Program-made: the position numbers and the translations under genes
Shown: positions 1 through 59,822 of the stretch, in pieces
Layout of the letters: every line of letters begins with the position of its first letter
Position numbering within the stretch: position 1 is the stretch's first letter
Source: a bacterium
GTDB lineage: Bacteria; Zhuqueibacterota; QNDG01; CAYUAG01
Assembly: GCA_046483025.1 (NCBI GenBank)
Contig: JAWODZ010000110.1
Span: 1-59,822 of the forward strand
Direction: 5' to 3'
Length of the DNA stretch: 59,822 bases
Notes under the pieces: model-generated
Databases searched by the model: none
What the model was told of the DNA's origin: nothing
The model's input: only the letters and a program-made list of their open reading frames with translations

Positions 1-1
1 A

Positions 2-220
2 AATAAACGGGATAAAATATCTATCTTTTTGGCGGTTCCCTGGCAGATTGTACTTTTCCTCATGTGGATATCAGTAATGATGAATAGATGGGATCAGGTA
101 AAACTATTATTATTAATTCTTATTATTTTATCTATAGGTCTTTATTTTCTTTGGTTCAGACATTTATCAACTAAAGTAAAGATGGACAGAGAAGAAATAA
201 AGGTAGCATTAAAAGAATAA
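2..220 (+). CDS. hypothetical small membrane protein, possibly the 3' end of a gene that starts before the window
   Basis: The frame is open from nt 2 and the ORF track starts it at TTG 29. It has two hydrophobic segments (IVLFLMWISVMM, LLLLILIILSIGLYFLWF). No family recognised. Confidence 0.25.
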   Translation, partial: NKRDKISIFLAVPWQIVLFLMWISVMMNRWDQVKLLLLILIILSIGLYFLWFRHLSTKVKMDREEIKVALKE

Positions 221-234
221 GCAGAAGGTGAATT

Positions 235-1728
235 ATGGATAAACGCGGTGCAGGTATTCTCCTGCATATATCATCACTACCATCAAGGTTTGGAATTGGT
301 GATTTGGGGCCTCAGGCATATAAATTTGCCGATTTTCTTTATAATTCCGGAATGAGATTCTGGCAGATACTCCCCCTGAATCCCACAGATATCTGTCATG
401 ACAACTCTCCTTATAAAAGTGTTTCAGCTTTTGCTTTTAATCCTAATTTAATCAGCCCTGTTCACCTGGTTGAACATGGATTGCTGGAAAAAAAAGATAT
501 TATGGATATTCCTAGGCGAAAGGGTTCTGAAATAGATTATCATTCTGTTGTTGTTTATAAAGAAACATTACTGAACAAGGCTTATGAAAATTTTTTGAAA
601 AAACCAAATGATTCTCACTTTGAACAGTTTTGCACAGAAAACAGCTACTGGCTTGATGACTATGCATTATTCAGTGCCCTTAAATCAAAATTTTCCAATC
701 AAATATGGAATAAATGGCCTGTGCCGATACGAGACCGGTATCCGGAAGAAATTAAAAGACAAACTGGATTATTACAACAGGAAATAAAAAAGAAAAAGTT
801 CTTTCAATACTTGTTTATTATACAATGGGAAAAATTAAAGAATTATTGCAGTAACTGCAATATTCAGATTATCGGTGACATCCCTATATATATAGGGATG
901 GACAGTGTAGATGTATGGACACATTCTTCAATTTTTAAACTGGATAAGGATAAGCAACCTCTATATATAGCCGGAGTTCCTCCAGATTATTTCAGTGAAA
1001 CCGGTCAGTTATGGGGTAATCCGGTTTACAGATGGGATGTGATGAAAAAGAATAAGTACCAGTGGTGGATCGAAAGGTTGCGTCATAATCTGGCACTTTT
1101 TGATATTGTTCGTATTGATCATTTCAGGGGGTTGGTTGCTTACTGGCAAGTGGCCAGCGAAGAAGAAACAGCGATAAAAGGAGAATGGATAGAAGCCCCT
1201 GCAGATGATTTCTTAAACACTATTATTAATAAATTTGAGAAACTGCCTATTATTGCTGAAGATTTGGGAGTTATTACCCCTGATGTTTTAAATATCATGA
1301 AGAAATATAACCTTCCGGGAATGAAAGTTTTACAGTTTGGATTTAGAAATTCTGTGGGAGAGAATGAGCACGCAGTTCATAATGTTGTACACAATTGTTT
1401 CTTGTTTACAGGTACTCATGATAATAATACGGTACAGGGGTGGTATCGGCATGATATTGGCAAGCAGGAAAAACAAAATATCAATAAATATGTGGGACAT
1501 AAGGTCACGAAACGCACTGTCCATAAAGAATTGATACGTTTAGCTATGATATCAGTGGCAAATACAGTTATTATCCCTATTCAGGATTTCCTCGGACTTG
1601 GGCGCAAAGCAAGGATGAACAGACCCTTCAGTAATAAAGGCAACTGGCACTGGAAATTAAAACCTGGTAAGCTTACAAAAAAACTTTCCCGTTCAATTAA
1701 AGAGCTGATAGAGATCTATGGGAGGTAA
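235..1728 (+). CDS. malQ: 4-alpha-glucanotransferase (amylomaltase, GH77)
   Basis: 497-aa ORF. It has the N-terminal GILLHISSLPSRFGIGDLG motif and the VRIDHFRG motif typical of MalQ/GH77. Confidence 0.9.
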   Translation: MDKRGAGILLHISSLPSRFGIGDLGPQAYKFADFLYNSGMRFWQILPLNPTDICHDNSPYKSVSAFAFNPNLISPVHLVEHGLLEKKDIMDIPRRKGSEIDYHSVVVYKETLLNKAYENFLKKPNDSHFEQFCTENSYWLDDYALFSALKSKFSNQIWNKWPVPIRDRYPEEIKRQTGLLQQEIKKKKFFQYLFIIQWEKLKNYCSNCNIQIIGDIPIYIGMDSVDVWTHSSIFKLDKDKQPLYIAGVPPDYFSETGQLWGNPVYRWDVMKKNKYQWWIERLRHNLALFDIVRIDHFRGLVAYWQVASEEETAIKGEWIEAPADDFLNTIINKFEKLPIIAEDLGVITPDVLNIMKKYNLPGMKVLQFGFRNSVGENEHAVHNVVHNCFLFTGTHDNNTVQGWYRHDIGKQEKQNINKYVGHKVTKRTVHKELIRLAMISVANTVIIPIQDFLGLGRKARMNRPFSNKGNWHWKLKPGKLTKKLSRSIKELIEIYGR

Positions 1729-1775
1729 AGTTTTATAGCCGTGCATCTATACGGATTTTTATAGAGAAAAACATT

Positions 1776-1817
1776 GATTTACGATTTACGATTGACGATT
1801 TTTGATTTAAGATTTGA
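1776..1817. repeat. degenerate heptamer tandem repeat (GATTTAC-like, about 6 units)
   Basis: Reads gatttac gatttac gattgac gattttt gatttaa gatttga head to tail in non-coding DNA. Confidence 0.7.
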
Positions 1818-1937
1818 ATGGTCTTGTCCTGAAATAGGTGTACAATTAAAACAATAGTTTTTATTCTTTTCTCCATATCTTATTTGTGTTTAAATAATAT
1901 CTACATAATTAAAGTTTAACTTAAAACAGTAACAATT

Positions 1938-2208
1938 TGTCATCCTGAGGAACGAAGTGACGAAGGATCTCACGCTACTAAGGAATCAGTAAAGAATCAG
2001 ATCTAGCTGGAAATGAATGTCATTTTAAGAATCGTACTTTTCCAGCAAAAAACCATCATACCTTTTTATTCAGAGGCGTGAGATTCTTCGCTCGCTTTGC
2101 TCGCTCAGGATAATGTCTTCGCTCGCTTTGCTCGCTCAGGATAATGTCTTCGCTCGCTTTGCTCGCTCAGGATAATGTCTTCGCTCCCTCCGGTCGCTCA
2201 GAATGACA
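1938..2208. mobile_element. MITE-like non-coding element with TGTCAT...ATGACA termini and an internally expanded 31-nt tandem array
   Basis: The left arm tgtcatcctgaggaacgaagtgacgaaggatctcacgc (1938-1975) is an imperfect inverted copy of gcgtgagattcttcgctcgctttgctcgctcaggataatgt (2076-2116). The element ends in cagaatgaca (about 2199-2208) and contains no ORF. Confidence 0.55.
2086..2208. repeat. 31-nt direct tandem repeat, 3 perfect copies plus 1 degenerate copy
   Basis: cttcgctcgctttgctcgctcaggataatgt occurs at 2086-2116, 2117-2147 and 2148-2178. A diverged fourth copy, cttcgctccctccggtcgctcagaatgaca, follows. There are no spacers. Confidence 0.9.
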
Positions 2209-2304
2209 TTTCGGAACGTCTGGTTTGGTAAACTGTAAACTTTTTTCAGGACGACACCAATAATTACAATAATCTTGGTTAAACTGTATTCATCTGTACT
2301 ATTA

Positions 2305-4962
2305 TTACTTGATCAAAACCTTTGTTTTCAATCCTTCCAGAGAGTTTTTCCCTACCATAATTTCAAACTCACCTGGCTCAACTATCCTTTTCCCCTGATT
2401 GTTCACTGTGGAAAAATCATCTCTGTTCAGATTGAATGTGACTTTTTTACTGCTATCGGCCTTGATATTAATACGTTTAAAATCACGGAGTGATTTGATA
2501 GGTACCGGATAAGAGCTTTCAAGATCTGATATATATACCTGTACCACTTCATCACCATCCATTTTTCCAATATTGGCAATATCAACACTCACCGTGATAT
2601 TTTCATTGAGGCTGATTTCAGTAGATGAACAGTTCAGATTTGAATATTCAAAATCTGTATAGCTCAATCCATAACCAAACGGGTACAGGACTTCCCCCTT
2701 GAAATAACGATATGTATGGTTTTTCATGCTGTAATCATCAAAGGGGGGAAGCTGGTCAATTGACCTGTAAAACGTCACTGGAAGCCTTGCAGAAGGGTTA
2801 TAAGCGCCGAAAATGACATCAGCCACCCCATGGCCACCTTCTTCTCCCGGATACCAGGCTTCCAGAATAGCGGGGATATTGGAATCTGCCCAGTTTACTG
2901 CTAAGGCACTTCCGCTCAGGAGTATCAGTATTACAGGTGTATCAATTTTTCGTAAGGCTTTCAGAAGTTGAATCTGCGGCTCAGGAAGCATAATGTCAGT
3001 CCGGTCTCCACCTTGAAATCCCTTCATGTTGGATTGCATTTCTTCACCCTCCAGTTGAGGAGATATTCCTCCCACAACTACAGCAGCCTCGGATTTTGAA
3101 ACGATCTGTACAGCTTTTCGCAGTTCATTTTCACGTTCTTTTTGGATTTGACGGGTGATACGGGGATTATTCCAGGCCAGAGTGAGAGAAGCCCCTCCGC
3201 TGTTTTCATAATATTCAATGCGGATTGGATAGAGTTTATCTTTTTCAAGAGTAACAGTACTGGTTGTAGTAGTAGCACTGTGATCTGACCATAAGTCTAT
3301 AATCTTATTATCATTTATATAAAGTCTGTATCCATCATCCCCGGTTAAGCCGAGAGTGTATTTTCCTGATTCCTTAACAGTCAGATACCCGGTCCACCTG
3401 ACAGAAAAATTATCTGAAGGAAAATTCTCTGCTGGAGAGCTCTGGTTCCAGCTGAAGTCAAGGGTGGAGTCATATCTGGTCATAACAGGTTCTCCCTGTA
3501 CATTCATATTAGAGAAATATTCTCCTTTAAGTCCTTTAGTCTTGGTTGATTTATCAGGTATTAAATGAGAGGATGGGATAATTTTCAGAGGAATATGAGT
3601 ACTTGCAGCGATATCGCATCCCCTGGTGTATCTGACTACAGTATTTTCTGATACGGTATTTTTGATTCCCTGCAATATGGTTACATATTTTGAAGATGTT
3701 CCGTGATAATTGCCGTTCAGAACCTCAATATTATCGGCATTTGGTCCTATTACTGCAATAGAGGACAGATTTTTTTGCAAAGGGAGGAGATTATCCTGAT
3801 TTTTCAAGAGTACAATGGAAGCACGGGCAGTTTTCCGGGCCAGTTCCCGGTGTTCTTTACAGTCAACAATTTCATAGGGAATTGAAGTATAAGGAACCAT
3901 ATCGTCGGGATCAAACATTCCCAGCTTGAACCGTGCTCTGAATAACCGTTTTACCGATGTATCGATTAATTCTTCTGTTATTAATCCTTTTTGTACTGCT
4001 TCAAGAAGAAATGGATAATGATTTCCGCAATTGAGATCGCAGCCTGATTTAACTGCAACAGCAGCAGCTTCAGGAGCTGTATCAACATAATGATGATTTG
4101 CATGAATATCCTGAATAGCCCAGCAGTCAGATACAACATATCCTTCGAAATTCCAGGCATTCCTGAGTATTTCCTGAAGTAAAACAGGACTTGCACAGCA
4201 GGGTTCTCCGTTGGTTCTGTTATACGCTCCCATAACAGAATAAGCTTTTCCTTTAATTATGCAGGCCTCAAAAGCAGGAAGGTAGGTATCCCAGAGTACT
4301 CGTTGATTCACTACAGCATTAAAATGATGTCGTTCCGGTTCAGGACCGCTGTGAACTGCATAATGTTTTGGGGTCGCAATTACCTTAAAATACGCAGGAT
4401 CGTTACTTTGCAATCCTTTCACAAAGGATATACCCATTTGTGACGTTAAATAGGGATCTTCTCCATAGGTTTCCTGTCCCCGTCCCCATCTGGGATCACG
4501 GAAAATATTAATATTGGGGGACCAGAAGGTCAATCCGTAATATCTGCTGCGGTTATCATGTTTGACAGCATGATGATATTTAGCCCGGGCTTCATCGGAT
4601 ATGACAGTTGCCACCTGATGCATCAGATCAGTATCCCAGGTTGCTGCCAGACCGATAGCCTGAGGAAATACAGTTGCTCTCCCTGCACGAGCTACCCCGT
4701 GTAAACATTCATTCCACCAGTTATATTGGGGAATATTCAGCCGTTCTATAGCAGGTGCATCGTATCTCATCTGGGATATCTTTTCTTCCAGAGTCATACG
4801 TGAAACAAGATCATTTATTCTTTCTTCCACAGAAAGCTCAGGATTTAAATAGGGGGGATGTTCCTGTTTTGTATTATCAGAGGAAAAACAGGGGAGTATT
4901 CTTCCTGCAAAAACAAAGTACAGCATGACCGTACAGAAAAACACATTTTTTTTAATAATCAT
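2305..4962 (-). CDS. secreted GH3 beta-glucosidase/beta-xylosidase-like enzyme with inserted PA14 domain
   Basis: 885 aa with an N-terminal signal peptide. GH3 motifs are present (KHYAVHSGPE, nucleophile region GYVVSDCWAI). A PA14-like block is also present (GLKGEYFSN...FSVRWTGYL...GDDGYRLYIND). Confidence 0.88.
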   Translation of the reverse strand: MIIKKNVFFCTVMLYFVFAGRILPCFSSDNTKQEHPPYLNPELSVEERINDLVSRMTLEEKISQMRYDAPAIERLNIPQYNWWNECLHGVARAGRATVFPQAIGLAATWDTDLMHQVATVISDEARAKYHHAVKHDNRSRYYGLTFWSPNINIFRDPRWGRGQETYGEDPYLTSQMGISFVKGLQSNDPAYFKVIATPKHYAVHSGPEPERHHFNAVVNQRVLWDTYLPAFEACIIKGKAYSVMGAYNRTNGEPCCASPVLLQEILRNAWNFEGYVVSDCWAIQDIHANHHYVDTAPEAAAVAVKSGCDLNCGNHYPFLLEAVQKGLITEELIDTSVKRLFRARFKLGMFDPDDMVPYTSIPYEIVDCKEHRELARKTARASIVLLKNQDNLLPLQKNLSSIAVIGPNADNIEVLNGNYHGTSSKYVTILQGIKNTVSENTVVRYTRGCDIAASTHIPLKIIPSSHLIPDKSTKTKGLKGEYFSNMNVQGEPVMTRYDSTLDFSWNQSSPAENFPSDNFSVRWTGYLTVKESGKYTLGLTGDDGYRLYINDNKIIDLWSDHSATTTTSTVTLEKDKLYPIRIEYYENSGGASLTLAWNNPRITRQIQKERENELRKAVQIVSKSEAAVVVGGISPQLEGEEMQSNMKGFQGGDRTDIMLPEPQIQLLKALRKIDTPVILILLSGSALAVNWADSNIPAILEAWYPGEEGGHGVADVIFGAYNPSARLPVTFYRSIDQLPPFDDYSMKNHTYRYFKGEVLYPFGYGLSYTDFEYSNLNCSSTEISLNENITVSVDIANIGKMDGDEVVQVYISDLESSYPVPIKSLRDFKRINIKADSSKKVTFNLNRDDFSTVNNQGKRIVEPGEFEIMVGKNSLEGLKTKVLIK

Positions 4963-4980
4963 TTTAATCCCCTTTTTTTA

Positions 4981-5076
4981 GCCACAGATTAACACGGATT
5001 AATAAAGAATTATATCAATGCATTTTATTTTATTACAATAATTATTTTCTGTGTTTAATCCGTGTATATCTGTGGC
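4981..5076. repeat. 96-bp inverted repeat (22-nt arms, 2 mismatches) between the GH92 stop and the GH3 start
   Basis: gccacagattaacacggattaa (4981-5002) pairs with ttaatccgtgtatatctgtggc (5055-5076). A related sequence occurs at 28009-28037. Confidence 0.8.
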
Positions 5077-5086
5077 TATATTAAAT

Positions 5087-8068
5087 TCAATTTATAGTAA
5101 TCTCATCTGCAAAGATCCAGGCTTTACCACCGTACCCTTTATGCCATTCCGGGCACATTTTTCGGTTTTTTGCCACAATCTTAATATATTGTGCTTCCTT
5201 ACTATCAATTTCAAGAGTAAAATTTTTGATGATAATGCCGGATTTATTTTCGGATACAGTGTTTTTTACAGATCCAACTTTTCGGAAATTATTGCCGTCT
5301 TCTGAAATATAATAATCAACCTTAAGGGGCATAAAGATCCAGGCATTTATATTCTGCAGGAATCTTGTTGATATTTTATTGATTTTAATGGAATTATTGA
5401 GATTTATTACAGCTTCAATATTAACTCCTTCATAACCCTGCCATCCACCACTCCAGAAATTATTATTTCCTTTGATATGGTCTATTAAGGCCTTATCTCC
5501 ACCTGCTGAGTATTGAGGAGCATAATCTGTTTTAAGTTCAATATCTCTTTTATAGGGAATTTCAGTGAAATCCACTGAAACCGGAAAACTTTTGTGATCA
5601 CCTTTAACAGCAATAGCTTTTATAGGTGTAGATTCAGTAATAACAATGGGTTCTGTATAGACTGGTGAGCCAACATCAGGATCAGATCCATCTAACGTAT
5701 AGTATATGCTGACATTTTCATCAGGATGGAGTATTTTTACTTTTTGTTCTTTGTAAAAAGTTATATGATCATAACCAAAAAATGGTGAGGTAAGGAATTC
5801 TTGACCAACCTGTGAACTGGGATAACTTTCTCTGGATTGAAATAATTGTTTATTTGGTGTATCAGTCATAGTAAAACACAGCTGTCCGCCGTTAATGATA
5901 TCTTTGTGGGTGATGAATCTTTTACCATAATCTTGGCCATTCAGCGTTAAAGAATTAATATATATATTTGACTTAGATAGGTTATTTACAATGATTTTAA
6001 AAGTTTCGCCATTCTCTAAATGAATGATGATTTTATTAAAAACAGGACTTCCGAAAACATAGTAATCCATCCCCGGACATACAGGATAAAATCCCATAGC
6101 ACTGAATACATACCATGCTGACATCTGACCACAGTCTTCATTACCACATAAGCCGTCCTGAGCAGCTGAGTAGAGATTATGTGTAATTTCTGTAACAATT
6201 TCCTGAGTTTTCCAGTATCTTTGAGTAAAATTATACAAATACGCCATATGATGGCTGGGTTCATTACCATGGGCATACTGTCCGATCAAACCGGTAATAT
6301 CTACCTGATTTCTTCCTGTTAGGGTTTTATCATGGGAAAACAAAAGATCTAATTTATTAGTAAAATTCGTATCTCCGTTAAATAATTCAATTAATCCTGC
6401 AATGTCATGAGGTACAAAAAAAGAATACTGCCAGCTGTTTGCTTCAGTATAGGCTCCGGTAACAGAAGTAGGATCAAACGGTTCGATCCATTTTCCGTTT
6501 TTTCGTGCACGCATGAACATAACAGAAAGGTCAAATAAATTTTTGTAAGATTGAGATCTGGTTAAAAAATACTCATAATCCCGGGTTTTACCTAATTCTT
6601 TTGCCATCTGAGCGATACACCAGTCATCATAGGAATATTCAAGCGTTTTGGATACGGATTCATGCTCCAGCTGAGCTGGGATATATCCATACTTTCGGTA
6701 GTGTTTAAGGCCAAATTGATCCTGTTCCGCACTTGTTTTCATTGCTTTGTAGGCTTTGTCAATATCATAATCCCTGATTCCCTTTACATATGCATCTGCT
6801 ATTACCGGAATTGAATGGTATCCAATCATACAGTTCGTTTCCTGGGCAGCAAGTTCCCAAACTGGCAGAAGCCCGCTCTGTTCATACTTTTTCAGCATAG
6901 TTTTGATAAAATCTGAGGTTCTTTTTTGTTCAATAATGGTGAAAAGAGGATGAAGGGCCCTGAATGTATCCCAGAGAGAAAACACGGTATGATTAATGAA
7001 ACCGTCAGCAGTATGTATATTGTCGTCCATTCCCATATATTTATTATCAATATCCATAAAAGTATTGGGAGCTATCATAGTATGATATAATGCAGTATAA
7101 AATATCGTCTTATCAGTCTCGCTTTCATCATATACTTCAATTTTATTTAGTTTTTTGTTCCAAGTTATTTCAGCTTTTGATTTTACGGCTTGGAAATTCC
7201 AGTCCGGAATTTCCTTTTCCAGATTTTTACGGGCACCTTCGATACTGACTGCGGAAATACCAACTTTTACCAATACAATTTCATTCTTTTTAGTGCTAAA
7301 GGTAACATAGGCCTTGATATCTTCTCCCTGAGCTGTTTTTTTATTCTTTTGAATTTTTTCATTAATTGAAATCCCATATTCGTTGAAAGGTTTAGAGAAT
7401 TGAACTACAAAATAGAAACAGTGATTCTTGGCCCATCCGGTAGAGCGTCTGAATCCGGTGATTTCTGTGTTATTTGCGATCTGAATGAAAGAATTTACGG
7501 TCTGATCGTGAATACCGATGGCCAGATCAATAATGAGGTGGGAGGACTTGGACTCGGGATAGGTATACTTATGAAATCCGACCCTTTTAGTAACAGTAAA
7601 TTCAGCCTTAATATTATAGTCATCCAAAAGAACCGAGTAGTATCCGGGAGAGGCATGTTCATGTTTATGGTTGAATCGTGATCGATAACCGGAATCGGGA
7701 TCACTCTTGATTCCGGCAGCAAGTGTTAAAGTTCCCAAAGTGGGCATAAAGCGGATATCACCGTAATCACTGGCACCGGTGCCGCTTAAATGAGTATGGC
7801 TGAACCCCATAATAGAACTATCTGAATAGTGATATCCGGAACACCAGTCCCATCCTTCTGTATCCGTATCTGGACTTAACTGAACCATACCAAAAGGTAC
7901 AGTAGCCCCGGGAAAGGTGTGTCCGTGTCCATCTGTGCCAATGAATGGATCCACATAGTGTGTATAATCAGATTTTTCCTGAGCTAAAGCAAGAGTACCA
8001 AATAAACACATAAATAAAACTAATATTCTTGGACTTTTATTTTGTCGTTTCATCATGATAAACTCCAT
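5087..8068 (-). CDS. secreted GH92 alpha-mannosidase with C-terminal F5/8 type C (discoidin) module
   Basis: 993 aa with a signal peptide. It carries the GH92 signature YVDPFIGTDGHGHTFPGATVPFGMVQLSPDT. The last 150 aa or so look discoidin-like. The true start may be an internal Met at 8056/8053. Confidence 0.88.
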   Translation of the reverse strand: MEFIMMKRQNKSPRILVLFMCLFGTLALAQEKSDYTHYVDPFIGTDGHGHTFPGATVPFGMVQLSPDTDTEGWDWCSGYHYSDSSIMGFSHTHLSGTGASDYGDIRFMPTLGTLTLAAGIKSDPDSGYRSRFNHKHEHASPGYYSVLLDDYNIKAEFTVTKRVGFHKYTYPESKSSHLIIDLAIGIHDQTVNSFIQIANNTEITGFRRSTGWAKNHCFYFVVQFSKPFNEYGISINEKIQKNKKTAQGEDIKAYVTFSTKKNEIVLVKVGISAVSIEGARKNLEKEIPDWNFQAVKSKAEITWNKKLNKIEVYDESETDKTIFYTALYHTMIAPNTFMDIDNKYMGMDDNIHTADGFINHTVFSLWDTFRALHPLFTIIEQKRTSDFIKTMLKKYEQSGLLPVWELAAQETNCMIGYHSIPVIADAYVKGIRDYDIDKAYKAMKTSAEQDQFGLKHYRKYGYIPAQLEHESVSKTLEYSYDDWCIAQMAKELGKTRDYEYFLTRSQSYKNLFDLSVMFMRARKNGKWIEPFDPTSVTGAYTEANSWQYSFFVPHDIAGLIELFNGDTNFTNKLDLLFSHDKTLTGRNQVDITGLIGQYAHGNEPSHHMAYLYNFTQRYWKTQEIVTEITHNLYSAAQDGLCGNEDCGQMSAWYVFSAMGFYPVCPGMDYYVFGSPVFNKIIIHLENGETFKIIVNNLSKSNIYINSLTLNGQDYGKRFITHKDIINGGQLCFTMTDTPNKQLFQSRESYPSSQVGQEFLTSPFFGYDHITFYKEQKVKILHPDENVSIYYTLDGSDPDVGSPVYTEPIVITESTPIKAIAVKGDHKSFPVSVDFTEIPYKRDIELKTDYAPQYSAGGDKALIDHIKGNNNFWSGGWQGYEGVNIEAVINLNNSIKINKISTRFLQNINAWIFMPLKVDYYISEDGNNFRKVGSVKNTVSENKSGIIIKNFTLEIDSKEAQYIKIVAKNRKMCPEWHKGYGGKAWIFADEITIN

Positions 8069-8184
8069 GTATGTTAAAATTTTCAGATAATATAGTATTA
8101 ATTAAATGTATGAATATTACCTGATTTAGTCAAAATTTATTTTCTTGCAATTTTAAACACTAAAGTTTATATTTATACAGAAAA

Positions 8185-8201
8185 GTCAACTATGAGTTGA
8201 C
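8185..8201. promoter_or_regulatory. perfect palindrome GTCAAC-N5-GTTGAC overlapping a TTGACA -35-like hexamer, candidate AbiEi operator
   Basis: gtcaactatgagttgac lies 37 nt upstream of the abiEi ATG. AbiEi antitoxins are known to autorepress through inverted repeats in their promoter. Confidence 0.35.
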
Positions 8202-8237
8202 ATATATGAATAAAAATAAACTATCAGGGGGTTGATA

Positions 8238-9014
8238 ATGAATACAAACAAAAATAATGAGGTGTCAAAATTAAACAATCTTTTACGTGAATGGCCGAAA
8301 GGCGCTGTGATCACTTTTTCCAGATTAAAAGAAAAAGGGTATTCACGTCAGTTAATTGATAAATACAAATCAAGCAGATGGCTTGAAGTGGTTAATACAG
8401 GTGCGTATAAGAGGTACAAGGATACAATAGACTGGTACGGTGGATTGTATGGTCTTCAACGTTCGAATCTAGATATACATGCAGGTGCAAAGAGTGCGTT
8501 GGAATTACAGGGGTTTGCACATTATTTGGCTCCCAAAATGCCCAGAGTATTTTTATTTGGACCACCGCAGACTCGTTTACCGAAATGGTTCAGCAATTAT
8601 CAATGGGGATTAGATATTATTTTTACAGCTACCAAACTCTTCAAGAATTCTTTGAAAACAGGTTTTACAGAATATTCCCATAAAGAATTTTCTGTCTGGA
8701 TCTCTGCACCTGAACGGGCAGCTCTTGAAATGATGTATCATATACCGGATAAGCAGGGATTTGGTGAAGCGTATCGTATTCTGGAGAATATGACAACATT
8801 AAGACCGGACCTGGTTCAGGAACTGCTGATGAATTGTCATTCTGTAAAAGTCAAACGACTTTTTATGTATATGGCTGAAAAAGCAGAACATACGTGGGTA
8901 GAAGAGTTATCTCCTGAAAAAGTTGATTTTGGGAGCGGGAAAAGAGTTATTGTAAAAAATGGTATTTTTGATAAAAAATATCAAATAACAGTTGAAGCGG
9001 AGAGTAATCTGTGA
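8238..9014 (+). CDS. type IV toxin-antitoxin system AbiEi-family antitoxin/transcriptional regulator
   Basis: N-terminal winged-helix-like segment (VITFSRLKEKGYSRQLIDKYKSSRWLEVVNTGAYKR). It overlaps the AbiEii gene by 4 nt (GTGA). ATG 8238 is preferred over TTG 8232 because GGGGG sits 8 nt upstream. Confidence 0.7.
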   Translation: MNTNKNNEVSKLNNLLREWPKGAVITFSRLKEKGYSRQLIDKYKSSRWLEVVNTGAYKRYKDTIDWYGGLYGLQRSNLDIHAGAKSALELQGFAHYLAPKMPRVFLFGPPQTRLPKWFSNYQWGLDIIFTATKLFKNSLKTGFTEYSHKEFSVWISAPERAALEMMYHIPDKQGFGEAYRILENMTTLRPDLVQELLMNCHSVKVKRLFMYMAEKAEHTWVEELSPEKVDFGSGKRVIVKNGIFDKKYQITVEAESNL

Positions 9015-9928
9015 AAAATACTATCTATTACGCACAGGCAAAATTATTAATCAGAATTTTACCCCATATCGCCAAAGAAACAGTATTTGCTCTTAAGGGC
9101 GGAACTGCCATAAATTATTTTCTTTGGGATCTTCCCCGTTTATCTGTTGATGTAGACCTTACGTATCTGCCGATCAAATTACGTCGGGAATCTATTCAGG
9201 AAATCTCAGAAAGTTTAAACAGAATAATACAGGGAATTCAATATACAATCCCCAACGTTAAGGTTATACCAAAAATTGATAAAGAATCAAAGAAGAAAAT
9301 TGGCTGTATAGTCAATAGGAACAATATAACAGTTAAAATTGAGCCTAATGTAGTTATCCGGGGTTCAGTATTTCCAGCAGAAACAGTATCGATTAGCCGT
9401 GCTGCTGTCGATAATTTTGGGAGCACTGTCTCTGTATCACGGCTTTCTATACCGGATTTATTCGGAGGAAAAATGTGTGCTGCGTTGGATCGTCAGCATC
9501 CACGTGATTTATTTGATATTCACCTTTTGTTTAAAAAATTAGAATTTTCTGATGACATACGGAAGGCATTTGTTATTTATTTACTCAGTCATCCACGTCC
9601 TATGCTTGAATTACTGAATCCCAATTTTAAAGATATTAAAACTGTATTTGAGAATGAATTTGCAGGAATGAGCCGAATTTCAGTAACTCTGGATGATTTA
9701 CTCGAAGCACGTGAAGAGTTAGTCAGTCACTTAAAGCAAAGCTTGACAGAGAATGAAAAGCGTTTTATTCTTTCTATAAAAAGAGGCGAACCGGAGTGGT
9801 CACTCTCAGGATTAGAAGGAATTGACACTTTACCAGCGATTAGATGGAAAATCAAAAATATAAAAAACATGGATAAAAAGAAACATAAGCTGGCAGTTGA
9901 TAAGTTGGAGAAGTATTTAAAGTTATAA
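9011..9928 (+). CDS. AbiEii/AbiGii-family nucleotidyltransferase toxin
   Basis: Family-typical motifs ALKGGTAINYF and RLSVDVDLT. GTG start, translationally coupled to abiEi. Confidence 0.8.
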   Translation: MKNTIYYAQAKLLIRILPHIAKETVFALKGGTAINYFLWDLPRLSVDVDLTYLPIKLRRESIQEISESLNRIIQGIQYTIPNVKVIPKIDKESKKKIGCIVNRNNITVKIEPNVVIRGSVFPAETVSISRAAVDNFGSTVSVSRLSIPDLFGGKMCAALDRQHPRDLFDIHLLFKKLEFSDDIRKAFVIYLLSHPRPMLELLNPNFKDIKTVFENEFAGMSRISVTLDDLLEAREELVSHLKQSLTENEKRFILSIKRGEPEWSLSGLEGIDTLPAIRWKIKNIKNMDKKKHKLAVDKLEKYLKL

Positions 9929-9948
9929 ATTCTGGTTAGATGTAATCT

Positions 9949-9980
9949 CACCCTGACAGGATCGCAACCCTGTCAGGGTG
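9949..9980. other. perfect 12-bp GC-rich hairpin between convergent genes, possibly a bidirectional terminator or REP-like element
   Basis: CACCCTGACAGG-atcgcaac-CCTGTCAGGGTG. There is no U-tract on either strand. Confidence 0.4.
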
Positions 9981-10012
9981 GGTAACAGGTCTAAACCTTA
10001 ACCTATGCATTA

Positions 10013-11098
10013 CTACAAAGGCTTTGGAAACATAATCTCCCTGGCAGCATCATAGGCGTAGGAATCAGTCATACCGGCAATAAAATCCACCACACACCGT
10101 TCCGGATATTCTGATTTCTCATACAATTGTTTCCGTTTTAGAATAAATTTACCGAAATGTCTGGCAATATTTAAGGAGGTATTATGATAATAATTTTTAT
10201 CAAAACCACCTTTTTTAAAGTATCGTATCAAATTCAAAAAGAGTTGTTCCAAAAGACGAGTAATAATTTCATTATTTTTAATAATTGCCGGATTATTATA
10301 AATATATGTATAGTTAAATTCTTTTAGTTGTAGCATTAATTCATATTTTTTATCTGAAAAACTAATTTGATTGGTTCCCTGAGAGGTTTTAATGACATCC
10401 TTGACCAAGGTATCAATAATTTCACCATTTGTACTTCCCAGGTTTTTTCGAATAATTTTTGGCACATCATCAATAGTAATTAATCCAATAATAATAGCAT
10501 CTTCAATATCCCTGCCCAGATAAGCTATTTTATCAGAAAAACGAACCACACACCCCTCATAGGTAACCGAAGATTTTTGTCGACTGTCTATATTATCAAG
10601 ATTCCGATAGTGAGAATCGGGGGTTAAAGTTTGTCTGAAATCTTCTCCACAATGAGATACTATACCATCTCTGACTGCATAGGTTAAGTTCAGACCTTTT
10701 CCATCCCTGGTAATTTTATCAGCTACTTTCAAACTATGTATTTCGTGAACAAACCCCCCGATATCACCAGTAAAGCTGTCCAAGGCTTTTTCTCCAATAT
10801 GACCAAAAGGAGCATGGCCCAGATCATGTCCTAATGCTATCGCTTGGGCAAGTTCAATGTCAAGATCCAGTCCCTTGCAGATAGTACTGGCAATAGTAGA
10901 AACATGCAGCACATGTTCTATACGAGTACAAATATGATCATTCTGGGGAGAAAAAAAGACCTGAGTTTTATATTTTAAACGCCGGAAAGGTGTTGCATGA
11001 ATAATAGCAGTTTGATCACGAAAATAGTCTCCTCTGATATCTGGTTTTCGAACAATTTTTCTGGTATGATAGATTTTATCACTCAAAGGATTCTTCAA
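10013..11098 (-). CDS. dGTPase-like HD-domain deoxynucleoside triphosphate triphosphohydrolase (short Dgt subfamily)
   Basis: 361 aa with HD-superfamily motifs HVLHVSTIA and LGHDLGHAPFGH. The TTG start overlaps the upstream stop (TTGA). Confidence 0.8.
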   Translation of the reverse strand: MKNPLSDKIYHTRKIVRKPDIRGDYFRDQTAIIHATPFRRLKYKTQVFFSPQNDHICTRIEHVLHVSTIASTICKGLDLDIELAQAIALGHDLGHAPFGHIGEKALDSFTGDIGGFVHEIHSLKVADKITRDGKGLNLTYAVRDGIVSHCGEDFRQTLTPDSHYRNLDNIDSRQKSSVTYEGCVVRFSDKIAYLGRDIEDAIIIGLITIDDVPKIIRKNLGSTNGEIIDTLVKDVIKTSQGTNQISFSDKKYELMLQLKEFNYTYIYNNPAIIKNNEIITRLLEQLFLNLIRYFKKGGFDKNYYHNTSLNIARHFGKFILKRKQLYEKSEYPERCVVDFIAGMTDSYAYDAAREIMFPKPL

Positions 11099-12015
11099 TC
11101 TGTTTCCGTTATTTTTGGTTTTATTAATATCTCTATAATTGAATATTGAATATTCGCATTATATCCTTTGCCAGCAATATGATATTCAGCATGAGTGAGC
11201 TCTTCTGTATTGTACAGATACTGGTAAATGATATCTGCTTGCATATAGGTAGACATAGAAAGATACTGTTCATTGGCTTTCTGGTGCGAGTAAGCATTGA
11301 TTGATAGTATAGGCTGTGATAAGTGTTCAATTTTATCTGCTAGTGCAGATAAGCGTTTTCTACCCCATTCAGAAAGATATATTGTATTAGAACTGAAGAG
11401 TGAATCTGTTTTAAATACCATTCGTTTAACAGTATTCAAAGCTGCAACAGCATCAATATCTGCTCCAGTAGCCAGGTCAGAGGAATCAGTAGAAACTGTG
11501 TAATCATAGATGTCTCTGATCTTTACAAATTTATAAGAATATGATGTCTCTGGTTCAGAAATAAAATTAAATTTATAATTTGAATCAGGTGTTTTTTCAA
11601 GGGGGAGGTAAGTTTTGTTATCATGACTGATCCAAACATTTATCGGTTCATCATTTCCTACTTCGAATACCGCTAAATCAGCACCAGGTCCGTTAATGGG
11701 TATATTATCAGTAAATTTGAGAATCAAGGTGCCTCCATTACCGAGAGAAACAAATCCGATATCATTATCTGTAATACAATCTGGTGCTCCCAAAGCATTT
11801 TTTGGATTTTGATATTGTTTATGAGGTTCATCTCCAGTATTATCCCCCATGGCTCCGGGATCATAAAAAATAACAGAATCAGCAAATATAATATTTTCAA
11901 AAAAATCTTTGTTCTGATTTTGATATATTAATGTATTTTTTCCTTCCGGAATAGTCTGAGACACCAGTTTGAAGACTATTAATATAACAATGTTTATTGT
12001 ATAAACTATTCTCAT
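11095..12015 (-). CDS. exported hypothetical protein with a weak OmpA-like C-terminal region
   Basis: 306 aa with a signal-like N-terminus. The central block is ALGAPD...GFVSLGNGGTLILKF...GPGADLAVFEVG. The C-terminal pattern resembles OmpA_C but lacks the canonical peptidoglycan-binding residues. Confidence 0.5.
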   Translation of the reverse strand: MRIVYTINIVILIVFKLVSQTIPEGKNTLIYQNQNKDFFENIIFADSVIFYDPGAMGDNTGDEPHKQYQNPKNALGAPDCITDNDIGFVSLGNGGTLILKFTDNIPINGPGADLAVFEVGNDEPINVWISHDNKTYLPLEKTPDSNYKFNFISEPETSYSYKFVKIRDIYDYTVSTDSSDLATGADIDAVAALNTVKRMVFKTDSLFSSNTIYLSEWGRKRLSALADKIEHLSQPILSINAYSHQKANEQYLSMSTYMQADIIYQYLYNTEELTHAEYHIAGKGYNANIQYSIIEILIKPKITETD

Positions 12016-12194
12016 AAATTCATAATAATATATTTTTTAAATTGACTTGATTTAATATAAGTTAAAGTTTGAAAATGTCAAAATAATTTTTTTACGGAAG
12101 ATAAATATAATAAGAATTTTAATTGACAAGAAGGATACATTTTATTACCTTTAATTGTTACTATCAAATTAATTTATTAAACAGGTAATAAACG

Positions 12195-12764
12195 GTGAGA
12201 AATAAATTTTTGCCAAAAATAATCATCATGATATTTTTCTCTTTCTTATTCTTTCGAACATGTTATTCTAGTCCATATCAATCAAAGAAAAAAATTTTTA
12301 GACCTGGAATTTCTATAGGTGTGGGATTTCCTAAAATACCGATATCTCATTATCGTGCTCCGATTTCAGTATCCGGAGGGATTGTCACTTATGTAATAAT
12401 AACTAATAAAACAGCATTTCATATCAGTGGAAATGGATTATATACGTTTAATGTTGGTTCTGTTATAAAGAGTAAAAACAAATTAAGATTTAATCTGATC
12501 TGCAGTACTTTGTGTTTTGACTACAAATTGAAATTTTCTATGAATACTGAATCTTATCTCTCCTCAGGTATCGGCTATTACAATCTATTCCAGCAATTTG
12601 ATGATGATAAAGATAAGCTTAATACAGCCGGTTTTAACCTGGGAGTAACCACTAACACACTGGGTAAAAAAGTAATCACTCAATTTGATATAAGATGGCA
12701 TTTACTTTTTAACCCAGAGCCGAAGCCCCAGGTTTTAACGGTTAATATAGGTTTTTTATTGTAA
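12195..12764 (+). CDS. putative small outer-membrane beta-barrel protein
   Basis: 189 aa with a GTG start and a signal peptide. Alternating hydrophobic beta-strand pattern. No family recognised. Confidence 0.45.
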   Translation: MRNKFLPKIIIMIFFSFLFFRTCYSSPYQSKKKIFRPGISIGVGFPKIPISHYRAPISVSGGIVTYVIITNKTAFHISGNGLYTFNVGSVIKSKNKLRFNLICSTLCFDYKLKFSMNTESYLSSGIGYYNLFQQFDDDKDKLNTAGFNLGVTTNTLGKKVITQFDIRWHLLFNPEPKPQVLTVNIGFLL

Positions 12765-12767
12765 TTA

Positions 12768-13451
12768 ATGTCAAAAACAAAATTAAATATAAAAAAACGG
12801 TTAAAAAATTTTCGGAGAAAAATCACTTATTCTGAAACATTTTTAGATTTTATCTCATCCTTATCTGTTTTTGTGATAAAAATTCATCTAACAACTTTAA
12901 AAATAAATTTTTATGTACATCCGGAAATGAAAAATATCGATCGATCTAAGTCTATTTACAGTTTCTGGCATGGTCGGCTTTTTTTGTTGATGCCATATTT
13001 TAAAGATTGGGGGGTATGTATTTTAATAGATTTAAGTTGGTCAGGAGAAATAATCGCTCGTATATGCAGTAAATTAGGATATAAAGTTGTCAGAGGATCA
13101 AGTAAAAGAAAGGGGGTGAAAGGATTAATAAATTTAAAAAAGGCTTTTAATCAAGGATGGTCTGGCGGCATAGCAGTTGACGGGCCCAGGGGCCCTCGTC
13201 ATAAGTCAAAAGGTGGTAGTATTTTTTTATCAAATAAGTCACACTATCCGATTATACCTTTAACCTATTCTGCTGATCGTAAATGGGTTTTAAATACCTG
13301 GTGTCATTTTATGATACCCAAACCTTTCTCAAAATGTTTTATTTCTATGGGACCTCCTATCTGGGAAGCAATACATAATAACAGTTTTACTTCCCAGGAA
13401 CTTGATAAAGTTTTAATGAGAGTAACAGATTATTGTGATGATAAATTTTAA
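12768..13451 (+). CDS. DUF374-family lysophospholipid acyltransferase-like protein
   Basis: DUF374-type motifs WHGRLFLL, VVRGSSKRKG and AVDGPRGPRHKSKGG. Confidence 0.72.
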   Translation: MSKTKLNIKKRLKNFRRKITYSETFLDFISSLSVFVIKIHLTTLKINFYVHPEMKNIDRSKSIYSFWHGRLFLLMPYFKDWGVCILIDLSWSGEIIARICSKLGYKVVRGSSKRKGVKGLINLKKAFNQGWSGGIAVDGPRGPRHKSKGGSIFLSNKSHYPIIPLTYSADRKWVLNTWCHFMIPKPFSKCFISMGPPIWEAIHNNSFTSQELDKVLMRVTDYCDDKF

Positions 13452-13462
13452 AGAATTTTAAT

Positions 13463-14023
13463 ATGGGAACAAAGCTAAAAATAAGAACTCTGGATTCACG
13501 TATTCCTACTCCAGAATTTAAAAATATACCACGAGCTCCAATTACTGTAATATTGGATAATTTACGAAGTGCCTTTAATGTCGGTTCGATTATCCGTACT
13601 TCTGATTGTGCTCTGGTTAAAAAAGTTATTATGTGTGGAATTACTGCCCATCCGCCTCATAAAAAATTGCACAAGACTGCAGTAGGAACACTCGATTATG
13701 TTGATTGTGAATATGAACCATTTTTAATCGATGCTGTTAAAAAACAAAAACGACAGGGAATACCTGTTGTTGCACTTGAAACTACTAATAAAAGTAAAAT
13801 CATTTGGGATTTTAAATTCCCTTTTCCTGTTTCTATAATACTTGGTAATGAAGCTCTGGGGATATCAAGAAATATTTTAGAATGGGTTGATGATATTATT
13901 GAAATACCTATGTTAGGTTTAAAAAATTCCATAAATGTTGCAGTGGCTTATGGAATTGTGGTATCTGAAATACAAAGACAAAATTGGAAAATTTATCCGA
14001 GGAAAACATGTTTGACAAAATAA
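13463..14023 (+). CDS. SpoU/TrmH-family RNA 2'-O-methyltransferase
   Basis: SPOUT motifs SAFNVGSIIRTSD, LGNEALGIS and IPMLGLKNSINVAVAYGI. Confidence 0.85.
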   Translation: MGTKLKIRTLDSRIPTPEFKNIPRAPITVILDNLRSAFNVGSIIRTSDCALVKKVIMCGITAHPPHKKLHKTAVGTLDYVDCEYEPFLIDAVKKQKRQGIPVVALETTNKSKIIWDFKFPFPVSIILGNEALGISRNILEWVDDIIEIPMLGLKNSINVAVAYGIVVSEIQRQNWKIYPRKTCLTK

Positions 14024-14733
14024 TAAAAATATTTATAACGGTTTTAATATTTTTTTTGAGTTGTAAATGTAACCCAGATAAAACTAAATTCACTGAACAA
14101 CAAACAGGTGATAATTATATGACAAAAAGAATATCAATGATTGAATCTCAATTAAAAACTCGCGGTATTAAGGATGTATTGGTACTGAACGCTGTTGAGA
14201 AAGTTAAAAGGCATTTATTTGTTCCTCAAAAGTATCGTTCAGAAGCATATAATGATGAACCTTTACCCATAGGATACAATCAGACTATCTCTCAGCCATT
14301 TATTGTTGCGTATATGACGCAGGCTCTACATCTTGACGGAAAAGAGAAAGTCCTTGAAATCGGAACGGGATCTGGATATCAGGCAGCTGTTTTGGCAGAA
14401 ATTGGATGTGATGTCTATACGATTGAAATTATTGAAAAATTAAAAATCAGAGCTGAAAAAATTCTAAATAAATTGGGTTATAATAATATTCATTGTAGAT
14501 ATGGTGATGGATATAAAGGATGGCCTGAACAGGCACCGTTTGATGCTATTATCGTTACTGCCGCACCTCCGGAGATTCCAGAAAAACTGGTTAATCAATT
14601 AGCAGAAAATGGAAGGATGATTCTTCCAAAGGGAACAGTTTATCAAGAATTACTTTTAATATGTAAAATTGATGGTAAAATACACAAAGAAAAGTTGCTG
14701 CCAGTTAGATTTGTTCCAATGATAAAAAAATAA
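14008..14733 (+). CDS. pcm: protein-L-isoaspartate O-methyltransferase with lipoprotein-type signal peptide
   Basis: Pcm motifs NQTISQPFIVAYMTQAL and VLEIGTGSGYQAAVLAEI. ATG 14008 gives MFDKIIKIFITVLIFFLSC, which has an L-S-C lipobox. The ORF track's TTG 13984 would overlap the upstream gene by 40 nt. Confidence 0.82.
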   Translation: MFDKIIKIFITVLIFFLSCKCNPDKTKFTEQQTGDNYMTKRISMIESQLKTRGIKDVLVLNAVEKVKRHLFVPQKYRSEAYNDEPLPIGYNQTISQPFIVAYMTQALHLDGKEKVLEIGTGSGYQAAVLAEIGCDVYTIEIIEKLKIRAEKILNKLGYNNIHCRYGDGYKGWPEQAPFDAIIVTAAPPEIPEKLVNQLAENGRMILPKGTVYQELLLICKIDGKIHKEKLLPVRFVPMIKK

Positions 14734-14916
14734 TCAGTATTTACAGATGAAACAATATCATAATGAAATGGACATTTTCAGATTAGTATTAATTTATACA
14801 ATGATTTGAAATATAATTCTTAATTCTGAATAAAATAAGATTAATTTTAATAACCTTGTATTCGTATTTCTTTTAAATGAAGTTCTTATCATAATTGTTA
14901 GTAATATCAATAATAT

Positions 14917-14932
14917 TGGTATGAACTTTGCT
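14917..14932 (+). promoter_or_regulatory. sigma-54 (-24/-12) promoter candidate
   Basis: TGGTAT-gaact-TTGCT has the exact GG-N10-GC spacing. It lies 52 nt upstream of the hybrid kinase start. Confidence 0.55.
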
Positions 14933-14983
14933 AAATTTATAATGAATAATATTTTGCACTAAGACCGTAAAGGATAGATCAGT

Positions 14984-17452
14984 TTGTTCTTAAAAAAGAA
15001 AAATCAAAAAATTTTATCTTCAGATATAAAACAATCTTTGATTAATTGGGTAAGTGGAAAAGATATTTTTAGAATTTCTCTGGATCCTTGGGAAAGGATT
15101 AAAAATATTTTAGTGGAATTACAAAAAAGAAGTTTATCCGAACAGGCATTATTATTAAACTGGGACAAAAGAAAAGAGCAAAAAATCATTTCTACTGCTC
15201 CCATTAAATTAGGTCCAATAATTGACTCTCGACTTCAATTAAGCTTGCTAAAAAAAGGTTTCATGAAAAAAGATATACTTTTTTATGAAGATTTTTCCAT
15301 GGATAAACTTATTTCAGATCAGTTCAAAAATAATGATTGTTATTCATTAATTTTTAGTCCGGTTAATATTAAAAAAGATTATATTGATGTGTTACTACTG
15401 ATAAATTATTCCGGATGGACCAATAAATCAAAAATTACTGAGTTTATATCATTTATATCTTCTGTTCTTTCTTTTGCACTTCAAAATGCACGTTTATATG
15501 ATGAGCTAAAGAGCAAAAATGAAGAATTAAAAAAATTGACTTCAGATATGGAAGATAGAATTGACTCAGGAACTAAAAAGATTTTAGAAAAAAAAGCTCA
15601 GTACCACGATTTATTTGATAGTATTAATAGTGGAATAATAGTTCATGATATTGATGGAAATATTGTTGAAGTTAATAAAGCAGCATGTCAACTCTTTGGG
15701 GTGACAAAAAAGAAGTTATTGGACGAAAAAATCGATTTACTTACTGAGAATACTGTATATAATAAGCAACAGGCATATTTTACCCAGGTTATTAATAATA
15801 TTGATTATGTAAAACCTTTTGAAACTATCCTGAAAAAAAATGATAACACTACATTTTATGCAGAATTAAAAAGTAAATTAGTATCATTTCAAGGTCAGAA
15901 TGTTATTCAGACGTTTATTAATGACATCACCAGCAAAAAAGAATTAGAAAGTAACTTAAGAGAATCGCGGGAAAAATACAGAATTTTGATTGAATCCAGT
16001 ATTCTGGGTATCTATATCGTACAAAAAGGGTCAATAAAATTTTCCAATGAAATGTTTAGAACCATAAGTGGATATTCGAACAATGAACTTCATGATATTG
16101 AGTTTTTTGATTTAGTTGATGCAGAAGACAGAAGTAAAATTTTAAGCCATCATGAACGTTTGGAAAAAGGTATAAAAACAAATTTCAGAGATGAAATTCG
16201 TTTAATCAGAAAAGATAAAACAAGATGCTGGTGCGAATTACATATTTCAAATATTGTGATCAATCAAAAAAATGCGGTTTTTGGGTATATGATAGATATA
16301 TCTGATAGAAAAAATTTAGAATTACAGCTTCTTGAAACCCAGAAACTGAAATCACTTGGTACTTTAGCTGGAGGTATCGCGCATGATTTTAACAATCTTC
16401 TGGGAGGAATTTTAGGATATTCATCTTTACTGTTAAGTGATATTTCTGATGATCATCCCTTTTATGACGATATCCAGGCTATTGCTGAGACGGCGAAACG
16501 AGGTGCAGAACTAAGTAATAGAATACTTGCCTTTGCCCGGGGTGGAAAATATCAAGTAGCCAAAATTAATATTAATAATATAATCAATGATGTTGTAGCT
16601 ATTCTTTCTCATTCTCTTGATAAATCAGTAATAATTGAAACTAATCTGGAAAAAAATATTTGGACAGTGTATGGTGATTCACGACAAATTCATCAGGCTA
16701 TTCATAATATTTGTCTGAATGCCAGAGATGTTATGCCTGAGGGAGGGATATTAACTATAAACACAAAAAATATAACCATACATAAGGCTAATAAGGAAAA
16801 TATATCAAATTTAGAAAATGGAAAATATGTAAAGATAGTTATAAGAGATACCGGTTATGGAATGGATAAAAAAACAAAACTAAAGATTTTTGAGCCGTTT
16901 TTCACCACTAAACCTCAAGGGGAAGGTACTGGTTTGGGTATGTCTATGGTTTATGGAATTGTAAAAAATCATAATGGATATATCAATATTGAAAGTGGAG
17001 TAGGTAAAGGAACAAGTGTCATAATATTTTTACCCCATATAAAAGAAGAGGAATCAAAAAATAAAAAAATTGTGGATATGTCAAATTCAAAATCAATTTT
17101 ATTTGTGGATGATGAGGACATCATCCGTGAAGTTAGTGAGAAAATGCTTAATAGAGGAGGCTATAAGGTATTATTAGCAAAAAATGGAAAAGAAGCTATT
17201 GATATTTTTAAACAAAATCAAAAAAAAATCTCATTAGTTATAATTGATGTTATAATGCCTGTATTAGATGGAATGGAAACAAGTAAAATTCTCAGAGATA
17301 TTAACCCTGATATTGATATTATCTTTACAAGTGGGTATGGACCGGAGGATAGACCAGATTTATTACAACTAAATGGAGAATATTTTATTAAAAAACCATT
17401 TCAAACTGAGATGTTTATTGAAAAAGTTAACGAGATTCTTTCTAATAAATAA
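14984..17452 (+). CDS. hybrid sensor histidine kinase/response regulator (GAF-like N-terminus, 2 PAS, HisKA, HATPase, REC)
   Basis: 822 aa with a TTG start. H-box GGIAHDFNNLLGGILGY, G1 DTGYGM, G2 GTGLGMS, and a C-terminal receiver (ILFVDDED...VIIDVIMP...IKKPF). Confidence 0.85.
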   Translation: MFLKKKNQKILSSDIKQSLINWVSGKDIFRISLDPWERIKNILVELQKRSLSEQALLLNWDKRKEQKIISTAPIKLGPIIDSRLQLSLLKKGFMKKDILFYEDFSMDKLISDQFKNNDCYSLIFSPVNIKKDYIDVLLLINYSGWTNKSKITEFISFISSVLSFALQNARLYDELKSKNEELKKLTSDMEDRIDSGTKKILEKKAQYHDLFDSINSGIIVHDIDGNIVEVNKAACQLFGVTKKKLLDEKIDLLTENTVYNKQQAYFTQVINNIDYVKPFETILKKNDNTTFYAELKSKLVSFQGQNVIQTFINDITSKKELESNLRESREKYRILIESSILGIYIVQKGSIKFSNEMFRTISGYSNNELHDIEFFDLVDAEDRSKILSHHERLEKGIKTNFRDEIRLIRKDKTRCWCELHISNIVINQKNAVFGYMIDISDRKNLELQLLETQKLKSLGTLAGGIAHDFNNLLGGILGYSSLLLSDISDDHPFYDDIQAIAETAKRGAELSNRILAFARGGKYQVAKININNIINDVVAILSHSLDKSVIIETNLEKNIWTVYGDSRQIHQAIHNICLNARDVMPEGGILTINTKNITIHKANKENISNLENGKYVKIVIRDTGYGMDKKTKLKIFEPFFTTKPQGEGTGLGMSMVYGIVKNHNGYINIESGVGKGTSVIIFLPHIKEEESKNKKIVDMSNSKSILFVDDEDIIREVSEKMLNRGGYKVLLAKNGKEAIDIFKQNQKKISLVIIDVIMPVLDGMETSKILRDINPDIDIIFTSGYGPEDRPDLLQLNGEYFIKKPFQTEMFIEKVNEILSNK

Positions 17453-17475
17453 TTTTATATAAAAGTTAAATATAA

Positions 17476-19920
17476 ATGAATGAAATCAAAGATAAAATTA
17501 CCGGTAAAAATTTAAATCTCTCTAAACTGCCTGAGAAGGTATATAAAGAATTTTATTCCAAGGTTGATATTCTTTATTTTCTAATTAATAATACTTATCA
17601 GGTAGAATCCTGTAATGTTGTTGTGCAGGAAAAGTTAGGATATTCAGATGTTGAGATATTAGGTAAAAAATTTACAGATTTTTTCAATAAAAATGATATA
17701 GATGAGATTCAAGAATCTCTTGAACAATGTTTTAAAAAAGGATATATTCGTGATGTCAGAACTAATATTTTAGGGGAAAATGGAAGTTTTCCTATAACCA
17801 TTAATGGTTTGTCTCAGCTTGATGATTCAGGAAATCCTAAATTTATCAGATTATTCATTCAGGATATAACTGAACTGTATCGCCTACAAAAGGAAAGAGA
17901 TTTTTCTAATAATGTAGTAAATAAAATAATAAAATACGATGTTAGTTTTTCCGACCTGAAAGACATATTGAATAATATTCATACTATTTTAAATTTCTGG
18001 GAAATTGGAATCGTAATTGATAGGCAATCAACAGAAAATATTTTTTTAAAAATTTCATCCAATAATAATCAACTCTATCAAAATAAAAAAGATGAATATA
18101 TTTTCTGGGATTATAATATATGGCATAAAGTAATTAATTCATGCCCAGAAGTTTCTTCTGCCTCAGTTGATAGCAAGGGAGTAAGTTTAATCGGAAAATT
18201 GTCGGATTTTGTTTTGGGAATCAAGTCTGAAGAATTAAAAGATTACCTTGTTTCTTTAACTGAGTATGAATCTTTGATAATAGTTCCAATATCTGAAGAA
18301 AATAATTTTAATGGATACCTTATCATTCTTGGTAAAAAGCAGGAAATGTGGAATGATAGGGACGTTGATTTTCTGGAAAAAAATGCTGCTATAATTGAAA
18401 AATCTATTAGCCTGAATATCAATAAAGCTCCACAATCAAATGATATTACACAATCAATTAATAATTCTCCGTTACTTGGCATCTTATGTATTAAAAATGA
18501 AAAAATTGAATTTGTTAATGAGTGGGTTTGTGAAATATTGGGGATTACCCAGAAAAATCTAAAAGGAAGAAAAATTTTTGATTTTTTATCGCCTGAATCG
18601 ATAGAAGAAATTAAAAAATTACAAGATACTGATAATAGTAAAAATATATGTGATATTACTGTTCTGACCGCTGATAGCAGTAGATGTGAAATTAAATGTT
18701 CCATAACAAAAATAACTCATGAAAATGTACATTCGCAATTATGGTATTGGATTAATCAAAGTGATGAACGGCGCTTGAAAGATCAGTTGATACAAGCCAG
18801 GAAAATGGAATCACTAGGAATTCTGACAGGTGGAATTGTTCATGATTTTAACAATCACCTTGCTTCAATATTAGGGTTTAGTTCTCTTCTTAAAGAAGAA
18901 GTGCCAAAAAACAATCAATTCTATGATGATATAATACAAATTGCAGATTCTGCTGAGAAAGCTTCAGATCTGGCAGAACGTCTTTCAGCATATTCTAAGG
19001 GTAGTTCATACATAGTCAATTCTCTTGATGTAAATCAATTAATTAGGGAAGTTGCCACTATTCTTTCCAGAACTCTTGAGAACAACAAATCTATACATGC
19101 AGAGTTATCCCCTGATTTATATCCCGTACGAGCAGACGCAAGTCAAATACAGCAGGCAATACTGCAGGTCGCTCTAAATTCTCGTGATGCAATTCCAGAG
19201 GGTGGAAAAATATTTTTTAAAACCCGAAATATTATATTAAAGGATATCAATGTATGCAAAATGTATAATGCCAAACCTGGTAAATATGTACAAATTGAAA
19301 TCAGTGACAATGGTTATGGTATAAGTAGTGAATTAAAAAGTAAAATATTTGACCCAGACTTTACCACTAAAAATGTTGATACTAAAAAAGGGATGGGGTT
19401 AGCTATGGTTCAGAATGTGATACAAAAACATTCTGGTTTTATCTCAGTTTTTAGTGAAAAAAACAGAGGTACCGTATTTAAAATTCATCTTTCTGCCCAA
19501 AAGAAAAAAATTGAAGATAAAGAATCTGCTGCTGATATTAAGCCTTCTTTAGGGAAAGAAACTATTTTATTAGTAGATAGTGAGGAAATTATAAGAGAAA
19601 CGGCCCGAAAGATGCTGAACCGATATGGGTATAAAATTATCAGTGCTGGAAACAGTTCTGAGGCAATTGCAATTTATAAAAAGTATAAGAATCGCATTGA
19701 TTTAATAATTCTTGATATTACCCTATCAGGAATGTCAATAAAAAAAGTTTTAGCGTGGTTTAATAAAATCAAACCCGGAGTAAAAATTATTGCTACCTCT
19801 CGAAAAGGTGAGAACGAAAAACTGGAAAATGTTTATAAACGTAAAGTAACAGGATTTATTGAAAAACCGTTTGAAATACGTCCGTTGCTTTCTAAAATCA
19901 GATCATGTATTAGTGAGTAA
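17476..19920 (+). CDS. hybrid sensor histidine kinase/response regulator, a paralogue of the upstream gene
   Basis: 814 aa. H-box GGIVHDFNNHLASILGF, G1 DNGYGI, a weakened G2 (KGMGLAM) and a C-terminal receiver (ILLVDSEE...IILDITL...IEKPF). The kinase core aligns by eye with the preceding gene. Confidence 0.85.
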   Translation: MNEIKDKITGKNLNLSKLPEKVYKEFYSKVDILYFLINNTYQVESCNVVVQEKLGYSDVEILGKKFTDFFNKNDIDEIQESLEQCFKKGYIRDVRTNILGENGSFPITINGLSQLDDSGNPKFIRLFIQDITELYRLQKERDFSNNVVNKIIKYDVSFSDLKDILNNIHTILNFWEIGIVIDRQSTENIFLKISSNNNQLYQNKKDEYIFWDYNIWHKVINSCPEVSSASVDSKGVSLIGKLSDFVLGIKSEELKDYLVSLTEYESLIIVPISEENNFNGYLIILGKKQEMWNDRDVDFLEKNAAIIEKSISLNINKAPQSNDITQSINNSPLLGILCIKNEKIEFVNEWVCEILGITQKNLKGRKIFDFLSPESIEEIKKLQDTDNSKNICDITVLTADSSRCEIKCSITKITHENVHSQLWYWINQSDERRLKDQLIQARKMESLGILTGGIVHDFNNHLASILGFSSLLKEEVPKNNQFYDDIIQIADSAEKASDLAERLSAYSKGSSYIVNSLDVNQLIREVATILSRTLENNKSIHAELSPDLYPVRADASQIQQAILQVALNSRDAIPEGGKIFFKTRNIILKDINVCKMYNAKPGKYVQIEISDNGYGISSELKSKIFDPDFTTKNVDTKKGMGLAMVQNVIQKHSGFISVFSEKNRGTVFKIHLSAQKKKIEDKESAADIKPSLGKETILLVDSEEIIRETARKMLNRYGYKIISAGNSSEAIAIYKKYKNRIDLIILDITLSGMSIKKVLAWFNKIKPGVKIIATSRKGENEKLENVYKRKVTGFIEKPFEIRPLLSKIRSCISE

Positions 19921-19925
19921 ATAAT

Positions 19926-20597
19926 ATGAATTTCACTCAACTTACAGATAACGAAATTATGAGCAGATTAATTGCAGATGTAGTTCATAAAATTAAAAAT
20001 GGGTTAGGAGGAATAGGTGGATATGCCACTCTTCTAGAAAAAGAGTTTACATGCAATGATCCGAAAATCCGATTCGTAAAAAAAATTAATGATGGAGTTG
20101 TCAGTGTTAATGAAATTTCTGTAAAATTAATGTCATTGGTCAGGATCAGGGAACTTCAAAAAGAAAAAATCAGAATTGAGTATCTATTCCGCGAAATTTT
20201 AAAAAATATATCACGTAATAATTATGAATTAATTGACAAACTATATTTTGATAATACTTTTCATGAAAAATATATTGAAATAATTTCTGATCAAGATGTA
20301 TTAGGTGAACTTTTTAAAAATTCAATACAATTTTTACAGGAAATTACCGAAGAAATTTATAAAATTCAAATAACATCTTCCAAAGATAAAAATCTTTTAA
20401 TACATATTCATTTTAAGAAAAAATTTGAAAACCAAAAAAATTTTTCTGATTACATAAAACATTTAATGCAAGATTCAAGACATTTATATGAGAGATTATG
20501 TTTTGCAATTATACAAAAAATGATTGTTTTGTTAAGTGGAACATATTCTACTGAATCGAAAAACAATGAAATCAATATTCTTAAATTAGAAATATAA
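19926..20597 (+). CDS. degenerate histidine-kinase-like protein (DHp/H-box present, ATP-lid G-boxes not recognisable)
   Basis: 223 aa. H-box-like VVHKIKNGLGGIGGYATLLEKEF and an N-box-like LFKNSIQF. I found no DxGxG or GxGxG motifs. Confidence 0.55.
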   Translation: MNFTQLTDNEIMSRLIADVVHKIKNGLGGIGGYATLLEKEFTCNDPKIRFVKKINDGVVSVNEISVKLMSLVRIRELQKEKIRIEYLFREILKNISRNNYELIDKLYFDNTFHEKYIEIISDQDVLGELFKNSIQFLQEITEEIYKIQITSSKDKNLLIHIHFKKKFENQKNFSDYIKHLMQDSRHLYERLCFAIIQKMIVLLSGTYSTESKNNEINILKLEI

Positions 20598-20608
20598 TAG
20601 GATTACAA

Positions 20609-21979
20609 GTGAAGAAAAACAGTAAAAACATACTAGTTATTGATGATGAAGAGATGATCCGAGAATTATTAAAAGATACCTTTGAAAAAGAAAAATATAA
20701 TGTTGAAACTGCAGAAGATGGAAAACAAGCTTTTAAAATGATCCAGTCCAATGATTACAATCTTGTTATAACTGATATACGCCTCCCTGATATTAGTGGT
20801 ATGGAAATTCTTGAAAAAATTAAAGTTCAACATCCTGATATGGGAGTTATAATGATAACAGCCTATGGCTCCATAAAAAGTGCTGTTAAAGCTATGAAAG
20901 ATGGAGCGTTTGATTATATTGCTAAACCATTTGAGATAGATGAGATTAATATAGTTGTAGAAAAATATTTTGAATTTGAAAATTTGAAAGTTGAGAATAA
21001 ATATTTACGGTCTGAGCTGGATAAGAAATTTAACTTTAAAAATATTATTGGACACAGCTTACCGATGCAGGGAGTTTTTAAAACTATTGAAATGGTTGCT
21101 AAAAGCAGAGCAACAATATTAATTGAGGGTCCTAGTGGAACAGGAAAAGAACTCATTGCTCGATCAATACATTACAACAGTGACAGGAAAAATGGACCAT
21201 TTATTACCATAAACTGCGCTTCTTTACCTGAAAGCTTAGTAGAAAGTGAACTTTTCGGACATGAAAAGGGAGCTTTTACCGGTGCATATAAGACTAATAA
21301 AGGACGATTTGAAATGGCAGATGGGGGTTCTCTACTATTAGATGAAATCTCAGAAATTAGCCTTGGCCTTCAGGCTAAACTGTTACGTGTTTTGCAGGAG
21401 AAAGAAATTGAAAGAGTAGGAGGTGGAGAAGTCATCCCGGTTGATGTAAGAATTATTGCTACTACCAATAAGGACATAAGAAAAGAAGTTAAGGAAAAAA
21501 AATTCAGGGAAGATCTTTTCTATAGGTTAAATGTTGTTCCAATTAAAGTTCCTCGTATAACTGAGAGAAGAGATGATATTCCCATACTTATAAATCATTT
21601 TATCAAATTATATTGTCAGGAAAACAATTATCCTTTAAAGAAAATTTCTGAGAAAGCAATGAAAATTCTCATTAACAGAGACTGGCCGGGTAATGTAAGA
21701 GAAATAGAAAATTGTGTTGAGAGAGCTGTTGTATTATCCGGTCCCAAGTGTAAGGAATTGGAGTTAAAGCATTTTTCACTACAAGATCAATATATTCATG
21801 ATGAAACAAGTGATTTTTCAAAAGATATGACATTACGAGAGATAGAAAAAGAGATGATTTTACGAAAATTAAAAATGAAAGATGGTAACAGAACTGAAAC
21901 AGCTGAGAATTTAGGAATAAGCGTACGTACACTCCGTAATAAACTAAATGAATATCGTAAAGAAGGAATAGATGTTTAA
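20609..21979 (+). CDS. sigma-54-dependent response regulator (NtrC family: REC-AAA+-Fis HTH)
   Basis: 456 aa. Walker A GPSGTGKE, GAFTGA at nt 21269-21286, and the C-terminal HTH NRTETAENLGISVRTLRNKL. Confidence 0.92.
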   Translation: MKKNSKNILVIDDEEMIRELLKDTFEKEKYNVETAEDGKQAFKMIQSNDYNLVITDIRLPDISGMEILEKIKVQHPDMGVIMITAYGSIKSAVKAMKDGAFDYIAKPFEIDEINIVVEKYFEFENLKVENKYLRSELDKKFNFKNIIGHSLPMQGVFKTIEMVAKSRATILIEGPSGTGKELIARSIHYNSDRKNGPFITINCASLPESLVESELFGHEKGAFTGAYKTNKGRFEMADGGSLLLDEISEISLGLQAKLLRVLQEKEIERVGGGEVIPVDVRIIATTNKDIRKEVKEKKFREDLFYRLNVVPIKVPRITERRDDIPILINHFIKLYCQENNYPLKKISEKAMKILINRDWPGNVREIENCVERAVVLSGPKCKELELKHFSLQDQYIHDETSDFSKDMTLREIEKEMILRKLKMKDGNRTETAENLGISVRTLRNKLNEYRKEGIDV

Positions 21980-22111
21980 TTATAAAGCGGAAAATCTAAC
22001 CGTATTATATAGGAAAAGCTTGCCCTTTATTTTTTAATATTTAATAGATTTTTTTGAACTGCTATTACTTAATCTCTTAATAATCAACCTTTTATAAAAA
22101 TAATATTTTTG

Positions 22112-22126
22112 TGGCATAAATGTTGC
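22112..22126 (+). promoter_or_regulatory. sigma-54 (-24/-12) promoter candidate
   Basis: TGGCAT-aaatg-TTGC lies 55 nt upstream of the receiver gene at 22181 and directly downstream of the NtrC-type activator gene. Confidence 0.65.
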
Positions 22127-22180
22127 CTTTTAATAGATTAAGATTGCAAAATATAATAATTATCATAAACGGAGGGTACT

Positions 22181-22558
22181 ATGAAAAAGCTTAAATCCCT
22201 TTTATTTGTCGATGATGAGGAAGAAATCCTTGATATTTTGGTTGATTTATTCAAGGATGATGATTATCAATTGTACACAGCGACAAAAGCAGAAGAGGCA
22301 AGAGATATTATGGAAAAACATGAAGTAGATTTTGTATTATCAGATTTAAAACTTCCTGATGACTCAGGATCAGATTTGTTAACTGATATACGTAATAAAA
22401 ACCCCGAGACTATAAGAGTTCTCACATCTGGTTACCTTGATCTTAAGTTTGGAAATATCAGTGAGAATAAAGAAGATGGAACATTGTATCTTTCTAAACC
22501 GTGGGATCTTTTTACTTTAAAACAATTGGTTGAAGAAAGACTAGAAAAAAGAATATGA
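22181..22558 (+). CDS. single-domain response regulator (receiver)
   Basis: 125 aa with LLFVDDEEE, FVLSDLKLPD, LTSGY and SKPW. Confidence 0.85.
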   Translation: MKKLKSLLFVDDEEEILDILVDLFKDDDYQLYTATKAEEARDIMEKHEVDFVLSDLKLPDDSGSDLLTDIRNKNPETIRVLTSGYLDLKFGNISENKEDGTLYLSKPWDLFTLKQLVEERLEKRI

Positions 22559-23610
22559 AATCTTTAAAAAAAGTTTTATATATTGACAGTGATAATTCAC
22601 TGTGCAAAGTTGTAAAGAAAAATTTATCTGATAATTCATTTGATTGTATTACTGCAGAAAATGGAGAAGAGGGTCTTAAAAATATCTTACACAGCAAACC
22701 AGATATTATTTTTGTGGATAATTATTTATCTGATATGGACACAGAAATATTTATACAAAAAATCAAAGATCAATCCGTGTATAAAAATTTAAAAGATATC
22801 CCTTTGATTCTTTTAACTTCTAATGGGAAAATGAATAAATTACGATTAGATGAATTAGGATTCTGTTCTTATATTCACAAGCCATTTAACACTCAAGATT
22901 TAATAAATTTAATAGATGGAATATTACATTTTAACGTTTATGCACAAAATAAAAATATTAATCATAATAATGGTAGACAATTCCTGGAAAGTATTCTGGA
23001 AAGTTCAGTAGAATCAATTTTTACTACTAATAAAAAAGGTTATATTACCTATAGCAATAAAGCATGCCTACAGTTGTTGAAATACAGTTTCAAGGAATTT
23101 ATAGGTAAGAATATTTGCGAATTATTGAATAATGGATCTTCTGAATTATTACAAATATTAGACATTATTAACAAAGATGGTAAATTAACCGATTATAAAA
23201 CTTTTTTAATAGAAAAAACAAAAAAGAAAATTCCTGTTAGTCTTTTTCTTTCGCCAATGAAAGAAATCGATGGAGATATAATTGGTTATTTAGCTCTCAC
23301 CGTGCATCAAAATAATGATATTAATAAATCTTCTTCTCATAAATCAGAAAAATTAGCAACAATTCTGGAAACAGCAATTACTGTTAATCATGCAATAAAC
23401 AATCCTTTGGTACCGATACTTGGGCAAGCTCAATTTTTACTTCAGGATGAAAGAATAGTAGATGAAGACATACGGAAACGATTAAACATAATCATTAACA
23501 ACGCCTTAAGAATAAAAAATATAACCCAGAAATTGACACGAATTTCGAAACCAGTTTCAAAAGAGTATATCAAAGGCACTAAGATGCTTGATTTGGATGC
23601 CTCCATATAA
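22555..23610 (+). CDS. REC-PAS-DHp protein lacking a catalytic ATPase domain
   Basis: 351 aa. Receiver (VLYIDSD, IIFVDNYL, IHKPF), a PAS block, then the H-box-like VNHAINNPLVPILGQAQFLL. The protein ends about 60 aa later with no HATPase domain. It overlaps the upstream gene by 4 nt. Confidence 0.7.
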   Translation: MKSLKKVLYIDSDNSLCKVVKKNLSDNSFDCITAENGEEGLKNILHSKPDIIFVDNYLSDMDTEIFIQKIKDQSVYKNLKDIPLILLTSNGKMNKLRLDELGFCSYIHKPFNTQDLINLIDGILHFNVYAQNKNINHNNGRQFLESILESSVESIFTTNKKGYITYSNKACLQLLKYSFKEFIGKNICELLNNGSSELLQILDIINKDGKLTDYKTFLIEKTKKKIPVSLFLSPMKEIDGDIIGYLALTVHQNNDINKSSSHKSEKLATILETAITVNHAINNPLVPILGQAQFLLQDERIVDEDIRKRLNIIINNALRIKNITQKLTRISKPVSKEYIKGTKMLDLDASI

Positions 23611-23808
23611 AAGAATTATTTATCCTTCCTACATTTTATAAGTATAAAATTTTAATATTTAATATAAACATTAAATATTGCAATGTTTAAATATGGTTAA
23701 AATTCATCCATGTTTTAATTTGATTTAGCATTATTACAAACATATTTTTACATTAAACCCAATAAAAACAAAGTATTATGATACTACAACAAAGGATATT
23801 GATATAGA

Positions 23809-23824
23809 TGGCAAAGAATTTGCA
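23809..23824 (+). promoter_or_regulatory. sigma-54 (-24/-12) promoter candidate
   Basis: TGGCAA-agaat-TTGCA lies 50 nt upstream of ATG 23874. Confidence 0.62.
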
Positions 23825-23873
23825 ACAGTTATAAATGTGAAATTGAAATATACATATTATGGAGGAGATAGAG

Positions 23874-25277
23874 ATGGTACGGAATAAATTAATTTTAATT
23901 TTGACTATGTTTTTTATATCAGGTTCTTTATATAGTCAGAATTTTTTTGACAGATTAATCCATCCGGATATTATCGGGGGAAATATAATTGGATGTCGCC
24001 AAGATCAAACCTCTCTGAATAGTCCTGGGGAAGGAGTAGGACCTGGTGCTGAATTATTTATTCAGTATAATATTAATAGGAATTTATTTGTCAAAGCTGG
24101 TACAGGATATATTACTGCAACTGATAAGTTTTTCGGATGGGATAATCAAAAGGTAACTTTGTTTCCTGCTTTTAAATTAGATCTTGGTTATAATTTTATT
24201 AATTCTGGAAATTTATCCACATATTTAAATGCCGGTTTACTTGGTTTTAAATCAAAATATGAAATAAAAAATCCAGTGTCTGAAGAAGACATGAAATTTG
24301 ATGCTGCTGTATCAGGCGGTCTGGGATTAAGCTATAAACTAACTGATCAATTGGCATTAAATGCCAGCGGAAGCGGTAATTATGCTTTTACATCATCACT
24401 TCCGACTAATGAACCAGATGTAACAAAACCATTATTCTGGTTTGCTAAAATGGGAATAAGTTATGCTCTAAATAAATCTCAAAAATCTCATATTGATAAT
24501 AAACAGGAGATAGAATACCCATTCTCTGGAGACGAAATTGCTCTTGACGATATATTTAATACCGAAAGAGAAGGAGAATCTTATAGCCGCCAGCAGGAAT
24601 CAGTAAGTGAGGATGAAGCTTTGGATTTATTATTTCAGGCAGCTGAAGAAGAATCTGGTTCAGAAGATACATATGAAAATTTATTCTCAGAATCCGGTGA
24701 TACAAAGCAAACTTCTGATAGCTATGCAGATGGTAATAAATCACAGATTGTTCACCAGATTAACGAATTACGAAATAAAATTAATGAACGAGACAGAATT
24801 ATCAGTGAATTAAGAGAAAAAGTAAATAAAAATGAAAAAACTATTTCTAAGTTTGCAGGACAAGAAGGAAGCATGAAAAGTGATACATATAGTGAATATG
24901 TAGATAGTGGTAATTTTACCAATGCTTATAAAAAAACTTTACAATTTTATTATAATAAGAACTACTCCCAAGCAATTAACAGATTTCAAAATCTTTTGAA
25001 TTCTAATCCTAATCATAAATTAGCAAGTAATTGTCAATACTGGATTGGTGAATGTTATTATGCAATGAGAAATTATCAGCAAGCATTAAATGCTTTTAAG
25101 AATGTTTTAACCTACAATTCATCCTATAAATTTGATGATGCATTGATTATGAATGGAATAACCTATATGAAAATAGGTGAAGCGGAAATGGCAAAAAAGA
25201 ATTTTCAACAACTTGTTGAGAATTACCCAAACAGTGAATATGCTCCTAAAGCAATGCGATATTTAGGAAGATTGTAA
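23874..25277 (+). CDS. exported chimeric envelope protein: beta-barrel-like N-domain, acidic linker, coiled coil, YbgF/CpoB-like TPR C-domain
   Basis: ATG 23874 is preferred because GGAGGAG sits 6 nt upstream and it yields the signal peptide MVRNKLILILTMFFISGSLYSQ. The C-terminus (NCQYWIGECYYAMRNYQQALNAFKNVL...NYPNSEYAPKAMRYLGRL) resembles YbgF-type TPR. Confidence 0.62.
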   Translation: MVRNKLILILTMFFISGSLYSQNFFDRLIHPDIIGGNIIGCRQDQTSLNSPGEGVGPGAELFIQYNINRNLFVKAGTGYITATDKFFGWDNQKVTLFPAFKLDLGYNFINSGNLSTYLNAGLLGFKSKYEIKNPVSEEDMKFDAAVSGGLGLSYKLTDQLALNASGSGNYAFTSSLPTNEPDVTKPLFWFAKMGISYALNKSQKSHIDNKQEIEYPFSGDEIALDDIFNTEREGESYSRQQESVSEDEALDLLFQAAEEESGSEDTYENLFSESGDTKQTSDSYADGNKSQIVHQINELRNKINERDRIISELREKVNKNEKTISKFAGQEGSMKSDTYSEYVDSGNFTNAYKKTLQFYYNKNYSQAINRFQNLLNSNPNHKLASNCQYWIGECYYAMRNYQQALNAFKNVLTYNSSYKFDDALIMNGITYMKIGEAEMAKKNFQQLVENYPNSEYAPKAMRYLGRL

Positions 25278-25305
25278 AATTTTATTAATAAAGTTTTAAG
25301 TATAT

Positions 25306-25346
25306 AAAGGGTCATTGTTTATTAAAAAATAATGACCCTTTTTTAT
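25306..25346 (+). terminator. rho-independent terminator
   Basis: 10-bp stem aagggtcatt/aatgaccctt followed by TTTTTATTT, 29 nt after the stop codon. Confidence 0.8.
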
Positions 25347-25492
25347 TTAATATTTTAAACTTCTTGCAAAATTCTAATAAATTTTTTAATTTGATTATAA
25401 ATAAACTAAAAATATTTATTATTGACTATGAATTTATTAAATTACTTGATAACTTATACAATTAAGTCTCAGAGAGCAACAAGGAGCTGGTA

Positions 25493-25978
25493 ATGCAAAG
25501 AAATAAAGGAATATTCAACGTTAATGTAAATTCAGACAAAAATAATAGTAAATCCAAAAAAAATATTGATGAAATAATAAATACAATTAAGAATGAATTA
25601 ACAGATTCTATTCATCCATATGTATTAAATGATTTAAATCCCCATCAAATTCAACAAATAAAGAAAAAATTATTAATTGATAAAGAATATAAAATCAAAA
25701 CATATAAGCAGGGAAGAGATATTAAAGTAAAAATTTTTCCTCTGGGAAACTTAAAAAGATTTGCAGAACAGAAAGCACAAGAAGTGTTAATGAAAGGAGA
25801 AAAAATCAAACTACCCCATATGGGTGCATTTGAGAGATTTATTATCCATGATTATTTAAAAAGTCGAAATGGTATAAAAACCAAAAGCTTTGGAAAAGAG
25901 GGGAAAGATCGCTCTATACAAATTTATCCCTTGTTCGGGAGAAAACCCAAAAAAGCTAAGAAAAAACTCACTATTTGA
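25493..25978 (+). CDS. R3H-domain (Jag-like) putative RNA-binding protein
   Basis: 161 aa, lysine-rich. The C-terminal FERFIIHDYLKSRNGIKTKSFGKEGKDRSIQIYP matches the R3H pattern. AAGGAG Shine-Dalgarno upstream. Confidence 0.6.
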   Translation: MQRNKGIFNVNVNSDKNNSKSKKNIDEIINTIKNELTDSIHPYVLNDLNPHQIQQIKKKLLIDKEYKIKTYKQGRDIKVKIFPLGNLKRFAEQKAQEVLMKGEKIKLPHMGAFERFIIHDYLKSRNGIKTKSFGKEGKDRSIQIYPLFGRKPKKAKKKLTI

Positions 25979-26024
25979 TATTAGATAATTTTTTTATATT
26001 TTTTAATTTAAGGAGTTAATTTTC

Positions 26025-26399
26025 ATGGAAAAAGAAGTGATGATCGTTGATGATGATCCATCGGTTCTGCAGACATGTCAGAAAATTATCAGCAGGAATA
26101 ATATTAAAGTCCGAACAGCAAAAAGTGGTCAGGAATGTCTCAAGGAACTTGAAAAAGGATTTAAAGGAATAATTTTAATGGATATTATAATGCCGGAAAT
26201 GGACGGATGGGATACAATAGAAGAAATTGTCAATCGCGGATATATAAAAAATGTGATTATAACTATGTTAACAGGTAAGGATCAGCCCGGTAAAAAAATG
26301 GATCATTTAAAAGAATATGTATTGGATTATATTCGGAAACCTTTTGATGCACAGGACTTAATAAATCTTGTTAAACGATACTTATCATATATAGAATAA
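26025..26399 (+). CDS. single-domain response regulator (receiver)
   Basis: 124 aa with VMIVDDDPS, IILMDIIMPEMDG, MLTGK and IRKPF. Confidence 0.85.
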   Translation: MEKEVMIVDDDPSVLQTCQKIISRNNIKVRTAKSGQECLKELEKGFKGIILMDIIMPEMDGWDTIEEIVNRGYIKNVIITMLTGKDQPGKKMDHLKEYVLDYIRKPFDAQDLINLVKRYLSYIE

Positions 26400-26408
26400 T
26401 ATTCCTTT

Positions 26409-26975
26409 ATGGCATTATCAAATATTGCAATTATCGGATCATCGGCAGGAGGCCCCCGTATATTAAAAGAAATATTTACTGAACTTCCTGTTTTGAATGG
26501 ATCAATTATTGTTATCCAGCATATGCCGGAATTTGTAAATAAATCTTTTACAGAAGAATTGAATAGTTTAACTGAAATGCAGGTAGTCATTCCTGATTAC
26601 GGACAGGAACTTGCTTCTGGTACAGTATATATAGCACCGAGTGAATACCATTGTGAATTGATCAATAATTCAAAAATAAGATTATACAAAGGACAAAAAG
26701 TAAATTTTGTGTGTCCGTCTATTGATGTAACCATGAAATCAGTTGTTAAAAGACCATATATGAATATTATTGGCATTATTCTAACCGGCATGGGTAGTGA
26801 TGGGAAAGAAGGTATCAGACATATTAACAGTATTTATGGAACAACCATAGCCCAGGATAAATATTCAAGTATTATATTTGGTATGCCCAGAGAGGCCATT
26901 GAAACCGGATGTGTTGATTATGTTTTAAATCCTGAACAGATAAAAGAGAAGTTGATTGAGTTGATGTTATATTAA
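26409..26975 (+). CDS. stand-alone CheB-type protein-glutamate methylesterase catalytic domain
   Basis: 188 aa with Ser-His-Asp triad contexts IIGSSAGGPR, VIQHMPEFV and LTGMGSDGKEG. The start is 9 nt after the receiver gene. Confidence 0.85.
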   Translation: MALSNIAIIGSSAGGPRILKEIFTELPVLNGSIIVIQHMPEFVNKSFTEELNSLTEMQVVIPDYGQELASGTVYIAPSEYHCELINNSKIRLYKGQKVNFVCPSIDVTMKSVVKRPYMNIIGIILTGMGSDGKEGIRHINSIYGTTIAQDKYSSIIFGMPREAIETGCVDYVLNPEQIKEKLIELMLY

Positions 26976-27083
26976 TAGGTATTTTTTTGAAAAACTGTTA
27001 AGATGGAATCAGGAACTTATAAAGATTTCTCATATTAACCTTCTTACAGCGTACTGCATTTAAATAATAATTGGAGTTTAGTA

Positions 27084-27389
27084 ATGTTTAAAATAACGGA
27101 TTATATCCCAAAAAATAAACTAAACGAAATATGTCAAAAATATCATATAATAAAAATTTCGCTTTTTGGTTCTGCTTTACACGGCGATTTAAAACCAGAT
27201 AGTGATATTGATCTTTTGGTAGAATTTAAAAAGGGGATGACACCCGGACTTATTACCTTATGTGGTATAGAAAACGAATTGACAGCTATGATTGGTCGAA
27301 AGGTTGATTTACGTACGGTTGATGATTTAAGTCGATATTTCAAAGATGAAGTAGTCAACAATTCCGAGGTTCAATATGTCGCCGCATGA
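27084..27389 (+). CDS. mntA: MNT-type nucleotidyltransferase antitoxin (MntA, type VII TA)
   Basis: 101 aa with LFGSALHGDLKPDSDIDLLVEF (GSx10SDxDLLV). It overlaps the HEPN gene by 14 nt. Confidence 0.8.
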   Translation: MFKITDYIPKNKLNEICQKYHIIKISLFGSALHGDLKPDSDIDLLVEFKKGMTPGLITLCGIENELTAMIGRKVDLRTVDDLSRYFKDEVVNNSEVQYVAA

Positions 27390-27720
27390 TTTAAACAGGT
27401 TAAAACATATGCTAGACGCTGCATTGGAAGCACAAGAGTTTATGAAAGATGTTACCCAGGTCTCATTAGCCGAGGACAGAAAAACAATCCAAGCAGTGAT
27501 TCGTTCATTGGAGCTTATCGGAGAGGCAGCAGCAAAAATTTCAAATGAGTGCAAAGAATCTCAACCTGAAATTCCCTGGAAAGATATTATTGGTATGCGT
27601 AACTGGCTCATTCATGCCTATTTTGACATTGATTATGATCATATTTGGAATACAATCCATAAGGATTTACCGGTTTTAATCCCGAAATTGAAAAAACTAT
27701 TGAAAGAAGTTGGAAGTTAA
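27376..27720 (+). CDS. hepT: HEPN/DUF86 toxin (HepT)
   Basis: 114 aa. The R-x4-H HEPN motif is present in MRNWLIHAYFDIDYDHIW. Confidence 0.8.
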   Translation: MSPHDLNRLKHMLDAALEAQEFMKDVTQVSLAEDRKTIQAVIRSLELIGEAAAKISNECKESQPEIPWKDIIGMRNWLIHAYFDIDYDHIWNTIHKDLPVLIPKLKKLLKEVGS

Positions 27721-27740
27721 GTATAAAAACCCGCAAAAGT

Positions 27741-27826
27741 GGTAATCCAGGGATGAAGATTGCAATATGGATCCCCGACAGACTTGTGCCCGCATGTTTT
27801 AGGCGGGTAAGCATTCGGTTATGACA
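27741..27826. repeat. hairpin repeat unit, copy A (right-half type, long-loop variant)
   Basis: ggtaatccagg...ggatccccgacagacttgtgcccgcatgttttaggcgggtaagcattcggttatgaca. It is near-identical in layout to copy D. Confidence 0.75.
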
Positions 27827-27975
27827 GGAAAAAAAGAAATTTATTTCAGTCATTTTAATTATATCGCAACTCAGGTTCGGTATCGGGATCGCAATTGAGT
27901 TAAATCACGGATACACCCCATTGGATAAATTTGTTTCTAAATATAAATTTTGAGACAGTTTAAAACATCCTACAG

Positions 27976-28037
27976 GGTGAACACGAATTGCACACAGATC
28001 ATTTTTATTCCGTGAACATCTGTGTTAATCAGTGGCT
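27976..28037. repeat. CACAGAT-type hairpin repeat related to the 4981-5076 inverted repeat
   Basis: acacagat/atctgtgt form an 8-bp stem. ttattccgtgaacatctgtg resembles ttaatccgtgtatatctgtg at 5055-5074. Confidence 0.5.
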
Positions 28038-28085
28038 TATTATTAGAACATTTTAAGACACAAGTTGCTGTGTGAAGATGCATCA

Positions 28086-28122
28086 CCGGGTGTTTTAAGT
28101 GAACAGGAATTAAAACACCCGG
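28086..28122 (+). terminator. perfect 12-bp hairpin followed by a T-rich tract
   Basis: ccgggtgtttta-N13-taaaacacccgg is followed by ggttttgtgattttt. Confidence 0.45.
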
Positions 28123-28144
28123 GGTTTTGTGATTTTTCCGATTC

Positions 28145-28226
28145 TGTCATTCCCGAATGTTTGTATCGGGAATCCAGGTGTGTAGGTTGCAGGATGGATC
28201 CCCGACAAAAACATTCGGGGATGACA
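28145..28226. repeat. hairpin repeat unit, copy B (TGTCAT...ATGACA termini)
   Basis: tgtcattcccgaatgtttgtatcgggaatccagg...ggatccccgacaaaaacattcggggatgaca. It contains two internal 8-bp stems, attcccga/tcgggaat and atccccga/tcggggat. Confidence 0.85.
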
Positions 28227-28265
28227 AAGGTGGAAGGAAGGATTAGAAGTAATATACGAATAATT

Positions 28266-28550
28266 ATGATATTATACTGTGTATACATCCTTGCAAGTAA
28301 GAAAAACGGTACCTTGTATATTGGAATGTCTTCTGATTTAAAAACTCGTGTGTATCAACATAAAAATAATCTGGTTGAAGGGTTCACAAAGAAGTATGCA
28401 GTCCATAAACTGGTTTATTATGAATGTACTCAGGATGTCAATGAGGCGATAAAACGTGAGAGACAGTTGAAAAAATGGAATCGGGCCTGGAAGATCCGGC
28501 TGATTGAAAAGGAAAATCCAGACTGGAAAGATTTATATGATCAAATATAA
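28266..28550 (+). CDS. small GIY-YIG nuclease-family protein (COG2827/URI-domain type)
   Basis: 94 aa from ATG 28266: YCVYILASKKNGTLYIGMSSDLKTRVYQHKNNLVEGFTKKY...RERQLKKWNRAWK. The upstream 67 codons of the 161-aa ORF are a read-through of repeat copy B. Confidence 0.85.
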   Translation: MILYCVYILASKKNGTLYIGMSSDLKTRVYQHKNNLVEGFTKKYAVHKLVYYECTQDVNEAIKRERQLKKWNRAWKIRLIEKENPDWKDLYDQI

Positions 28551-28558
28551 ACTATTTC

Positions 28559-28640
28559 TGTCATTCCTAAATATATGTATCGAGAATCAAGTGTAGGAGA
28601 TTTCAAAGTAGATCCCCGACAGAGACACTCGGGGATGACA
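28559..28640. repeat. hairpin repeat unit, copy C (diverged)
   Basis: tgtcattcctaaatatatgtatcgagaatcaag...gatccccgacagagacactcggggatgaca. It starts 9 nt after the GIY-YIG stop. Confidence 0.8.
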
Positions 28641-28656
28641 GGAATCCCATTAACAA

Positions 28657-28764
28657 TGTCATTCCCGAATGTTTGTATCGGGAATCCAGGGGTGAGGTTG
28701 AGTGGTAGATCCCCGACAGACTTGTGTCCGCATGTTTTAGGCGGGTAGATATTCGAGGATGACA
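28657..28764. repeat. hairpin repeat unit, copy D (long-loop variant)
   Basis: tgtcattcccgaatgtttgtatcgggaatccagg...gatccccgacagacttgtgtccgcatgttttaggcgggtagatattcgaggatgaca. Confidence 0.85.
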
Positions 28765-28833
28765 TGCGTAAGTATAGGAAAAAAAGATGGTCCACTTCCA
28801 AAGTGGAGTCCACCTCAATCACCACAAAAACTA

Positions 28834-30525
28834 TCAATACCCCGCAGCCTGGCCGTCTTTACGGGATTCAGAAGCACCGTAGTATACTTTATTTTTCCAA
28901 TCATACCGGATCCCCTGATAACCACCAAAACTTCCCACATTAACTTGTATCCTATGACCCATTTTCACCAGTTCCCGCCTCACTTTATAATCAATTCCTG
29001 ATTCAAGAGATACAATACCCCCATTGTTCATTATACTCCCGGTGGGTTGGGAGGAACCTCGATGAAGTATACGGGGAGCATCTCCTGCTTCCTGCACATC
29101 CATTCCGAAGTCTATCATATTAATTACGATTTGGGCTTGTCCCTGAGGTTGAGTTGCCCCACCCATAACTCCAAAACTCATATATGGTTTTCCATCTTTG
29201 GTAATGAAAGCAGGGATAATAGTATGAAAAGGACGTTTATGCGGTTCATAAGTGTTAAAATGACCTTCTTCCAGATTAAATAATTCACCTCTATCCTGCA
29301 GCCCGAAACCCAAACCCGGAGGGCAAAGACCGCATCCCATGCCTCGATAATTACTCTGAATCAGAGAAACCATGTTTCCGTCTTTATCTGCTACAGTCAA
29401 ATATATAGTATCACCATGTTCCAGAATAGGATCACCGGCTTTATATTCCCTGGCAGCACGTTGAGGATCAATCATAGCTCGTCTTTTTGAGGCATATTCA
29501 TCTGATATTAATTCCTGAACAGGAATATCATTAAAATCAGGATCTGCATAAAATTTTGCTCTGTCTTCAAAAGCTAATTTTTTTGCCTCTACAAAATGGT
29601 GGATATAGTCTTTACTACCGAAACCCATTTGTTTGAGATCAAAACCGTCTAAGATCTGAAGAATCTGTAGAGTAGCAATACCTTGTCCATTAGGCGGCAG
29701 TTCCCATATCTCATACCCCCGGTAGTTTATGGAAACCGGTTCAACCCAGTTGGATTCATGATCAGCTAAATCCACATAGGATAGAAATCCACCCACTTTT
29801 GTCATAAAAGCGTCAATAGTGCGCGCAATTTCACCTTTGTAAAAGACATCTCGTCCCCCTTCAGCAATCTTTTTTAGAGTATTGGCCAGGGCAGGATTTT
29901 TGAATACTTCCCCTGGTTTGGGTGCAGGCATAAAGGTTTCTTCAAATCCTGGATAATCTTTCAGATATTTTGCGCTGATCTGCCAGTAATGAGATATCAA
30001 ATCACTAACAGGAAATCCTTGACGAGCATATTTTATAGTAGGGGAGAGTATTTTATTCATGGAGAGATTTCCAAAGCGATCATGAAGTTTAAACCAGCCG
30101 GCAACGCATCCAGGAACAGTTACTGGTAGTGGTCCGTGAGCTGGAATTCGTTTATACCCTTTTTTCTGGAAATACTCTAAGGTCAAAGAATATGGTGATC
30201 TTCCACTTGAATTCAAGCCATAGAGCTGTTGAGTTTCTGCATCCCAAACAATGGCAAATAAATCACCACCCATTCCATTTCCAGTCGGTTCTACTAATCC
30301 AAGCATTGCATTTGCAGCAATGGCAGCATCAATGGCGTTTCCCCCTTTTTTGAGAATATCCAAAGCTACCTGGGTTGATAGAGGTTGACTTGTTGCAGCC
30401 ATTCCATGTTGTGCAATCACTCGTGATCGGGTGGTAAAATTTTTTCCTGTAATTCTGTCAGAGCTGAATACAGAAGTTAAAATCAAAAGATTGACGAGGA
30501 ATACATTTAAAATTTTCATAATCAT
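28834..30525 (-). CDS. ggt: gamma-glutamyltransferase (periplasmic/exported)
   Basis: 563 aa with a signal peptide. The autoprocessing and nucleophile region is EHGDTIYLTVADKDGNMVSLIQSN, and GVMGGATQPQG is also present. Confidence 0.9.
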   Translation of the reverse strand: MIMKILNVFLVNLLILTSVFSSDRITGKNFTTRSRVIAQHGMAATSQPLSTQVALDILKKGGNAIDAAIAANAMLGLVEPTGNGMGGDLFAIVWDAETQQLYGLNSSGRSPYSLTLEYFQKKGYKRIPAHGPLPVTVPGCVAGWFKLHDRFGNLSMNKILSPTIKYARQGFPVSDLISHYWQISAKYLKDYPGFEETFMPAPKPGEVFKNPALANTLKKIAEGGRDVFYKGEIARTIDAFMTKVGGFLSYVDLADHESNWVEPVSINYRGYEIWELPPNGQGIATLQILQILDGFDLKQMGFGSKDYIHHFVEAKKLAFEDRAKFYADPDFNDIPVQELISDEYASKRRAMIDPQRAAREYKAGDPILEHGDTIYLTVADKDGNMVSLIQSNYRGMGCGLCPPGLGFGLQDRGELFNLEEGHFNTYEPHKRPFHTIIPAFITKDGKPYMSFGVMGGATQPQGQAQIVINMIDFGMDVQEAGDAPRILHRGSSQPTGSIMNNGGIVSLESGIDYKVRRELVKMGHRIQVNVGSFGGYQGIRYDWKNKVYYGASESRKDGQAAGY

Positions 30526-30851
30526 CTCCTTTAATCCTGAATTGTAGTGTCAAAAGTTTTAGATTTATTTTTATTCGTTTGCTTATTGTCTGTCATATAT
30601 TTTTTCCCCATTGCCATTGCTGTCGGTTTAGGAATTGATATCATTTTCCATAATTTTTTTCAATCCATGTGGTGAAAATTTTTTATATATCTAAGTATGT
30701 TTTTCCACTTTTTAAAAAGTCTACTGTTCATTAAAAATAACTATTTTTTAGCATAATGACAATTATTTCAGGTGGAAATTTTATTTTATATTGAATTTGT
30801 TTGGATATTTTTGTACATTAAAATATTAAATTATAATTGTGAAGGTATAAA

Positions 30852-32138
30852 ATGAATCAATTAGAAGCAGCAAAAAAAAATCATATCACTCCTGAAATGA
30901 AAACTGTAGCTGAGACCGAAAAGATCGATAAAAAGTTATTATGTGAGCTCATAGCCAAGGGAGAGATTGTTATATTAAAAAATAATAACCATACCAATGC
31001 TGAACCTGTGGCTGTCGGCAAACATTTAAGAACAAAAGTAAATGCAAATATCGGGACATCACAAGATTATGCAGATGTGCAACAAGAAATAGAAAAAGCA
31101 AAAGTATCTGTAAATGCAGGTGCAGATACAGTAATGGATCTTTCAACTGGAGGTAATTTAACTGCCATTCGGAAAGGCATAATGAATACAGTTCCGATTG
31201 TAATAGGAACTGTACCAATATATCAAGCTGTGATTGAAACCATTGATAAAAAGAGTGCTCTTATAAAAATGACTTCAGATGATATTTTTAATGCCTTGGA
31301 ACAGCAAGCTGAAGAAGGTGTTGATTTTTTTACCGTACATTGTGGTGTTACCCTATCAAGCATAGAAAGATTAAAAAATCAAGGAAGACTAACCAATATT
31401 GTCAGCAGGGGAGGATCATTTCTCACTACCTGGATGGTTGCTAATGAAAAAGAGAATCCCTTATATGAAAATTTTGATAGATTACTGGAAATAGCTCGTA
31501 AGTACGATGTCACCTTAAGTCTGGGGGATGGATTAAGACCAGGTTCTTTACATGATGCAACTGATCGAGCACAGATTACGGAATTGATTATTCTTGGTGA
31601 ATTAACCAAACAAGCTAAAGAAAACAATGTTCAGGTGATGATTGAAGGCCCGGGTCATATTCCATTACATCAGATTGCTACCAATATTAAAATACAAAAA
31701 CAATTATGCAATAATGCACCCTTTTATGTGTTAGGCCCCATAGTGACAGATGTAGCACCGGGATATGATCATATTACTTCAGCTATTGGAGGGAGCATAG
31801 CTGCTGCAAATGGTGCTGATTTTCTCTGTTATGTGACTCCGGGTGAGCATTTAAAACTTCCCAATAAAGAAGATGTACACCAGGGAGTGATTGCCTCCAG
31901 AATTGCTGCCCATGCAGCGGATATCAGTAAAGGATTACCCGGTGCTATCGAGTGGGATCACCAGATTTCCAAAGCCAGAAAAGAGCTTGATTGGAAAAAA
32001 CAGATTAATATATCAATTGATCCTGAAACTGCAAAAAAGTTACGCAGTGAAGGTAAACCCGATAAAGAGGATGTATGTTCAATGTGTGGTGAATTTTGTG
32101 CTATTAAGATGGTTAATAAAATATTATATAATAGTTAA
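30852..32138 (+). CDS. thiC: phosphomethylpyrimidine synthase (short-form ThiC); a BzaF-type paralogue cannot be excluded
   Basis: 428 aa with a ThiC-family core and the C-terminal CSMCGEFCAIK Fe-S motif (CX2CX4C). Confidence 0.82.
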   Translation: MNQLEAAKKNHITPEMKTVAETEKIDKKLLCELIAKGEIVILKNNNHTNAEPVAVGKHLRTKVNANIGTSQDYADVQQEIEKAKVSVNAGADTVMDLSTGGNLTAIRKGIMNTVPIVIGTVPIYQAVIETIDKKSALIKMTSDDIFNALEQQAEEGVDFFTVHCGVTLSSIERLKNQGRLTNIVSRGGSFLTTWMVANEKENPLYENFDRLLEIARKYDVTLSLGDGLRPGSLHDATDRAQITELIILGELTKQAKENNVQVMIEGPGHIPLHQIATNIKIQKQLCNNAPFYVLGPIVTDVAPGYDHITSAIGGSIAAANGADFLCYVTPGEHLKLPNKEDVHQGVIASRIAAHAADISKGLPGAIEWDHQISKARKELDWKKQINISIDPETAKKLRSEGKPDKEDVCSMCGEFCAIKMVNKILYNS

Positions 32139-32173
32139 TTATTTTGACTCAAAGGTATTTTTTGAGGTTCGTG

Positions 32174-32671
32174 ATGAAAGAAATTAAAATATATCCTGAT
32201 ACTGTATTACGTCAGAAAGCAGCACGAGTAGAAGAGATTACAAAAGAAATGTTAAACATTGCCCACGAAATGATTGATATAATGTATACATATGATGGAA
32301 TTGGTCTTGCAGCACCTCAAATAGGAATTTCCAAACAAATTATTGTTGTAGATTACGGAGAGGGGCCAATGATAATGTTTAATCCAAAAATTATTGAAAT
32401 GACCAGAGAACAGGATATAACTGAGGAAGGTTGTTTAAGTTTACCTGATATAACCGTGCCTGTCTTACGACCAGTGAGAATTCAGGTAAAATTTATCAAT
32501 GAGGAAAATAAAAATACTGAATTAAACGCAGATAATATAGCAGCAAAAGTATTTCAACATGAAGTTGATCACCTCAATGGTATTTTGATAATTGATCATA
32601 TCTCTTCACTTAAAAAATCTATAATCAGTACTAAATTAAAAAAACTGGAAAAAAAATATTCTACCCATTAA
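32174..32671 (+). CDS. def: peptide deformylase
   Basis: Motifs GIGLAAPQIG, EGCLSLP and QHEVDHLNG. ATG 32174 (MKEIKIYPD) is preferred over TTG 32144. Confidence 0.9.
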   Translation: MKEIKIYPDTVLRQKAARVEEITKEMLNIAHEMIDIMYTYDGIGLAAPQIGISKQIIVVDYGEGPMIMFNPKIIEMTREQDITEEGCLSLPDITVPVLRPVRIQVKFINEENKNTELNADNIAAKVFQHEVDHLNGILIIDHISSLKKSIISTKLKKLEKKYSTH

Positions 32672-32689
32672 TCAAGTGTAGGATTTCTT

Positions 32690-34474
32690 TTGAATAATAA
32701 ACTCAACAATGAAGTTAGTGTACAAGGGATACCTGTTTCTGAAGGAATTGCCATTGGTACAGTTGTTATCCTTGAATGTCCCTGGGATGAAATCATTGAA
32801 ATTTCAATAAAAAAAAACAATATTGAAAATGAGCTTAATCGTTATCAAGATGCATTAAAAAATGTTGTCAGACAACTTGTAGAATATGAAAAAAGAGTAA
32901 AAAAAGAAATTGGGAAAAAAGAAGCTCAAATATTTGAAGCTCAATTAACAATATTAAATGATTCTTTTTTTCAAAAAGAGATTCCCGATGCTATAGTAGA
33001 ATATAAAAAAAATGCAGAATTTCTTTTAAAAAAAGGTATTGAGAAATTACGATCCTCATTTGAAAAAATGAATAATGATTTTTTTCAACAGAGAATTGCA
33101 GATATTGAGGATGTAGCAGTACGAATAGTAAAGATTCTCCTGCAGTCAGAAGAACTAAAAATCCCACACAAAAGCAATACTGTTATTGTCTCTCATAATT
33201 TAAAACCGTCAGATACGATAAGAATTGATAAGACAAAAATTGTAGCCTTTATTACTGAATTAGGAGGCGAAACATCTCACGCCTCTATTTTAGCCCGTTC
33301 AATGGGGATTCCGGCTATTGTGGGCATTGAGAGATTAACTGAGCGTGTTGAAAATGGTGATAAGGTTATTGTAGACGGAAATAGTGGTTCTTTATATATC
33401 AATCCCCCTAAACAACTGCTCAAAGTCTTTCAGCAAAGAAAAAAGAATTTTGAACATTATCTACAGCAATTGGATAAAGATCGGGATCTGGATCCTGTTA
33501 CCAGGGATGGGGCTTGGATATCCTTAAAGGCGAACATTGCCATGGTTTCTGATATAAACTTAGCTTTGAAGTATCGGGCGGATGGAGTTGGACTTTTCAG
33601 AACTGAACTACCTTTTATCATTGCCGGAAGACTCCTTACTGAAGATGAACAGTTTGAAATTTATAAAGCTGCTGTAACTCGAATGAAGGATAAAATTATA
33701 ACTATTCGTACTTTAGATTTAGGAGGTGATAAATTTCTTCCTTTTCAATATGTTGAAGAAGAAAGAAATCCATTTCTGGGATGGCGGTCTATCAGAATAT
33801 TTCTTCAGGAAGAAGATGTTTTTAAAGATCAACTGCGGGCAATACTTCGTGCCAGCGCTTTTGGGAATGTCAGAATTTTATTTCCCATGATTTCAAGTTA
33901 TGAAGAGGTTATTAAAATAAATGAGATTGTACAAAAAACTAAAACAGAGTTAGATTCAAAAAATATCCCTTTTGATAAAAATATTAAATCAGGCATTATG
34001 GTTGAAATTCCTTCAATTGCAATTGTTATTGATCAAATTATTAAATACATAGATTATGTAAGTATTGGAACAAATGATTTGATTCAATATACACTTGCAG
34101 TTGACAGAAATAACGAAAAAGTAGCAAAGTTCTATAATCCTAATAATCCTGCAGTTTTACGGTTAGTCAAGAATATTATCAAGGTGGCAAATAATTACGG
34201 GAAACCTGTTTCTGTCTGTGGAGAACTTGCTGCAAATCCTTTATATACTGGTCTTTTATTAGGGTTTGGATTAAGAAATTTTAGTATGATTCCTTTACTG
34301 ATTCCGGAACTGAAAGAAAGGATCAGAGTATTAAAAATTCCTGAATGTGAAGAATTAGCAAAAGATATCTTAGATAATGTATCAGCAAGTAAAATAATTC
34401 AAATTCTTTGGGATTTCCATATTCAAGCTAATAAAAAGCAATCTGTACCTTCTGTTATCAAACAAATATCCTGA
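32690..34474 (+). CDS. ptsI: phosphoenolpyruvate-protein phosphotransferase (PTS Enzyme I)
   Basis: 594 aa with a TTG start. Active-site His context GGETSHASILARSMGIPAIVG, and the PEP-utilising C-terminus SIGTNDLIQY. Confidence 0.88.
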   Translation: MNNKLNNEVSVQGIPVSEGIAIGTVVILECPWDEIIEISIKKNNIENELNRYQDALKNVVRQLVEYEKRVKKEIGKKEAQIFEAQLTILNDSFFQKEIPDAIVEYKKNAEFLLKKGIEKLRSSFEKMNNDFFQQRIADIEDVAVRIVKILLQSEELKIPHKSNTVIVSHNLKPSDTIRIDKTKIVAFITELGGETSHASILARSMGIPAIVGIERLTERVENGDKVIVDGNSGSLYINPPKQLLKVFQQRKKNFEHYLQQLDKDRDLDPVTRDGAWISLKANIAMVSDINLALKYRADGVGLFRTELPFIIAGRLLTEDEQFEIYKAAVTRMKDKIITIRTLDLGGDKFLPFQYVEEERNPFLGWRSIRIFLQEEDVFKDQLRAILRASAFGNVRILFPMISSYEEVIKINEIVQKTKTELDSKNIPFDKNIKSGIMVEIPSIAIVIDQIIKYIDYVSIGTNDLIQYTLAVDRNNEKVAKFYNPNNPAVLRLVKNIIKVANNYGKPVSVCGELAANPLYTGLLLGFGLRNFSMIPLLIPELKERIRVLKIPECEELAKDILDNVSASKIIQILWDFHIQANKKQSVPSVIKQIS

Positions 34475-34526
34475 GGAAAAAATCGAATTTTTTAAAATTT
34501 AATCTTAAAATAAAAGTTTAAAAAAC

Positions 34527-34555
34527 TTGACAAATCAGAATAATATTTTGATATT
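34527..34555 (+). promoter_or_regulatory. sigma-70-like promoter candidate
   Basis: TTGACA-N17-GATATT lies about 30 nt upstream of gcvPB. The AT-rich background makes this a weak call. Confidence 0.3.
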
Positions 34556-34583
34556 ATAGAGATAAAAATAAATAATAATTAAA

Positions 34584-36047
34584 ATGGAGGCTTTAATGTC
34601 TGAACCCCTTCTATTTGAAATTAGTAAAAAAAATCGAACCGGTTTTACTTTACCAGAACTTGATATTCCCGAAAAATCTCTGTCTGATTTTTTCCCTTCA
34701 GAGGTATGTCGAGCAGAAGAACCTGATTTACCCGAAATCAGTGAATCTGTTGTTATCAGACATTTTATTCATCTTTCAAATTTAAATCATCATGTTGATA
34801 GGGGATTTTATCCCTTGGGTTCTTGTACCATGAAATACAATCCCAAGATTAATGATAAACTCTCCTCTTTACCTGGTTTTTCTGAAATTCATCCATTACA
34901 AGATGAAAAAGATATTTACGGAGCTATTCAAATAATGGGAGAATTAAGTGATTATCTTAAAACTATTTCTGGTTTGGATGGTATCACCTTGCAGCCTTCT
35001 GCCGGTTCACAGGGTGAATTAACCGGAATAAAAATTATGAGAGCTTATCATGAAGATAGAGGTAATCCCCGTAAAATTATTCTTATACCAGATTCTGCTC
35101 ATGGTACAAATCCCGCAAATGTTACTGTTTCCGGTTATAATCTAGTTCAAGTAAAATCAAATGAAAACGGCCTGGTTGATATTGATGATTTGAAAGAAAA
35201 ACTCAATAAAGATGTTGCTGGTTTTATGGTGACAAATCCAAGCACTCTTGGCTTATTTGAAAAGGAAATCAAGCAGATTGCAAAATTAGTGCATGAATCA
35301 GGCGCACTACTTTACATGGATGGAGCAAATCTTAATGCCTTGTTAGGGATTGTTCGTCCTGGAGATATTGGTTTTGATTTAGTACATTTTAATCTTCATA
35401 AAACATTTTCTACACCCCATGGAGGAGGAGGGCCAGGGAGCGGACCAGTGGGAGTAATATCTAGTTTAACAGATTATCTTCCAGTTCCTGTAATATCCAA
35501 AAAAGGCAATACATATCAATTAAACTATAAAAACCCGAAATCAATGGGAAGAATACATGAATTTTTTGGTAATTTTAATGTAATGGTCAAGGCATATGTG
35601 TATATAAGAATGTTAGGATCACCTGGGCTTAAAAGAGTAAGTAAAAATGCAATTATTAATGCTAATTATCTTATGCGGAAGTTAGAAAAATATTACCTGC
35701 TTCCTTATAAACAACATGCAATGCATGAATTTGTTCTATCTGGAGACTGGCAAAAAGAAAAAGGGGTTAAAACACTGGATATTGCCAAACATTTACTGGA
35801 TTTTGGAATACATGCACCAACAGTTTATTTTCCGCTTATTGTCCATGAGGCTCTTATGATAGAACCAACCGAAACTGAATCAATAGAAGAACTCGATAAA
35901 TTTATTGATGCTATGATTAAAATTGCTGAAGAAACGGAGAATAATCCTGAGCGTGTAAAAGCTGCTCCTACAAAAACACCTGTTTCTCGTCTGAATGAAG
36001 GAATTGCCGCCAGAAACCTTGACGTGAAATTTGATAAAGATAGTTGA
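34584..36047 (+). CDS. gcvPB: glycine dehydrogenase (aminomethyl-transferring) subunit 2
   Basis: 487 aa. PLP-lysine context [16 protein letters not shown]. Confidence 0.9.
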
Positions 36048-36056
36048 TAAAACTAC

Positions 36057-37022
36057 ATGAATATTGATATAAAAAAAAAATCATCTGATAACAAAGATAT
36101 TATTCTTGTTGTTGATGATGAAGCTAATAATCGTTTACTATTAAAAACATATCTTACTTCTGAGGGATATAACATAGATATGGCTTCAAACGGTGTTGAT
36201 GCTATCAAAAAGGTTAATGAACTATCACCCAGCATTATTATTCTTGATGTTGTACTGCCGGATATGGATGGCTTTCATATTTGCAGAAAGTTGAAATCAT
36301 CCAAAAATACCAATTTCATTCCTGTTATTTTAGTGACTGCTTTACGTGGAGATGAAGAGAGAATCAAGGGGACCACTGCGGGAGCTGATGATTTTATTAC
36401 AAAACCCTATAACAGAGTAGAGTTAATAACCAGAGTTAAATCATTAATACGTATTAAACACCTTCATAAATCCCTGGAACAAAAATATCATGAATTAGAG
36501 ATTGTTAAAGAAAAATTAAAAAAATTAGCAGTCACTGATGGATTAACCGGATTATTTAATTACAGAGCCTTCAAAAATCAGATTCACTATGAAATCATAC
36601 GATCTAAACGTTTTAATTTACCAGTATCTCTTTTGATGATAGATATTGATCATTTTAAAAGGTATAATGATACTTTCGGACATCCCAAGGGTGATAAAGT
36701 CCTTAAACAATTTTCTGAATTATTAACTGTAAATCTCAGAGAAGTAGATACTATAGCACGATATGGGGGTGAAGAGTTTGCGATAATCCTTCCCGGTACC
36801 AATAAAAAGGCTTCCTTTATTGTTGCTGAAAAGTTACGTAAATTAATAGAAGAATATGATTTTCCATTATCAGAAAAATTACCTGATAAAAAATTAACCA
36901 TCAGTATAGGGATAGCCAGTTTTCCTATTGATGTAGAGGACGAAGAAAATTTAATTTTATCAGCTGATAAGGCTCTTTATAAGGCAAAAAACACTGGTAG
37001 AAACAGATCAGAAACTATTTAA
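36057..37022 (+). CDS. response regulator-diguanylate cyclase (REC-GGDEF, PleD-like)
   Basis: 321 aa. Receiver (ILVVDDEANN, IILDVVLPDMDG, ITKPY). GGDEF active site RYGGEEF, preceded by an RxxD I-site (REVD). Confidence 0.9.
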   Translation: MNIDIKKKSSDNKDIILVVDDEANNRLLLKTYLTSEGYNIDMASNGVDAIKKVNELSPSIIILDVVLPDMDGFHICRKLKSSKNTNFIPVILVTALRGDEERIKGTTAGADDFITKPYNRVELITRVKSLIRIKHLHKSLEQKYHELEIVKEKLKKLAVTDGLTGLFNYRAFKNQIHYEIIRSKRFNLPVSLLMIDIDHFKRYNDTFGHPKGDKVLKQFSELLTVNLREVDTIARYGGEEFAIILPGTNKKASFIVAEKLRKLIEEYDFPLSEKLPDKKLTISIGIASFPIDVEDEENLILSADKALYKAKNTGRNRSETI

Positions 37023-37048
37023 CAAATTGAAGTAAGAGTAGAGCAGTA

Positions 37049-38509
37049 TTGAATTTATTTGCTAAAATAAAATATAACAAGATAACCTTTATTAAAATAT
37101 GGTTACTCACCCTGATATTTATATGGTTGGTTATATTTTTATTTATGTTCATAGTAGATGTAAATCTAATATCTGATGCTACAACACAAAATTCTTATAC
37201 GATATTAGCTCACCTTGATTTAAAGCAATGTTTTGCATTATTTACCATTTTTTTAATAATATCATTTTTAATTACTTATTCTTATTTAACGATATTAAGT
37301 AATTCTCTGAATAAACTGATCGTTAATTCAACAGAAATTGCCAGAGGTAATTTTAATAGTAATAAAATAACTACTGGAAACAAATATTTAGACAGAATTC
37401 AAAAAATGTTTACCTATATGGCAGATGAGATGAAAAGAATAAAAAATATTGATTTATCCGGAATAATCAATTCAAAAAATAAAATTGAAGCAATTCTGCG
37501 TAATATTGTGGATGGAGTAATTGTAACCGATACTCAATATAGAATTTTAATGGTTAATATCGTAGCTGAATCTTTATTCGGTTTTACCGAGGAAAAGGCC
37601 TCTAATAAAAATTTAAAAGATTTAATTAAAAATAAGCAAATTTTGAATCTTTTTAAACAAGTGAGAGATGGAAAACAAACAGATAATGTAACTTTTGATT
37701 TTCGAACAAAAAATATTTCTACAAAGAAATATTTACAGGCTTCTGCATCCAGAATCTATAGTGAAGATAATGAATTCATTGGAATTGTTTCTGTTATTAG
37801 AGATATTACCAAGGAATATGTAGCAGATAAAATGAAGTCTGAACTTGTAACCATGGTAGCACATGAATTAAAATCTCCCTTGACATCTATTTATGGTTTC
37901 AGTGATCTACTTCGTGATTTAAAGGTCAGGAATACTAAGGTCAAAGATTATTCAAATATCATACTAAATGAAACTTCGCGTTTAGTTAAACTGGTTAATA
38001 AATTTCTTGATCTGTCAAAATTGGAAGAAGGTAAAATACAAATACAAATTCATCCATTTAATATTGAACAACTTATTGACAAGATTATCACTTCTTATAT
38101 GTCTACTGCCCAACAGAAAAATATGCAAATAGGAAAGATTTTTTCTACGGAAATCTGTTTAGCATATGGTGACCAGCAGTTAATTGAACAAGTAGTACAA
38201 AATTTATTATCAAATGCAATCAAATACAGTCCTGCCGGATCTGATATAAATATAAAATTACAACAAAAGGAAAATATAATTACAGTCAGTGTAATTGATA
38301 ATGGCTATGGGATACCAGAGGATGCTATTGATAAAATATTCAGAAAGTTCTATCGGGTTAATAAAGCAGATGAAGAAAGCGAAGGTAGTTCCGGTTTAGG
38401 CCTTGCTTTGACCAAAGAAATCTTAGATCAGCATAATTCTCAACTTTCAGTAAAAAGTAAATTAGGAAAGGGATCAGTATTTTCTTTTACTCTACAATGT
38501 GCAGTTTAA
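37049..38509 (+). CDS. membrane sensor histidine kinase (TM-PAS-HisKA-HATPase)
   Basis: 486 aa with a TTG start and two N-terminal TM segments. H-box VAHELKSPLTSIYGF, N-box LLSNAIKYS, G1 DNGYGI, G2 GLGLAL. Confidence 0.88.
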   Translation: MNLFAKIKYNKITFIKIWLLTLIFIWLVIFLFMFIVDVNLISDATTQNSYTILAHLDLKQCFALFTIFLIISFLITYSYLTILSNSLNKLIVNSTEIARGNFNSNKITTGNKYLDRIQKMFTYMADEMKRIKNIDLSGIINSKNKIEAILRNIVDGVIVTDTQYRILMVNIVAESLFGFTEEKASNKNLKDLIKNKQILNLFKQVRDGKQTDNVTFDFRTKNISTKKYLQASASRIYSEDNEFIGIVSVIRDITKEYVADKMKSELVTMVAHELKSPLTSIYGFSDLLRDLKVRNTKVKDYSNIILNETSRLVKLVNKFLDLSKLEEGKIQIQIHPFNIEQLIDKIITSYMSTAQQKNMQIGKIFSTEICLAYGDQQLIEQVVQNLLSNAIKYSPAGSDINIKLQQKENIITVSVIDNGYGIPEDAIDKIFRKFYRVNKADEESEGSSGLGLALTKEILDQHNSQLSVKSKLGKGSVFSFTLQCAV

Positions 38510-38533
38510 TTAACATGATAGGGTTTATAATAT

Positions 38534-40456
38534 ATGAAGAGAAAGAAAATGGATAATTTTTTTAGTGAAAAAAAATTTTTAGTGATTGAATCTGCAGACA
38601 AAATATCAAATCAACTGAAAGAAATTTTGCAAAATACGGATTCCAATATTATAACTATTTCATCAGGCATAAAAGCTATAGAAGAAATTCCCTGTATACA
38701 CCCTGATATCATTATTTCTGACTATGTAACTGATGATATTGTGGGGGCTGAAGTTTATAAAAAATTTATACACAGTAAATCATTAGCTGAGTATCATAAT
38801 ATTCCTTTCATTATAATTTCAGACGATGAGACCCGTCAGAAATACAGACAGGAATTTTATAATTTAGGAATAAGAGGGTGGTTCAGCTATTTTTCCGATC
38901 CTAAAAGATTTAGAGAATGTCTGGAAAATTTTACTGTTGCTGATGAAACAGTAAGAAAAAACAAAGAGCTTAGTCAGGAAATTAAGCGGTCAGAATATAG
39001 ATATAGAGATTTACTTGAAAATGCAAACGATTTTATTTTTACTCTTGATCAAAGTGGAAAATTTGTCTATTTAAATAACCGCTTTAAGCCCTTAACTGGT
39101 TTTAAAAAGAAAGAATGGTTACAAAAAGACTTTTCAGAATTAATAGTAGAAAAAGATCGCATTCGAGCTAAAAAGAATTATCAGCTTGTCCATCAGGGAA
39201 GGGCAAGGATTTTCCAGGCACAAATTAAAAGCAATATTTCCGATTGTTTTATTCTCTCATTTAACATTACTCCTATTTTCGAACACGGATCCATAGTGGG
39301 TTCAATGGGAATTGCCAGAGATGTAACCGAACAAAAGATGATGGAAAATGAAATTTTAGAATTAAAAAATTTCAATGAGAGTATTATTCAAAGTATGGAA
39401 GCCGGGCTTTTAACTGTAGATCTTAATGGTTTTATCACTTCACTTAATACAGGTGCTGAACGCATTCTTGGATGGAAAGCAAAGGAAGTATTGGGGAAAA
39501 AGATAAAATCTGTACTTGTTCCAGATGATGTTGATATACTTCTTATGAGCTCAGAAAAGCCGGGATCATTGCCTTACAGTAGAGAAACTAAATTAACTAT
39601 AAAATCTGGAGACAAAATCTCCATAGGTTTTACAACCACTGATCGTATTGACAATCGTAATGAAAAGGTAGGTACCATAGTTTCTTTTAGGGATATTTCT
39701 GAATTAAAACAGATGCAGAGCGAAGTAAAGAGAATGGAAAGACTGGCTTCACTGGGTATCTTGGCTTCAGGAATTGCACATGAAATAAAAAATCCTTTAG
39801 CTGGAATTAAGAGTTTAAGTCAAACCTGTAAAGAAGAATTTGAATCAGGTGATTCCAGGTTGGAATATTTATCCCGGATTATCAATCAAGTTAACAGATT
39901 AGATGAACTGTTAAAGGCAATTGTAGCTTTTGCCCGTCCCAAACCTCCGGATAGAAAATCATATGATATAAAAAAGGTAATTCATGAAGTTGTTAACTTG
40001 ATTAATAAAAAATTAACAACGAATAACATTAAATATATCGAAGATATGGATGATAATCTTCCTATCGTGATTATTGATCCCCAACAAATACAGCAAGTAT
40101 TTTTAAATCTAATTCTTAATGCAATTGATGCGGTTAATAAAAATGGAGTTATTACAGTATCAGCAAAACCGGTAAAATTTTCTGTACCAAAGTTAATAAA
40201 AAGATCAGATAAGTGGATTAAACAAGATTCATTTGTTCAAATAAATATCACTGATACTGGAAAAGGTATTCCACCTGAAAGATTAGAATCAATTTTCGAT
40301 CCTTTTTTTACCACAAAATCGGATGGTTTAGGAATGGGTCTTTCTATAGTGTATAGAATTATTGAGGATCATCATGGGGATATTGATGTGAAAAGTAAAA
40401 TTAGCAAAGGGACTACGTTTAGTATAACAATACCTGAAGGAGAGTCAGATGAGTAA
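38534..40456 (+). CDS. cytoplasmic sensor histidine kinase with N-terminal receiver-like domain and two PAS domains (NtrB/AtoS-like)
   Basis: 640 aa. H-box GIAHEIKNPLAGIKSL, N-box LILNAIDA, G1 DTGKGI, G2 GMGLSI. The N-terminal domain is receiver-like, but the usual KPF lysine context is not evident. Confidence 0.85.
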   Translation: MKRKKMDNFFSEKKFLVIESADKISNQLKEILQNTDSNIITISSGIKAIEEIPCIHPDIIISDYVTDDIVGAEVYKKFIHSKSLAEYHNIPFIIISDDETRQKYRQEFYNLGIRGWFSYFSDPKRFRECLENFTVADETVRKNKELSQEIKRSEYRYRDLLENANDFIFTLDQSGKFVYLNNRFKPLTGFKKKEWLQKDFSELIVEKDRIRAKKNYQLVHQGRARIFQAQIKSNISDCFILSFNITPIFEHGSIVGSMGIARDVTEQKMMENEILELKNFNESIIQSMEAGLLTVDLNGFITSLNTGAERILGWKAKEVLGKKIKSVLVPDDVDILLMSSEKPGSLPYSRETKLTIKSGDKISIGFTTTDRIDNRNEKVGTIVSFRDISELKQMQSEVKRMERLASLGILASGIAHEIKNPLAGIKSLSQTCKEEFESGDSRLEYLSRIINQVNRLDELLKAIVAFARPKPPDRKSYDIKKVIHEVVNLINKKLTTNNIKYIEDMDDNLPIVIIDPQQIQQVFLNLILNAIDAVNKNGVITVSAKPVKFSVPKLIKRSDKWIKQDSFVQINITDTGKGIPPERLESIFDPFFTTKSDGLGMGLSIVYRIIEDHHGDIDVKSKISKGTTFSITIPEGESDE

Positions 40457-41816
40457 ACCAAATATATTGATTATTGAAGATAACGAAGATATGATCTTCA
40501 CCTTAACCAAGACTTTAAAGAAAGAGGGATATAATGTTCTCTCCTCAATTGAGGGAAAGAAAGGGTTGTCAATTTTAAAAAATAAAATAATTGATCTTGT
40601 TATCTTAGATATTAAATTACCCGATATTAATGGAATTGAATTATTAGATAAAATAAAGGATATCGATCCAGATATTTTAGTGCTTATGATGACAGCAATG
40701 ACAGATGCAAAACCTGCAATTGAAGCTATGAAAAAAGGTGCATATGATTATTTGGTTAAACCATTTGAACTTGATGAATTAAAATTGAATGTTAAAAAAA
40801 TATTAGAAACACACAAACTGAAAATGGAAGTAAGCAGATTACGAAAAGAACATAAAGAACATTTTCCCGAGAATACAATATATGGTGATAGCCAAGCAAT
40901 AGAGGATATTCGGAATTTAATTAACATTGTTGCTAAAACTCCCAAAACATCTGTTTTAATATTAGGGGAAAGCGGTACTGGCAAAGAACTTGTTGCTAAT
41001 GCTATTCATTTTCTGAGCAATAGAGCATCGCAACCTTTTATTAAATTGAATTGTAGTGCAATTCCGGAAAATTTGTTAGAGAGTGAATTATTTGGTCATG
41101 AAAAAGGTGCTTTTACCGATGCACGTACCACGAAAAAAGGTCTTTTTGAATTGGCCCATGGTGGAACAATATTTTTAGATGAGATTTCAAGTATGAAACT
41201 TACCTTACAACCAAAGATTCTCCGGGTTATTGAATCTCAAATTTTTCGTAGAATTGGCGGTACCACAGATATTAATATTGATGTACGGGTAATTGCTGCT
41301 TCAAATACTGATTTACGCAGGCTTGTTAATCAGCAGGAATTCAGAGATGATTTATATTATAGATTAAAAGTTTTGGAAATTAAATTACCCCCTTTACGAG
41401 AACGAAAAGAAGATATTCTGCTGTTGGCGAAATATTATATTCAATTATATAATAAAGAGTTCAATAAAGATATTCAGAAAATTGATAAAAAAACTGAAAA
41501 AATGCTCCATAATTATTCCTGGCCTGGTAATGTGAGAGAATTAAAAAATGTAATTGAAAGAAGTGTGATACTTTGTAATGATGAAATTCTGACTTCAGAT
41601 TATTTACCAATGGAACTCCAGGAGGAAAAATCCCCTGTTGTAAATAAATCATTTGGGGAAGTATCTTTACAGGAAATGGAAAAACAGCATATACTTCATA
41701 TTTTAAAAACAACAGATGGCAATAAATCGAAAGCATCCCGAATTCTAAACATATCACGCTCAACCTTACGAGAAAAACTTAAAAGCTATAAAATTTCAGA
41801 GAGTGACTTAAAATAA
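40449..41816 (+). CDS. sigma-54-dependent response regulator (NtrC/AtoC family) with a variant GAFTDA loop
   Basis: 455 aa. Walker A GESGTGKE, GAFTDA at nt 41106-41123, and the HTH NKSKASRILNISRSTLREKL. It overlaps the kinase gene by 8 nt. Confidence 0.9.
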   Translation: MSKPNILIIEDNEDMIFTLTKTLKKEGYNVLSSIEGKKGLSILKNKIIDLVILDIKLPDINGIELLDKIKDIDPDILVLMMTAMTDAKPAIEAMKKGAYDYLVKPFELDELKLNVKKILETHKLKMEVSRLRKEHKEHFPENTIYGDSQAIEDIRNLINIVAKTPKTSVLILGESGTGKELVANAIHFLSNRASQPFIKLNCSAIPENLLESELFGHEKGAFTDARTTKKGLFELAHGGTIFLDEISSMKLTLQPKILRVIESQIFRRIGGTTDINIDVRVIAASNTDLRRLVNQQEFRDDLYYRLKVLEIKLPPLRERKEDILLLAKYYIQLYNKEFNKDIQKIDKKTEKMLHNYSWPGNVRELKNVIERSVILCNDEILTSDYLPMELQEEKSPVVNKSFGEVSLQEMEKQHILHILKTTDGNKSKASRILNISRSTLREKLKSYKISESDLK

Positions 41817-41961
41817 TCGATACGCTATATGGTCAAAATCAATCCATAAATATCAAATTAACCAATAGTCATTATATAAAAAAAAAATTTTATAATACCT
41901 ATCTTTAATAATTTTAATTATTTAAGAAAATTAAAATTTTGTAAGATGTTGTTATTATTCC

Positions 41962-41976
41962 TGGTACAATATTTGC
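41962..41976 (+). promoter_or_regulatory. sigma-54 (-24/-12) promoter candidate
   Basis: TGGTAC-aatat-TTGC lies 44 nt upstream of the receiver gene at 42020 and directly downstream of the NtrC-type activator. Confidence 0.6.
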
Positions 41977-42019
41977 CAAAATTAATTATAGGAATATAAT
42001 TATCTATTAAGAGTAGACA

Positions 42020-42418
42020 ATGCAAAATAAAAATGAATATAAAAGAATTTTAATTGTAGATGATGAAGAAGATCTTACCTGGAGTATATCACGAAGACTA
42101 TCCCGTGATAATGACAATATTGAAGTACTTAGCGCAAATTCCGGCAAAGGTGCACTGGAGATTCTTTCCCGAAATGAAATTGATCTCCTCATAACAGATC
42201 TTAGAATGCCTGAAATTAATGGATGGGAGCTTTTAGATACAATTAAAGAAAAATATCCAAATACATTAGTGATTATCATGACCGCTCATGGTTCCATTGA
42301 AGTTATTGACGCTTTAAACCGCTGGGGAAAAGCAGGGTATATTGAAAAACCCTTTGATATGAATGATCTTAGAAAATTAGTATATGCTTTTCTAAAAGAA
42401 AAAGATAAATCAAAATAA
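42020..42418 (+). CDS. CheY-like single-domain response regulator
   Basis: 132 aa with ILIVDDEED, LLITDLRMPEINGWE, MTAHGS and IEKPF. Confidence 0.88.
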   Translation: MQNKNEYKRILIVDDEEDLTWSISRRLSRDNDNIEVLSANSGKGALEILSRNEIDLLITDLRMPEINGWELLDTIKEKYPNTLVIIMTAHGSIEVIDALNRWGKAGYIEKPFDMNDLRKLVYAFLKEKDKSK

Positions 42419-42430
42419 AGAGTCTGTTAA

Positions 42431-43957
42431 ATGAAAGAAGAAAATCTGGATAATTCTACTGAAATAAGTCCTTATAATACTCAAATAAAAGTTTTAGGAA
42501 TAGGCGGGTCAGGAAATAATACCATCAATCATCTGATGAAAAAAAAGTTAAAGGGCCTGGAAACGGTTGCAATCAATACGGATGGACAACATTTAGTGGA
42601 TATAAATTCAAATAAAAAAATATTGATTGGGAAAAATATAACAGCAGGTTTAGGTTCTGGTGGAGACCCAGAACTAGGTGAACGAGCTGTCCGAGAATCA
42701 AAACAGGAAATTATCGATATCATACAGGAAACCGATTTATTATTTATAACCTGTGGATTCGGAGGCGGAACCGGGACAGGTGCCTCTCCGGTGGTTGCTA
42801 AATTAGCCAGAGAAGAAGGCATTTTAACGGTAGCAATTGTCACCATGCCTTTTGCTGAAGAAGGTATTATCAGATGGGAAAATGCAAAGATAGGTCTTGA
42901 AAAACTTAAAAAATTTGTTGATACTTTAATAGTGCTTGAAAATAATAAATTAATTGATCTTTATTCGGAATTAACTTTAAAAAAAGCCTTTGAAGCTTCA
43001 GATGACATTTTAATTAATGCACTGGAAGGCCTTTCCAGTATGGTTTTAAAAAGAGGATTAGTGAATCTTGACTTTGCAGATATAAGTATTGTTATGAAGG
43101 ATGGCCCTAATGCCTTTATCGGGTTAGGGGAAAGTGATTCGGAAAACAAAATACATGAGGCAATTAAAAGAGCCATAACCCATCCTATGATGGAACAGGA
43201 TATTTCAGGGGCCCAAAGTGCCTTGATTCATATAACTGGCGGTCCTAGCCTCAAATTAAAAGAATCCAGACAAATAATAAAAATTATTACACAAAAGTTA
43301 GATCCTAATGCAAGAATTATTTGGGGAGCTACAATTCAAAAAAATTTACGCAACACGGTAAAAGTACTGCTTATTGTGAGCGGACTACAAAAAGAAAAAG
43401 AGATCGAAGAGAGAGTGAGTGAGGCTGAGTCTGAAGATACCATAATAAATGAGTTTGATGAATCCTCAATAATTACAAATGATGAAGATATGTATGATAT
43501 AAAAGAATCAATACTTGATTCAGATATTGAAGAAGATTCAGAAGAAAAAAGTCCCAAGAAAATTAAACAGTCCGGATTAATTTTTTATAAAATATTCAAA
43601 GAAGAAGCAGCAGGTGATCTACAACGGTTTGATAGAGCTATACAGTTGTTAAGGGAAGATCCTAAAAACCGGAGAGGAGTACTTGAGGCTCGTCAGGCTT
43701 GTAAGCTTTTACATGCATCTGCTGAAATGTTTGGGTTTGATGAAACAGCTCAGCTACTTGTTGCTATTGAAACAATATTATCCCGAGTGAGAAGCAGGGA
43801 AATGAAAATTACCAAAAAAATTATTGATTCCATAACCTTAGCCATGGAAATGGTTGTTGATTTAATAGAAAATAAGACAGATGGTATGGGTGAGACCGGA
43901 TATATTGTTGACAGATTAAATGAATTAAAATCTGAACAACTTAATACTTATAAGTGA
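42431..43957 (+). CDS. FtsZ-family tubulin-like GTPase fused to a C-terminal CheA-P1-like HPt domain
   Basis: 508 aa. FtsZ hallmarks: IKVLGIGGSGNN, INTDGQHL, GLGSGGDPELG, tubulin signature GFGGGTGTGASPVVA, T7 loop NLDFADI and the FtsZ C-subdomain. An acidic E/D/S-rich linker follows. Residues 385-508 or so (nt 43583-43954) align by eye with CheA P1, and a His is retained at nt 43712-43714. Confidence 0.8.
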   Translation: MKEENLDNSTEISPYNTQIKVLGIGGSGNNTINHLMKKKLKGLETVAINTDGQHLVDINSNKKILIGKNITAGLGSGGDPELGERAVRESKQEIIDIIQETDLLFITCGFGGGTGTGASPVVAKLAREEGILTVAIVTMPFAEEGIIRWENAKIGLEKLKKFVDTLIVLENNKLIDLYSELTLKKAFEASDDILINALEGLSSMVLKRGLVNLDFADISIVMKDGPNAFIGLGESDSENKIHEAIKRAITHPMMEQDISGAQSALIHITGGPSLKLKESRQIIKIITQKLDPNARIIWGATIQKNLRNTVKVLLIVSGLQKEKEIEERVSEAESEDTIINEFDESSIITNDEDMYDIKESILDSDIEEDSEEKSPKKIKQSGLIFYKIFKEEAAGDLQRFDRAIQLLREDPKNRRGVLEARQACKLLHASAEMFGFDETAQLLVAIETILSRVRSREMKITKKIIDSITLAMEMVVDLIENKTDGMGETGYIVDRLNELKSEQLNTYK

Positions 43958-44017
43958 TTCTATCTTCTAAATTTTACTTGACTTTTTATAAAAATGATAG
44001 TACATTTTTTATTAACT

Positions 44018-44091
44018 GGGCGATTAGCTCAGGTGGTTAGAGTGCTTGCTTGACATGCAAGAGGTCACTGGTTCAAGTCCAGTATCGCCCA
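44018..44091 (+). tRNA. tRNA-Val (anticodon GAC)
   Basis: 74-nt cloverleaf. Acceptor GGGCGAT/ATCGCCC, D stem GCTC/GAGT, anticodon stem CTTGC/GCAAG with loop TTGACAT, T arm ACTGG-TTCAAGT-CCAGT. CCA is not encoded. Confidence 0.9.
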
Positions 44092-44143
44092 CTATGTAGA
44101 ATTACATTTTTTAGTTAAAGCAGTTAAAGGAATAAATAATTAT

Positions 44144-46063
44144 TTGAGTAAAATAAATATACAATTTACAAATGGAAAAGAGGGGACATATAAAAAGGGA
44201 ATCAGATTAAATAACATATTAGAAGATCTTTTTCCTAATACCTTTAGAGATTATATTGCAGCCAGGATAGATGATAAATTAGTAGATTTATCAACCCCTT
44301 TAGAGCAAGATTCAACACTTCATTTATTAACTTGCCAGGATGAACAAGGCCTTAAAGTATTTTGGCATAGTGCTTCCCATATTTTGGCTGCAGCAGTAAA
44401 AATTTTATACCCTGAGGTACAATTAGGGATTGGACCTGCTATATCAAATGGATTTTATTATGACTTTAAATTTCAGGAAAACATCAGTATAAATGATTTT
44501 CCGGAAATTGAAAATAAAATGCAGGAAATTGTAAACAACAATGATCATTTTGAAAGAAAAACAGTTACTAAACAAGAAGCAATATCTATTTTTAAAAATC
44601 GGAATGAACACTTTAAAATTGAATTAATAAATGATTTAGAAAATAATTCAGTTAGTCTATATTCCAATGGAAATTTTATAGATCTTTGCCGTGGACCGCA
44701 TGTACCCTCAAGCGGATATATTAAGTTTTTCAAACTTTCAAGTCTTGCTGGAGCATATTGGCATGGAGATGAAAGAAACCCCATGATGCAGAGAATATAT
44801 GGAATTGCCTATCCTGAAAACAAAACCTTGAAAAAACACATTAAATCCATTGAAGATGCTAAGAAACGAGATCATCGTAAATTAGGGAAAAAGCTAAACT
44901 TATTTAGTTTCCACGAAGAGGCGCCAGGGTTTCCGTTTTGGCATAATAACGGAATGATAATCATTAATGAAATTGTTAATTATGTTCGTATTATCTTAAG
45001 AAAACACGGATATCTTGAAGTTAAAACTCCCATGATTTTAAATGAGGATCTGTGGCATAAAAGTGGTCATTGGGAAAACTATAAAAATAATATGTATTTC
45101 ACTGAAATTGATGAAAAAAATTATGCCATTAAACCCATGAATTGTCCGGGTGGATTATTGATATACAATGAAAACTTACATTCTTTTCGTGAACTTCCCT
45201 TAAAATATTCTGAACTTGGCATTGTTCACAGACATGAAAAATCCGGTGTTCTACATGGTCTATTCCGAGTGCGTCAATTTACTCAGGATGATGCTCATGT
45301 ATTTTGCACTCCGGATCAGTTAACAGATGAAATAGATAAACTTATTGATCTGGTGTATGAAATATACAATACTTTTGGTTTTTCTGAATTTTTGGTTGAA
45401 CTTTCCACCAAACCGTCAAAATCAATCGGTACTGATGAAATGTGGGAAAGAGCAGAAACAGCATTGGCAAGTTCTCTGCAACACAAAAAAATCACTTATC
45501 AGTTAAATAAAGGTGAAGGGGCTTTTTACGGGCCTAAAATTGATTTTCATATAAAAGATTCCTTAGAAAGAATGTGGCAATGCGGAACTATTCAGGTTGA
45601 TTTCTCTATGCCGGAACGATTCAATCTTGAATATGTTGGGTCCGATGGCAACAAACATCGACCTGTTTTAGTGCACCGTGCTATTTTAGGATCTGTAGAA
45701 AGGTTTATTGGTATTCTTATTGAACATTATGAGGGTAATTTCCCGGTATGGCTATCACCTGAACAATGCAGATTAATACCAGTGAGTGAAGACCATCGAA
45801 GTTATGCTGATACTGTTAGTTTAAGATTAGTTGAACATAATATCAGATGCACAGTTGATAATAGAGATGAAAAAGTCGGGTATAAAATCAGATCAGCAGA
45901 AAATCAGAAAATCCCTTATATGTGCATTGTGGGCGATAAAGAGATTAATGACAAAACAGTTTCTTTGAGAAAAAAGAAAAAAGGTAATTTAGGAGAAATC
46001 AAAGTAAATGCGTTGATTAAAGAAATAACACAACATATTAAAAGGAGGACTAATAATCGGTAA
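44144..46063 (+). CDS. thrS: threonine--tRNA ligase
   Basis: 639 aa with a TTG start. Class II motif HRHEKSGVLHGLFRVRQFTQDDAH, plus TGS and editing N-terminal domains. Confidence 0.92.
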   Translation: MSKINIQFTNGKEGTYKKGIRLNNILEDLFPNTFRDYIAARIDDKLVDLSTPLEQDSTLHLLTCQDEQGLKVFWHSASHILAAAVKILYPEVQLGIGPAISNGFYYDFKFQENISINDFPEIENKMQEIVNNNDHFERKTVTKQEAISIFKNRNEHFKIELINDLENNSVSLYSNGNFIDLCRGPHVPSSGYIKFFKLSSLAGAYWHGDERNPMMQRIYGIAYPENKTLKKHIKSIEDAKKRDHRKLGKKLNLFSFHEEAPGFPFWHNNGMIIINEIVNYVRIILRKHGYLEVKTPMILNEDLWHKSGHWENYKNNMYFTEIDEKNYAIKPMNCPGGLLIYNENLHSFRELPLKYSELGIVHRHEKSGVLHGLFRVRQFTQDDAHVFCTPDQLTDEIDKLIDLVYEIYNTFGFSEFLVELSTKPSKSIGTDEMWERAETALASSLQHKKITYQLNKGEGAFYGPKIDFHIKDSLERMWQCGTIQVDFSMPERFNLEYVGSDGNKHRPVLVHRAILGSVERFIGILIEHYEGNFPVWLSPEQCRLIPVSEDHRSYADTVSLRLVEHNIRCTVDNRDEKVGYKIRSAENQKIPYMCIVGDKEINDKTVSLRKKKKGNLGEIKVNALIKEITQHIKRRTNNR

Positions 46064-46574
46064 AATTAATCTTAAAAAGATACGGGTAAACAATAAAATA
46101 AAAGCTCCAAAGGTGCGTCTTATCGATCCCGATGGCAGTCAAATTGGGGTTGTTGATATCCAACAGGCCCAGAAACAAGCTGATGAATTTAATCTTGATC
46201 TGGTAGAAGTAGTGCCTCATTCAAAACCCCCTGTATGTAAAATAATGGATTTTGGAAAGTTTAGATATCAACAGCAAAAAAAAGAAAAAAAGAGTAAGAA
46301 GAAACAGCATGTTATACATAATAAAGAATTAAGGATGCATCCCAATATCGAAGAACATGATATACAATTCAAATTAAAAAAAGCAAAGGATTTCCTTGAA
46401 AAAGGAGATCACCTTAAAATAAGAATTAATTTCCGAGGAAGACAAATATTGCATCCTGAATTGGGGGAAGCATTAATTGAAAGAATAAAAAGTGAACTTT
46501 CTGATATTGCTAAAGTGAGTAAAAAACCTACACGAGAAGGAAAAAGTTTCATTATTACTTTTATACCTAAATAG
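46053..46574 (+). CDS. infC: translation initiation factor IF-3, non-AUG start (exact start uncertain: ATA 46053 or ATC 46056)
   Basis: The conserved IF-3 N-terminus ([29 protein letters not shown]) lies upstream of the ORF track's GTG 46113. The frame opens after TAA 46050-46052. An AAGGAGG at 46041-46047 sits 5-8 nt before ATA/ATC. Confidence 0.8.
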
Positions 46575-46587
46575 GGAGAATGTTTTC

Positions 46588-46782
46588 ATGCCGAAAATAA
46601 AAACAAATAGAGGAGCAGCAAAACGATTTACTTTAACCAAAAATAACAAAGTAAAAAGAAATAAGGCAAATAAAAGTCATATTCTGACAAAAAAAAATGC
46701 CGATCGAAAACGTCACTTACGTAAATCGACCATAGCAACATTAGGTGACGCAAAGCGTATTAAAAAAATGTTAGGTACTTAA
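46588..46782 (+). CDS. rpmI: 50S ribosomal protein L35
   Basis: 64 aa with the [15 protein letters not shown]-terminus. Confidence 0.92.
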
Positions 46783-46809
46783 ATAATGTTAAAAAATTAG
46801 AGGTGAAGG

Positions 46810-47157
46810 ATGCCAAGAGCAAAAAACACTGTGGCTTCACATAGAAGAAAAAAGAAAATATTCAAAGCTGCAAAAGGTTATCGCGGCGGAAAAAGCAAAT
46901 TACTGAGAACTGCAAAAGATAGTGTTGAAAAGTCTTTACAATATTCATATAGAGACAGAAGAGTACGGAGAAGAGAAATACGTAAACTCTGGATCACCAG
47001 AATAAATGCAGCAGTAAGACCTCTGGGATTTAGTTATTCAAAATTCATCAACCATTTAAAAACAAATAAGATTAGATTAAATCGTAAGGTATTGGCTGAT
47101 ATTGCAGTAAAAGATCCGGAAACTTTTGAGAAAATAGTTAAAGATGTTCAAGCCTGA
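46810..47157 (+). CDS. rplT: 50S ribosomal protein L20
   Basis: 115 aa starting MPRAKNTVASHRRKKKIFKAAKGYRG. Confidence 0.92.
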   Translation: MPRAKNTVASHRRKKKIFKAAKGYRGGKSKLLRTAKDSVEKSLQYSYRDRRVRRREIRKLWITRINAAVRPLGFSYSKFINHLKTNKIRLNRKVLADIAVKDPETFEKIVKDVQA

Positions 47158-48179
47158 TGAGTTCTGTTGAATTAAAAAAGCAGGTTAGAAAACTTAAAGT
47201 TGCTTTTAATCATGATATCCGGCAGGTAGATGATTTATCCAAATTTGAATCGGTAAGAATTAAATATCTGGGAAGAAAAGGCGAAATATCCAACATCTTT
47301 AAAAAGATGGGGGAAGTAAAGGCAGAGGATAAACGAGAGACCGGAAAATTAATTAATGAGATAAAAAATTATATACAAAAAACTCTTGCGGAATACCACT
47401 CCAAACTTTCTCAAAAAACAGAAAAGAAGGAATTTTTTGATTATACTCTGCCAGGTGACCAGCCTTTTACAGGCAGATACCATCCTTTAACCATTGTAAC
47501 CCGGAAAATAAAGGACTGTTTTAAAAAAATGGGGTTTTCTATTGCTCAGGGGCCGGAAGTGGAATCAGAATATTATAATTTTGAAGCCTTGAACATCCCT
47601 CAGGGTCATCCTGCCCGGGACATGCAGGATACATTTTTTGTAAAGGGAGGCCATGTACTGCGAACTCATACCTCACCTGTACAAATAAGGGTTATGGAAA
47701 AACAGAAACCACCTCTCAGAATCATCGCACCCGGACGATGTTATCGTAAAGATACACCAGACTCCACCCATTCTCCTGTTTTCCAGCAGGTAGAAGGGCT
47801 TTGTGTTGATGAGGGAATAACCTTTGCCGACTTAAAAGGAGTTATACTAAATTTTGCCAAATCTTTGTTAGGATCGGATGCTAAAATAAGATTTCGTCCC
47901 AGTTTTTTCCCTTTTACCGAACCCAGTGCTGAATATGATTTTTCATGTGCAATGTGTAAGGGAAGGGGATGTAAAATTTGTAAACAAACAGGGTGGATTG
48001 AAATTTCCGGTGCCGGAATGGTCAATCCAAGGGTACTTGAATTTGTAAATTATGACACAGAAAAGTATACTGGTTATGCTTTTGGTATGGGAATTGAAAG
48101 AATTGCAATGCTTCTTTATGAAATAGATGACATAAGATTGTTTTATGAAAATGATGTACGATTTCTTAATCAATTTTAA
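47157..48179 (+). CDS. pheS: phenylalanine--tRNA ligase alpha subunit
   Basis: 340 aa with motifs FRPSFFPFTEPSAE and GWIEISGAGMV. The start overlaps the rplT stop (TGATG). Confidence 0.92.
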   Translation: MSSVELKKQVRKLKVAFNHDIRQVDDLSKFESVRIKYLGRKGEISNIFKKMGEVKAEDKRETGKLINEIKNYIQKTLAEYHSKLSQKTEKKEFFDYTLPGDQPFTGRYHPLTIVTRKIKDCFKKMGFSIAQGPEVESEYYNFEALNIPQGHPARDMQDTFFVKGGHVLRTHTSPVQIRVMEKQKPPLRIIAPGRCYRKDTPDSTHSPVFQQVEGLCVDEGITFADLKGVILNFAKSLLGSDAKIRFRPSFFPFTEPSAEYDFSCAMCKGRGCKICKQTGWIEISGAGMVNPRVLEFVNYDTEKYTGYAFGMGIERIAMLLYEIDDIRLFYENDVRFLNQF

Positions 48180-48187
48180 GGTGAGAT

Positions 48188-50578
48188 ATGAAAGTAAGCC
48201 TGAATTGGCTTAAAACCTACATAGATTATGATTGTTCTCCTGCTCAATTAGCAGAAAAATTAACCATGGCAGGTTTGGAAGTTGAAAATATAACATCCGG
48301 GGGAACAGTATTTAAAAATATCATTGTTGGTGATATAGCTAAAGTAAAAAACCATCCTAATGCTGATAAATTAAAAATTTGTACAGTTGATATCGGAAAT
48401 AAGAAAGTTTCAGTAATTTGCGGAGCAAAAAATGTAAGAGACACACAAAGAGTTCCGGTAGCAGTTACAGGTTCTATTTTAGCAGATGGCACAGAAATTA
48501 AACACGTTAAATTGCGTGGTGTAACCTCGGAAGGAATGATATGCTCAGAACGAGAATTAGGTATCAGTGATAATCATGAGGGCATCATGGTTCTTCCTAA
48601 ATCCGAATATAGGGTAGGGGAGGAGTTCATAAAAAATTCTTACCATGATACAATTTTCGATATTGATGTAACCCCAAATCGGCCAGATTGTTTAAGCCAT
48701 ATCGGAGTTGCACGTGAAATAGGTGTTATTGTCAATAACAAATTAAAAAAACCAACTGTTTCTTTAAAAGAATCAAAAAATTCTGCTTTAAAGTCCATAA
48801 AAATACATATACACGATATCACTGCCTGTCCTCGTTACAGTGCTCGAGTGATCAGAAATGTTGTAATTAAGGATTCCCCTCAATGGTTAAAAAACTATCT
48901 TAAGAGTGTTGGTATCCGCAGTATTAACAATGTAGTTGATATTACAAATTATGTTCTAATGGAGACAGGACATCCGTTACATGCTTTTGATTATGATTTA
49001 ATTGAGAACTCAGAAATTCATGTTAGAAAAGCATCTCCACAAGAAAAATTTACGACCCTGGATGATGTTGAACGTTCATTAGATGAAAACGATTTATTGA
49101 TCTGTGATGGGGAAAAAGGTGTAGCTCTGGCCGGAGTTATGGGTGGATATAATTCTGAGATTTCCCGGGAAACAAAGAATATACTTTTGGAAAGCGCATA
49201 TTTTGATCCCTATACAATTAGAAAAACCTCAAAGAAATTTGCATTGTTTACTGAATCTTCTCAAAGATTTGAAAGAGGAGCTGATCCCAATAATACAATT
49301 TATGCTGTAGATCGCGCATCTCAGTTATTACAAGAACTGGCTCACGGATCTGTGGAAAAAGATGTTGTCGACATATATCCTCAAAAAATTGAGTGTGTAG
49401 AAATTAAATTACGGTTTTCCAGAATAAATCAACTCATAGGTCAGGAAATTCCTAAAGATATTATTCTGAGAATCTTAAAGGGACTGGAACTTACAATAAT
49501 TGAACAAAAAGAAAAACACATTAAGTTACAAATTCCTACTTTCAGACCGGATTTAAACCGAGAATGTGATCTAATTGAAGAAATTGCTCGACATTATGGA
49601 TATAACAATATTAAATCAAATATGTACTCCAATATTGCTCTTAGTTATACCAAAGATGAATATTATGATGATATTGAAACAGTAAGGGATTATTTTGTTG
49701 GACAGGGTTTTTTTGAAATAATTTCTCATACTCTTGTTCCCAAAAAACATATAGAAATCTTTGATAATCAAAATGTGGTTCAATTAGAGAATCCTTTGAG
49801 TCCGGAAACTACATTCCTGAGAAATTCAAGCATACCATCAATGTTAGATACTATCCAATGGAATATTAATAGATCCCAAAATAATTTACGATTTTTTGAA
49901 ATTGGCCGTAAATTTATTTCACAAAAAAAGACTCTCCCAATTGAAAAAACTGATATTATCTGTGCTCTGACTGGATTTAAAAAAAGGATACCATTATGGA
50001 ATAATGAAGAAAATAATAATGTAGATTTTTATCAATTAAAAGGTACTATAGAATCTTTTTTTGACTATTTTCATATACAGGATTATTCTTTTACAGTACA
50101 TAAAATACCTTTTTTTGCAACTAATTATTCCTACGCAATTGAAATAAATCAAAAAATTTCTGGACATATGGGAAAAATTTCCTCAGAAATCCAAAAAAAA
50201 TGGGATTTTAAGCAAGCTGTGTATCTATTCGAACTTGATTTTAAAAATTTTCGTCAATGCATTGATAAACAATTAATGTATTCTCCTATTCCAAAATTTC
50301 CTCCTATAATTCGTGATTTATCAGTTATTATAGATAAAAAAATCTTAAGCGAAGATATACAGCAATATATAGTAAATAAAGGAGGTAAATATTTAAAACA
50401 GGCAGAAATATTTGATATTTATCGGGGAGAAGGTATACCTAATGGTAAAAAAAGTATTACTTTTAATTTGAAGTTCTTATCAGAAAAAAGAACACTGACA
50501 GAAAACGAAATAGATCCGATTTTCGATGAACTCGTAAGAGCTTTAAAAAATAAATTTTCTGCTTCACTGAGAACATAA
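48188..50578 (+). CDS. pheT: phenylalanine--tRNA ligase beta subunit
   Basis: 796 aa. N-terminal tRNA-binding domain (VGDIAKVKNHPNADKLKICTVD), B3/4 and B5 domains, and a C-terminal FDX-ACB domain. Confidence 0.92.
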   Translation: MKVSLNWLKTYIDYDCSPAQLAEKLTMAGLEVENITSGGTVFKNIIVGDIAKVKNHPNADKLKICTVDIGNKKVSVICGAKNVRDTQRVPVAVTGSILADGTEIKHVKLRGVTSEGMICSERELGISDNHEGIMVLPKSEYRVGEEFIKNSYHDTIFDIDVTPNRPDCLSHIGVAREIGVIVNNKLKKPTVSLKESKNSALKSIKIHIHDITACPRYSARVIRNVVIKDSPQWLKNYLKSVGIRSINNVVDITNYVLMETGHPLHAFDYDLIENSEIHVRKASPQEKFTTLDDVERSLDENDLLICDGEKGVALAGVMGGYNSEISRETKNILLESAYFDPYTIRKTSKKFALFTESSQRFERGADPNNTIYAVDRASQLLQELAHGSVEKDVVDIYPQKIECVEIKLRFSRINQLIGQEIPKDIILRILKGLELTIIEQKEKHIKLQIPTFRPDLNRECDLIEEIARHYGYNNIKSNMYSNIALSYTKDEYYDDIETVRDYFVGQGFFEIISHTLVPKKHIEIFDNQNVVQLENPLSPETTFLRNSSIPSMLDTIQWNINRSQNNLRFFEIGRKFISQKKTLPIEKTDIICALTGFKKRIPLWNNEENNNVDFYQLKGTIESFFDYFHIQDYSFTVHKIPFFATNYSYAIEINQKISGHMGKISSEIQKKWDFKQAVYLFELDFKNFRQCIDKQLMYSPIPKFPPIIRDLSVIIDKKILSEDIQQYIVNKGGKYLKQAEIFDIYRGEGIPNGKKSITFNLKFLSEKRTLTENEIDPIFDELVRALKNKFSASLRT

Positions 50579-50601
50579 GTAACCATAAAAACAGGATAAT
50601 T

Positions 50602-50880
50602 ATGGATATAGAAAAATTTGAAATCCTTGAACAAAAAATTTTAAAACTTATTACACGTTTAAGTGAATTAGAAATGGAGAATAATGATTTAAAACAAAAA
50701 TGTAAACAATTGCTAGCAAAAATTGATGATAAGGAAAATATGATTCAACAGTTAAAAGTTAATAATAAAACGAGTATTCAAATGCAAAACGAAATTGAAA
50801 ACTATAAAAATAATGAAAATAAAGTAAAATCAAAAGTTGAAAATTTACTCATTAAATTAAAAGAGTTTGATGAGTTTTAA
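50602..50880 (+). CDS. zapB: ZapB-like coiled-coil cell-division protein
   Basis: 92-aa coiled coil. The N-terminus FEILEQKILKLITRLSELEMENNDLKQK resembles ZapB, and the gene sits directly upstream of zapA. Confidence 0.5.
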   Translation: MDIEKFEILEQKILKLITRLSELEMENNDLKQKCKQLLAKIDDKENMIQQLKVNNKTSIQMQNEIENYKNNENKVKSKVENLLIKLKEFDEF

Positions 50881-50941
50881 TGAATATGCAATAATTATTT
50901 CAGGTGATAAAAGAGATAATATCATTTTAAGTTAGAATACA

Positions 50942-51241
50942 ATGACTGATAATATGAAAACAATAAAAATAAGAATTTTTGGAAGTGAATATATAATTCG
51001 GAGTGAGGAAAAAACTGAAAGAATTAAAGAAGTAGCCAGTTATGTTGATAAAAAAATTCGTGAAATTGATAATCAGGTTCGTGTTGACTCTTCTTTGAAA
51101 GTTACAATTCTGGCTTGTATTAATATTACTGGTGAGTATTTTGCTGAAAAGGAAAAAAACGAGAAGCTTCGAATTAAGCTGCAGGAAAAAATGAATAAAA
51201 TTAATTCATTATTAGATAAAAAATTATCAGAAACAAAATAA
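50942..51241 (+). CDS. zapA: cell division protein ZapA
   Basis: 99 aa. IRIFGSEYIIRSEE...ASYVDKKIREI...TILACINITGEYF fits the ZapA pattern. Confidence 0.72.
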   Translation: MTDNMKTIKIRIFGSEYIIRSEEKTERIKEVASYVDKKIREIDNQVRVDSSLKVTILACINITGEYFAEKEKNEKLRIKLQEKMNKINSLLDKKLSETK

Positions 51242-51344
51242 AATTTTTTTATTTGTATATTTTCTTTATCTCTTTCATTTATTCACCTGTGAATTACAGA
51301 ACTCTTGCCTATTACAGTACTTTTGATTTAGCATAGGAGGAAAA

Positions 51345-52907
51345 ATGGATTCAACTATATTATTATTGGTGATCTTGATTCCAAGTTTTATGATGTTTTT
51401 ACTTGGGTGGTTTCTCAACAGTAAAATCGGACAGGGTAAAGTTGCAAATGCTGAAAAATTATCCGCAAAAATTGTTTCTGAAGCAGAAAAAGAAGCTGAA
51501 TCAATAAAAAACAAAAGAATTCTCGAAGCAAGGGATGAATGGTACAGAGAAAAACAAAAATTTGAAAATGACACTAGAGAAAAACGACGTGATATTGAAG
51601 CACGCTTTAAAAAGGTTTCCCAAAGGGAAAGTGATACTGATAAAAGGGTGAATCACCTTAAACAACTGGAAAAAGATTTTAAAATAAAGGAAAATAATTT
51701 AAAACAAGAAACTCTCAAGGTTGAAGAAAAAAATAATGAATTAAATGAATTAATTAATAAACAAAATATTAAATTACAAAAGATATCCGGTATGACTAAC
51801 AAAGAGGCTATAGAAGAACTGAAAAAAAGCCTTTTGGATACCGCAAAACAGGAAGCTGCTCAGTTAATTAAGAATATAAAAGAAAAAGCAAAAATGAAAG
51901 CAAATCAGGATGCCAAAGAGATTATTATTCAGGCAATTCAACGTACAGCAGCTGATCATTCTGCAGAAACTACTGTTTCAGTGGTTCATTTACCTAATGA
52001 TGAGATGAAAGGCAGGATAATTGGACGTGAAGGAAGAAATATCAGAGCCTTTGAGAATTTAACCGGTATTGATGTTATTGTTGATGATACCCCTGATGCA
52101 GTGATACTATCCGGGTTTGCTCCCTATCGTCGTGAAATTGCCAAACGATCTCTGGAAAAATTAATATCGGACGGGCGCATTCATCCCGGAAGAATTGAAG
52201 ATATTATAAACAAAACCACCAAAGAACTTGAAGGAGAAATCGTCACTGTTGGGGAACAGGCTATGATGGATACAGGTATCCATGGACTTCATCCTCAATT
52301 GGTTAAACTCCTGGGTAAGTTAAAATTCAGGACAAGTTATGGACAAAATGTATTACAACACAGTATTGAAGTTGCCAAGTTGTCAGGATTAATGGCCTCA
52401 GAACTTCAATTGGATGCTGTAGTAGCTAAACGAGCAGGACTTTTGCATGATATTGGAAAAGCAATAGATTATGATACTGAGGGAACTCATTATCAATTAG
52501 GCTATGAACTGGCAAAAAAATATGGTGAAGGACCAATTGTGCAAAATGCAATACAAGCACATCATGATGAGGGGGAGATGACTTCACCAATCTCGGCATT
52601 AGTACAAGCTGCAGACGCAATTTCTGGTTCCAGACCAGGAGCGAGAAGAGAAACACTGGAAGGGTATATCAAAAGATTGGAAAAACTTGAAAACATTGCA
52701 GAATCTTTTAATGGTGTTTCAAAAACTTATGCCATTCAAGCTGGCAGAGAAATAAGAGTTCTGGTACAGCCGGAAGATATAAATGATGCCTTATCTGATC
52801 AAATGGCAACCGAGATTGCTCAAAAGATCCAAGATGAAATGGAGTATCCAGGTCAGATACGAGTAACTGTTATTCGGGAATACAGGGCGGTTGATTATGC
52901 AAAGTAA
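51345..52907 (+). CDS. rny: ribonuclease Y
   Basis: 520 aa. N-terminal TM helix, long coiled coil, KH domain ([16 protein letters not shown]) and HD domain (LLHDIGKA). Confidence 0.92.
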
Positions 52908-53700
52908 TCCATCACATATTACTATTGTTTTTATAGCAGACATCGTTGGAAAACCAGGACTTACGGCAACAGCAAATGCAATGAATAGAATTATTGATAC
53001 CTATAATCCGGATTTAATTATTGCAAATGGAGAAAATAGTGCCTCGGGTAAAGGACTAACTGAAAAAATTGCTCATCAAATTTTTGAACTTGGGATAAAT
53101 ATCATTACCAGCGGTAATCATATTTGGAATAAAAGCAAAGTTTTTCCCTTACTGGATACAAATCCTTTCATATTAAGACCATTGAATTATCCGCCTAATG
53201 TGCCAGGCCATGGTTCCTGTATTTATGAATTTGATTCCGAAAATAAACTTGCGATTTTAAATCTTCAGGGACGAACCTTTATGCAATCTATTGATTGTCC
53301 TTTCCGGAGTATTGATAAGGAAATAAAAAAGTTAAAAAAGAAAGGTGTCAAATCAATTTTTGTTGATTTTCATGCAGAGGCTACTGCAGAAAAAATAGCT
53401 ATGGGATGGTATCTGGACGGCCGGGTAAGTGCAGTTATTGGTACACATACCCATGTTCAGACAGCAGATGAGAAAATACTTCCAAAAGGCACAGCATATA
53501 TAACGGATGTGGGAATGACTGGTTCTACAGATTCTGTAATCGGCATGGACAAAGAAATTGCTCTAAACAGATTTATCAGGCAGATACCATTTTATTATAA
53601 AATTGCTGCAAATGAAAATAATCTGGAATTCTGTGGTGTAGCAATTTCAATTAATTTAGACACATCATTTGCAAATTCTATTGAAAGATTTATATTATAA
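52897..53700 (+). CDS. ymdB: YmdB-family metallophosphoesterase (TIGR00282)
   Basis: Motifs [22 protein letters not shown] and [11 protein letters not shown]. It overlaps the rny stop, and the rny-ymdB pairing is conserved. Confidence 0.85.
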
Positions 53701-53721
53701 ATACACCATTCGGAGATTTAT

Positions 53722-54615
53722 ATGAGCAAAATTATTGATGGAAAAAAAATATCAAGGATTATAAAGGATGAACTCAAGCTAGAAGTGAGCAGACTAAAAC
53801 AAAAAAATATTATACCACATTTATCAGTTATTTTGGTAGGTGATAATGACGCTTCCAAAATTTATGTAAATATGAAACAAAAGGCATGTAAGAAAGTAGG
53901 CATTATCTCTGAAACAATAAAACTAAAAGATTCAGTTTCTGAAAAAACATTGTTACAAAAAATTGATACTTTGAATAAAAATCCTGAAATTCATGGAATT
54001 TTAGTACAGCTTCCATTACCGTCTCATATAAATGAATCATCTGTAATTGAAAGAATAACCCCGGAAAAAGATGTTGATGGATTTCATCCAACTAACCTGG
54101 GCAGGTTAGTTATTGATGCTGGACATACTTTTATACCTGCAACTCCATATGGCATTATAGAACTTTTGTCCAGATATAATATTACAATTGAAGGTAAGCA
54201 TGTTGTCATTTTAGGAAGAAGTAATATTGTAGGAAAACCCCTGGGACTTCTTTTTTTAAGAAAAAATAATATGGGTAATGCTACAGTTACTTTTTGTCAT
54301 TCACGGACAAAAAATTTATCGTCAATAACAAAAACAGCAGATATACTTGTTGCTGCAATGGGTAAAGCAGAATTCATAAAAAAAAATATGGTTAAATCCG
54401 GTGTTATAGTTATTGATGTTGGAATTAATAGGGTGGAGGATGCAAGCAAGAAAAGAGGATATCGATTAGTCGGTGATGTTGATTTCAATCAGGTAAGTAA
54501 AATATCATCGTTAATAACACCTGTACCTGGTGGTGTTGGTCCTATGACTATTGCTATGTTATTAAAAAATACAACCATTTCAGCAAAAAAGAATTCATTT
54601 AAGAATGGAAAATAA
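53722..54615 (+). CDS. folD: bifunctional methylenetetrahydrofolate dehydrogenase/methenyl-THF cyclohydrolase
   Basis: 297 aa with motifs ILVQLPLP, DVDGFHP, ATPYGIIELL and PVPGGVGPMT. Confidence 0.92.
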   Translation: MSKIIDGKKISRIIKDELKLEVSRLKQKNIIPHLSVILVGDNDASKIYVNMKQKACKKVGIISETIKLKDSVSEKTLLQKIDTLNKNPEIHGILVQLPLPSHINESSVIERITPEKDVDGFHPTNLGRLVIDAGHTFIPATPYGIIELLSRYNITIEGKHVVILGRSNIVGKPLGLLFLRKNNMGNATVTFCHSRTKNLSSITKTADILVAAMGKAEFIKKNMVKSGVIVIDVGINRVEDASKKRGYRLVGDVDFNQVSKISSLITPVPGGVGPMTIAMLLKNTTISAKKNSFKNGK

Positions 54616-55987
54616 TATGGATCGTACAGAAAGAAAACTTGTAACCGTAACATTAACTCTCAATGATATAAATAAGGACAGATTTTTCTTCGGCTTACCA
54701 GAGAAAATATCAGATACTGAAAAAATCATCGAAAAACTTCAAGAAAAATATCAAACCAGTATTGGAACACTGAAAATAGAAGAAATTAAAAATAGGTTTG
54801 TGTTAACCTGGTCTCCAGAGAATGTTGATAAAAGAGCAGAAACTCTTCATCTGGAAGCACTTGAGTTTTCAAAATCAAATAAAAAAAATAAAGCAATTGA
54901 CTTATGGAGAAAAGCCCTTTCTATCAATGAAAATGATGTAGAATATCTTTATAAATTGTCTTTAATCTTATTTGAAGAAAAGAAATATTCCGAAACTATT
55001 GATGTGTTAAAAAAACTTGTATCAATATGTCCAATTCACTATAAAGGAAACTTACTTTTAGGCATTATCTTGATAAAATCCAGAAATTTTAATGAAGCAG
55101 CAGACTATTTAATAGCAAGTCAAAGACTGAATAAATCTGATGTGCTTAGTTATTTGAATTTAGGTGCAGTATATAGCATAAAAAAAGAGTTTAAAAAAGC
55201 AATTAATATGTTCAATAAAGTTATTCAAATAAATGATAAGGAATGTAGAGCTTATTTAGGATTATCAAAGATATATACAATGTTAAATGACGTTGATACG
55301 TCAAATAAATATTTACATAAAATAATTGAAACTTCTTCAGATACCAAAATGGTTAATTATGCGAAACGTTCTATAAAAACAGAAATTATAGAAAAACCAG
55401 AATACTCAGAATATCAAGAAATTAATGTTGACCACATTGAAGATTATATTTCAAGAGGAATCAGAAATTATTTATCAGGCAATTACAACCATGCTCAAAA
55501 ATTATATGAAAATTACTTACAAAAAAAACCCAATGATGACTATATCTGGTATTTACTTGGTGAAACACAGCTAAGAGAAGGAAAAATTGATGCTGCTTCT
55601 GATTGTTTTAAACGTGCAATTCGTTTAAACAACAAACGCCAAATTTATTATAAATCTTTATCAATTGCTTTTCATTTTCTTAACAAACCAAATGATGTTA
55701 TTGCTGTTCAAAAAAAATATCCCCGTCATGATGAAGATCCTGTAAGCATAACGATTTTAGGTATCAGTTATTTAAAAATTAATGATTTTAACAATGCGAT
55801 CAAATATTTAAAAAATTCTTTAAACATTTACCGTAACAATCCTTTAGCAACATACTATTTAGCATATGCATACATTAAGATCAATAACAATAAAGCTGCA
55901 ATAAAGATATTAAAAGATATTAAAAGATATAATCTACACATTCCCATAAAAGCAAGAATCAATAAATTATCTTCAAAACTAGGATAG
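54605..55987 (+). CDS. tetratricopeptide-repeat protein
   Basis: 460 aa with multiple TPR-like 34-residue repeats. An alternative start at ATG 54617 lies just after the folD stop. Confidence 0.7.
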   Translation: MENNMDRTERKLVTVTLTLNDINKDRFFFGLPEKISDTEKIIEKLQEKYQTSIGTLKIEEIKNRFVLTWSPENVDKRAETLHLEALEFSKSNKKNKAIDLWRKALSINENDVEYLYKLSLILFEEKKYSETIDVLKKLVSICPIHYKGNLLLGIILIKSRNFNEAADYLIASQRLNKSDVLSYLNLGAVYSIKKEFKKAINMFNKVIQINDKECRAYLGLSKIYTMLNDVDTSNKYLHKIIETSSDTKMVNYAKRSIKTEIIEKPEYSEYQEINVDHIEDYISRGIRNYLSGNYNHAQKLYENYLQKKPNDDYIWYLLGETQLREGKIDAASDCFKRAIRLNNKRQIYYKSLSIAFHFLNKPNDVIAVQKKYPRHDEDPVSITILGISYLKINDFNNAIKYLKNSLNIYRNNPLATYYLAYAYIKINNNKAAIKILKDIKRYNLHIPIKARINKLSSKLG

Positions 55988-56101
55988 AAGATTTGATAGT
56001 TGAAAAAGAGGTAAAATATCATATTTATTGGTTCGCATAAGTAATATTATGTTAACTAAACAATAATTTCGTGCTTATTTCTTCAAACCTTATGATATGT
56101 A

Positions 56102-57778
56102 TCATCTAAGATATAAGCAGGTTTGAATTGCTGAATTATCTTTCTGAATAAGCTTTAAAATATAAATTCCGGAGGCAAGTCTATCCGGTTTCCATTTTTC
56201 TTCATGAATACCTGATTCCACATATTCTTTCCCTAATTGATCAACAAGCTCTCCTTTTATATTGTATACATCAATCTTTATAAAACCAGGTGTATGTACT
56301 GAATATTTGAACATGGTAGAACTGTTAAAGGGATTGGGAAACGATGGGAATAACTTTATTGTATGTGGATAATGAGATTTGTCATCAAAAATATTGGTCT
56401 GAATATGTGCAATCTGGATTGAATCTCCGTCACTGAGGAAATGCAGTTTTCCGCCAATAATACCGGGATAGTTACTATTCTGCCCTTTAGCAAATCCCAT
56501 GTGTGTTACTGTATGGGAGTCTAATATATAAGTTAGTCCCTTTACTTTAAGCCAGCCTTCAGAATTAATAATAACTTCACTGTTAACATCCAGATACAAT
56601 GCCATAAATCCGGGATGAGTGGCAATTCCATACATACCGCCAATTAACCGATTTTCAAAATAATCATTATTTTGCCATAATTTTGGGATTATTACAGTCT
56701 GCGGAACTGTTTTTGTGCCTTCACGCTGTCCTAAATTGCCATACCAGGCATTAAGTTCATTTCCGGTCAGTTCTGTAATAACAATTTCACCTGAATCCGC
56801 CGTTGCTGCTTCAGAACCTTTTAAGATAACTTTACGTAACTGTGGTTCCGGAAGTGTATCAGATACACTAATGAGTCCTTGTCCGGGGGTTATCAGTGTT
56901 CGGTTGCGGAGATCATAAAGAGTACCATGTATGAGCTGATCAAAAGCTATATGGGTAAAATGTACCGGTTTGTGTGCCGTACATTCAATTTCTGATTCGT
57001 CAGTTTTATAAAGAATAGTAACTGTACCTTCACCATAACACATTGCGGTTGTATCGGATTCTATGCACAGAGCAGTATTATCAGCAACCCCAATACCAAT
57101 TATGTTTTTTTCACTGTGATCCTGAATCCTGCGAGCCAGCATTGGTATTAAACGCCCCAATCTTCCCCGGGAATGAAAATGAGAATCTGTTATTGCATCA
57201 GGTATTAGAGGCAGAAAATGATCAGACAAATGAACATCAGTATGATATGGATTATACGCTGCATCTTCAGGGTGACTTGTACCGTAACGAGCATCAAAAT
57301 CAACCATCCCCATAACTGCACATCCTGCACTGGTTCCGCCAACTGCTCCTCCCCTATCAAACACCTTCTGAATTGCTTCTTCAATTAATGTTCCCTCCCA
57401 TACACGAACATAATCATACTGATCGCCTCCTTCTATCCATATTCCGGATGCAGTGAGTAATTGATTGTAAATAGTTGAGTCATTAGCCTCAGCAGTAGTC
57501 TGGATACGAATACTGGTACTGGATGGATCTGCTCCGAAACTAATAAAAGTTTCAGCATAACTAGTAGCGACATCATCTACATCAATATTAATGATTTTTC
57601 CGGAATCAGCCTGCTGCACAAACCAGATGAAAGGTTCATCTGCCCAGCTTTTACGGTCATTTCCTCCGCCCATGACGAGAATTGATCCTCTTCCCATGAT
57701 TGTGCTGTTTAATACTATAATAAACAAAAACTTAATAACGATTATGCTAAATTTTTGAAAATTCATGAAAATCCTCAT
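56102..57778 (-). CDS. exported peptidase S51 / cyanophycinase-like protein with T9SS C-terminal sorting domain
   Basis: 558 aa with a signal peptide. S51-type motifs IWIEGGDQYDY and GGAVGGTSAGCAVMG. The C-terminus FPNPFNSSTMFKY...SGIYILKL is a T9SS CTD pattern. Confidence 0.68.
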   Translation of the reverse strand: MRIFMNFQKFSIIVIKFLFIIVLNSTIMGRGSILVMGGGNDRKSWADEPFIWFVQQADSGKIINIDVDDVATSYAETFISFGADPSSTSIRIQTTAEANDSTIYNQLLTASGIWIEGGDQYDYVRVWEGTLIEEAIQKVFDRGGAVGGTSAGCAVMGMVDFDARYGTSHPEDAAYNPYHTDVHLSDHFLPLIPDAITDSHFHSRGRLGRLIPMLARRIQDHSEKNIIGIGVADNTALCIESDTTAMCYGEGTVTILYKTDESEIECTAHKPVHFTHIAFDQLIHGTLYDLRNRTLITPGQGLISVSDTLPEPQLRKVILKGSEAATADSGEIVITELTGNELNAWYGNLGQREGTKTVPQTVIIPKLWQNNDYFENRLIGGMYGIATHPGFMALYLDVNSEVIINSEGWLKVKGLTYILDSHTVTHMGFAKGQNSNYPGIIGGKLHFLSDGDSIQIAHIQTNIFDDKSHYPHTIKLFPSFPNPFNSSTMFKYSVHTPGFIKIDVYNIKGELVDQLGKEYVESGIHEEKWKPDRLASGIYILKLIQKDNSAIQTCLYLR

Positions 57779-57786
57779 AAAATGTA

Positions 57787-59190
57787 CTAACTTCCAGCTT
57801 CAGTTTCATCTTCCCTGATTTTAGGAGCTATTGAGAATCCGGTAAAAGCATAAATCAAGGCAAATACAATACCCAGATAACAAAAAAAGGACCAGGGTGC
57901 ATAGGTAATTACCGGTACACCTAATGTACCGGACATATACACTCCTGCCATTGACCAGGGAACCAATGGAACAATTACAGTGCCTGAATCCTCTGTGGTT
58001 CGGGAAAGATTCTTAGCTGCTAATTTACGTTTTTTATAGGCCGGAGCAAAAAGCTCTCCGGGGATGAGAATAGTAAGGAATGAGCTTCCGGTCATAAAAG
58101 CTACTACTACTCCGCAAAGTGAAGTACTTGCTATAAGAGAACCAGTACTACGTGCAATTTTCAACAGTCTGTCCAGAATAACCTGCAGCATGCCTGCAGT
58201 GCGTACAATACCGGCAAAAGCAAAAGCACAAAAAGCAATAAGAGTTACTCCCATCATGGACATCATACCACCTCTGGAAAGAAGATTGTCTAACGTAGGA
58301 ACACCAGTATTTGCTTTGTAACCTTCTGTCATCACATTGAGTATATCAGCAAAAGAACCTCCTTGAAAAATAAGAGCGAGAAATGCAGCCAGAAAGGACG
58401 CCAGAATCATTCCCGGGATTGTAGGAAGCTTTTTTACAGCAAAAAACAGTATAACCACCGGAGGCAGTAATAAAAGAAAGTGAAAATTGAAATTCAGGGC
58501 AAGGGTATTAAGAATTAATTCCATTTTTTCCTGAGGCAGTGCCTGCTGTCTGTACTGCAAACCGATGAGAAAGTAGATTAAAAGCCCAATCAACCAGGCT
58601 GGGGTCGTGGTCCAGAGCATGTGTTTAATATGATCAAAAATATTACTTTTAGCAGCAATAGGAGCCAGATTTGTTGTATCAGAAAAAGGAGAAAGTTTAT
58701 CACCAAAATAAGCACCGGTGATTATAGCACCTGCTGCCGGGCCAGCTGGAATACCTAATCCCTGGGCAATTCCCATAAAAGCGACTCCCATAGTACCGAC
58801 TGTTCCCCAGGATGTACCGGTAAAAAGAGAAACAAAACTGCAAACCAGACAGGCAGTAAAAAGAAAATAAGAAGGAGAAATTATTTTAATGCCGTAAAAA
58901 ACCAGCATGGGAATAGTACCTGAGGCTATCCAGGATCCTACCAAAAGCCCCACACAGATGACAATGAGCATTGCCGGCATGGCTGATTTTATAGAATCAA
59001 CAATGCCAGTCTGTAATTCTTTCCACGTGTATCCAAGTAACCGGGCTATTATGCCACTGACAGCAGCTGAGCCAACCAGTAAAATTTCAGCAGAAATTCG
59101 GTAAACTCCATACCCTATCCCCAAAAAAAGTGCTATGGTAATTAATGGAATTAAACTAATAGTAAAAGACGATTTTTTATGCTCAACCAA
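57787..59190 (-). CDS. nhaC: Na+/H+ antiporter, NhaC family
   Basis: 467 aa, polytopic, with the NhaC-typical TGTSWGTVGTMGVAFMGIA motif. TTG start with GGGGAGGAG 8 nt upstream. Confidence 0.82.
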   Translation of the reverse strand: MVEHKKSSFTISLIPLITIALFLGIGYGVYRISAEILLVGSAAVSGIIARLLGYTWKELQTGIVDSIKSAMPAMLIVICVGLLVGSWIASGTIPMLVFYGIKIISPSYFLFTACLVCSFVSLFTGTSWGTVGTMGVAFMGIAQGLGIPAGPAAGAIITGAYFGDKLSPFSDTTNLAPIAAKSNIFDHIKHMLWTTTPAWLIGLLIYFLIGLQYRQQALPQEKMELILNTLALNFNFHFLLLLPPVVILFFAVKKLPTIPGMILASFLAAFLALIFQGGSFADILNVMTEGYKANTGVPTLDNLLSRGGMMSMMGVTLIAFCAFAFAGIVRTAGMLQVILDRLLKIARSTGSLIASTSLCGVVVAFMTGSSFLTILIPGELFAPAYKKRKLAAKNLSRTTEDSGTVIVPLVPWSMAGVYMSGTLGVPVITYAPWSFFCYLGIVFALIYAFTGFSIAPKIREDETEAGS

Positions 59191-59224
59191 AAATAAACTC
59201 CTCCCCTATTTTTTAAATTATATA

Positions 59225-59260
59225 AAAGGTGCCGTTTTGGATTCGAAAAGCGGCACCTTT
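59225..59260 (-). terminator. rho-independent terminator of the upstream T9SS-cargo gene
   Basis: 10-bp stem aaaggtgccg/cggcaccttt. On the minus strand it is followed by TTTTATATAATTT. Confidence 0.7.
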
Positions 59261-59285
59261 ATGTTATATGTTCAAAAGCAAGAAA

Positions 59286-59822
59286 TTACTTGATAAATAA
59301 CATCTTGCAGCTGAAAAATTCTTGCCCTACATCTAATCGATAGATATAGATACCGGAAGCGACAGGTTTGGAATACATGTCTGTTCCATCCCATGTGACC
59401 TGATACGTACCAGCAGACAACCTTCCGCTCTTCAGTGATTTAACTAATCTTCCTTTGAGATCGAATACTTTCAGTTCAATATCAGATTGTCTGGTCAGAT
59501 CAAACCTGATAGTGGTAGTTGGATTAAAAGGATTGGGATAGTTTGAATAGAGATTAAATTCTGCAGGTATGTTTGTATCATCCTGAGGTTTCAAACCAGT
59601 TGTTGTAGTGAGGATTTCAGGCATCCGAACCACACCATTTTCAAATGTTGCCACCCAGAGAGCTCCGGCATTGATTTTAACCAATTCAAGATTATCTGAG
59701 GGTAACTGTCCGCTGGTAGAAGCATTGGTATAGGTCGCATAACTCAGATCTGGTTTTATCTCAAGTAAACCGCCTCCGTTCGTCGCACACCAGATATGAC
59801 CGTTGCAGTCTGAGGCAAGGTC
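59286..59822 (-). CDS. partial (5'-truncated by the window end) beta-propeller-repeat protein with T9SS C-terminal sorting domain
   Basis: The frame stays open to nt 59822 (...DLASDCNGHIWCATNGGGLLEIKPDLSY...). The TTG at 59684 in the ORF track is internal. The CTD reads YPNPFNPTTTIRFDL...SGIYIYRL. Confidence 0.75.
   Translation of the reverse strand, partial: DLASDCNGHIWCATNGGGLLEIKPDLSYATYTNASTSGQLPSDNLELVKINAGALWVATFENGVVRMPEILTTTTGLKPQDDTNIPAEFNLYSNYPNPFNPTTTIRFDLTRQSDIELKVFDLKGRLVKSLKSGRLSAGTYQVTWDGTDMYSKPVASGIYIYRLDVGQEFFSCKMLFIK

Follow-up and report, generated by a model that had tools for sequence, protein, structure and literature searches.

The window analysed here, a stretch of 59,822 nucleotides of bacterial DNA, contains a six-gene cluster in which, in our reading (probability roughly 0.6), a receiver and a putative FtsZ paralogue are expressed from a sigma-54 promoter under the control of an NtrC-type system and the C-terminal tail of the paralogue acts as a docking module, the whole forming a conserved signalling-to-cytoskeleton unit of KSB1-type bacteria. 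At the level of sequence and fold, the FtsZ protein combines a complete core with an acidic linker and a pseudo-HPt domain that replaces the tether-binding peptide. Conserved cis-elements point to signal-gated sigma-54 switching, and we hypothesize that the co-expressed receiver is the ligand of the tail in a phosphorylation-dependent manner.

Organization and conservation of the cluster

The cluster comprises the following six open reading frames:
36057-37022, plus strand: REC-GGDEF gene
37049-38509, plus strand: HK1 gene
38534-40456, plus strand: HK2 gene
40449-41816, plus strand: EBP gene (NtrC-type activator)
42020-42418, plus strand: REC gene
42431-43957, plus strand: FtsZ gene with tail

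They are spaced by 26, 24, 203 and 12 nt, with an overlap of 8 nt between HK2 and EBP. Upstream, gcvPB ends at 36047, 9 nt before the REC-GGDEF gene; thus, the transcription unit probably starts further upstream, and the input genes are probably co-transcribed with gcvPB. ZapA and ZapB are encoded 6.6 kb downstream of the FtsZ gene. The sequence-only reading had described the same six genes with gaps of 9-26 nt or overlaps. Genes, domains, spacings and the TGGTAC-N5-TTGC motif were all recovered (ORFs, Pfam, motif position), as was the tight packing, but the 9-nt gap is the one between gcvPB and REC-GGDEF and does not lie within the six. Overall, the linkage, the -24/-12 element and the cyclase of that reading stand, whereas its working HPt and its CheY-like label do not.

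The order REC-GGDEF, HK, HK, EBP, gap, REC and FtsZ with tail was found again in about 28 related loci with protein identities of roughly 55-94%, and synteny from gcvPB through the cluster to thrS in L001-L018, L086-L093, L101 and L102. Window-type loci are referred to as group A, and deeper loci with a longer output operon as group B. The linkage of EBP, REC and FtsZ-tail, which it had been suggested to survey in relatives, is kept in every related locus recovered and also in the more distant group. Group B, which may be paralogous or orthologous, shares the sensory gene set, the candidate UAS and the promoter element; its operon adds a REC-PATAN protein, a ParA/MinD ATPase, an SLT protein and a second P1-like protein to the FtsZ with tail. 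The REC-PATAN gene opens the operon, its REC half being 44-46% identical to the window receiver. Four to five genes separate the position of the orthologous receiver from FtsZ, which it precedes; the second protein with a P1-like domain is encoded next to FtsZ. In one locus of a further group, C, FtsZ with tail has no receiver nearby. At least three FtsZ-tail groups occur in KSB1-labelled proteins or KSB1-type MAGs.

Sensory genes

In Pfam, the first gene product scores 99 bits with Response_reg and 164 bits with GGDEF; the NCBIfam GGDEF domain gives 186 bits. Its motif REVDTIARYGGEEF, read from the translation, comprises GGEEF with an RxxD I-site five residues upstream. Orthologs were found in all group A and group B loci that reach far enough upstream, which bears out the earlier proposal that c-di-GMP synthesis is encoded within the unit: the diguanylate cyclase is a constant member of the cluster and may be a parallel output of its kinases.

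HK1, a membrane kinase, has a PAS-HisKA-HATPase_c architecture (Pfam), two hydrophobic segments at the N-terminus and the H-box AHELKSPL in its translation; its relatives are between 486 and 703 aa long. HK2, a cytoplasmic kinase (REC-PAS-PAS-HisKA-HATPase in Pfam), carries the H-box AHEIKNPL and a weak REC match (29.0 bits, below the cutoff of 30.2) that is degenerate, with ES in place of the acidic DD pair. Orthologs of HK2 with 48-87% identity are present in all loci.

Activator, candidate promoter and candidate enhancer

The EBP shows the domain order REC, Sigma54_activat (229 bits), AAA_lid_14 and HTH_8 (Pfam). In NCBIfam, AtoC and NtrC match best, none of the matches reaching its equivalog cutoff. 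The loop reads GAFTDA in 15 of the 16 proteins scanned (window and 15 orthologs) and GSFTDA in the remaining one; the second EBP of the window has GAFTGA. GAFTDA, reportedly compatible with sigma-54 activation, is one of the loop variants listed as tolerated and also occurs in the sigma-54 regulator DVU2106 (PMC4641369). No rpoN gene was found within the 60-kb window or any fetched locus.

Two elements were located in the 203-nt gap between EBP and REC:
41962-41976, plus strand: sigma-54-type -24/-12 element TGGTACaatatTTGC, 43 nt upstream of the REC start codon
41830-41846, no strand assigned: candidate enhancer (UAS) TGGTCAAAATCAATCCA, an imperfect TGGTCA-N5-TGACCA palindrome

The TGGTAC-N5-TTGC sequence noticed in the gap before thus lies at 41962-41976. 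The pattern TGGYAY-N5-TTGC occurs four times in the window (0.38 expected; none of 100 shuffles reaches four), and three of these sites are intergenic, just 5' of plus-strand genes, two of them directly after EBP genes. The second arrangement of EBP, gap, -24/-12 element and REC lies at 20609-22558. Among relatives, Y-GG-YAY-N5-TTGC is kept in all 21 group A and all four group B gaps, and in the gap alignment A2 it is the sole invariant block, the sequence around it having diverged.

The candidate UAS, 132 nt upstream of the -24 TGG, is the best palindrome match of the gap (9/12, reached by 12 of 500 shuffles). An equivalent stands just past the EBP stop codon in about 21 of 25 loci; the score is at least 8/12 in 23 of the 25 and rises to 11/12 in L090, L099 and L100. 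In the window clade, a TGACCA half-site is conserved on the opposite strand. EBP-binding repeats had been expected 80-150 nt upstream of the promoter, and a conserved palindrome-like element was indeed found at 120-200 nt, roughly where suggested.

It is also conceivable, though in our estimate quite improbable, that the -24/-12 element is not a working promoter, that REC and ftsZ are expressed constitutively from a sigma-70-like site or by read-through, and that the EBP acts elsewhere. A TTGCCA-16-TATAAT match at 41973-42000 overlaps the -12 element and, with 11/12, scores better than the -24/-12 match and best of all sigma-70-type sites in a 13.8-kb scan. Furthermore, no terminator-like site was found between EBP and REC, so that read-through from upstream is possible. 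The genome is AT-rich, so that TATAAT-like strings are common. Sigma-70-like matches, however, are at chance level (77 versus 73 in shuffles). The match has no conserved -10 in relatives, TATAAT being missing at the equivalent position in the GC-richer ones, whereas TGGYAY, not being part of any sigma-70 promoter, is retained in 25 of 25 loci. The repeated arrangement of EBP, gap and -24/-12 element in the window likewise argues against constitutive expression.

The receiver and the FtsZ protein

The product of the REC gene consists of a REC domain alone (Pfam Response_reg, 93 bits). Alignment A6 shows little or no variation at the DD pair, at the D of ITDLRMP and at the K of EKPF, and has either T or S at the T of MTA; judged by these residues, the phospho-acceptor set is intact. 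The former designation "CheY-like" proved too specific, as this is a generic REC closer to the receivers of NtrC, AdeR and Spo0F than to CheY. In every group A locus recovered, the receiver gene adjoins the FtsZ gene in the same orientation.

The FtsZ gene encodes three parts:
42431-43405, plus strand: FtsZ GTPase core, aa 1-325 (Pfam Tubulin 158 bits, FtsZ_C 100 bits)
43406-43567, plus strand: acidic disordered linker (from the translation), carrying MYDIKESIL at 43490-43516
43568-43957, plus strand: CheA-P1-like five-helix domain (phmmer against PDB, AlphaFold, Foldseek)

The core scores 375 bits against TIGR00065 ftsZ (cutoff 295) and contains the GGGTGTG and NLDFAD motifs; its GTPase and polymerisation core is complete and predicted to be GTPase-competent. 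Its best PDB match is M. jannaschii FtsZ1 with 351 bits, and the entries that we take to be bacterial FtsZ reach at most about 269 bits; by these scores, the core is closest to archaeal FtsZ1. The linker motif [IM][FY]DIKE[ST]IL recurs in P0001, P0003, P0008 and P0019. The translation has no terminal FtsA/ZipA/SepF-type peptide; linker and tail stand there instead.

This protein might be the division FtsZ of the lineage, or one of several, in which case the cluster would tie division to nutritional or redox signals. The core passes the TIGR00065 equivalog cutoff, relatives are named "cell division protein FtsZ" by NCBI and JGI, and ZapA and ZapB are encoded nearby. In addition, none of the FtsZ-tail groups found in MAGs of KSB1 or Calditrichota has a dcw context, so that no canonical ftsZ was seen in the short genome fragments searched. 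Nevertheless, we consider this unlikely: an essential gene would not normally be placed under a sigma-54 promoter gated by an activator, the FtsA/ZipA/SepF-type peptide is absent, and the existence of several FtsZ-tail groups in KSB1-type material points to paralogy.

The tail as a pseudo-HPt domain

The Pfam Hpt match of the tail (22.0 bits) stays below the gathering score of 24.6. In a phmmer search of the PDB, the tail matched the CheA P1 entries 2LD6 and 1TQG (E ~1e-8), and its AlphaFold model (pLDDT 87) has five helices; best Foldseek matches were CheA P1 domains with TM 0.69-0.88, including the CheA3P1-CheY6 complex. The HPt label given earlier therefore holds as a CheA-P1-type bundle by sequence and predicted fold, but is sub-threshold in Pfam. 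We found no paper on an FtsZ-HPt fusion in the literature.

The phospho-His45 of T. maritima CheA P1 aligns with Lys425 of the tail (codon 43703-43705). In window-type copies this residue is K in 26 of 27 and R in one, and in 19 database proteins of the window type and the deeper groups it is N, K, T, A, M or I; a basic residue here is restricted to group A, the group B residue not being basic. In 17 of the 27 copies, His428, the single His of the window tail, gives way to L, Y, Q or R, and alignments of relatives show no invariant His anywhere in the tail. The Glu of the His-Glu pair is retained. Conservation is strongest in helix D and the D-E loop (DGxGETGYIVDRL). The helix A/B face is the receiver-binding side in P1 complexes, unlike the helix D face.

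Had the tail been a working HPt, phosphate would pass from kinase to receiver to FtsZ-HPt or in reverse, placing FtsZ in a phosphorelay. The Pfam match, the true homology to CheA P1, the position of His428 three residues off the canonical site and the JGI label "CheA" for a split copy speak for such a relay. Against it stand the substitutions just described, and the two kinases are not of the hybrid type, for which an HPt would be required. Because its phospho-accepting His is replaced by Lys, the tail should be unable to carry phosphate. The earlier description of the FtsZ tail as equipped for phosphotransfer had to be dropped; at the sequence level the relay is largely refuted, and we regard it as very improbable. 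By sequence and fold the tail is a pseudo-HPt, and it probably serves as a protein-docking module.

As to its ligand, transcription might proceed as proposed while the tail binds a different partner, be it a kinase catalytic domain, a membrane tether or other proteins with a P1-like domain; the receiver would then act on a separate target. We hold this to be possible but doubtful. Binding of P1 to P4 in CheA sets a precedent, and the conservation of helix D and the D-E loop, the second P1-like protein beside FtsZ in group B and the group C tail without nearby receiver fit such a partner. By contrast, the adjacent, co-oriented receiver throughout group A, the group A-specific K/R at the former His site and the presence of solved P1-receiver complexes among the best fold matches favour the receiver.

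Comparison with known systems

NtrB/NtrC-type two-component systems at sigma-54 promoters (e.g. glnAp2, AtoSC, ZraSR) likewise comprise a histidine kinase and a REC-AAA+-HTH_8 activator; their -24/-12 promoters are of the GG/GC type and are preceded by a palindromic enhancer, for which there is a candidate here. Their targets are metabolic, transport and flagellar genes, whereas the target in the window is a cytoskeletal gene pair, and the unit differs further by its two kinases, its diguanylate cyclase and the GAFTDA sigma-54 contact loop. This loop is shared with DVU2106 of the Desulfovibrio vulgaris orp system, whose target operons are classed as "cell division" (PMC4641369); DVU2106 is, however, a one-component regulator, and no FtsZ or HPt-like domain is listed there among the target operons.

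The tail resembles CheA P1/HPt domains in sequence and in five-helix architecture but differs from CheA in the Lys/Arg, in the lack of P2-P5 and in its fusion to the C-terminus of FtsZ. Arabidopsis AHP6 is a pseudo-HPt that has lost its His and acts by binding partners and not by phosphate transfer. AHP6 is a free-standing eukaryotic inhibitor, whereas the pseudo-HPt of the window is joined to a GTPase that forms polymers.

The alignment of the core with archaeal FtsZ1 (Methanocaldococcus jannaschii, 1FSZ/1W58) spans its entire length, but the protein differs from FtsZ1 in its C-terminal region. Unlike that of FtsZ1, the host is bacterial, as indicated by sigma-54, the SLT transglycosylase in sister loci and the MAG labels KSB1 and Calditrichaeota. 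FtsZm of magnetotactic bacteria is an accessory FtsZ-family protein. FtsZl-1 and FtsZl-2 are described by Makarova & Koonin (PMC2875224) as extra FtsZ-family members with a proposed role in membrane remodelling. The window FtsZ shares with FtsZl-1, FtsZl-2 and FtsZm a position outside the dcw cluster; these proteins are divergent or truncated, however, whereas it is a full-score FtsZ. None of the three is known to carry a domain resembling HPt or to be controlled by a sigma-54/two-component switch of its own.

PatA (REC and PATAN) of Anabaena interacts with and destabilises the divisome (PMC7380572). As a receiver protein whose target in differentiating cells is the FtsZ-based machinery, it recalls the REC-PATAN protein of the group B operon; the window receiver, unlike PatA, has no PATAN domain. 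In PatA, PATAN is N-terminal and REC C-terminal, the reverse of the group B order.

Proposed mechanism

In the mechanism that we favour, one or both kinases would phosphorylate the EBP, which would bind the candidate palindrome just past its own stop codon and activate sigma-54 RNA polymerase at the -24/-12 element, giving a two-gene REC-FtsZ transcript on signal only. Since receivers naturally bind to the surface of HPt/P1 domains, and since the gene of the receiver lies 12 nt upstream in window-type loci, the co-expressed receiver is the likeliest ligand of the tail. Its binding may control how the FtsZ polymer assembles, where it localises or which partners it chooses, and the Lys/Arg at the former His site could touch the acyl-phosphate of the receiver. 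The ParA/MinD ATPase and the lytic transglycosylase that the sister operon of group B encodes in addition suggest that the cellular role of the unit is probably inducible septation or envelope remodelling.

Organization of the six-gene unit

ORF calls bore out the positions of the six co-directional genes that the sequence-only reading had proposed, and Pfam matched the domain content claimed for them, although the Hpt hit is weak. The six ORFs follow one another at distances of 26 and 24 nt, with an 8-nt overlap, and then at distances of 203 and 12 nt. The gaps and the overlap described earlier are present, except that the '9 nt' is the distance to the upstream gene gcvPB (34584-36047), which lies outside the six ORFs. 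In view of this distance, the sensory genes are probably part of a longer transcription unit; gcvPB points in the same direction as they do, and so do thiC, def and ptsI.

Features of the unit and its surroundings (domains of protein-coding genes from Pfam)
36057-37022, + strand: REC-GGDEF protein
37049-38509, + strand: HK1, a membrane kinase, PAS-HisKA-HATPase
38534-40456, + strand: HK2, a kinase, REC-PAS-PAS-HisKA-HATPase, its REC domain sub-threshold
40449-41816, + strand: NtrC-type enhancer-binding protein (EBP), REC-Sigma54_activat-HTH_8
41830-41846: candidate enhancer (UAS), TGGTCAAAATCAATCCA
41962-41976, + strand: sigma-54-type -24/-12 element in the EBP-REC gap, TGGTACaatatTTGC
42020-42418, + strand: REC alone (the receiver)
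42431-43957, + strand: FtsZ, Tubulin and FtsZ_C, with a weak Hpt match
44018-44092: tRNA-Val(GAC), between the FtsZ gene and thrS

The GGEEF site and the RxxD I-site attributed to the REC-GGDEF protein are legible in its translation ('REVDTIARYGGEEF'), with RxxD five residues upstream of the GG(D/E)EF site as in the diguanylate cyclase signature, and its GGDEF domain scores 164 bits. The H-boxes of both kinases can likewise be read directly in the translations. The EBP carries the full NtrC-family set of domains (REC, 96.5 bits; AAA+ sigma-54 interaction domain, 228.8 bits; Fis-type HTH, 49.8 bits). HK1 has 486 aa in the window and up to 703 aa in relatives (compare 3890-6001 of the related locus L102), and in many relatives about 840 nt separate REC-GGDEF from the point where similarity to HK1 begins. 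An N-terminal sensor region of this kinase, probably periplasmic, seems to have been lost in the clade of the window.

Conservation of the linkage

One genome per species was scanned with a profile of the C-terminal tail of the FtsZ protein. This yielded 16 loci of 55-94% identity, one labelled candidate division KSB1 and the remainder 'uncultured bacterium'; below them identity falls sharply to about 30%, where the matches are ordinary CheA P1 domains. As far as the contigs reach, tblastn with the window proteins gave the order gcvPB, REC-GGDEF, HK1, HK2, EBP, gap, REC, FtsZ core, tail, thrS and infC in every locus. More loci with the same order came from metagenomes (eight), NCBI assemblies (two) and exact-protein look-ups (two). 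A metagenome scan with the single database protein P0012 as query gave no match, and its repetition with the tail alignment gave 11 loci. In a set of 5.8 billion proteins a tail-only query returned only seven short fragments, to which a wider tail profile added none, and full-length relatives were recovered only by a full-length profile. The linkage of EBP, REC and FtsZ with its tail, for which a survey of relatives had been suggested, is kept in every window-type locus (group A).

FtsZ and tail form a single ORF in all loci but two. In L001, a metagenome contig, one in-frame TAA in the linker (5047-5049) splits core and tail into two called genes, and the reading frame continues past it; the TAA may reflect a nonsense mutation, an error in sequencing or a gene that is truly split. 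In L002, whose assembly is error-ridden, core and tail are not one ORF. The FtsZ gene is flanked in all loci by two-component genes on one side and tRNA-Val/thrS on the other, with no dcw/ftsQ-ftsA-ftsZ context.

A conserved, probable sigma-54 promoter and its candidate enhancer

The sigma-54 motif claimed for the 203-nt gap is indeed found there. It reads TGGTACaatatTTGCc, lies 43 nt 5' of the REC start and fits the consensus TGGCAC-N5-TTGCW in its GG and GC dinucleotides and in its spacing. The window has four copies of TGGYAY-N5-TTGC where 0.38 would be expected, a count reached in 0 of 100 shuffles, and three of these four sites are intergenic and directly 5' of + strand genes. When 16 EBP-REC gaps were aligned, the GG-A...TTGC of the -24/-12 element was the only invariant block. 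A pattern search found Y-GG-YAY-N5-TTGC in 21/21 window-type gaps, 41-75 nt ahead of the receiver start codon, and the element is present in 25/25 gaps when the more distant group B is taken together with the window-type loci.

Transcription could alternatively start from a sigma-70-like promoter, TTGCCA-16-TATAAT (41973-42000), which overlaps the -12 element and is, with 11/12 matches, the best of its type in 13.8 kb. However, sigma-70-type matches are in total as numerous as shuffling predicts, GC-richer relatives have not retained the TATAAT, and TGGYAY, which would be superfluous to a sigma-70 promoter, is retained always. As no terminator-like site lies between the EBP and receiver genes, some read-through from upstream genes into the receiver may occur. 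No c-di-GMP riboswitch or other RNA was found in the gap, an Rfam scan of 35900-44300 having returned only the tRNA-Val.

A 17-bp element, TGnTCn-N5-TGACCA, is found in most loci immediately after the EBP stop codon and 120-200 nt upstream of the -24 element. Two group B loci have it as a near-perfect palindrome (TGGTCGAAAATTGACCA in L099 and TGGTCAAAATCTAACCA in L100). The window's copy (41830-41846) has 9/12 matches, a score that 12 of 500 shuffles attain, and in its clade the conserved TGACCA half-site is on the opposite strand. An enhancer would be expected to keep its position but not its orientation, and as the element behaves in this way we treat it as a candidate binding site of the adjacent EBP. 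The inverted repeats for EBP binding that were anticipated upstream of the promoter thus have a palindrome-like, conserved candidate. In the AT-rich stretch between this element and the promoter, no match to the IHF consensus was seen by eye.

The sigma-54 contact loop of the EBP reads GAFTDA in 15/16 sequences (the window and 15 orthologs) and GSFTDA in the remaining one, while the second EBP of the window (20609-21979) has the canonical GAFTGA. GAFTDA is among the variants that keep activity in a study of the D. vulgaris sigma-54 regulome, where it is carried by DVU2106, a regulator of operons filed under cell division (PMC4641369). Another paper takes the effect of the G-to-D change in this loop to be unknown (PMC10714721). 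An RpoN box was found neither in the window nor in the 102 fetched loci, all of them genome fragments and hence uninformative for the whole genome. Overall, we infer with good support that one of the two kinases phosphorylates the activator, which then induces the receiver and FtsZ genes through sigma-54.

Other features of the window

A second two-component/sigma-54 module of the same layout occupies 14917-23610.

Features of the second module
14917: TGGTATgaactTTGC, ahead of two hybrid kinases with PAS domains and an ORF that has HisKA only
20609-21979: second NtrC-type EBP, then a gap with TGGCATaaatgTTGC at 22112
22181-22558: REC
22555-23610: REC-PAS-HisKA

A further -24/-12-like site, TGGCAAagaatTTGC, lies in the region 23809-25277, 36 nt 5' of an ORF with an outer-membrane beta-barrel and TPR, which may be a second target of the EBP at 20609. 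There is also a split CheB-like pair, in which a single-domain REC (26025-26399) is followed by the CheB methylesterase domain as a separate ORF of 188 aa (26409-26975). In the region 27376-30000, ORFs for a HepT-like toxin (27376-27720) and a GIY-YIG nuclease (28065-28550) are situated at the edge of a GC-richer patch (0.41 vs about 0.30) that could represent a small mobile or defence islet.

The FtsZ core and its linker

The FtsZ protein matches TIGR00065 with 375.3 bits, above the equivalog cutoff of 295.2, and Pfam Tubulin and FtsZ_C with 158 and 100 bits, respectively. Its core comprises aa 1-325 and contains the GTP-binding signature GGGTG(S/T)G as GGGTGTG ('GFGGGTGTGASP') and the T7-loop motif NxDxxD as 'NLDFADI', both invariant in the FtsZ alignment (A5). 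At sequence level the core is GTPase-competent. The closest solved structure is that of archaeal M. jannaschii FtsZ1 (351 bits), entries recognised as bacterial FtsZ reaching at most about 269 bits; we regard a possible archaeal origin of the core as a lead rather than a result.

Canonical FtsZ ends in a short conserved C-terminal peptide that follows a disordered linker and binds FtsA, ZipA or SepF. Here, the acidic linker is followed by a helical domain of 130 aa without such a peptide at its end. Within the otherwise variable linker, window-type proteins share the motif [IM][FY]DIKE[ST]IL (MYDIKESIL at aa 354-362 of the window protein, 43490-43516). It loosely resembles the tether-binding peptide DIPxFL of canonical FtsZ and may be a relic of it.

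Genes for ZapB (50602-50880) and ZapA (50942-51241) are located after pheT and before the RNase Y gene, 6.6 kb downstream of FtsZ, and L102 has ZapA at the corresponding place. The organism hence possesses genes for classical Z-ring accessory proteins, a finding that would fit an organism with another FtsZ as well as one without it.

The tail resembles CheA P1 and lacks the phospho-accepting histidine

The C-terminal domain, or tail, matches the P1 domain of T. maritima CheA (2LD6, 1TQG) with E values of about 1e-8. Seven homologues went into an AlphaFold model with five helices and a pLDDT of 87, whose top Foldseek matches are CheA P1 domains (TM 0.69-0.88), among them P1 in complex with CheY. 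Together, the sequence match, the model and its structural neighbours make the assignment of the fold sound and specifically P1-like. The Pfam Hpt gathering score of 24.6 is not reached by the window tail (22.0 bits), by the database protein P0008 (18.8) or by group B proteins (21-24).

In the HMMER alignment His45 of CheA pairs with Lys425 of the window FtsZ, and His428, the sole histidine of the window tail, pairs with Lys48 of CheA. Across 27 window-type loci the His-equivalent position is K in 26 and R in one, and the +3 position is H in ten, L in eight, Y in five, Q in three and R in one. A mixed set of 19 database proteins from groups A, B and C, the last a further FtsZ-tail group, has N, K, T, A, M or I at the His-equivalent position, and no histidine was invariant at any position of the tail. 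With the phospho-accepting histidine missing, the tail is to be classed, by sequence, as a pseudo-HPt predicted not to accept phosphate in the canonical way.

The sequence-only reading had proposed a two-tier circuit in which the kinases and the EBP switch on transcription of an FtsZ that is itself equipped for phosphotransfer. Its transcriptional tier is probably right. The second tier, though tempting, is contradicted by the missing histidine, with K or R at the site in 27/27 loci.

The receiver and a possible docking function of the tail

The receiver has the complete active-site set ('VDDEED', 'ITDLRMP', 'MTA' and 'EKPF'), all of it conserved in alignment A6, where the Thr is sometimes Ser. 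The earlier description of this receiver as CheY-like proved too specific, as its best PDB matches are the receivers of AdeR, FleR, NtrC and Spo0F (57-64 bits), with CheY entries at 42-45 bits.

The tail could serve for docking, and the co-expressed receiver would be its simplest partner. This idea draws on P1/HPt domains being receiver-binding modules, on the receiver gene adjoining in every window-type locus, and on the basic residue at the former histidine site, which is fixed only in the window-type group. On the other hand, the best-conserved surface of the tail consists of helix D and the 'DGxGETGYIVDRL' loop, and in the other groups the tail is present with no receiver next to it. In its full form, the His-less P1 domain would be a reader of phosphorylated receivers within a cytoskeletal polymer. 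Encoded on the same sigma-54 transcript, the receiver would dock only when phosphorylated, the invariant K/R residue would contact the acyl-phosphate, and docking would act as a switch on how the archaeal-type FtsZ filament assembles, attaches to the membrane or chooses its partners. We consider this chain unlikely as a whole, at roughly one chance in four. If true, it would amount to a direct wire from two-component signalling to a bacterial tubulin-family polymer, on top of signal-dependent transcription.

The wider family

Further FtsZ-tail proteins came from an exhaustive search with HMMER and from one with a full-length profile; they belong to group B (545-610 aa, 37-43% identical) and group C (about 650-855 aa). 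In MAGs labelled bacterium, Calditrichaeota or KSB1, relatives go by the name 'cell division protein FtsZ'. Some database proteins of 744-840 aa (P0009-P0011) have FtsZ twice over, as complete tandem units (two Tubulin and FtsZ_C sets), and could be real fusions or merged gene calls.

Group B loci (L094, L098, L099 and L100) share the sensory genes of the window and encode a REC-GGDEF protein, a HAMP-PAS kinase, a REC-PAS-PAS kinase and an EBP 62% identical to that of the window; the EBP of L094, the only one of this group translated, has GAFTDA. The same palindrome follows the EBP stop codon, and TGGCAY/TGGTAT-N5-TTGC stands 41-49 nt ahead of the next gene. The output operon is longer and comprises REC-PATAN, a ParA/MinD-type ATPase, often a second REC, an SLT lytic transglycosylase (in 3/4 loci with full context), a protein of about 640 aa, FtsZ with its tail and another unknown protein, with IMPDH flanking. 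The REC of REC-PATAN is 44-46% identical to the window's receiver. The first of the two unknown proteins (642 aa) carries a further His-less P1-like domain (hhalign against the tail profile: 90% probability, E 1.8e-6), and the second (223 aa) was rejected as HPt-like with a probability of 0.8% against the same profile. Neither gave a match when compared with the PDB. In one group C locus FtsZ with its tail occurs without a receiver nearby. No assembly among those sampled contains both group A and group B. The window-type cluster appears to be a reduced form of an older system, one that puts a small operon for cytoskeleton and cell wall under an NtrC-type switch.

Role and significance

The cellular role would be an inducible septation or envelope-remodelling event, for which the ParA/MinD and SLT genes of the group B operon are the sole pointers. 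PatA, which acts on the Anabaena divisome, offers a looser analogy for the role of the FtsZ unit (PMC7380572).

All components, namely the NtrC-type system, the sigma-54 promoter, the GGDEF cyclase, the single-domain receiver, FtsZ and the P1 fold, are of known kinds. Neither a full FtsZ fused to a His-less P1 domain nor the constant placement of its gene behind an activator-gated sigma-54 promoter was found described in the literature on FtsZ with HPt, FtsZ paralogues with sigma-54, and KSB1 with FtsZ, including a paper on FtsZ/tubulin evolution. FtsZ is usually controlled by dedicated protein regulators and positioning systems. Placing it behind such a promoter, with the tether end exchanged for a docking domain derived from signalling, would make a cytoskeletal event signal-conditional in a new way. 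Being spread over many genomes of uncultured KSB1/Calditrichota-type bacteria, with two or three architectures, the family is more than a one-off fusion. It provides a concrete and testable case of a bacterial pseudo-HPt, joined to an archaeal-FtsZ1-like protein in a bacterial setting.

Follow-up and report, generated by a model that had tools for sequence, protein, structure and literature searches.

An archaeal-type FtsZ fused to a CheA P1-like domain lacking the phospho-histidine, encoded beside two-component and sigma-54 genes in uncultured bacteria

A gene at positions 42431–43957 of a 59 822 nt stretch of bacterial DNA (here called the window; all features described lie on its + strand) was described in an earlier note as encoding an FtsZ-family GTPase joined to a CheA P1-like histidine phosphotransfer (HPt) domain, which raised the question of whether a tubulin-family protein could be a component of a phosphorelay. 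The gene is a single unbroken ORF of 508 aa plus stop codon. The Pfam scan suggested in the note gave strong matches to Tubulin (residues 18–178, E = 3.6e-46) and FtsZ_C (residues 228–320, E = 1.1e-28), locating the core at 42482–43390, and the protein scored 375 bits against the NCBIfam equivalog TIGR00065, above the cut-off of 295. Each FtsZ motif quoted in the note was found, in agreement with these profiles. The GTPase G-box reads GFGGGTGTG (consensus GGGTG(T/S)G) and the T7 synergy loop reads NLDFAD (consensus NxDxxD), the latter invariant across the family alignment; this loop is required for GTP hydrolysis in the FtsZ polymer. Judged by these motifs, all of them intact, the FtsZ part is a complete GTPase core, and the protein is proposed to be a polymerisation-competent FtsZ.

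Over 100 full-length homologues at 50–91% identity and two more distant groups (groups 2 and 3) were recovered from NCBI, JGI, ENA and Logan assemblies, and the combination of FtsZ and P1-like domain recurred across independent assemblies in more than 200 proteins, at 40–91% identity. An assembly chimera or a frameshift uniting ftsZ with an unrelated HPt gene might be suspected from the unusual architecture and from one relative (P0427) in which a frameshift splits the gene; P0427 is not a natural split gene, as its P1 domain goes on in another frame. The number of independent proteins with the same architecture, together with the unbroken ORF, already refutes this explanation, the probability of which is negligible. 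The relatives are mostly labelled ‘bacterium’ in the databases, with some labelled ‘KSB1’, ‘Cloacimonetes’ or ‘Calditrichaeota’. The fused groups were not monophyletic in a neighbour-joining (NJ) tree, and the P1-like domains of different groups resemble each other barely more than they resemble true CheA HPt domains; a single fusion event behind all groups would be the parsimonious explanation. No description of an FtsZ-HPt family was found in the searchable literature on FtsZ with HPt, KSB1 or Caldithrix, or on receiver–FtsZ interaction. These data support a genuine and conserved fusion of a complete FtsZ to a domain of CheA P1-type HPt fold, located outside a dcw context.

The core resembles archaeal FtsZ1. 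The best match in the PDB was FtsZ1 of M. jannaschii, at 351 bits compared with 269 or less for any bacterial FtsZ, and identity to this protein was 51% as against 37–38% to FtsZ of E. coli and Bacteroidales. The cores of groups 2 and 3 were 57–72% identical to archaeal FtsZ1, and the NJ tree showed a split from canonical bacterial FtsZ with 100% bootstrap, the bacterial outgroup consisting of three sequences only. By these comparisons the core belongs to the archaeal FtsZ1 type and stands nearer to archaeal FtsZ than to the bacterial protein, a feature that went unnoticed in the earlier note. The host is bacterial by the content of the window, which includes sigma-54 activators, IF3, RNase Y, ZapA and T9SS signals. 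The archaeal gene order ftsZ1-secE-nusG-rpl11 was seen for the unfused protein P0404 only. Unfused archaeal neighbours end in YGIDFV, and the GID motif at the C-terminus of archaeal FtsZ1 is the site of SepF binding (Pende et al., 2021); this peptide is absent from the query. A survey of ftsZ found no notable case of transfer from archaea to bacteria (Santana-Molina et al., 2023, PMC9871819), and an archaeal FtsZ1-like core in clearly bacterial genomes bears on the movement of ftsZ between domains.

The lack of an FtsA/ZipA-binding tail claimed in the note was borne out: a DIPxFL-type or proline-containing C-terminal peptide, of the kind bound by FtsA, ZipA or SepF, was absent from the query, and beyond the P1-like domain the protein has only a tail that is not conserved. 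The core and this domain are separated by the acidic linker that had also been noted (residues 323–377, 43397–43561), in which D and E account for 22 of 55 residues and which is disordered in the AF2 model (pLDDT below 50). Within the linker lies a conserved linear motif, DIKESI (residues 356–361, 43496–43513), modelled by AF2 as a short helix at residues 356–362. Group 1 shows the pattern [FY]D[IV]K[DE][STA][IL] in 98 of its 102 proteins; in group 3, FDIKE was found in 26 of 85. Descent of the query motif, YDIKESI, from the archaeal GID peptide was considered on account of its similar position and set aside as speculation, as the GID signature is missing.

Residues 380–507 (43568–43951) form the predicted five-helix CheA P1-like domain. 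A single-sequence phmmer search of the PDB returned CheA P1 of T. maritima (2ld6) with E = 1e-8, and a family profile of the domain returned the same structure with E = 8.7e-14. The best Foldseek matches of the AF2 model (five helices, pLDDT 91.7) were all CheA P1 structures, with TM scores of 0.69–0.79. The Foldseek hits included the P1–CheY complexes 2lp4, 3kyj and 3kyi; P1 domains are known receiver-docking modules. Pfam Hpt, the scan for which had been proposed in the note, was matched by 28 of 36 family members and by the isolated query domain (25.3 bits), whereas the full-length protein scored 22 bits, below the cut-off of 24.6. On the profile and model comparisons the C-terminal domain is a true CheA P1/HPt homologue, and the kinship to CheA P1 that the note saw in the helical tail stands. 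The structure predicted was the expected HPt-type helix bundle, but with Lys425 at the position of the phospho-histidine.

The note had placed the phospho-accepting histidine at codon 43712–43714, with three residues (L-K-G) deleted after it. The codon does encode a histidine, His428; the rest of this claim failed. The domain aligns with CheA P1 in HMMER without gaps, hence the deletion does not exist, and in this alignment the CheA phospho-histidine lies opposite Lys425 (43703–43705) and His428 opposite a CheA lysine at +3. Residues in these columns were counted over 204 fusion proteins (102 from group 1 and 102 from groups 2 and 3). Histidine occupied the canonical column in a single protein; lysine or arginine was found there in 100 of 102 group-1 proteins, and mostly serine or threonine, also aliphatic residues, in groups 2 and 3. 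The His428 column is variable, with histidine in 33/204 proteins overall and a group-1 composition of L (33), H (30), Q (13), Y (9) and F (7). At +4, where CheA has glycine, the residue stays small: every one of the 102 group-1 proteins has A, S or T, and 99/102 of groups 2 and 3 have S, N or G. An HPt domain with a kept histidine and a three-residue deletion was ruled out by the ungapped alignment and these counts.

A true phosphorelay component, in which a hybrid kinase or a receiver would phosphorylate His428 or another histidine, the phosphate then controlling FtsZ or being passed on, could draw on the location of His428 on the solvent side, one helical turn from the canonical position. 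It could also draw on the glutamate that partners the histidine in CheA, kept in the query, with E or D at this position in 79/102 group-1 proteins, and on the kinases and receivers adjoining the gene. Against it stand the column counts; no column of the domain holds a conserved histidine across the family, a helix-A column that is often histidine is glutamine in the query, and the HxxKG motif is absent from the query domain. Moreover, orthologues with identical synteny carry L, Q, Y or F in the His428 column, and for this reason phosphotransfer cannot be the conserved function. The domain appears from its sequence to be a pseudo-HPt through which phosphotransfer is very unlikely, and the earlier proposal of an FtsZ with a retained phospho-histidine acting in a phosphorelay has very little probability. 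Nor is a single phospho-sensing mechanism obvious, since the residue at the canonical position differs between groups: lysine in group 1, serine, threonine or an aliphatic residue in groups 2 and 3.

The surroundings of the gene are conserved with it, a point left out of the earlier note. The module begins with a REC-GGDEF response regulator, a diguanylate cyclase (36057–37022; Pfam GGDEF 2.5e-48, Response_reg 1.9e-28), the position of which is kept in loci L001, L004, L011 and L012. A PAS histidine kinase (37049–38509; Pfam HisKA, HATPase_c and PAS) follows, in a position kept in group-1, -2 and -3 loci, and then a REC-PAS-PAS histidine kinase with an N-terminal receiver (38534–40456, by Pfam), also positionally kept in relatives. 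The next gene encodes an NtrC-family sigma-54 enhancer-binding protein with REC, AAA+ and Fis-type HTH domains (40449–41816; Pfam Sigma54_activat 4e-68, Response_reg and HTH_8), for which the NCBIfam matches were AtoC/NtrC-like and below equivalog cut-offs. Genes of this NtrC type lie directly upstream of the FtsZ operon in 8/9 related loci, and histidine kinases adjoin the operon in 8/9. Synteny in group 1 is invariant (gcvP, REC-GGDEF, HK, HK, NtrC, REC, FtsZ), and groups 2 and 3 retain HK, REC-HK, NtrC, a PATAN-REC gene and FtsZ. The operons of groups 2 and 3 contain the PATAN-REC gene, SLT and unknown genes, with a ParA-like gene in the three group-2 loci; the unknown partner proteins had no Pfam or PDB match.

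The −24/−12 promoter reported in the note was confirmed as TGGTAC-N5-TTGC at 41962–41976, 44 nt upstream of the start codon of a 132 aa CheY-like single-domain receiver (42020–42418; Pfam Response_reg 2.3e-26). The FtsZ gene starts 12 nt beyond the receiver gene, as had been stated. In 9/9 loci there was exactly one strict sigma-54 motif per locus where 0.05 would be expected; every time it lay upstream of ftsZ, in the operon of that gene, and it was the sole invariant block of the intergenic alignment. A REC-containing gene is inside the FtsZ operon in 9/9 loci; the group-1 receiver is directly upstream of the FtsZ gene, with gaps of 0–36 nt in six group-1 loci. The receiver's DD, D (TDLRMP), T (MTAH) and K (KPF) are conserved across six orthologues, and with all phospho-acceptor residues kept it is predicted to be a functional CheY-like protein. 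These data support co-transcription of the receiver and FtsZ genes as a two-gene operon with predicted sigma-54 dependence. No rpoN was found in the 59.8-kb window. A sigma-70-like promoter at 41973–42000 overlaps the −12 element in the window and is not conserved outside close relatives; it may provide basal expression.

We tentatively favour, at slightly less than even confidence, an FtsZ of archaeal FtsZ1 ancestry placed in a bacterial signalling module, gated by sigma-54 and carrying a histidine-less P1 domain on which a receiver docks. We infer that the NtrC-family activator receives its phosphate from the histidine kinases encoded beside it and would then fire the conserved sigma-54 promoter before the two-gene operon, receiver first and FtsZ second. 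The P1-like domain, having no phospho-histidine, could not relay phosphate; with the small-residue docking face of helix B kept, it would serve as an adaptor for the co-transcribed receiver. Binding would probably depend on the phosphorylation state of the receiver, with Lys425 facing the acidic or phosphorylated pocket, and docking would couple the assembly, bundling or placement of the filament to kinase activity. Control by receiver docking is the most economical, if putative, reading of the P1-like domain. The bundle might instead be an adaptor for a non-receiver partner, the receiver gene being merely a co-regulated neighbour. Candidate partners would be the neighbouring kinase, which is probably membrane-bound and would be contacted at its catalytic domain, some membrane anchor, or the P1-like domain itself, self-association then bundling the filaments. 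Binding of CheA P1 to the P4 domain of the kinase offers a precedent. The most strongly conserved surface in group 1 is formed by helices D and E and a loop (LAMEMVVDL...DGxGETGYIVDRL; 102/102 proteins share the GETGY-type motif) and is not the classical receiver-facing face of helices A and B; groups 2 and 3 have additional conserved peptides as well as their unknown partner genes. The constant presence of a receiver gene in the operon, directly upstream in group 1, and the small +4 residue kept on helix B count against a non-receiver partner, which is considered quite unlikely.

Whether the protein is the division FtsZ of its host was a further question. The note had described the gene as lying outside a dcw context and this is so within the window, as no dcw genes were found there or in six group-1 loci. 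No second ftsZ was found in the window or in any ±10-kb flank, and a scan of genome contigs yielded nothing beyond two close relatives and two ftsZ loci from Bacteroidales. The gene could be the sole housekeeping ftsZ, the archaeal type having replaced the bacterial one or being the clade's own FtsZ; the P1-like domain would have replaced the C-terminal peptide as the hub for recruiting anchors and regulators, and the two-component/sigma-54 module would tune division to conditions. Such a role would fit the apparent universality of the gene in the lineage, its tracking of ThrS (56% identity for FtsZ and 59–60% for ThrS on the same contigs), the intact GTPase motifs and TIGR00065 score, the housekeeping genes around it and the lack of another ftsZ in the regions searched. 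It agrees poorly with the position outside the dcw cluster, with the lack of both bacterial and archaeal anchor-binding peptides, with a dedicated sigma-54 promoter as the only conserved one, and with the specialised operons of groups 2 and 3. In addition, a KSB1-labelled relative keeps the thrS...zapA neighbourhood without the signalling-FtsZ module upstream of thrS, which indicates that the module behaves as insertable. A published dcw survey lists loss of ftsA/ftsZ from dcw in Chlamydiae and Planctomycetes only, the FCB superphylum being unlisted, and extra ftsZ copies outside dcw are reported to occupy conserved loci (Santana-Molina et al., 2023, PMC9871819). Genes for ZapA and ZapB are present in the same genome as the fusion gene; their proximity was rejected as a sign of a division role, pheT-zapB-zapA being found also in a relative without the module. 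Because FtsA/ZipA and SepF-binding GID peptides are lacking and the gene is outside the dcw cluster, a second, conditionally expressed FtsZ is considered more likely than a housekeeping one, and the sole-FtsZ explanation is judged somewhat unlikely.

A wider scenario can be drawn, and is rather unlikely as a whole: a KSB1/Calditrichota-like ancestor would have gained FtsZ1 from archaea and joined it to a disabled CheA P1 domain, so that the filament reads receiver phosphorylation directly. In its strongest form this would be the only FtsZ of the cell, and division would proceed without FtsA-, ZipA- or SepF-type anchoring. Assays of binding, GTPase activity and polymerisation should be straightforward, as all the parts are small soluble proteins.

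Regulation of FtsZ is usually described in terms of small protein partners binding a short C-terminal peptide. The fusion FtsZ lacks that peptide and has a folded domain of signalling type at its end; across hundreds of uncultured genomes its gene goes together with kinases, a receiver and a sigma-54 switch. This combination suggests a signal-gated filament of a kind not described before. Docking of the receiver on the histidine-less P1 domain, if it occurs, would make the fusion a direct physical link from two-component signalling to a tubulin-family filament, and also a bacterial case of a pseudo-HPt domain turned into an adaptor.

Several known systems resemble parts of this arrangement. 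In plants, AHP6 is a pseudo-HPt without a phospho-acceptor that probably acts by partner binding rather than relay; it shares with the query an HPt fold minus the phospho-acceptor, but is stand-alone, eukaryotic and of the generic HPt family, whereas the query domain is of CheA P1 type and fused to a cytoskeletal GTPase. Surveys of plant two-component systems list pseudo-HPt proteins without the conserved histidine. PatA of Anabaena is a PATAN-REC protein that interacts with proteins of cell division and makes the division complex less stable (Valladares et al., 2020, PMC7380572). A PATAN-REC gene is likewise in the FtsZ operon of groups 2 and 3; PatA differs in acting on a canonical divisome with no HPt-like domain involved, and the operon in the window has a plain single-domain REC. 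The extra non-dcw ftsZ genes that Santana-Molina et al. (2023, PMC9871819) describe for a few bacteria also occupy a conserved non-dcw locus, there read as subfunctionalisation, but no HPt fusion is reported and the lineage named is Bipolaricaulota.

Canonical bacterial FtsZ, encoded in dcw and ending in a C-terminal peptide, is alike in fold, GTPase motifs, the TIGR00065 pass and the presence of ZapA and ZapB in the genome. The query is only 37–38% identical to it, is non-dcw, lacks a DIPxFL-type peptide, and has predicted sigma-54 promoter dependence and an extra domain. Archaeal FtsZ1 (M. jannaschii 1fsz and 1w58; DPANN/‘archaeon’ FtsZ1 in the ftsZ-secE-nusG-rpl11 locus) has the closest core at 51%, and the query departs from it in its bacterial host, genomic context, lack of a GID peptide and additional P1-like domain. 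CheA P1 (T. maritima 1tqg and 2ld6, Salmonella 1i5n, and R. sphaeroides CheA3 P1–CheY6 3kyj) shares sequence homology, five-helix topology, a small residue at His+4 and an often retained glutamate partner. The query domain differs in having Lys425 in place of the phospho-histidine, no HxxKG and no P2–P5 kinase modules, and it forms the C-terminal end of an FtsZ, whereas CheA P1 is the N-terminal domain of a kinase.

The gene at 42431-43957 (+ strand) is a single uninterrupted ORF of 508 codons, the product of which is here termed FtsZ-pHPt. Pfam scans placed a Tubulin domain at residues 18-178 (E=3.6e-46) and an FtsZ_C domain at residues 228-320 (E=1.1e-28), and every FtsZ motif quoted in the earlier note was present. 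The Hpt match (residues 386-475) fell below threshold in the full-length protein, with 22 bits against a cut-off of 24.6, but exceeded it when the domain was scanned in isolation (25.3 bits); in the same manner Hpt was matched in 28 of 36 family members. The protein passed the NCBI FtsZ equivalog model (375 bits vs 295), and its sole further NCBIfam match was to the N-terminal P1 part of a CheA model. A full-length AlphaFold model confidently predicted an FtsZ core (residues 19-317) and a helical bundle (residues 380-507), separated by a disordered acidic linker (residues 323-377, pLDDT <50) whose single short helix covers a conserved DIKESI motif.

The possibility that the fusion was an assembly chimera, raised in the earlier note, is dispelled by its recurrence across assembly sources. 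Group 1, the close relatives, comprises more than 100 full-length homologues (50-91% identity, 503-540 aa) drawn from NCBI, JGI, ENA and Logan assemblies, while the more distant groups 2 and 3 (∼520-610 aa) have the same architecture. One group 3 protein of 384 aa (P0427, locus L017, 9000-9600) was considered as an unfused FtsZ and rejected, as it is a frameshifted copy in which the P1-like domain resumes in another reading frame.

The CheA-P1-like character of the tail was borne out by several approaches. The last 135 aa, compared as a single sequence with PDB sequences, matched the Thermotoga maritima CheA P1 domain in an ungapped alignment (E=1e-8); a profile of 36 family members improved this match to E=8.7e-14 and also matched the Salmonella and E. 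coli CheA P1 domains (∼1e-8). An AlphaFold model made with the 36-member alignment has five helices (pLDDT 91.7), and its best Foldseek PDB matches were all CheA P1 structures, P1-CheY complexes among them (TM 0.69-0.79), with generic HPt proteins scoring far below. The domain profile gave 6683 matches among 1.84 billion representative proteins; after the FtsZ fusions, the best were very long proteins, each containing 3-15 HPt stretches, an arrangement seen in ChpA-like multi-HPt CheA kinases.

The phospho-accepting histidine is not retained. The earlier note had assigned this role to His428 (codon 43712-43714) and proposed a three-residue deletion behind it, yet the CheA alignment is ungapped and needs no such deletion. 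In all alignments (HMMER pairwise, MAFFT and profile) the CheA phospho-His lies opposite Lys425, and His428 lies opposite the CheA lysine at +3. Residues were tallied by column after 204 fusion proteins, 102 from group 1 and 102 from groups 2 and 3, had been aligned to a single HMM. The canonical His column contained K96 and R4 in group 1 and S55, T13, I9, A8 and V7 in groups 2 and 3; the +3 column was variable (L33, H30, Q13, Y9 and F7; Y47 and Q35, respectively). The +4 residue, glycine in CheA, was kept small in both sets (A95, S6 and T1; S46, N43 and G10). Histidine occurred in 1/204 proteins at the canonical column and 33/204 at +3, and no conserved His column was found across the family alignment. 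One column in helix A frequently carries His (80/117 members, approximately two-thirds), but this is not the canonical phospho-acceptor helix and the residue is Gln403 ('RAIQLLR') in FtsZ-pHPt. Orthologues of identical gene order have Leu, Gln or Tyr at the position of His428, thus phosphotransfer cannot be the function that is conserved. The tail is a CheA-P1 fold without its phospho-His and therefore, judged on its sequence, a pseudo-HPt.

The core is a complete FtsZ of archaeal type. Its best solved-structure match was Methanocaldococcus jannaschii FtsZ1 (351 bits), with some fifteen bacterial FtsZs at 223-269 bits; BLASTP identity was 51% to this FtsZ1 and 37-38% to E. coli FtsZ and a dcw-linked Bacteroidales FtsZ, and group 2 proteins reached 57-60% to M. 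jannaschii FtsZ1. A search with a group 2 core returned fused proteins labelled KSB1 or Calditrichaeota intermingled with unfused FtsZs of 350-385 aa (63-72% identity) that carry the label 'archaeon' or 'Nanoarchaeia'. Among the latter, one protein is encoded in the classical archaeal ftsZ1-secE-nusG-rpl11 locus. In a bootstrapped tree of 67 cores (340 columns), built by neighbour-joining only and with a small bacterial outgroup, one sequence of which was entered by hand, the three canonical bacterial FtsZs split from all others at 100%. Groups 2 and 3 nested beside archaeal FtsZ1 and group 1 fell on the archaeal side as a clade with a long branch (100%); the fused groups did not come together in a single clade. 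No notable transfer of ftsZ between archaea and bacteria was reported in a recent survey (Santana-Molina et al., 2023, PMC9871819).

The neighbouring ThrS diverges in parallel with FtsZ on the same contigs (59% and 56% identical, respectively, on a 749-kb contig); group 1 is thus vertically inherited within a deep, uncultured lineage. Its members are labelled 'bacterium', 'KSB1', 'Cloacimonetes' or 'I07'. The host of the window is an FCB-type bacterium, with sigma-54 activators, IF3 and RNase Y. Type IX secretion C-terminal sorting domains occur there in an S51 peptidase and an FlgD-Ig protein (56102-57778 and 59286-59684, − strand).

Gene order was identical in all six group 1 loci: gcvP, REC-GGDEF, PAS-HK, (REC-)PAS-HK, an NtrC-type activator, a single-domain REC and FtsZ-pHPt, followed by thrS-infC-rpmI-rplT-pheST-zapB-zapA-rny. 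The REC protein keeps all phospho-acceptor residues and is predicted to be a functional receiver within this conserved operon. A strict sigma-54 −24/−12 motif, TGG[CT]A[CT]-N5-TTGC, occurred once per locus in 9/9 loci (0.05 expected), always upstream of ftsZ in its operon; in the window it lies at 41962-41976 (+ strand), 44 nt ahead of the start codon of the REC gene, and is the only invariant block of the intergenic alignment. A strong sigma-70-like match (TTGCCA-16-TATAAT, 11/12; 41973-42000) overlaps the −12 element, with no conservation among the more distant relatives. A tRNA-Val (GAC) at 44018-44092 (ARAGORN and Rfam) lies between ftsZ and thrS, and the stretch from ftsZ to this tRNA showed no terminator-like site.

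Groups 2 and 3 retain the HK, REC-HK and NtrC-type activator ahead of the FtsZ operon, which in five loci (L003, L004, L013, L014 and L017) encodes PATAN-REC, an SLT lytic transglycosylase, a protein of 590-780 aa, FtsZ-pHPt and another protein of 223-395 aa; the three group 2 loci also carry a ParA/MinD-like ATPase gene after PATAN-REC. The 590-780 aa and 223-395 aa proteins are conserved but had no Pfam or PDB match, and the operon gives the impression of a self-contained and as yet uncharacterised machine built on FtsZ. A KSB1-labelled relative (L016) keeps thrS...pheT-zapB-zapA-rny-folD with no signalling and FtsZ module upstream of thrS, thus the module behaves as an insertable unit. The genes for a ZapB-like protein and ZapA that immediately follow pheT (50602-51241 in the window, 16535-17157 in L016) were rejected as evidence on FtsZ-pHPt, because this relative without the module has the same order, reflecting pheT-zapA synteny.

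A second signalling cluster (14984-23610) resembles that adjacent to ftsZ; it encodes two hybrid PAS-HK-REC kinases, a 223-aa HisKA-only protein, an NtrC-type sigma-54 activator, a single REC and a REC-PAS-HisKA protein, with strict sigma-54 promoter matches at 14917 and 22112. At 26025-26975 a stand-alone CheB methylesterase domain is encoded after a single-domain REC; the window has no other chemotaxis gene, and the ∼1.1 kb downstream (26976-28064) contained no ORF of ≥120 aa and no Rfam match. An AbiEi antitoxin and AbiEii nucleotidyltransferase toxin (type IV toxin-antitoxin/abortive infection) are encoded at 8232-9928, beside large glycoside hydrolase genes.

Full-text literature searches on FtsZ with HPt, KSB1/Caldithrix FtsZ and receiver-FtsZ interaction returned no description of this family. 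Relatives are annotated as plain 'cell division protein FtsZ', some with a precomputed Hpt match; the architecture is implicit in databases, yet uncharacterised. The FtsZ wired into a phosphorelay that the earlier note envisaged gives way to a less dramatic case with two unexpected features, archaeal ancestry and a decommissioned P1 domain.

The sigma-54 promoter, activator and kinases are conserved with the ftsZ operon, and the kinases and activator would gate its transcription. As P1 domains are natural receiver binders, the His-less P1 domain may be a docking module for the receiver, linking phosphorylation state to filament behaviour. The weakest of these points is that FtsZ-pHPt probably serves as a second FtsZ used under certain conditions; its non-dcw location, missing anchor peptides, dedicated sigma-54 control and the specialised group 2 and 3 operons lend this indirect support, and a published dcw survey, in which FCB bacteria are not among the listed clades without a dcw ftsZ, was counted toward it. 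The apparent universality of the gene in its lineage, and its conservation there, would fit an essential role just as well.

The regions outside the core carry conserved elements of their own. The GETGYIVDRL segment, which makes up helix E and a loop of the bundle, is a motif in 102/102 group 1 proteins; in groups 2 and 3 the C-terminal end is another conserved peptide, of the VKEAVKYFDKLF type. Within the linker, the motif [FY]D[IV]K[DE][STA][IL], found in 98/102 group 1 proteins and part of group 3, is represented by DIKESI (43496-43513, residues 356-361). FtsZ-pHPt differs from bacterial FtsZ in lacking a DIPxFL-type peptide. The archaeal neighbours terminate in ...EE[DE]YGIDFV, of which the GID motif binds archaeal SepF (Pende et al., 2021); FtsZ-pHPt differs from archaeal FtsZ1 in lacking GID itself, but its DIKESI motif lies at approximately the same distance from the core as the archaeal SepF-binding peptide.
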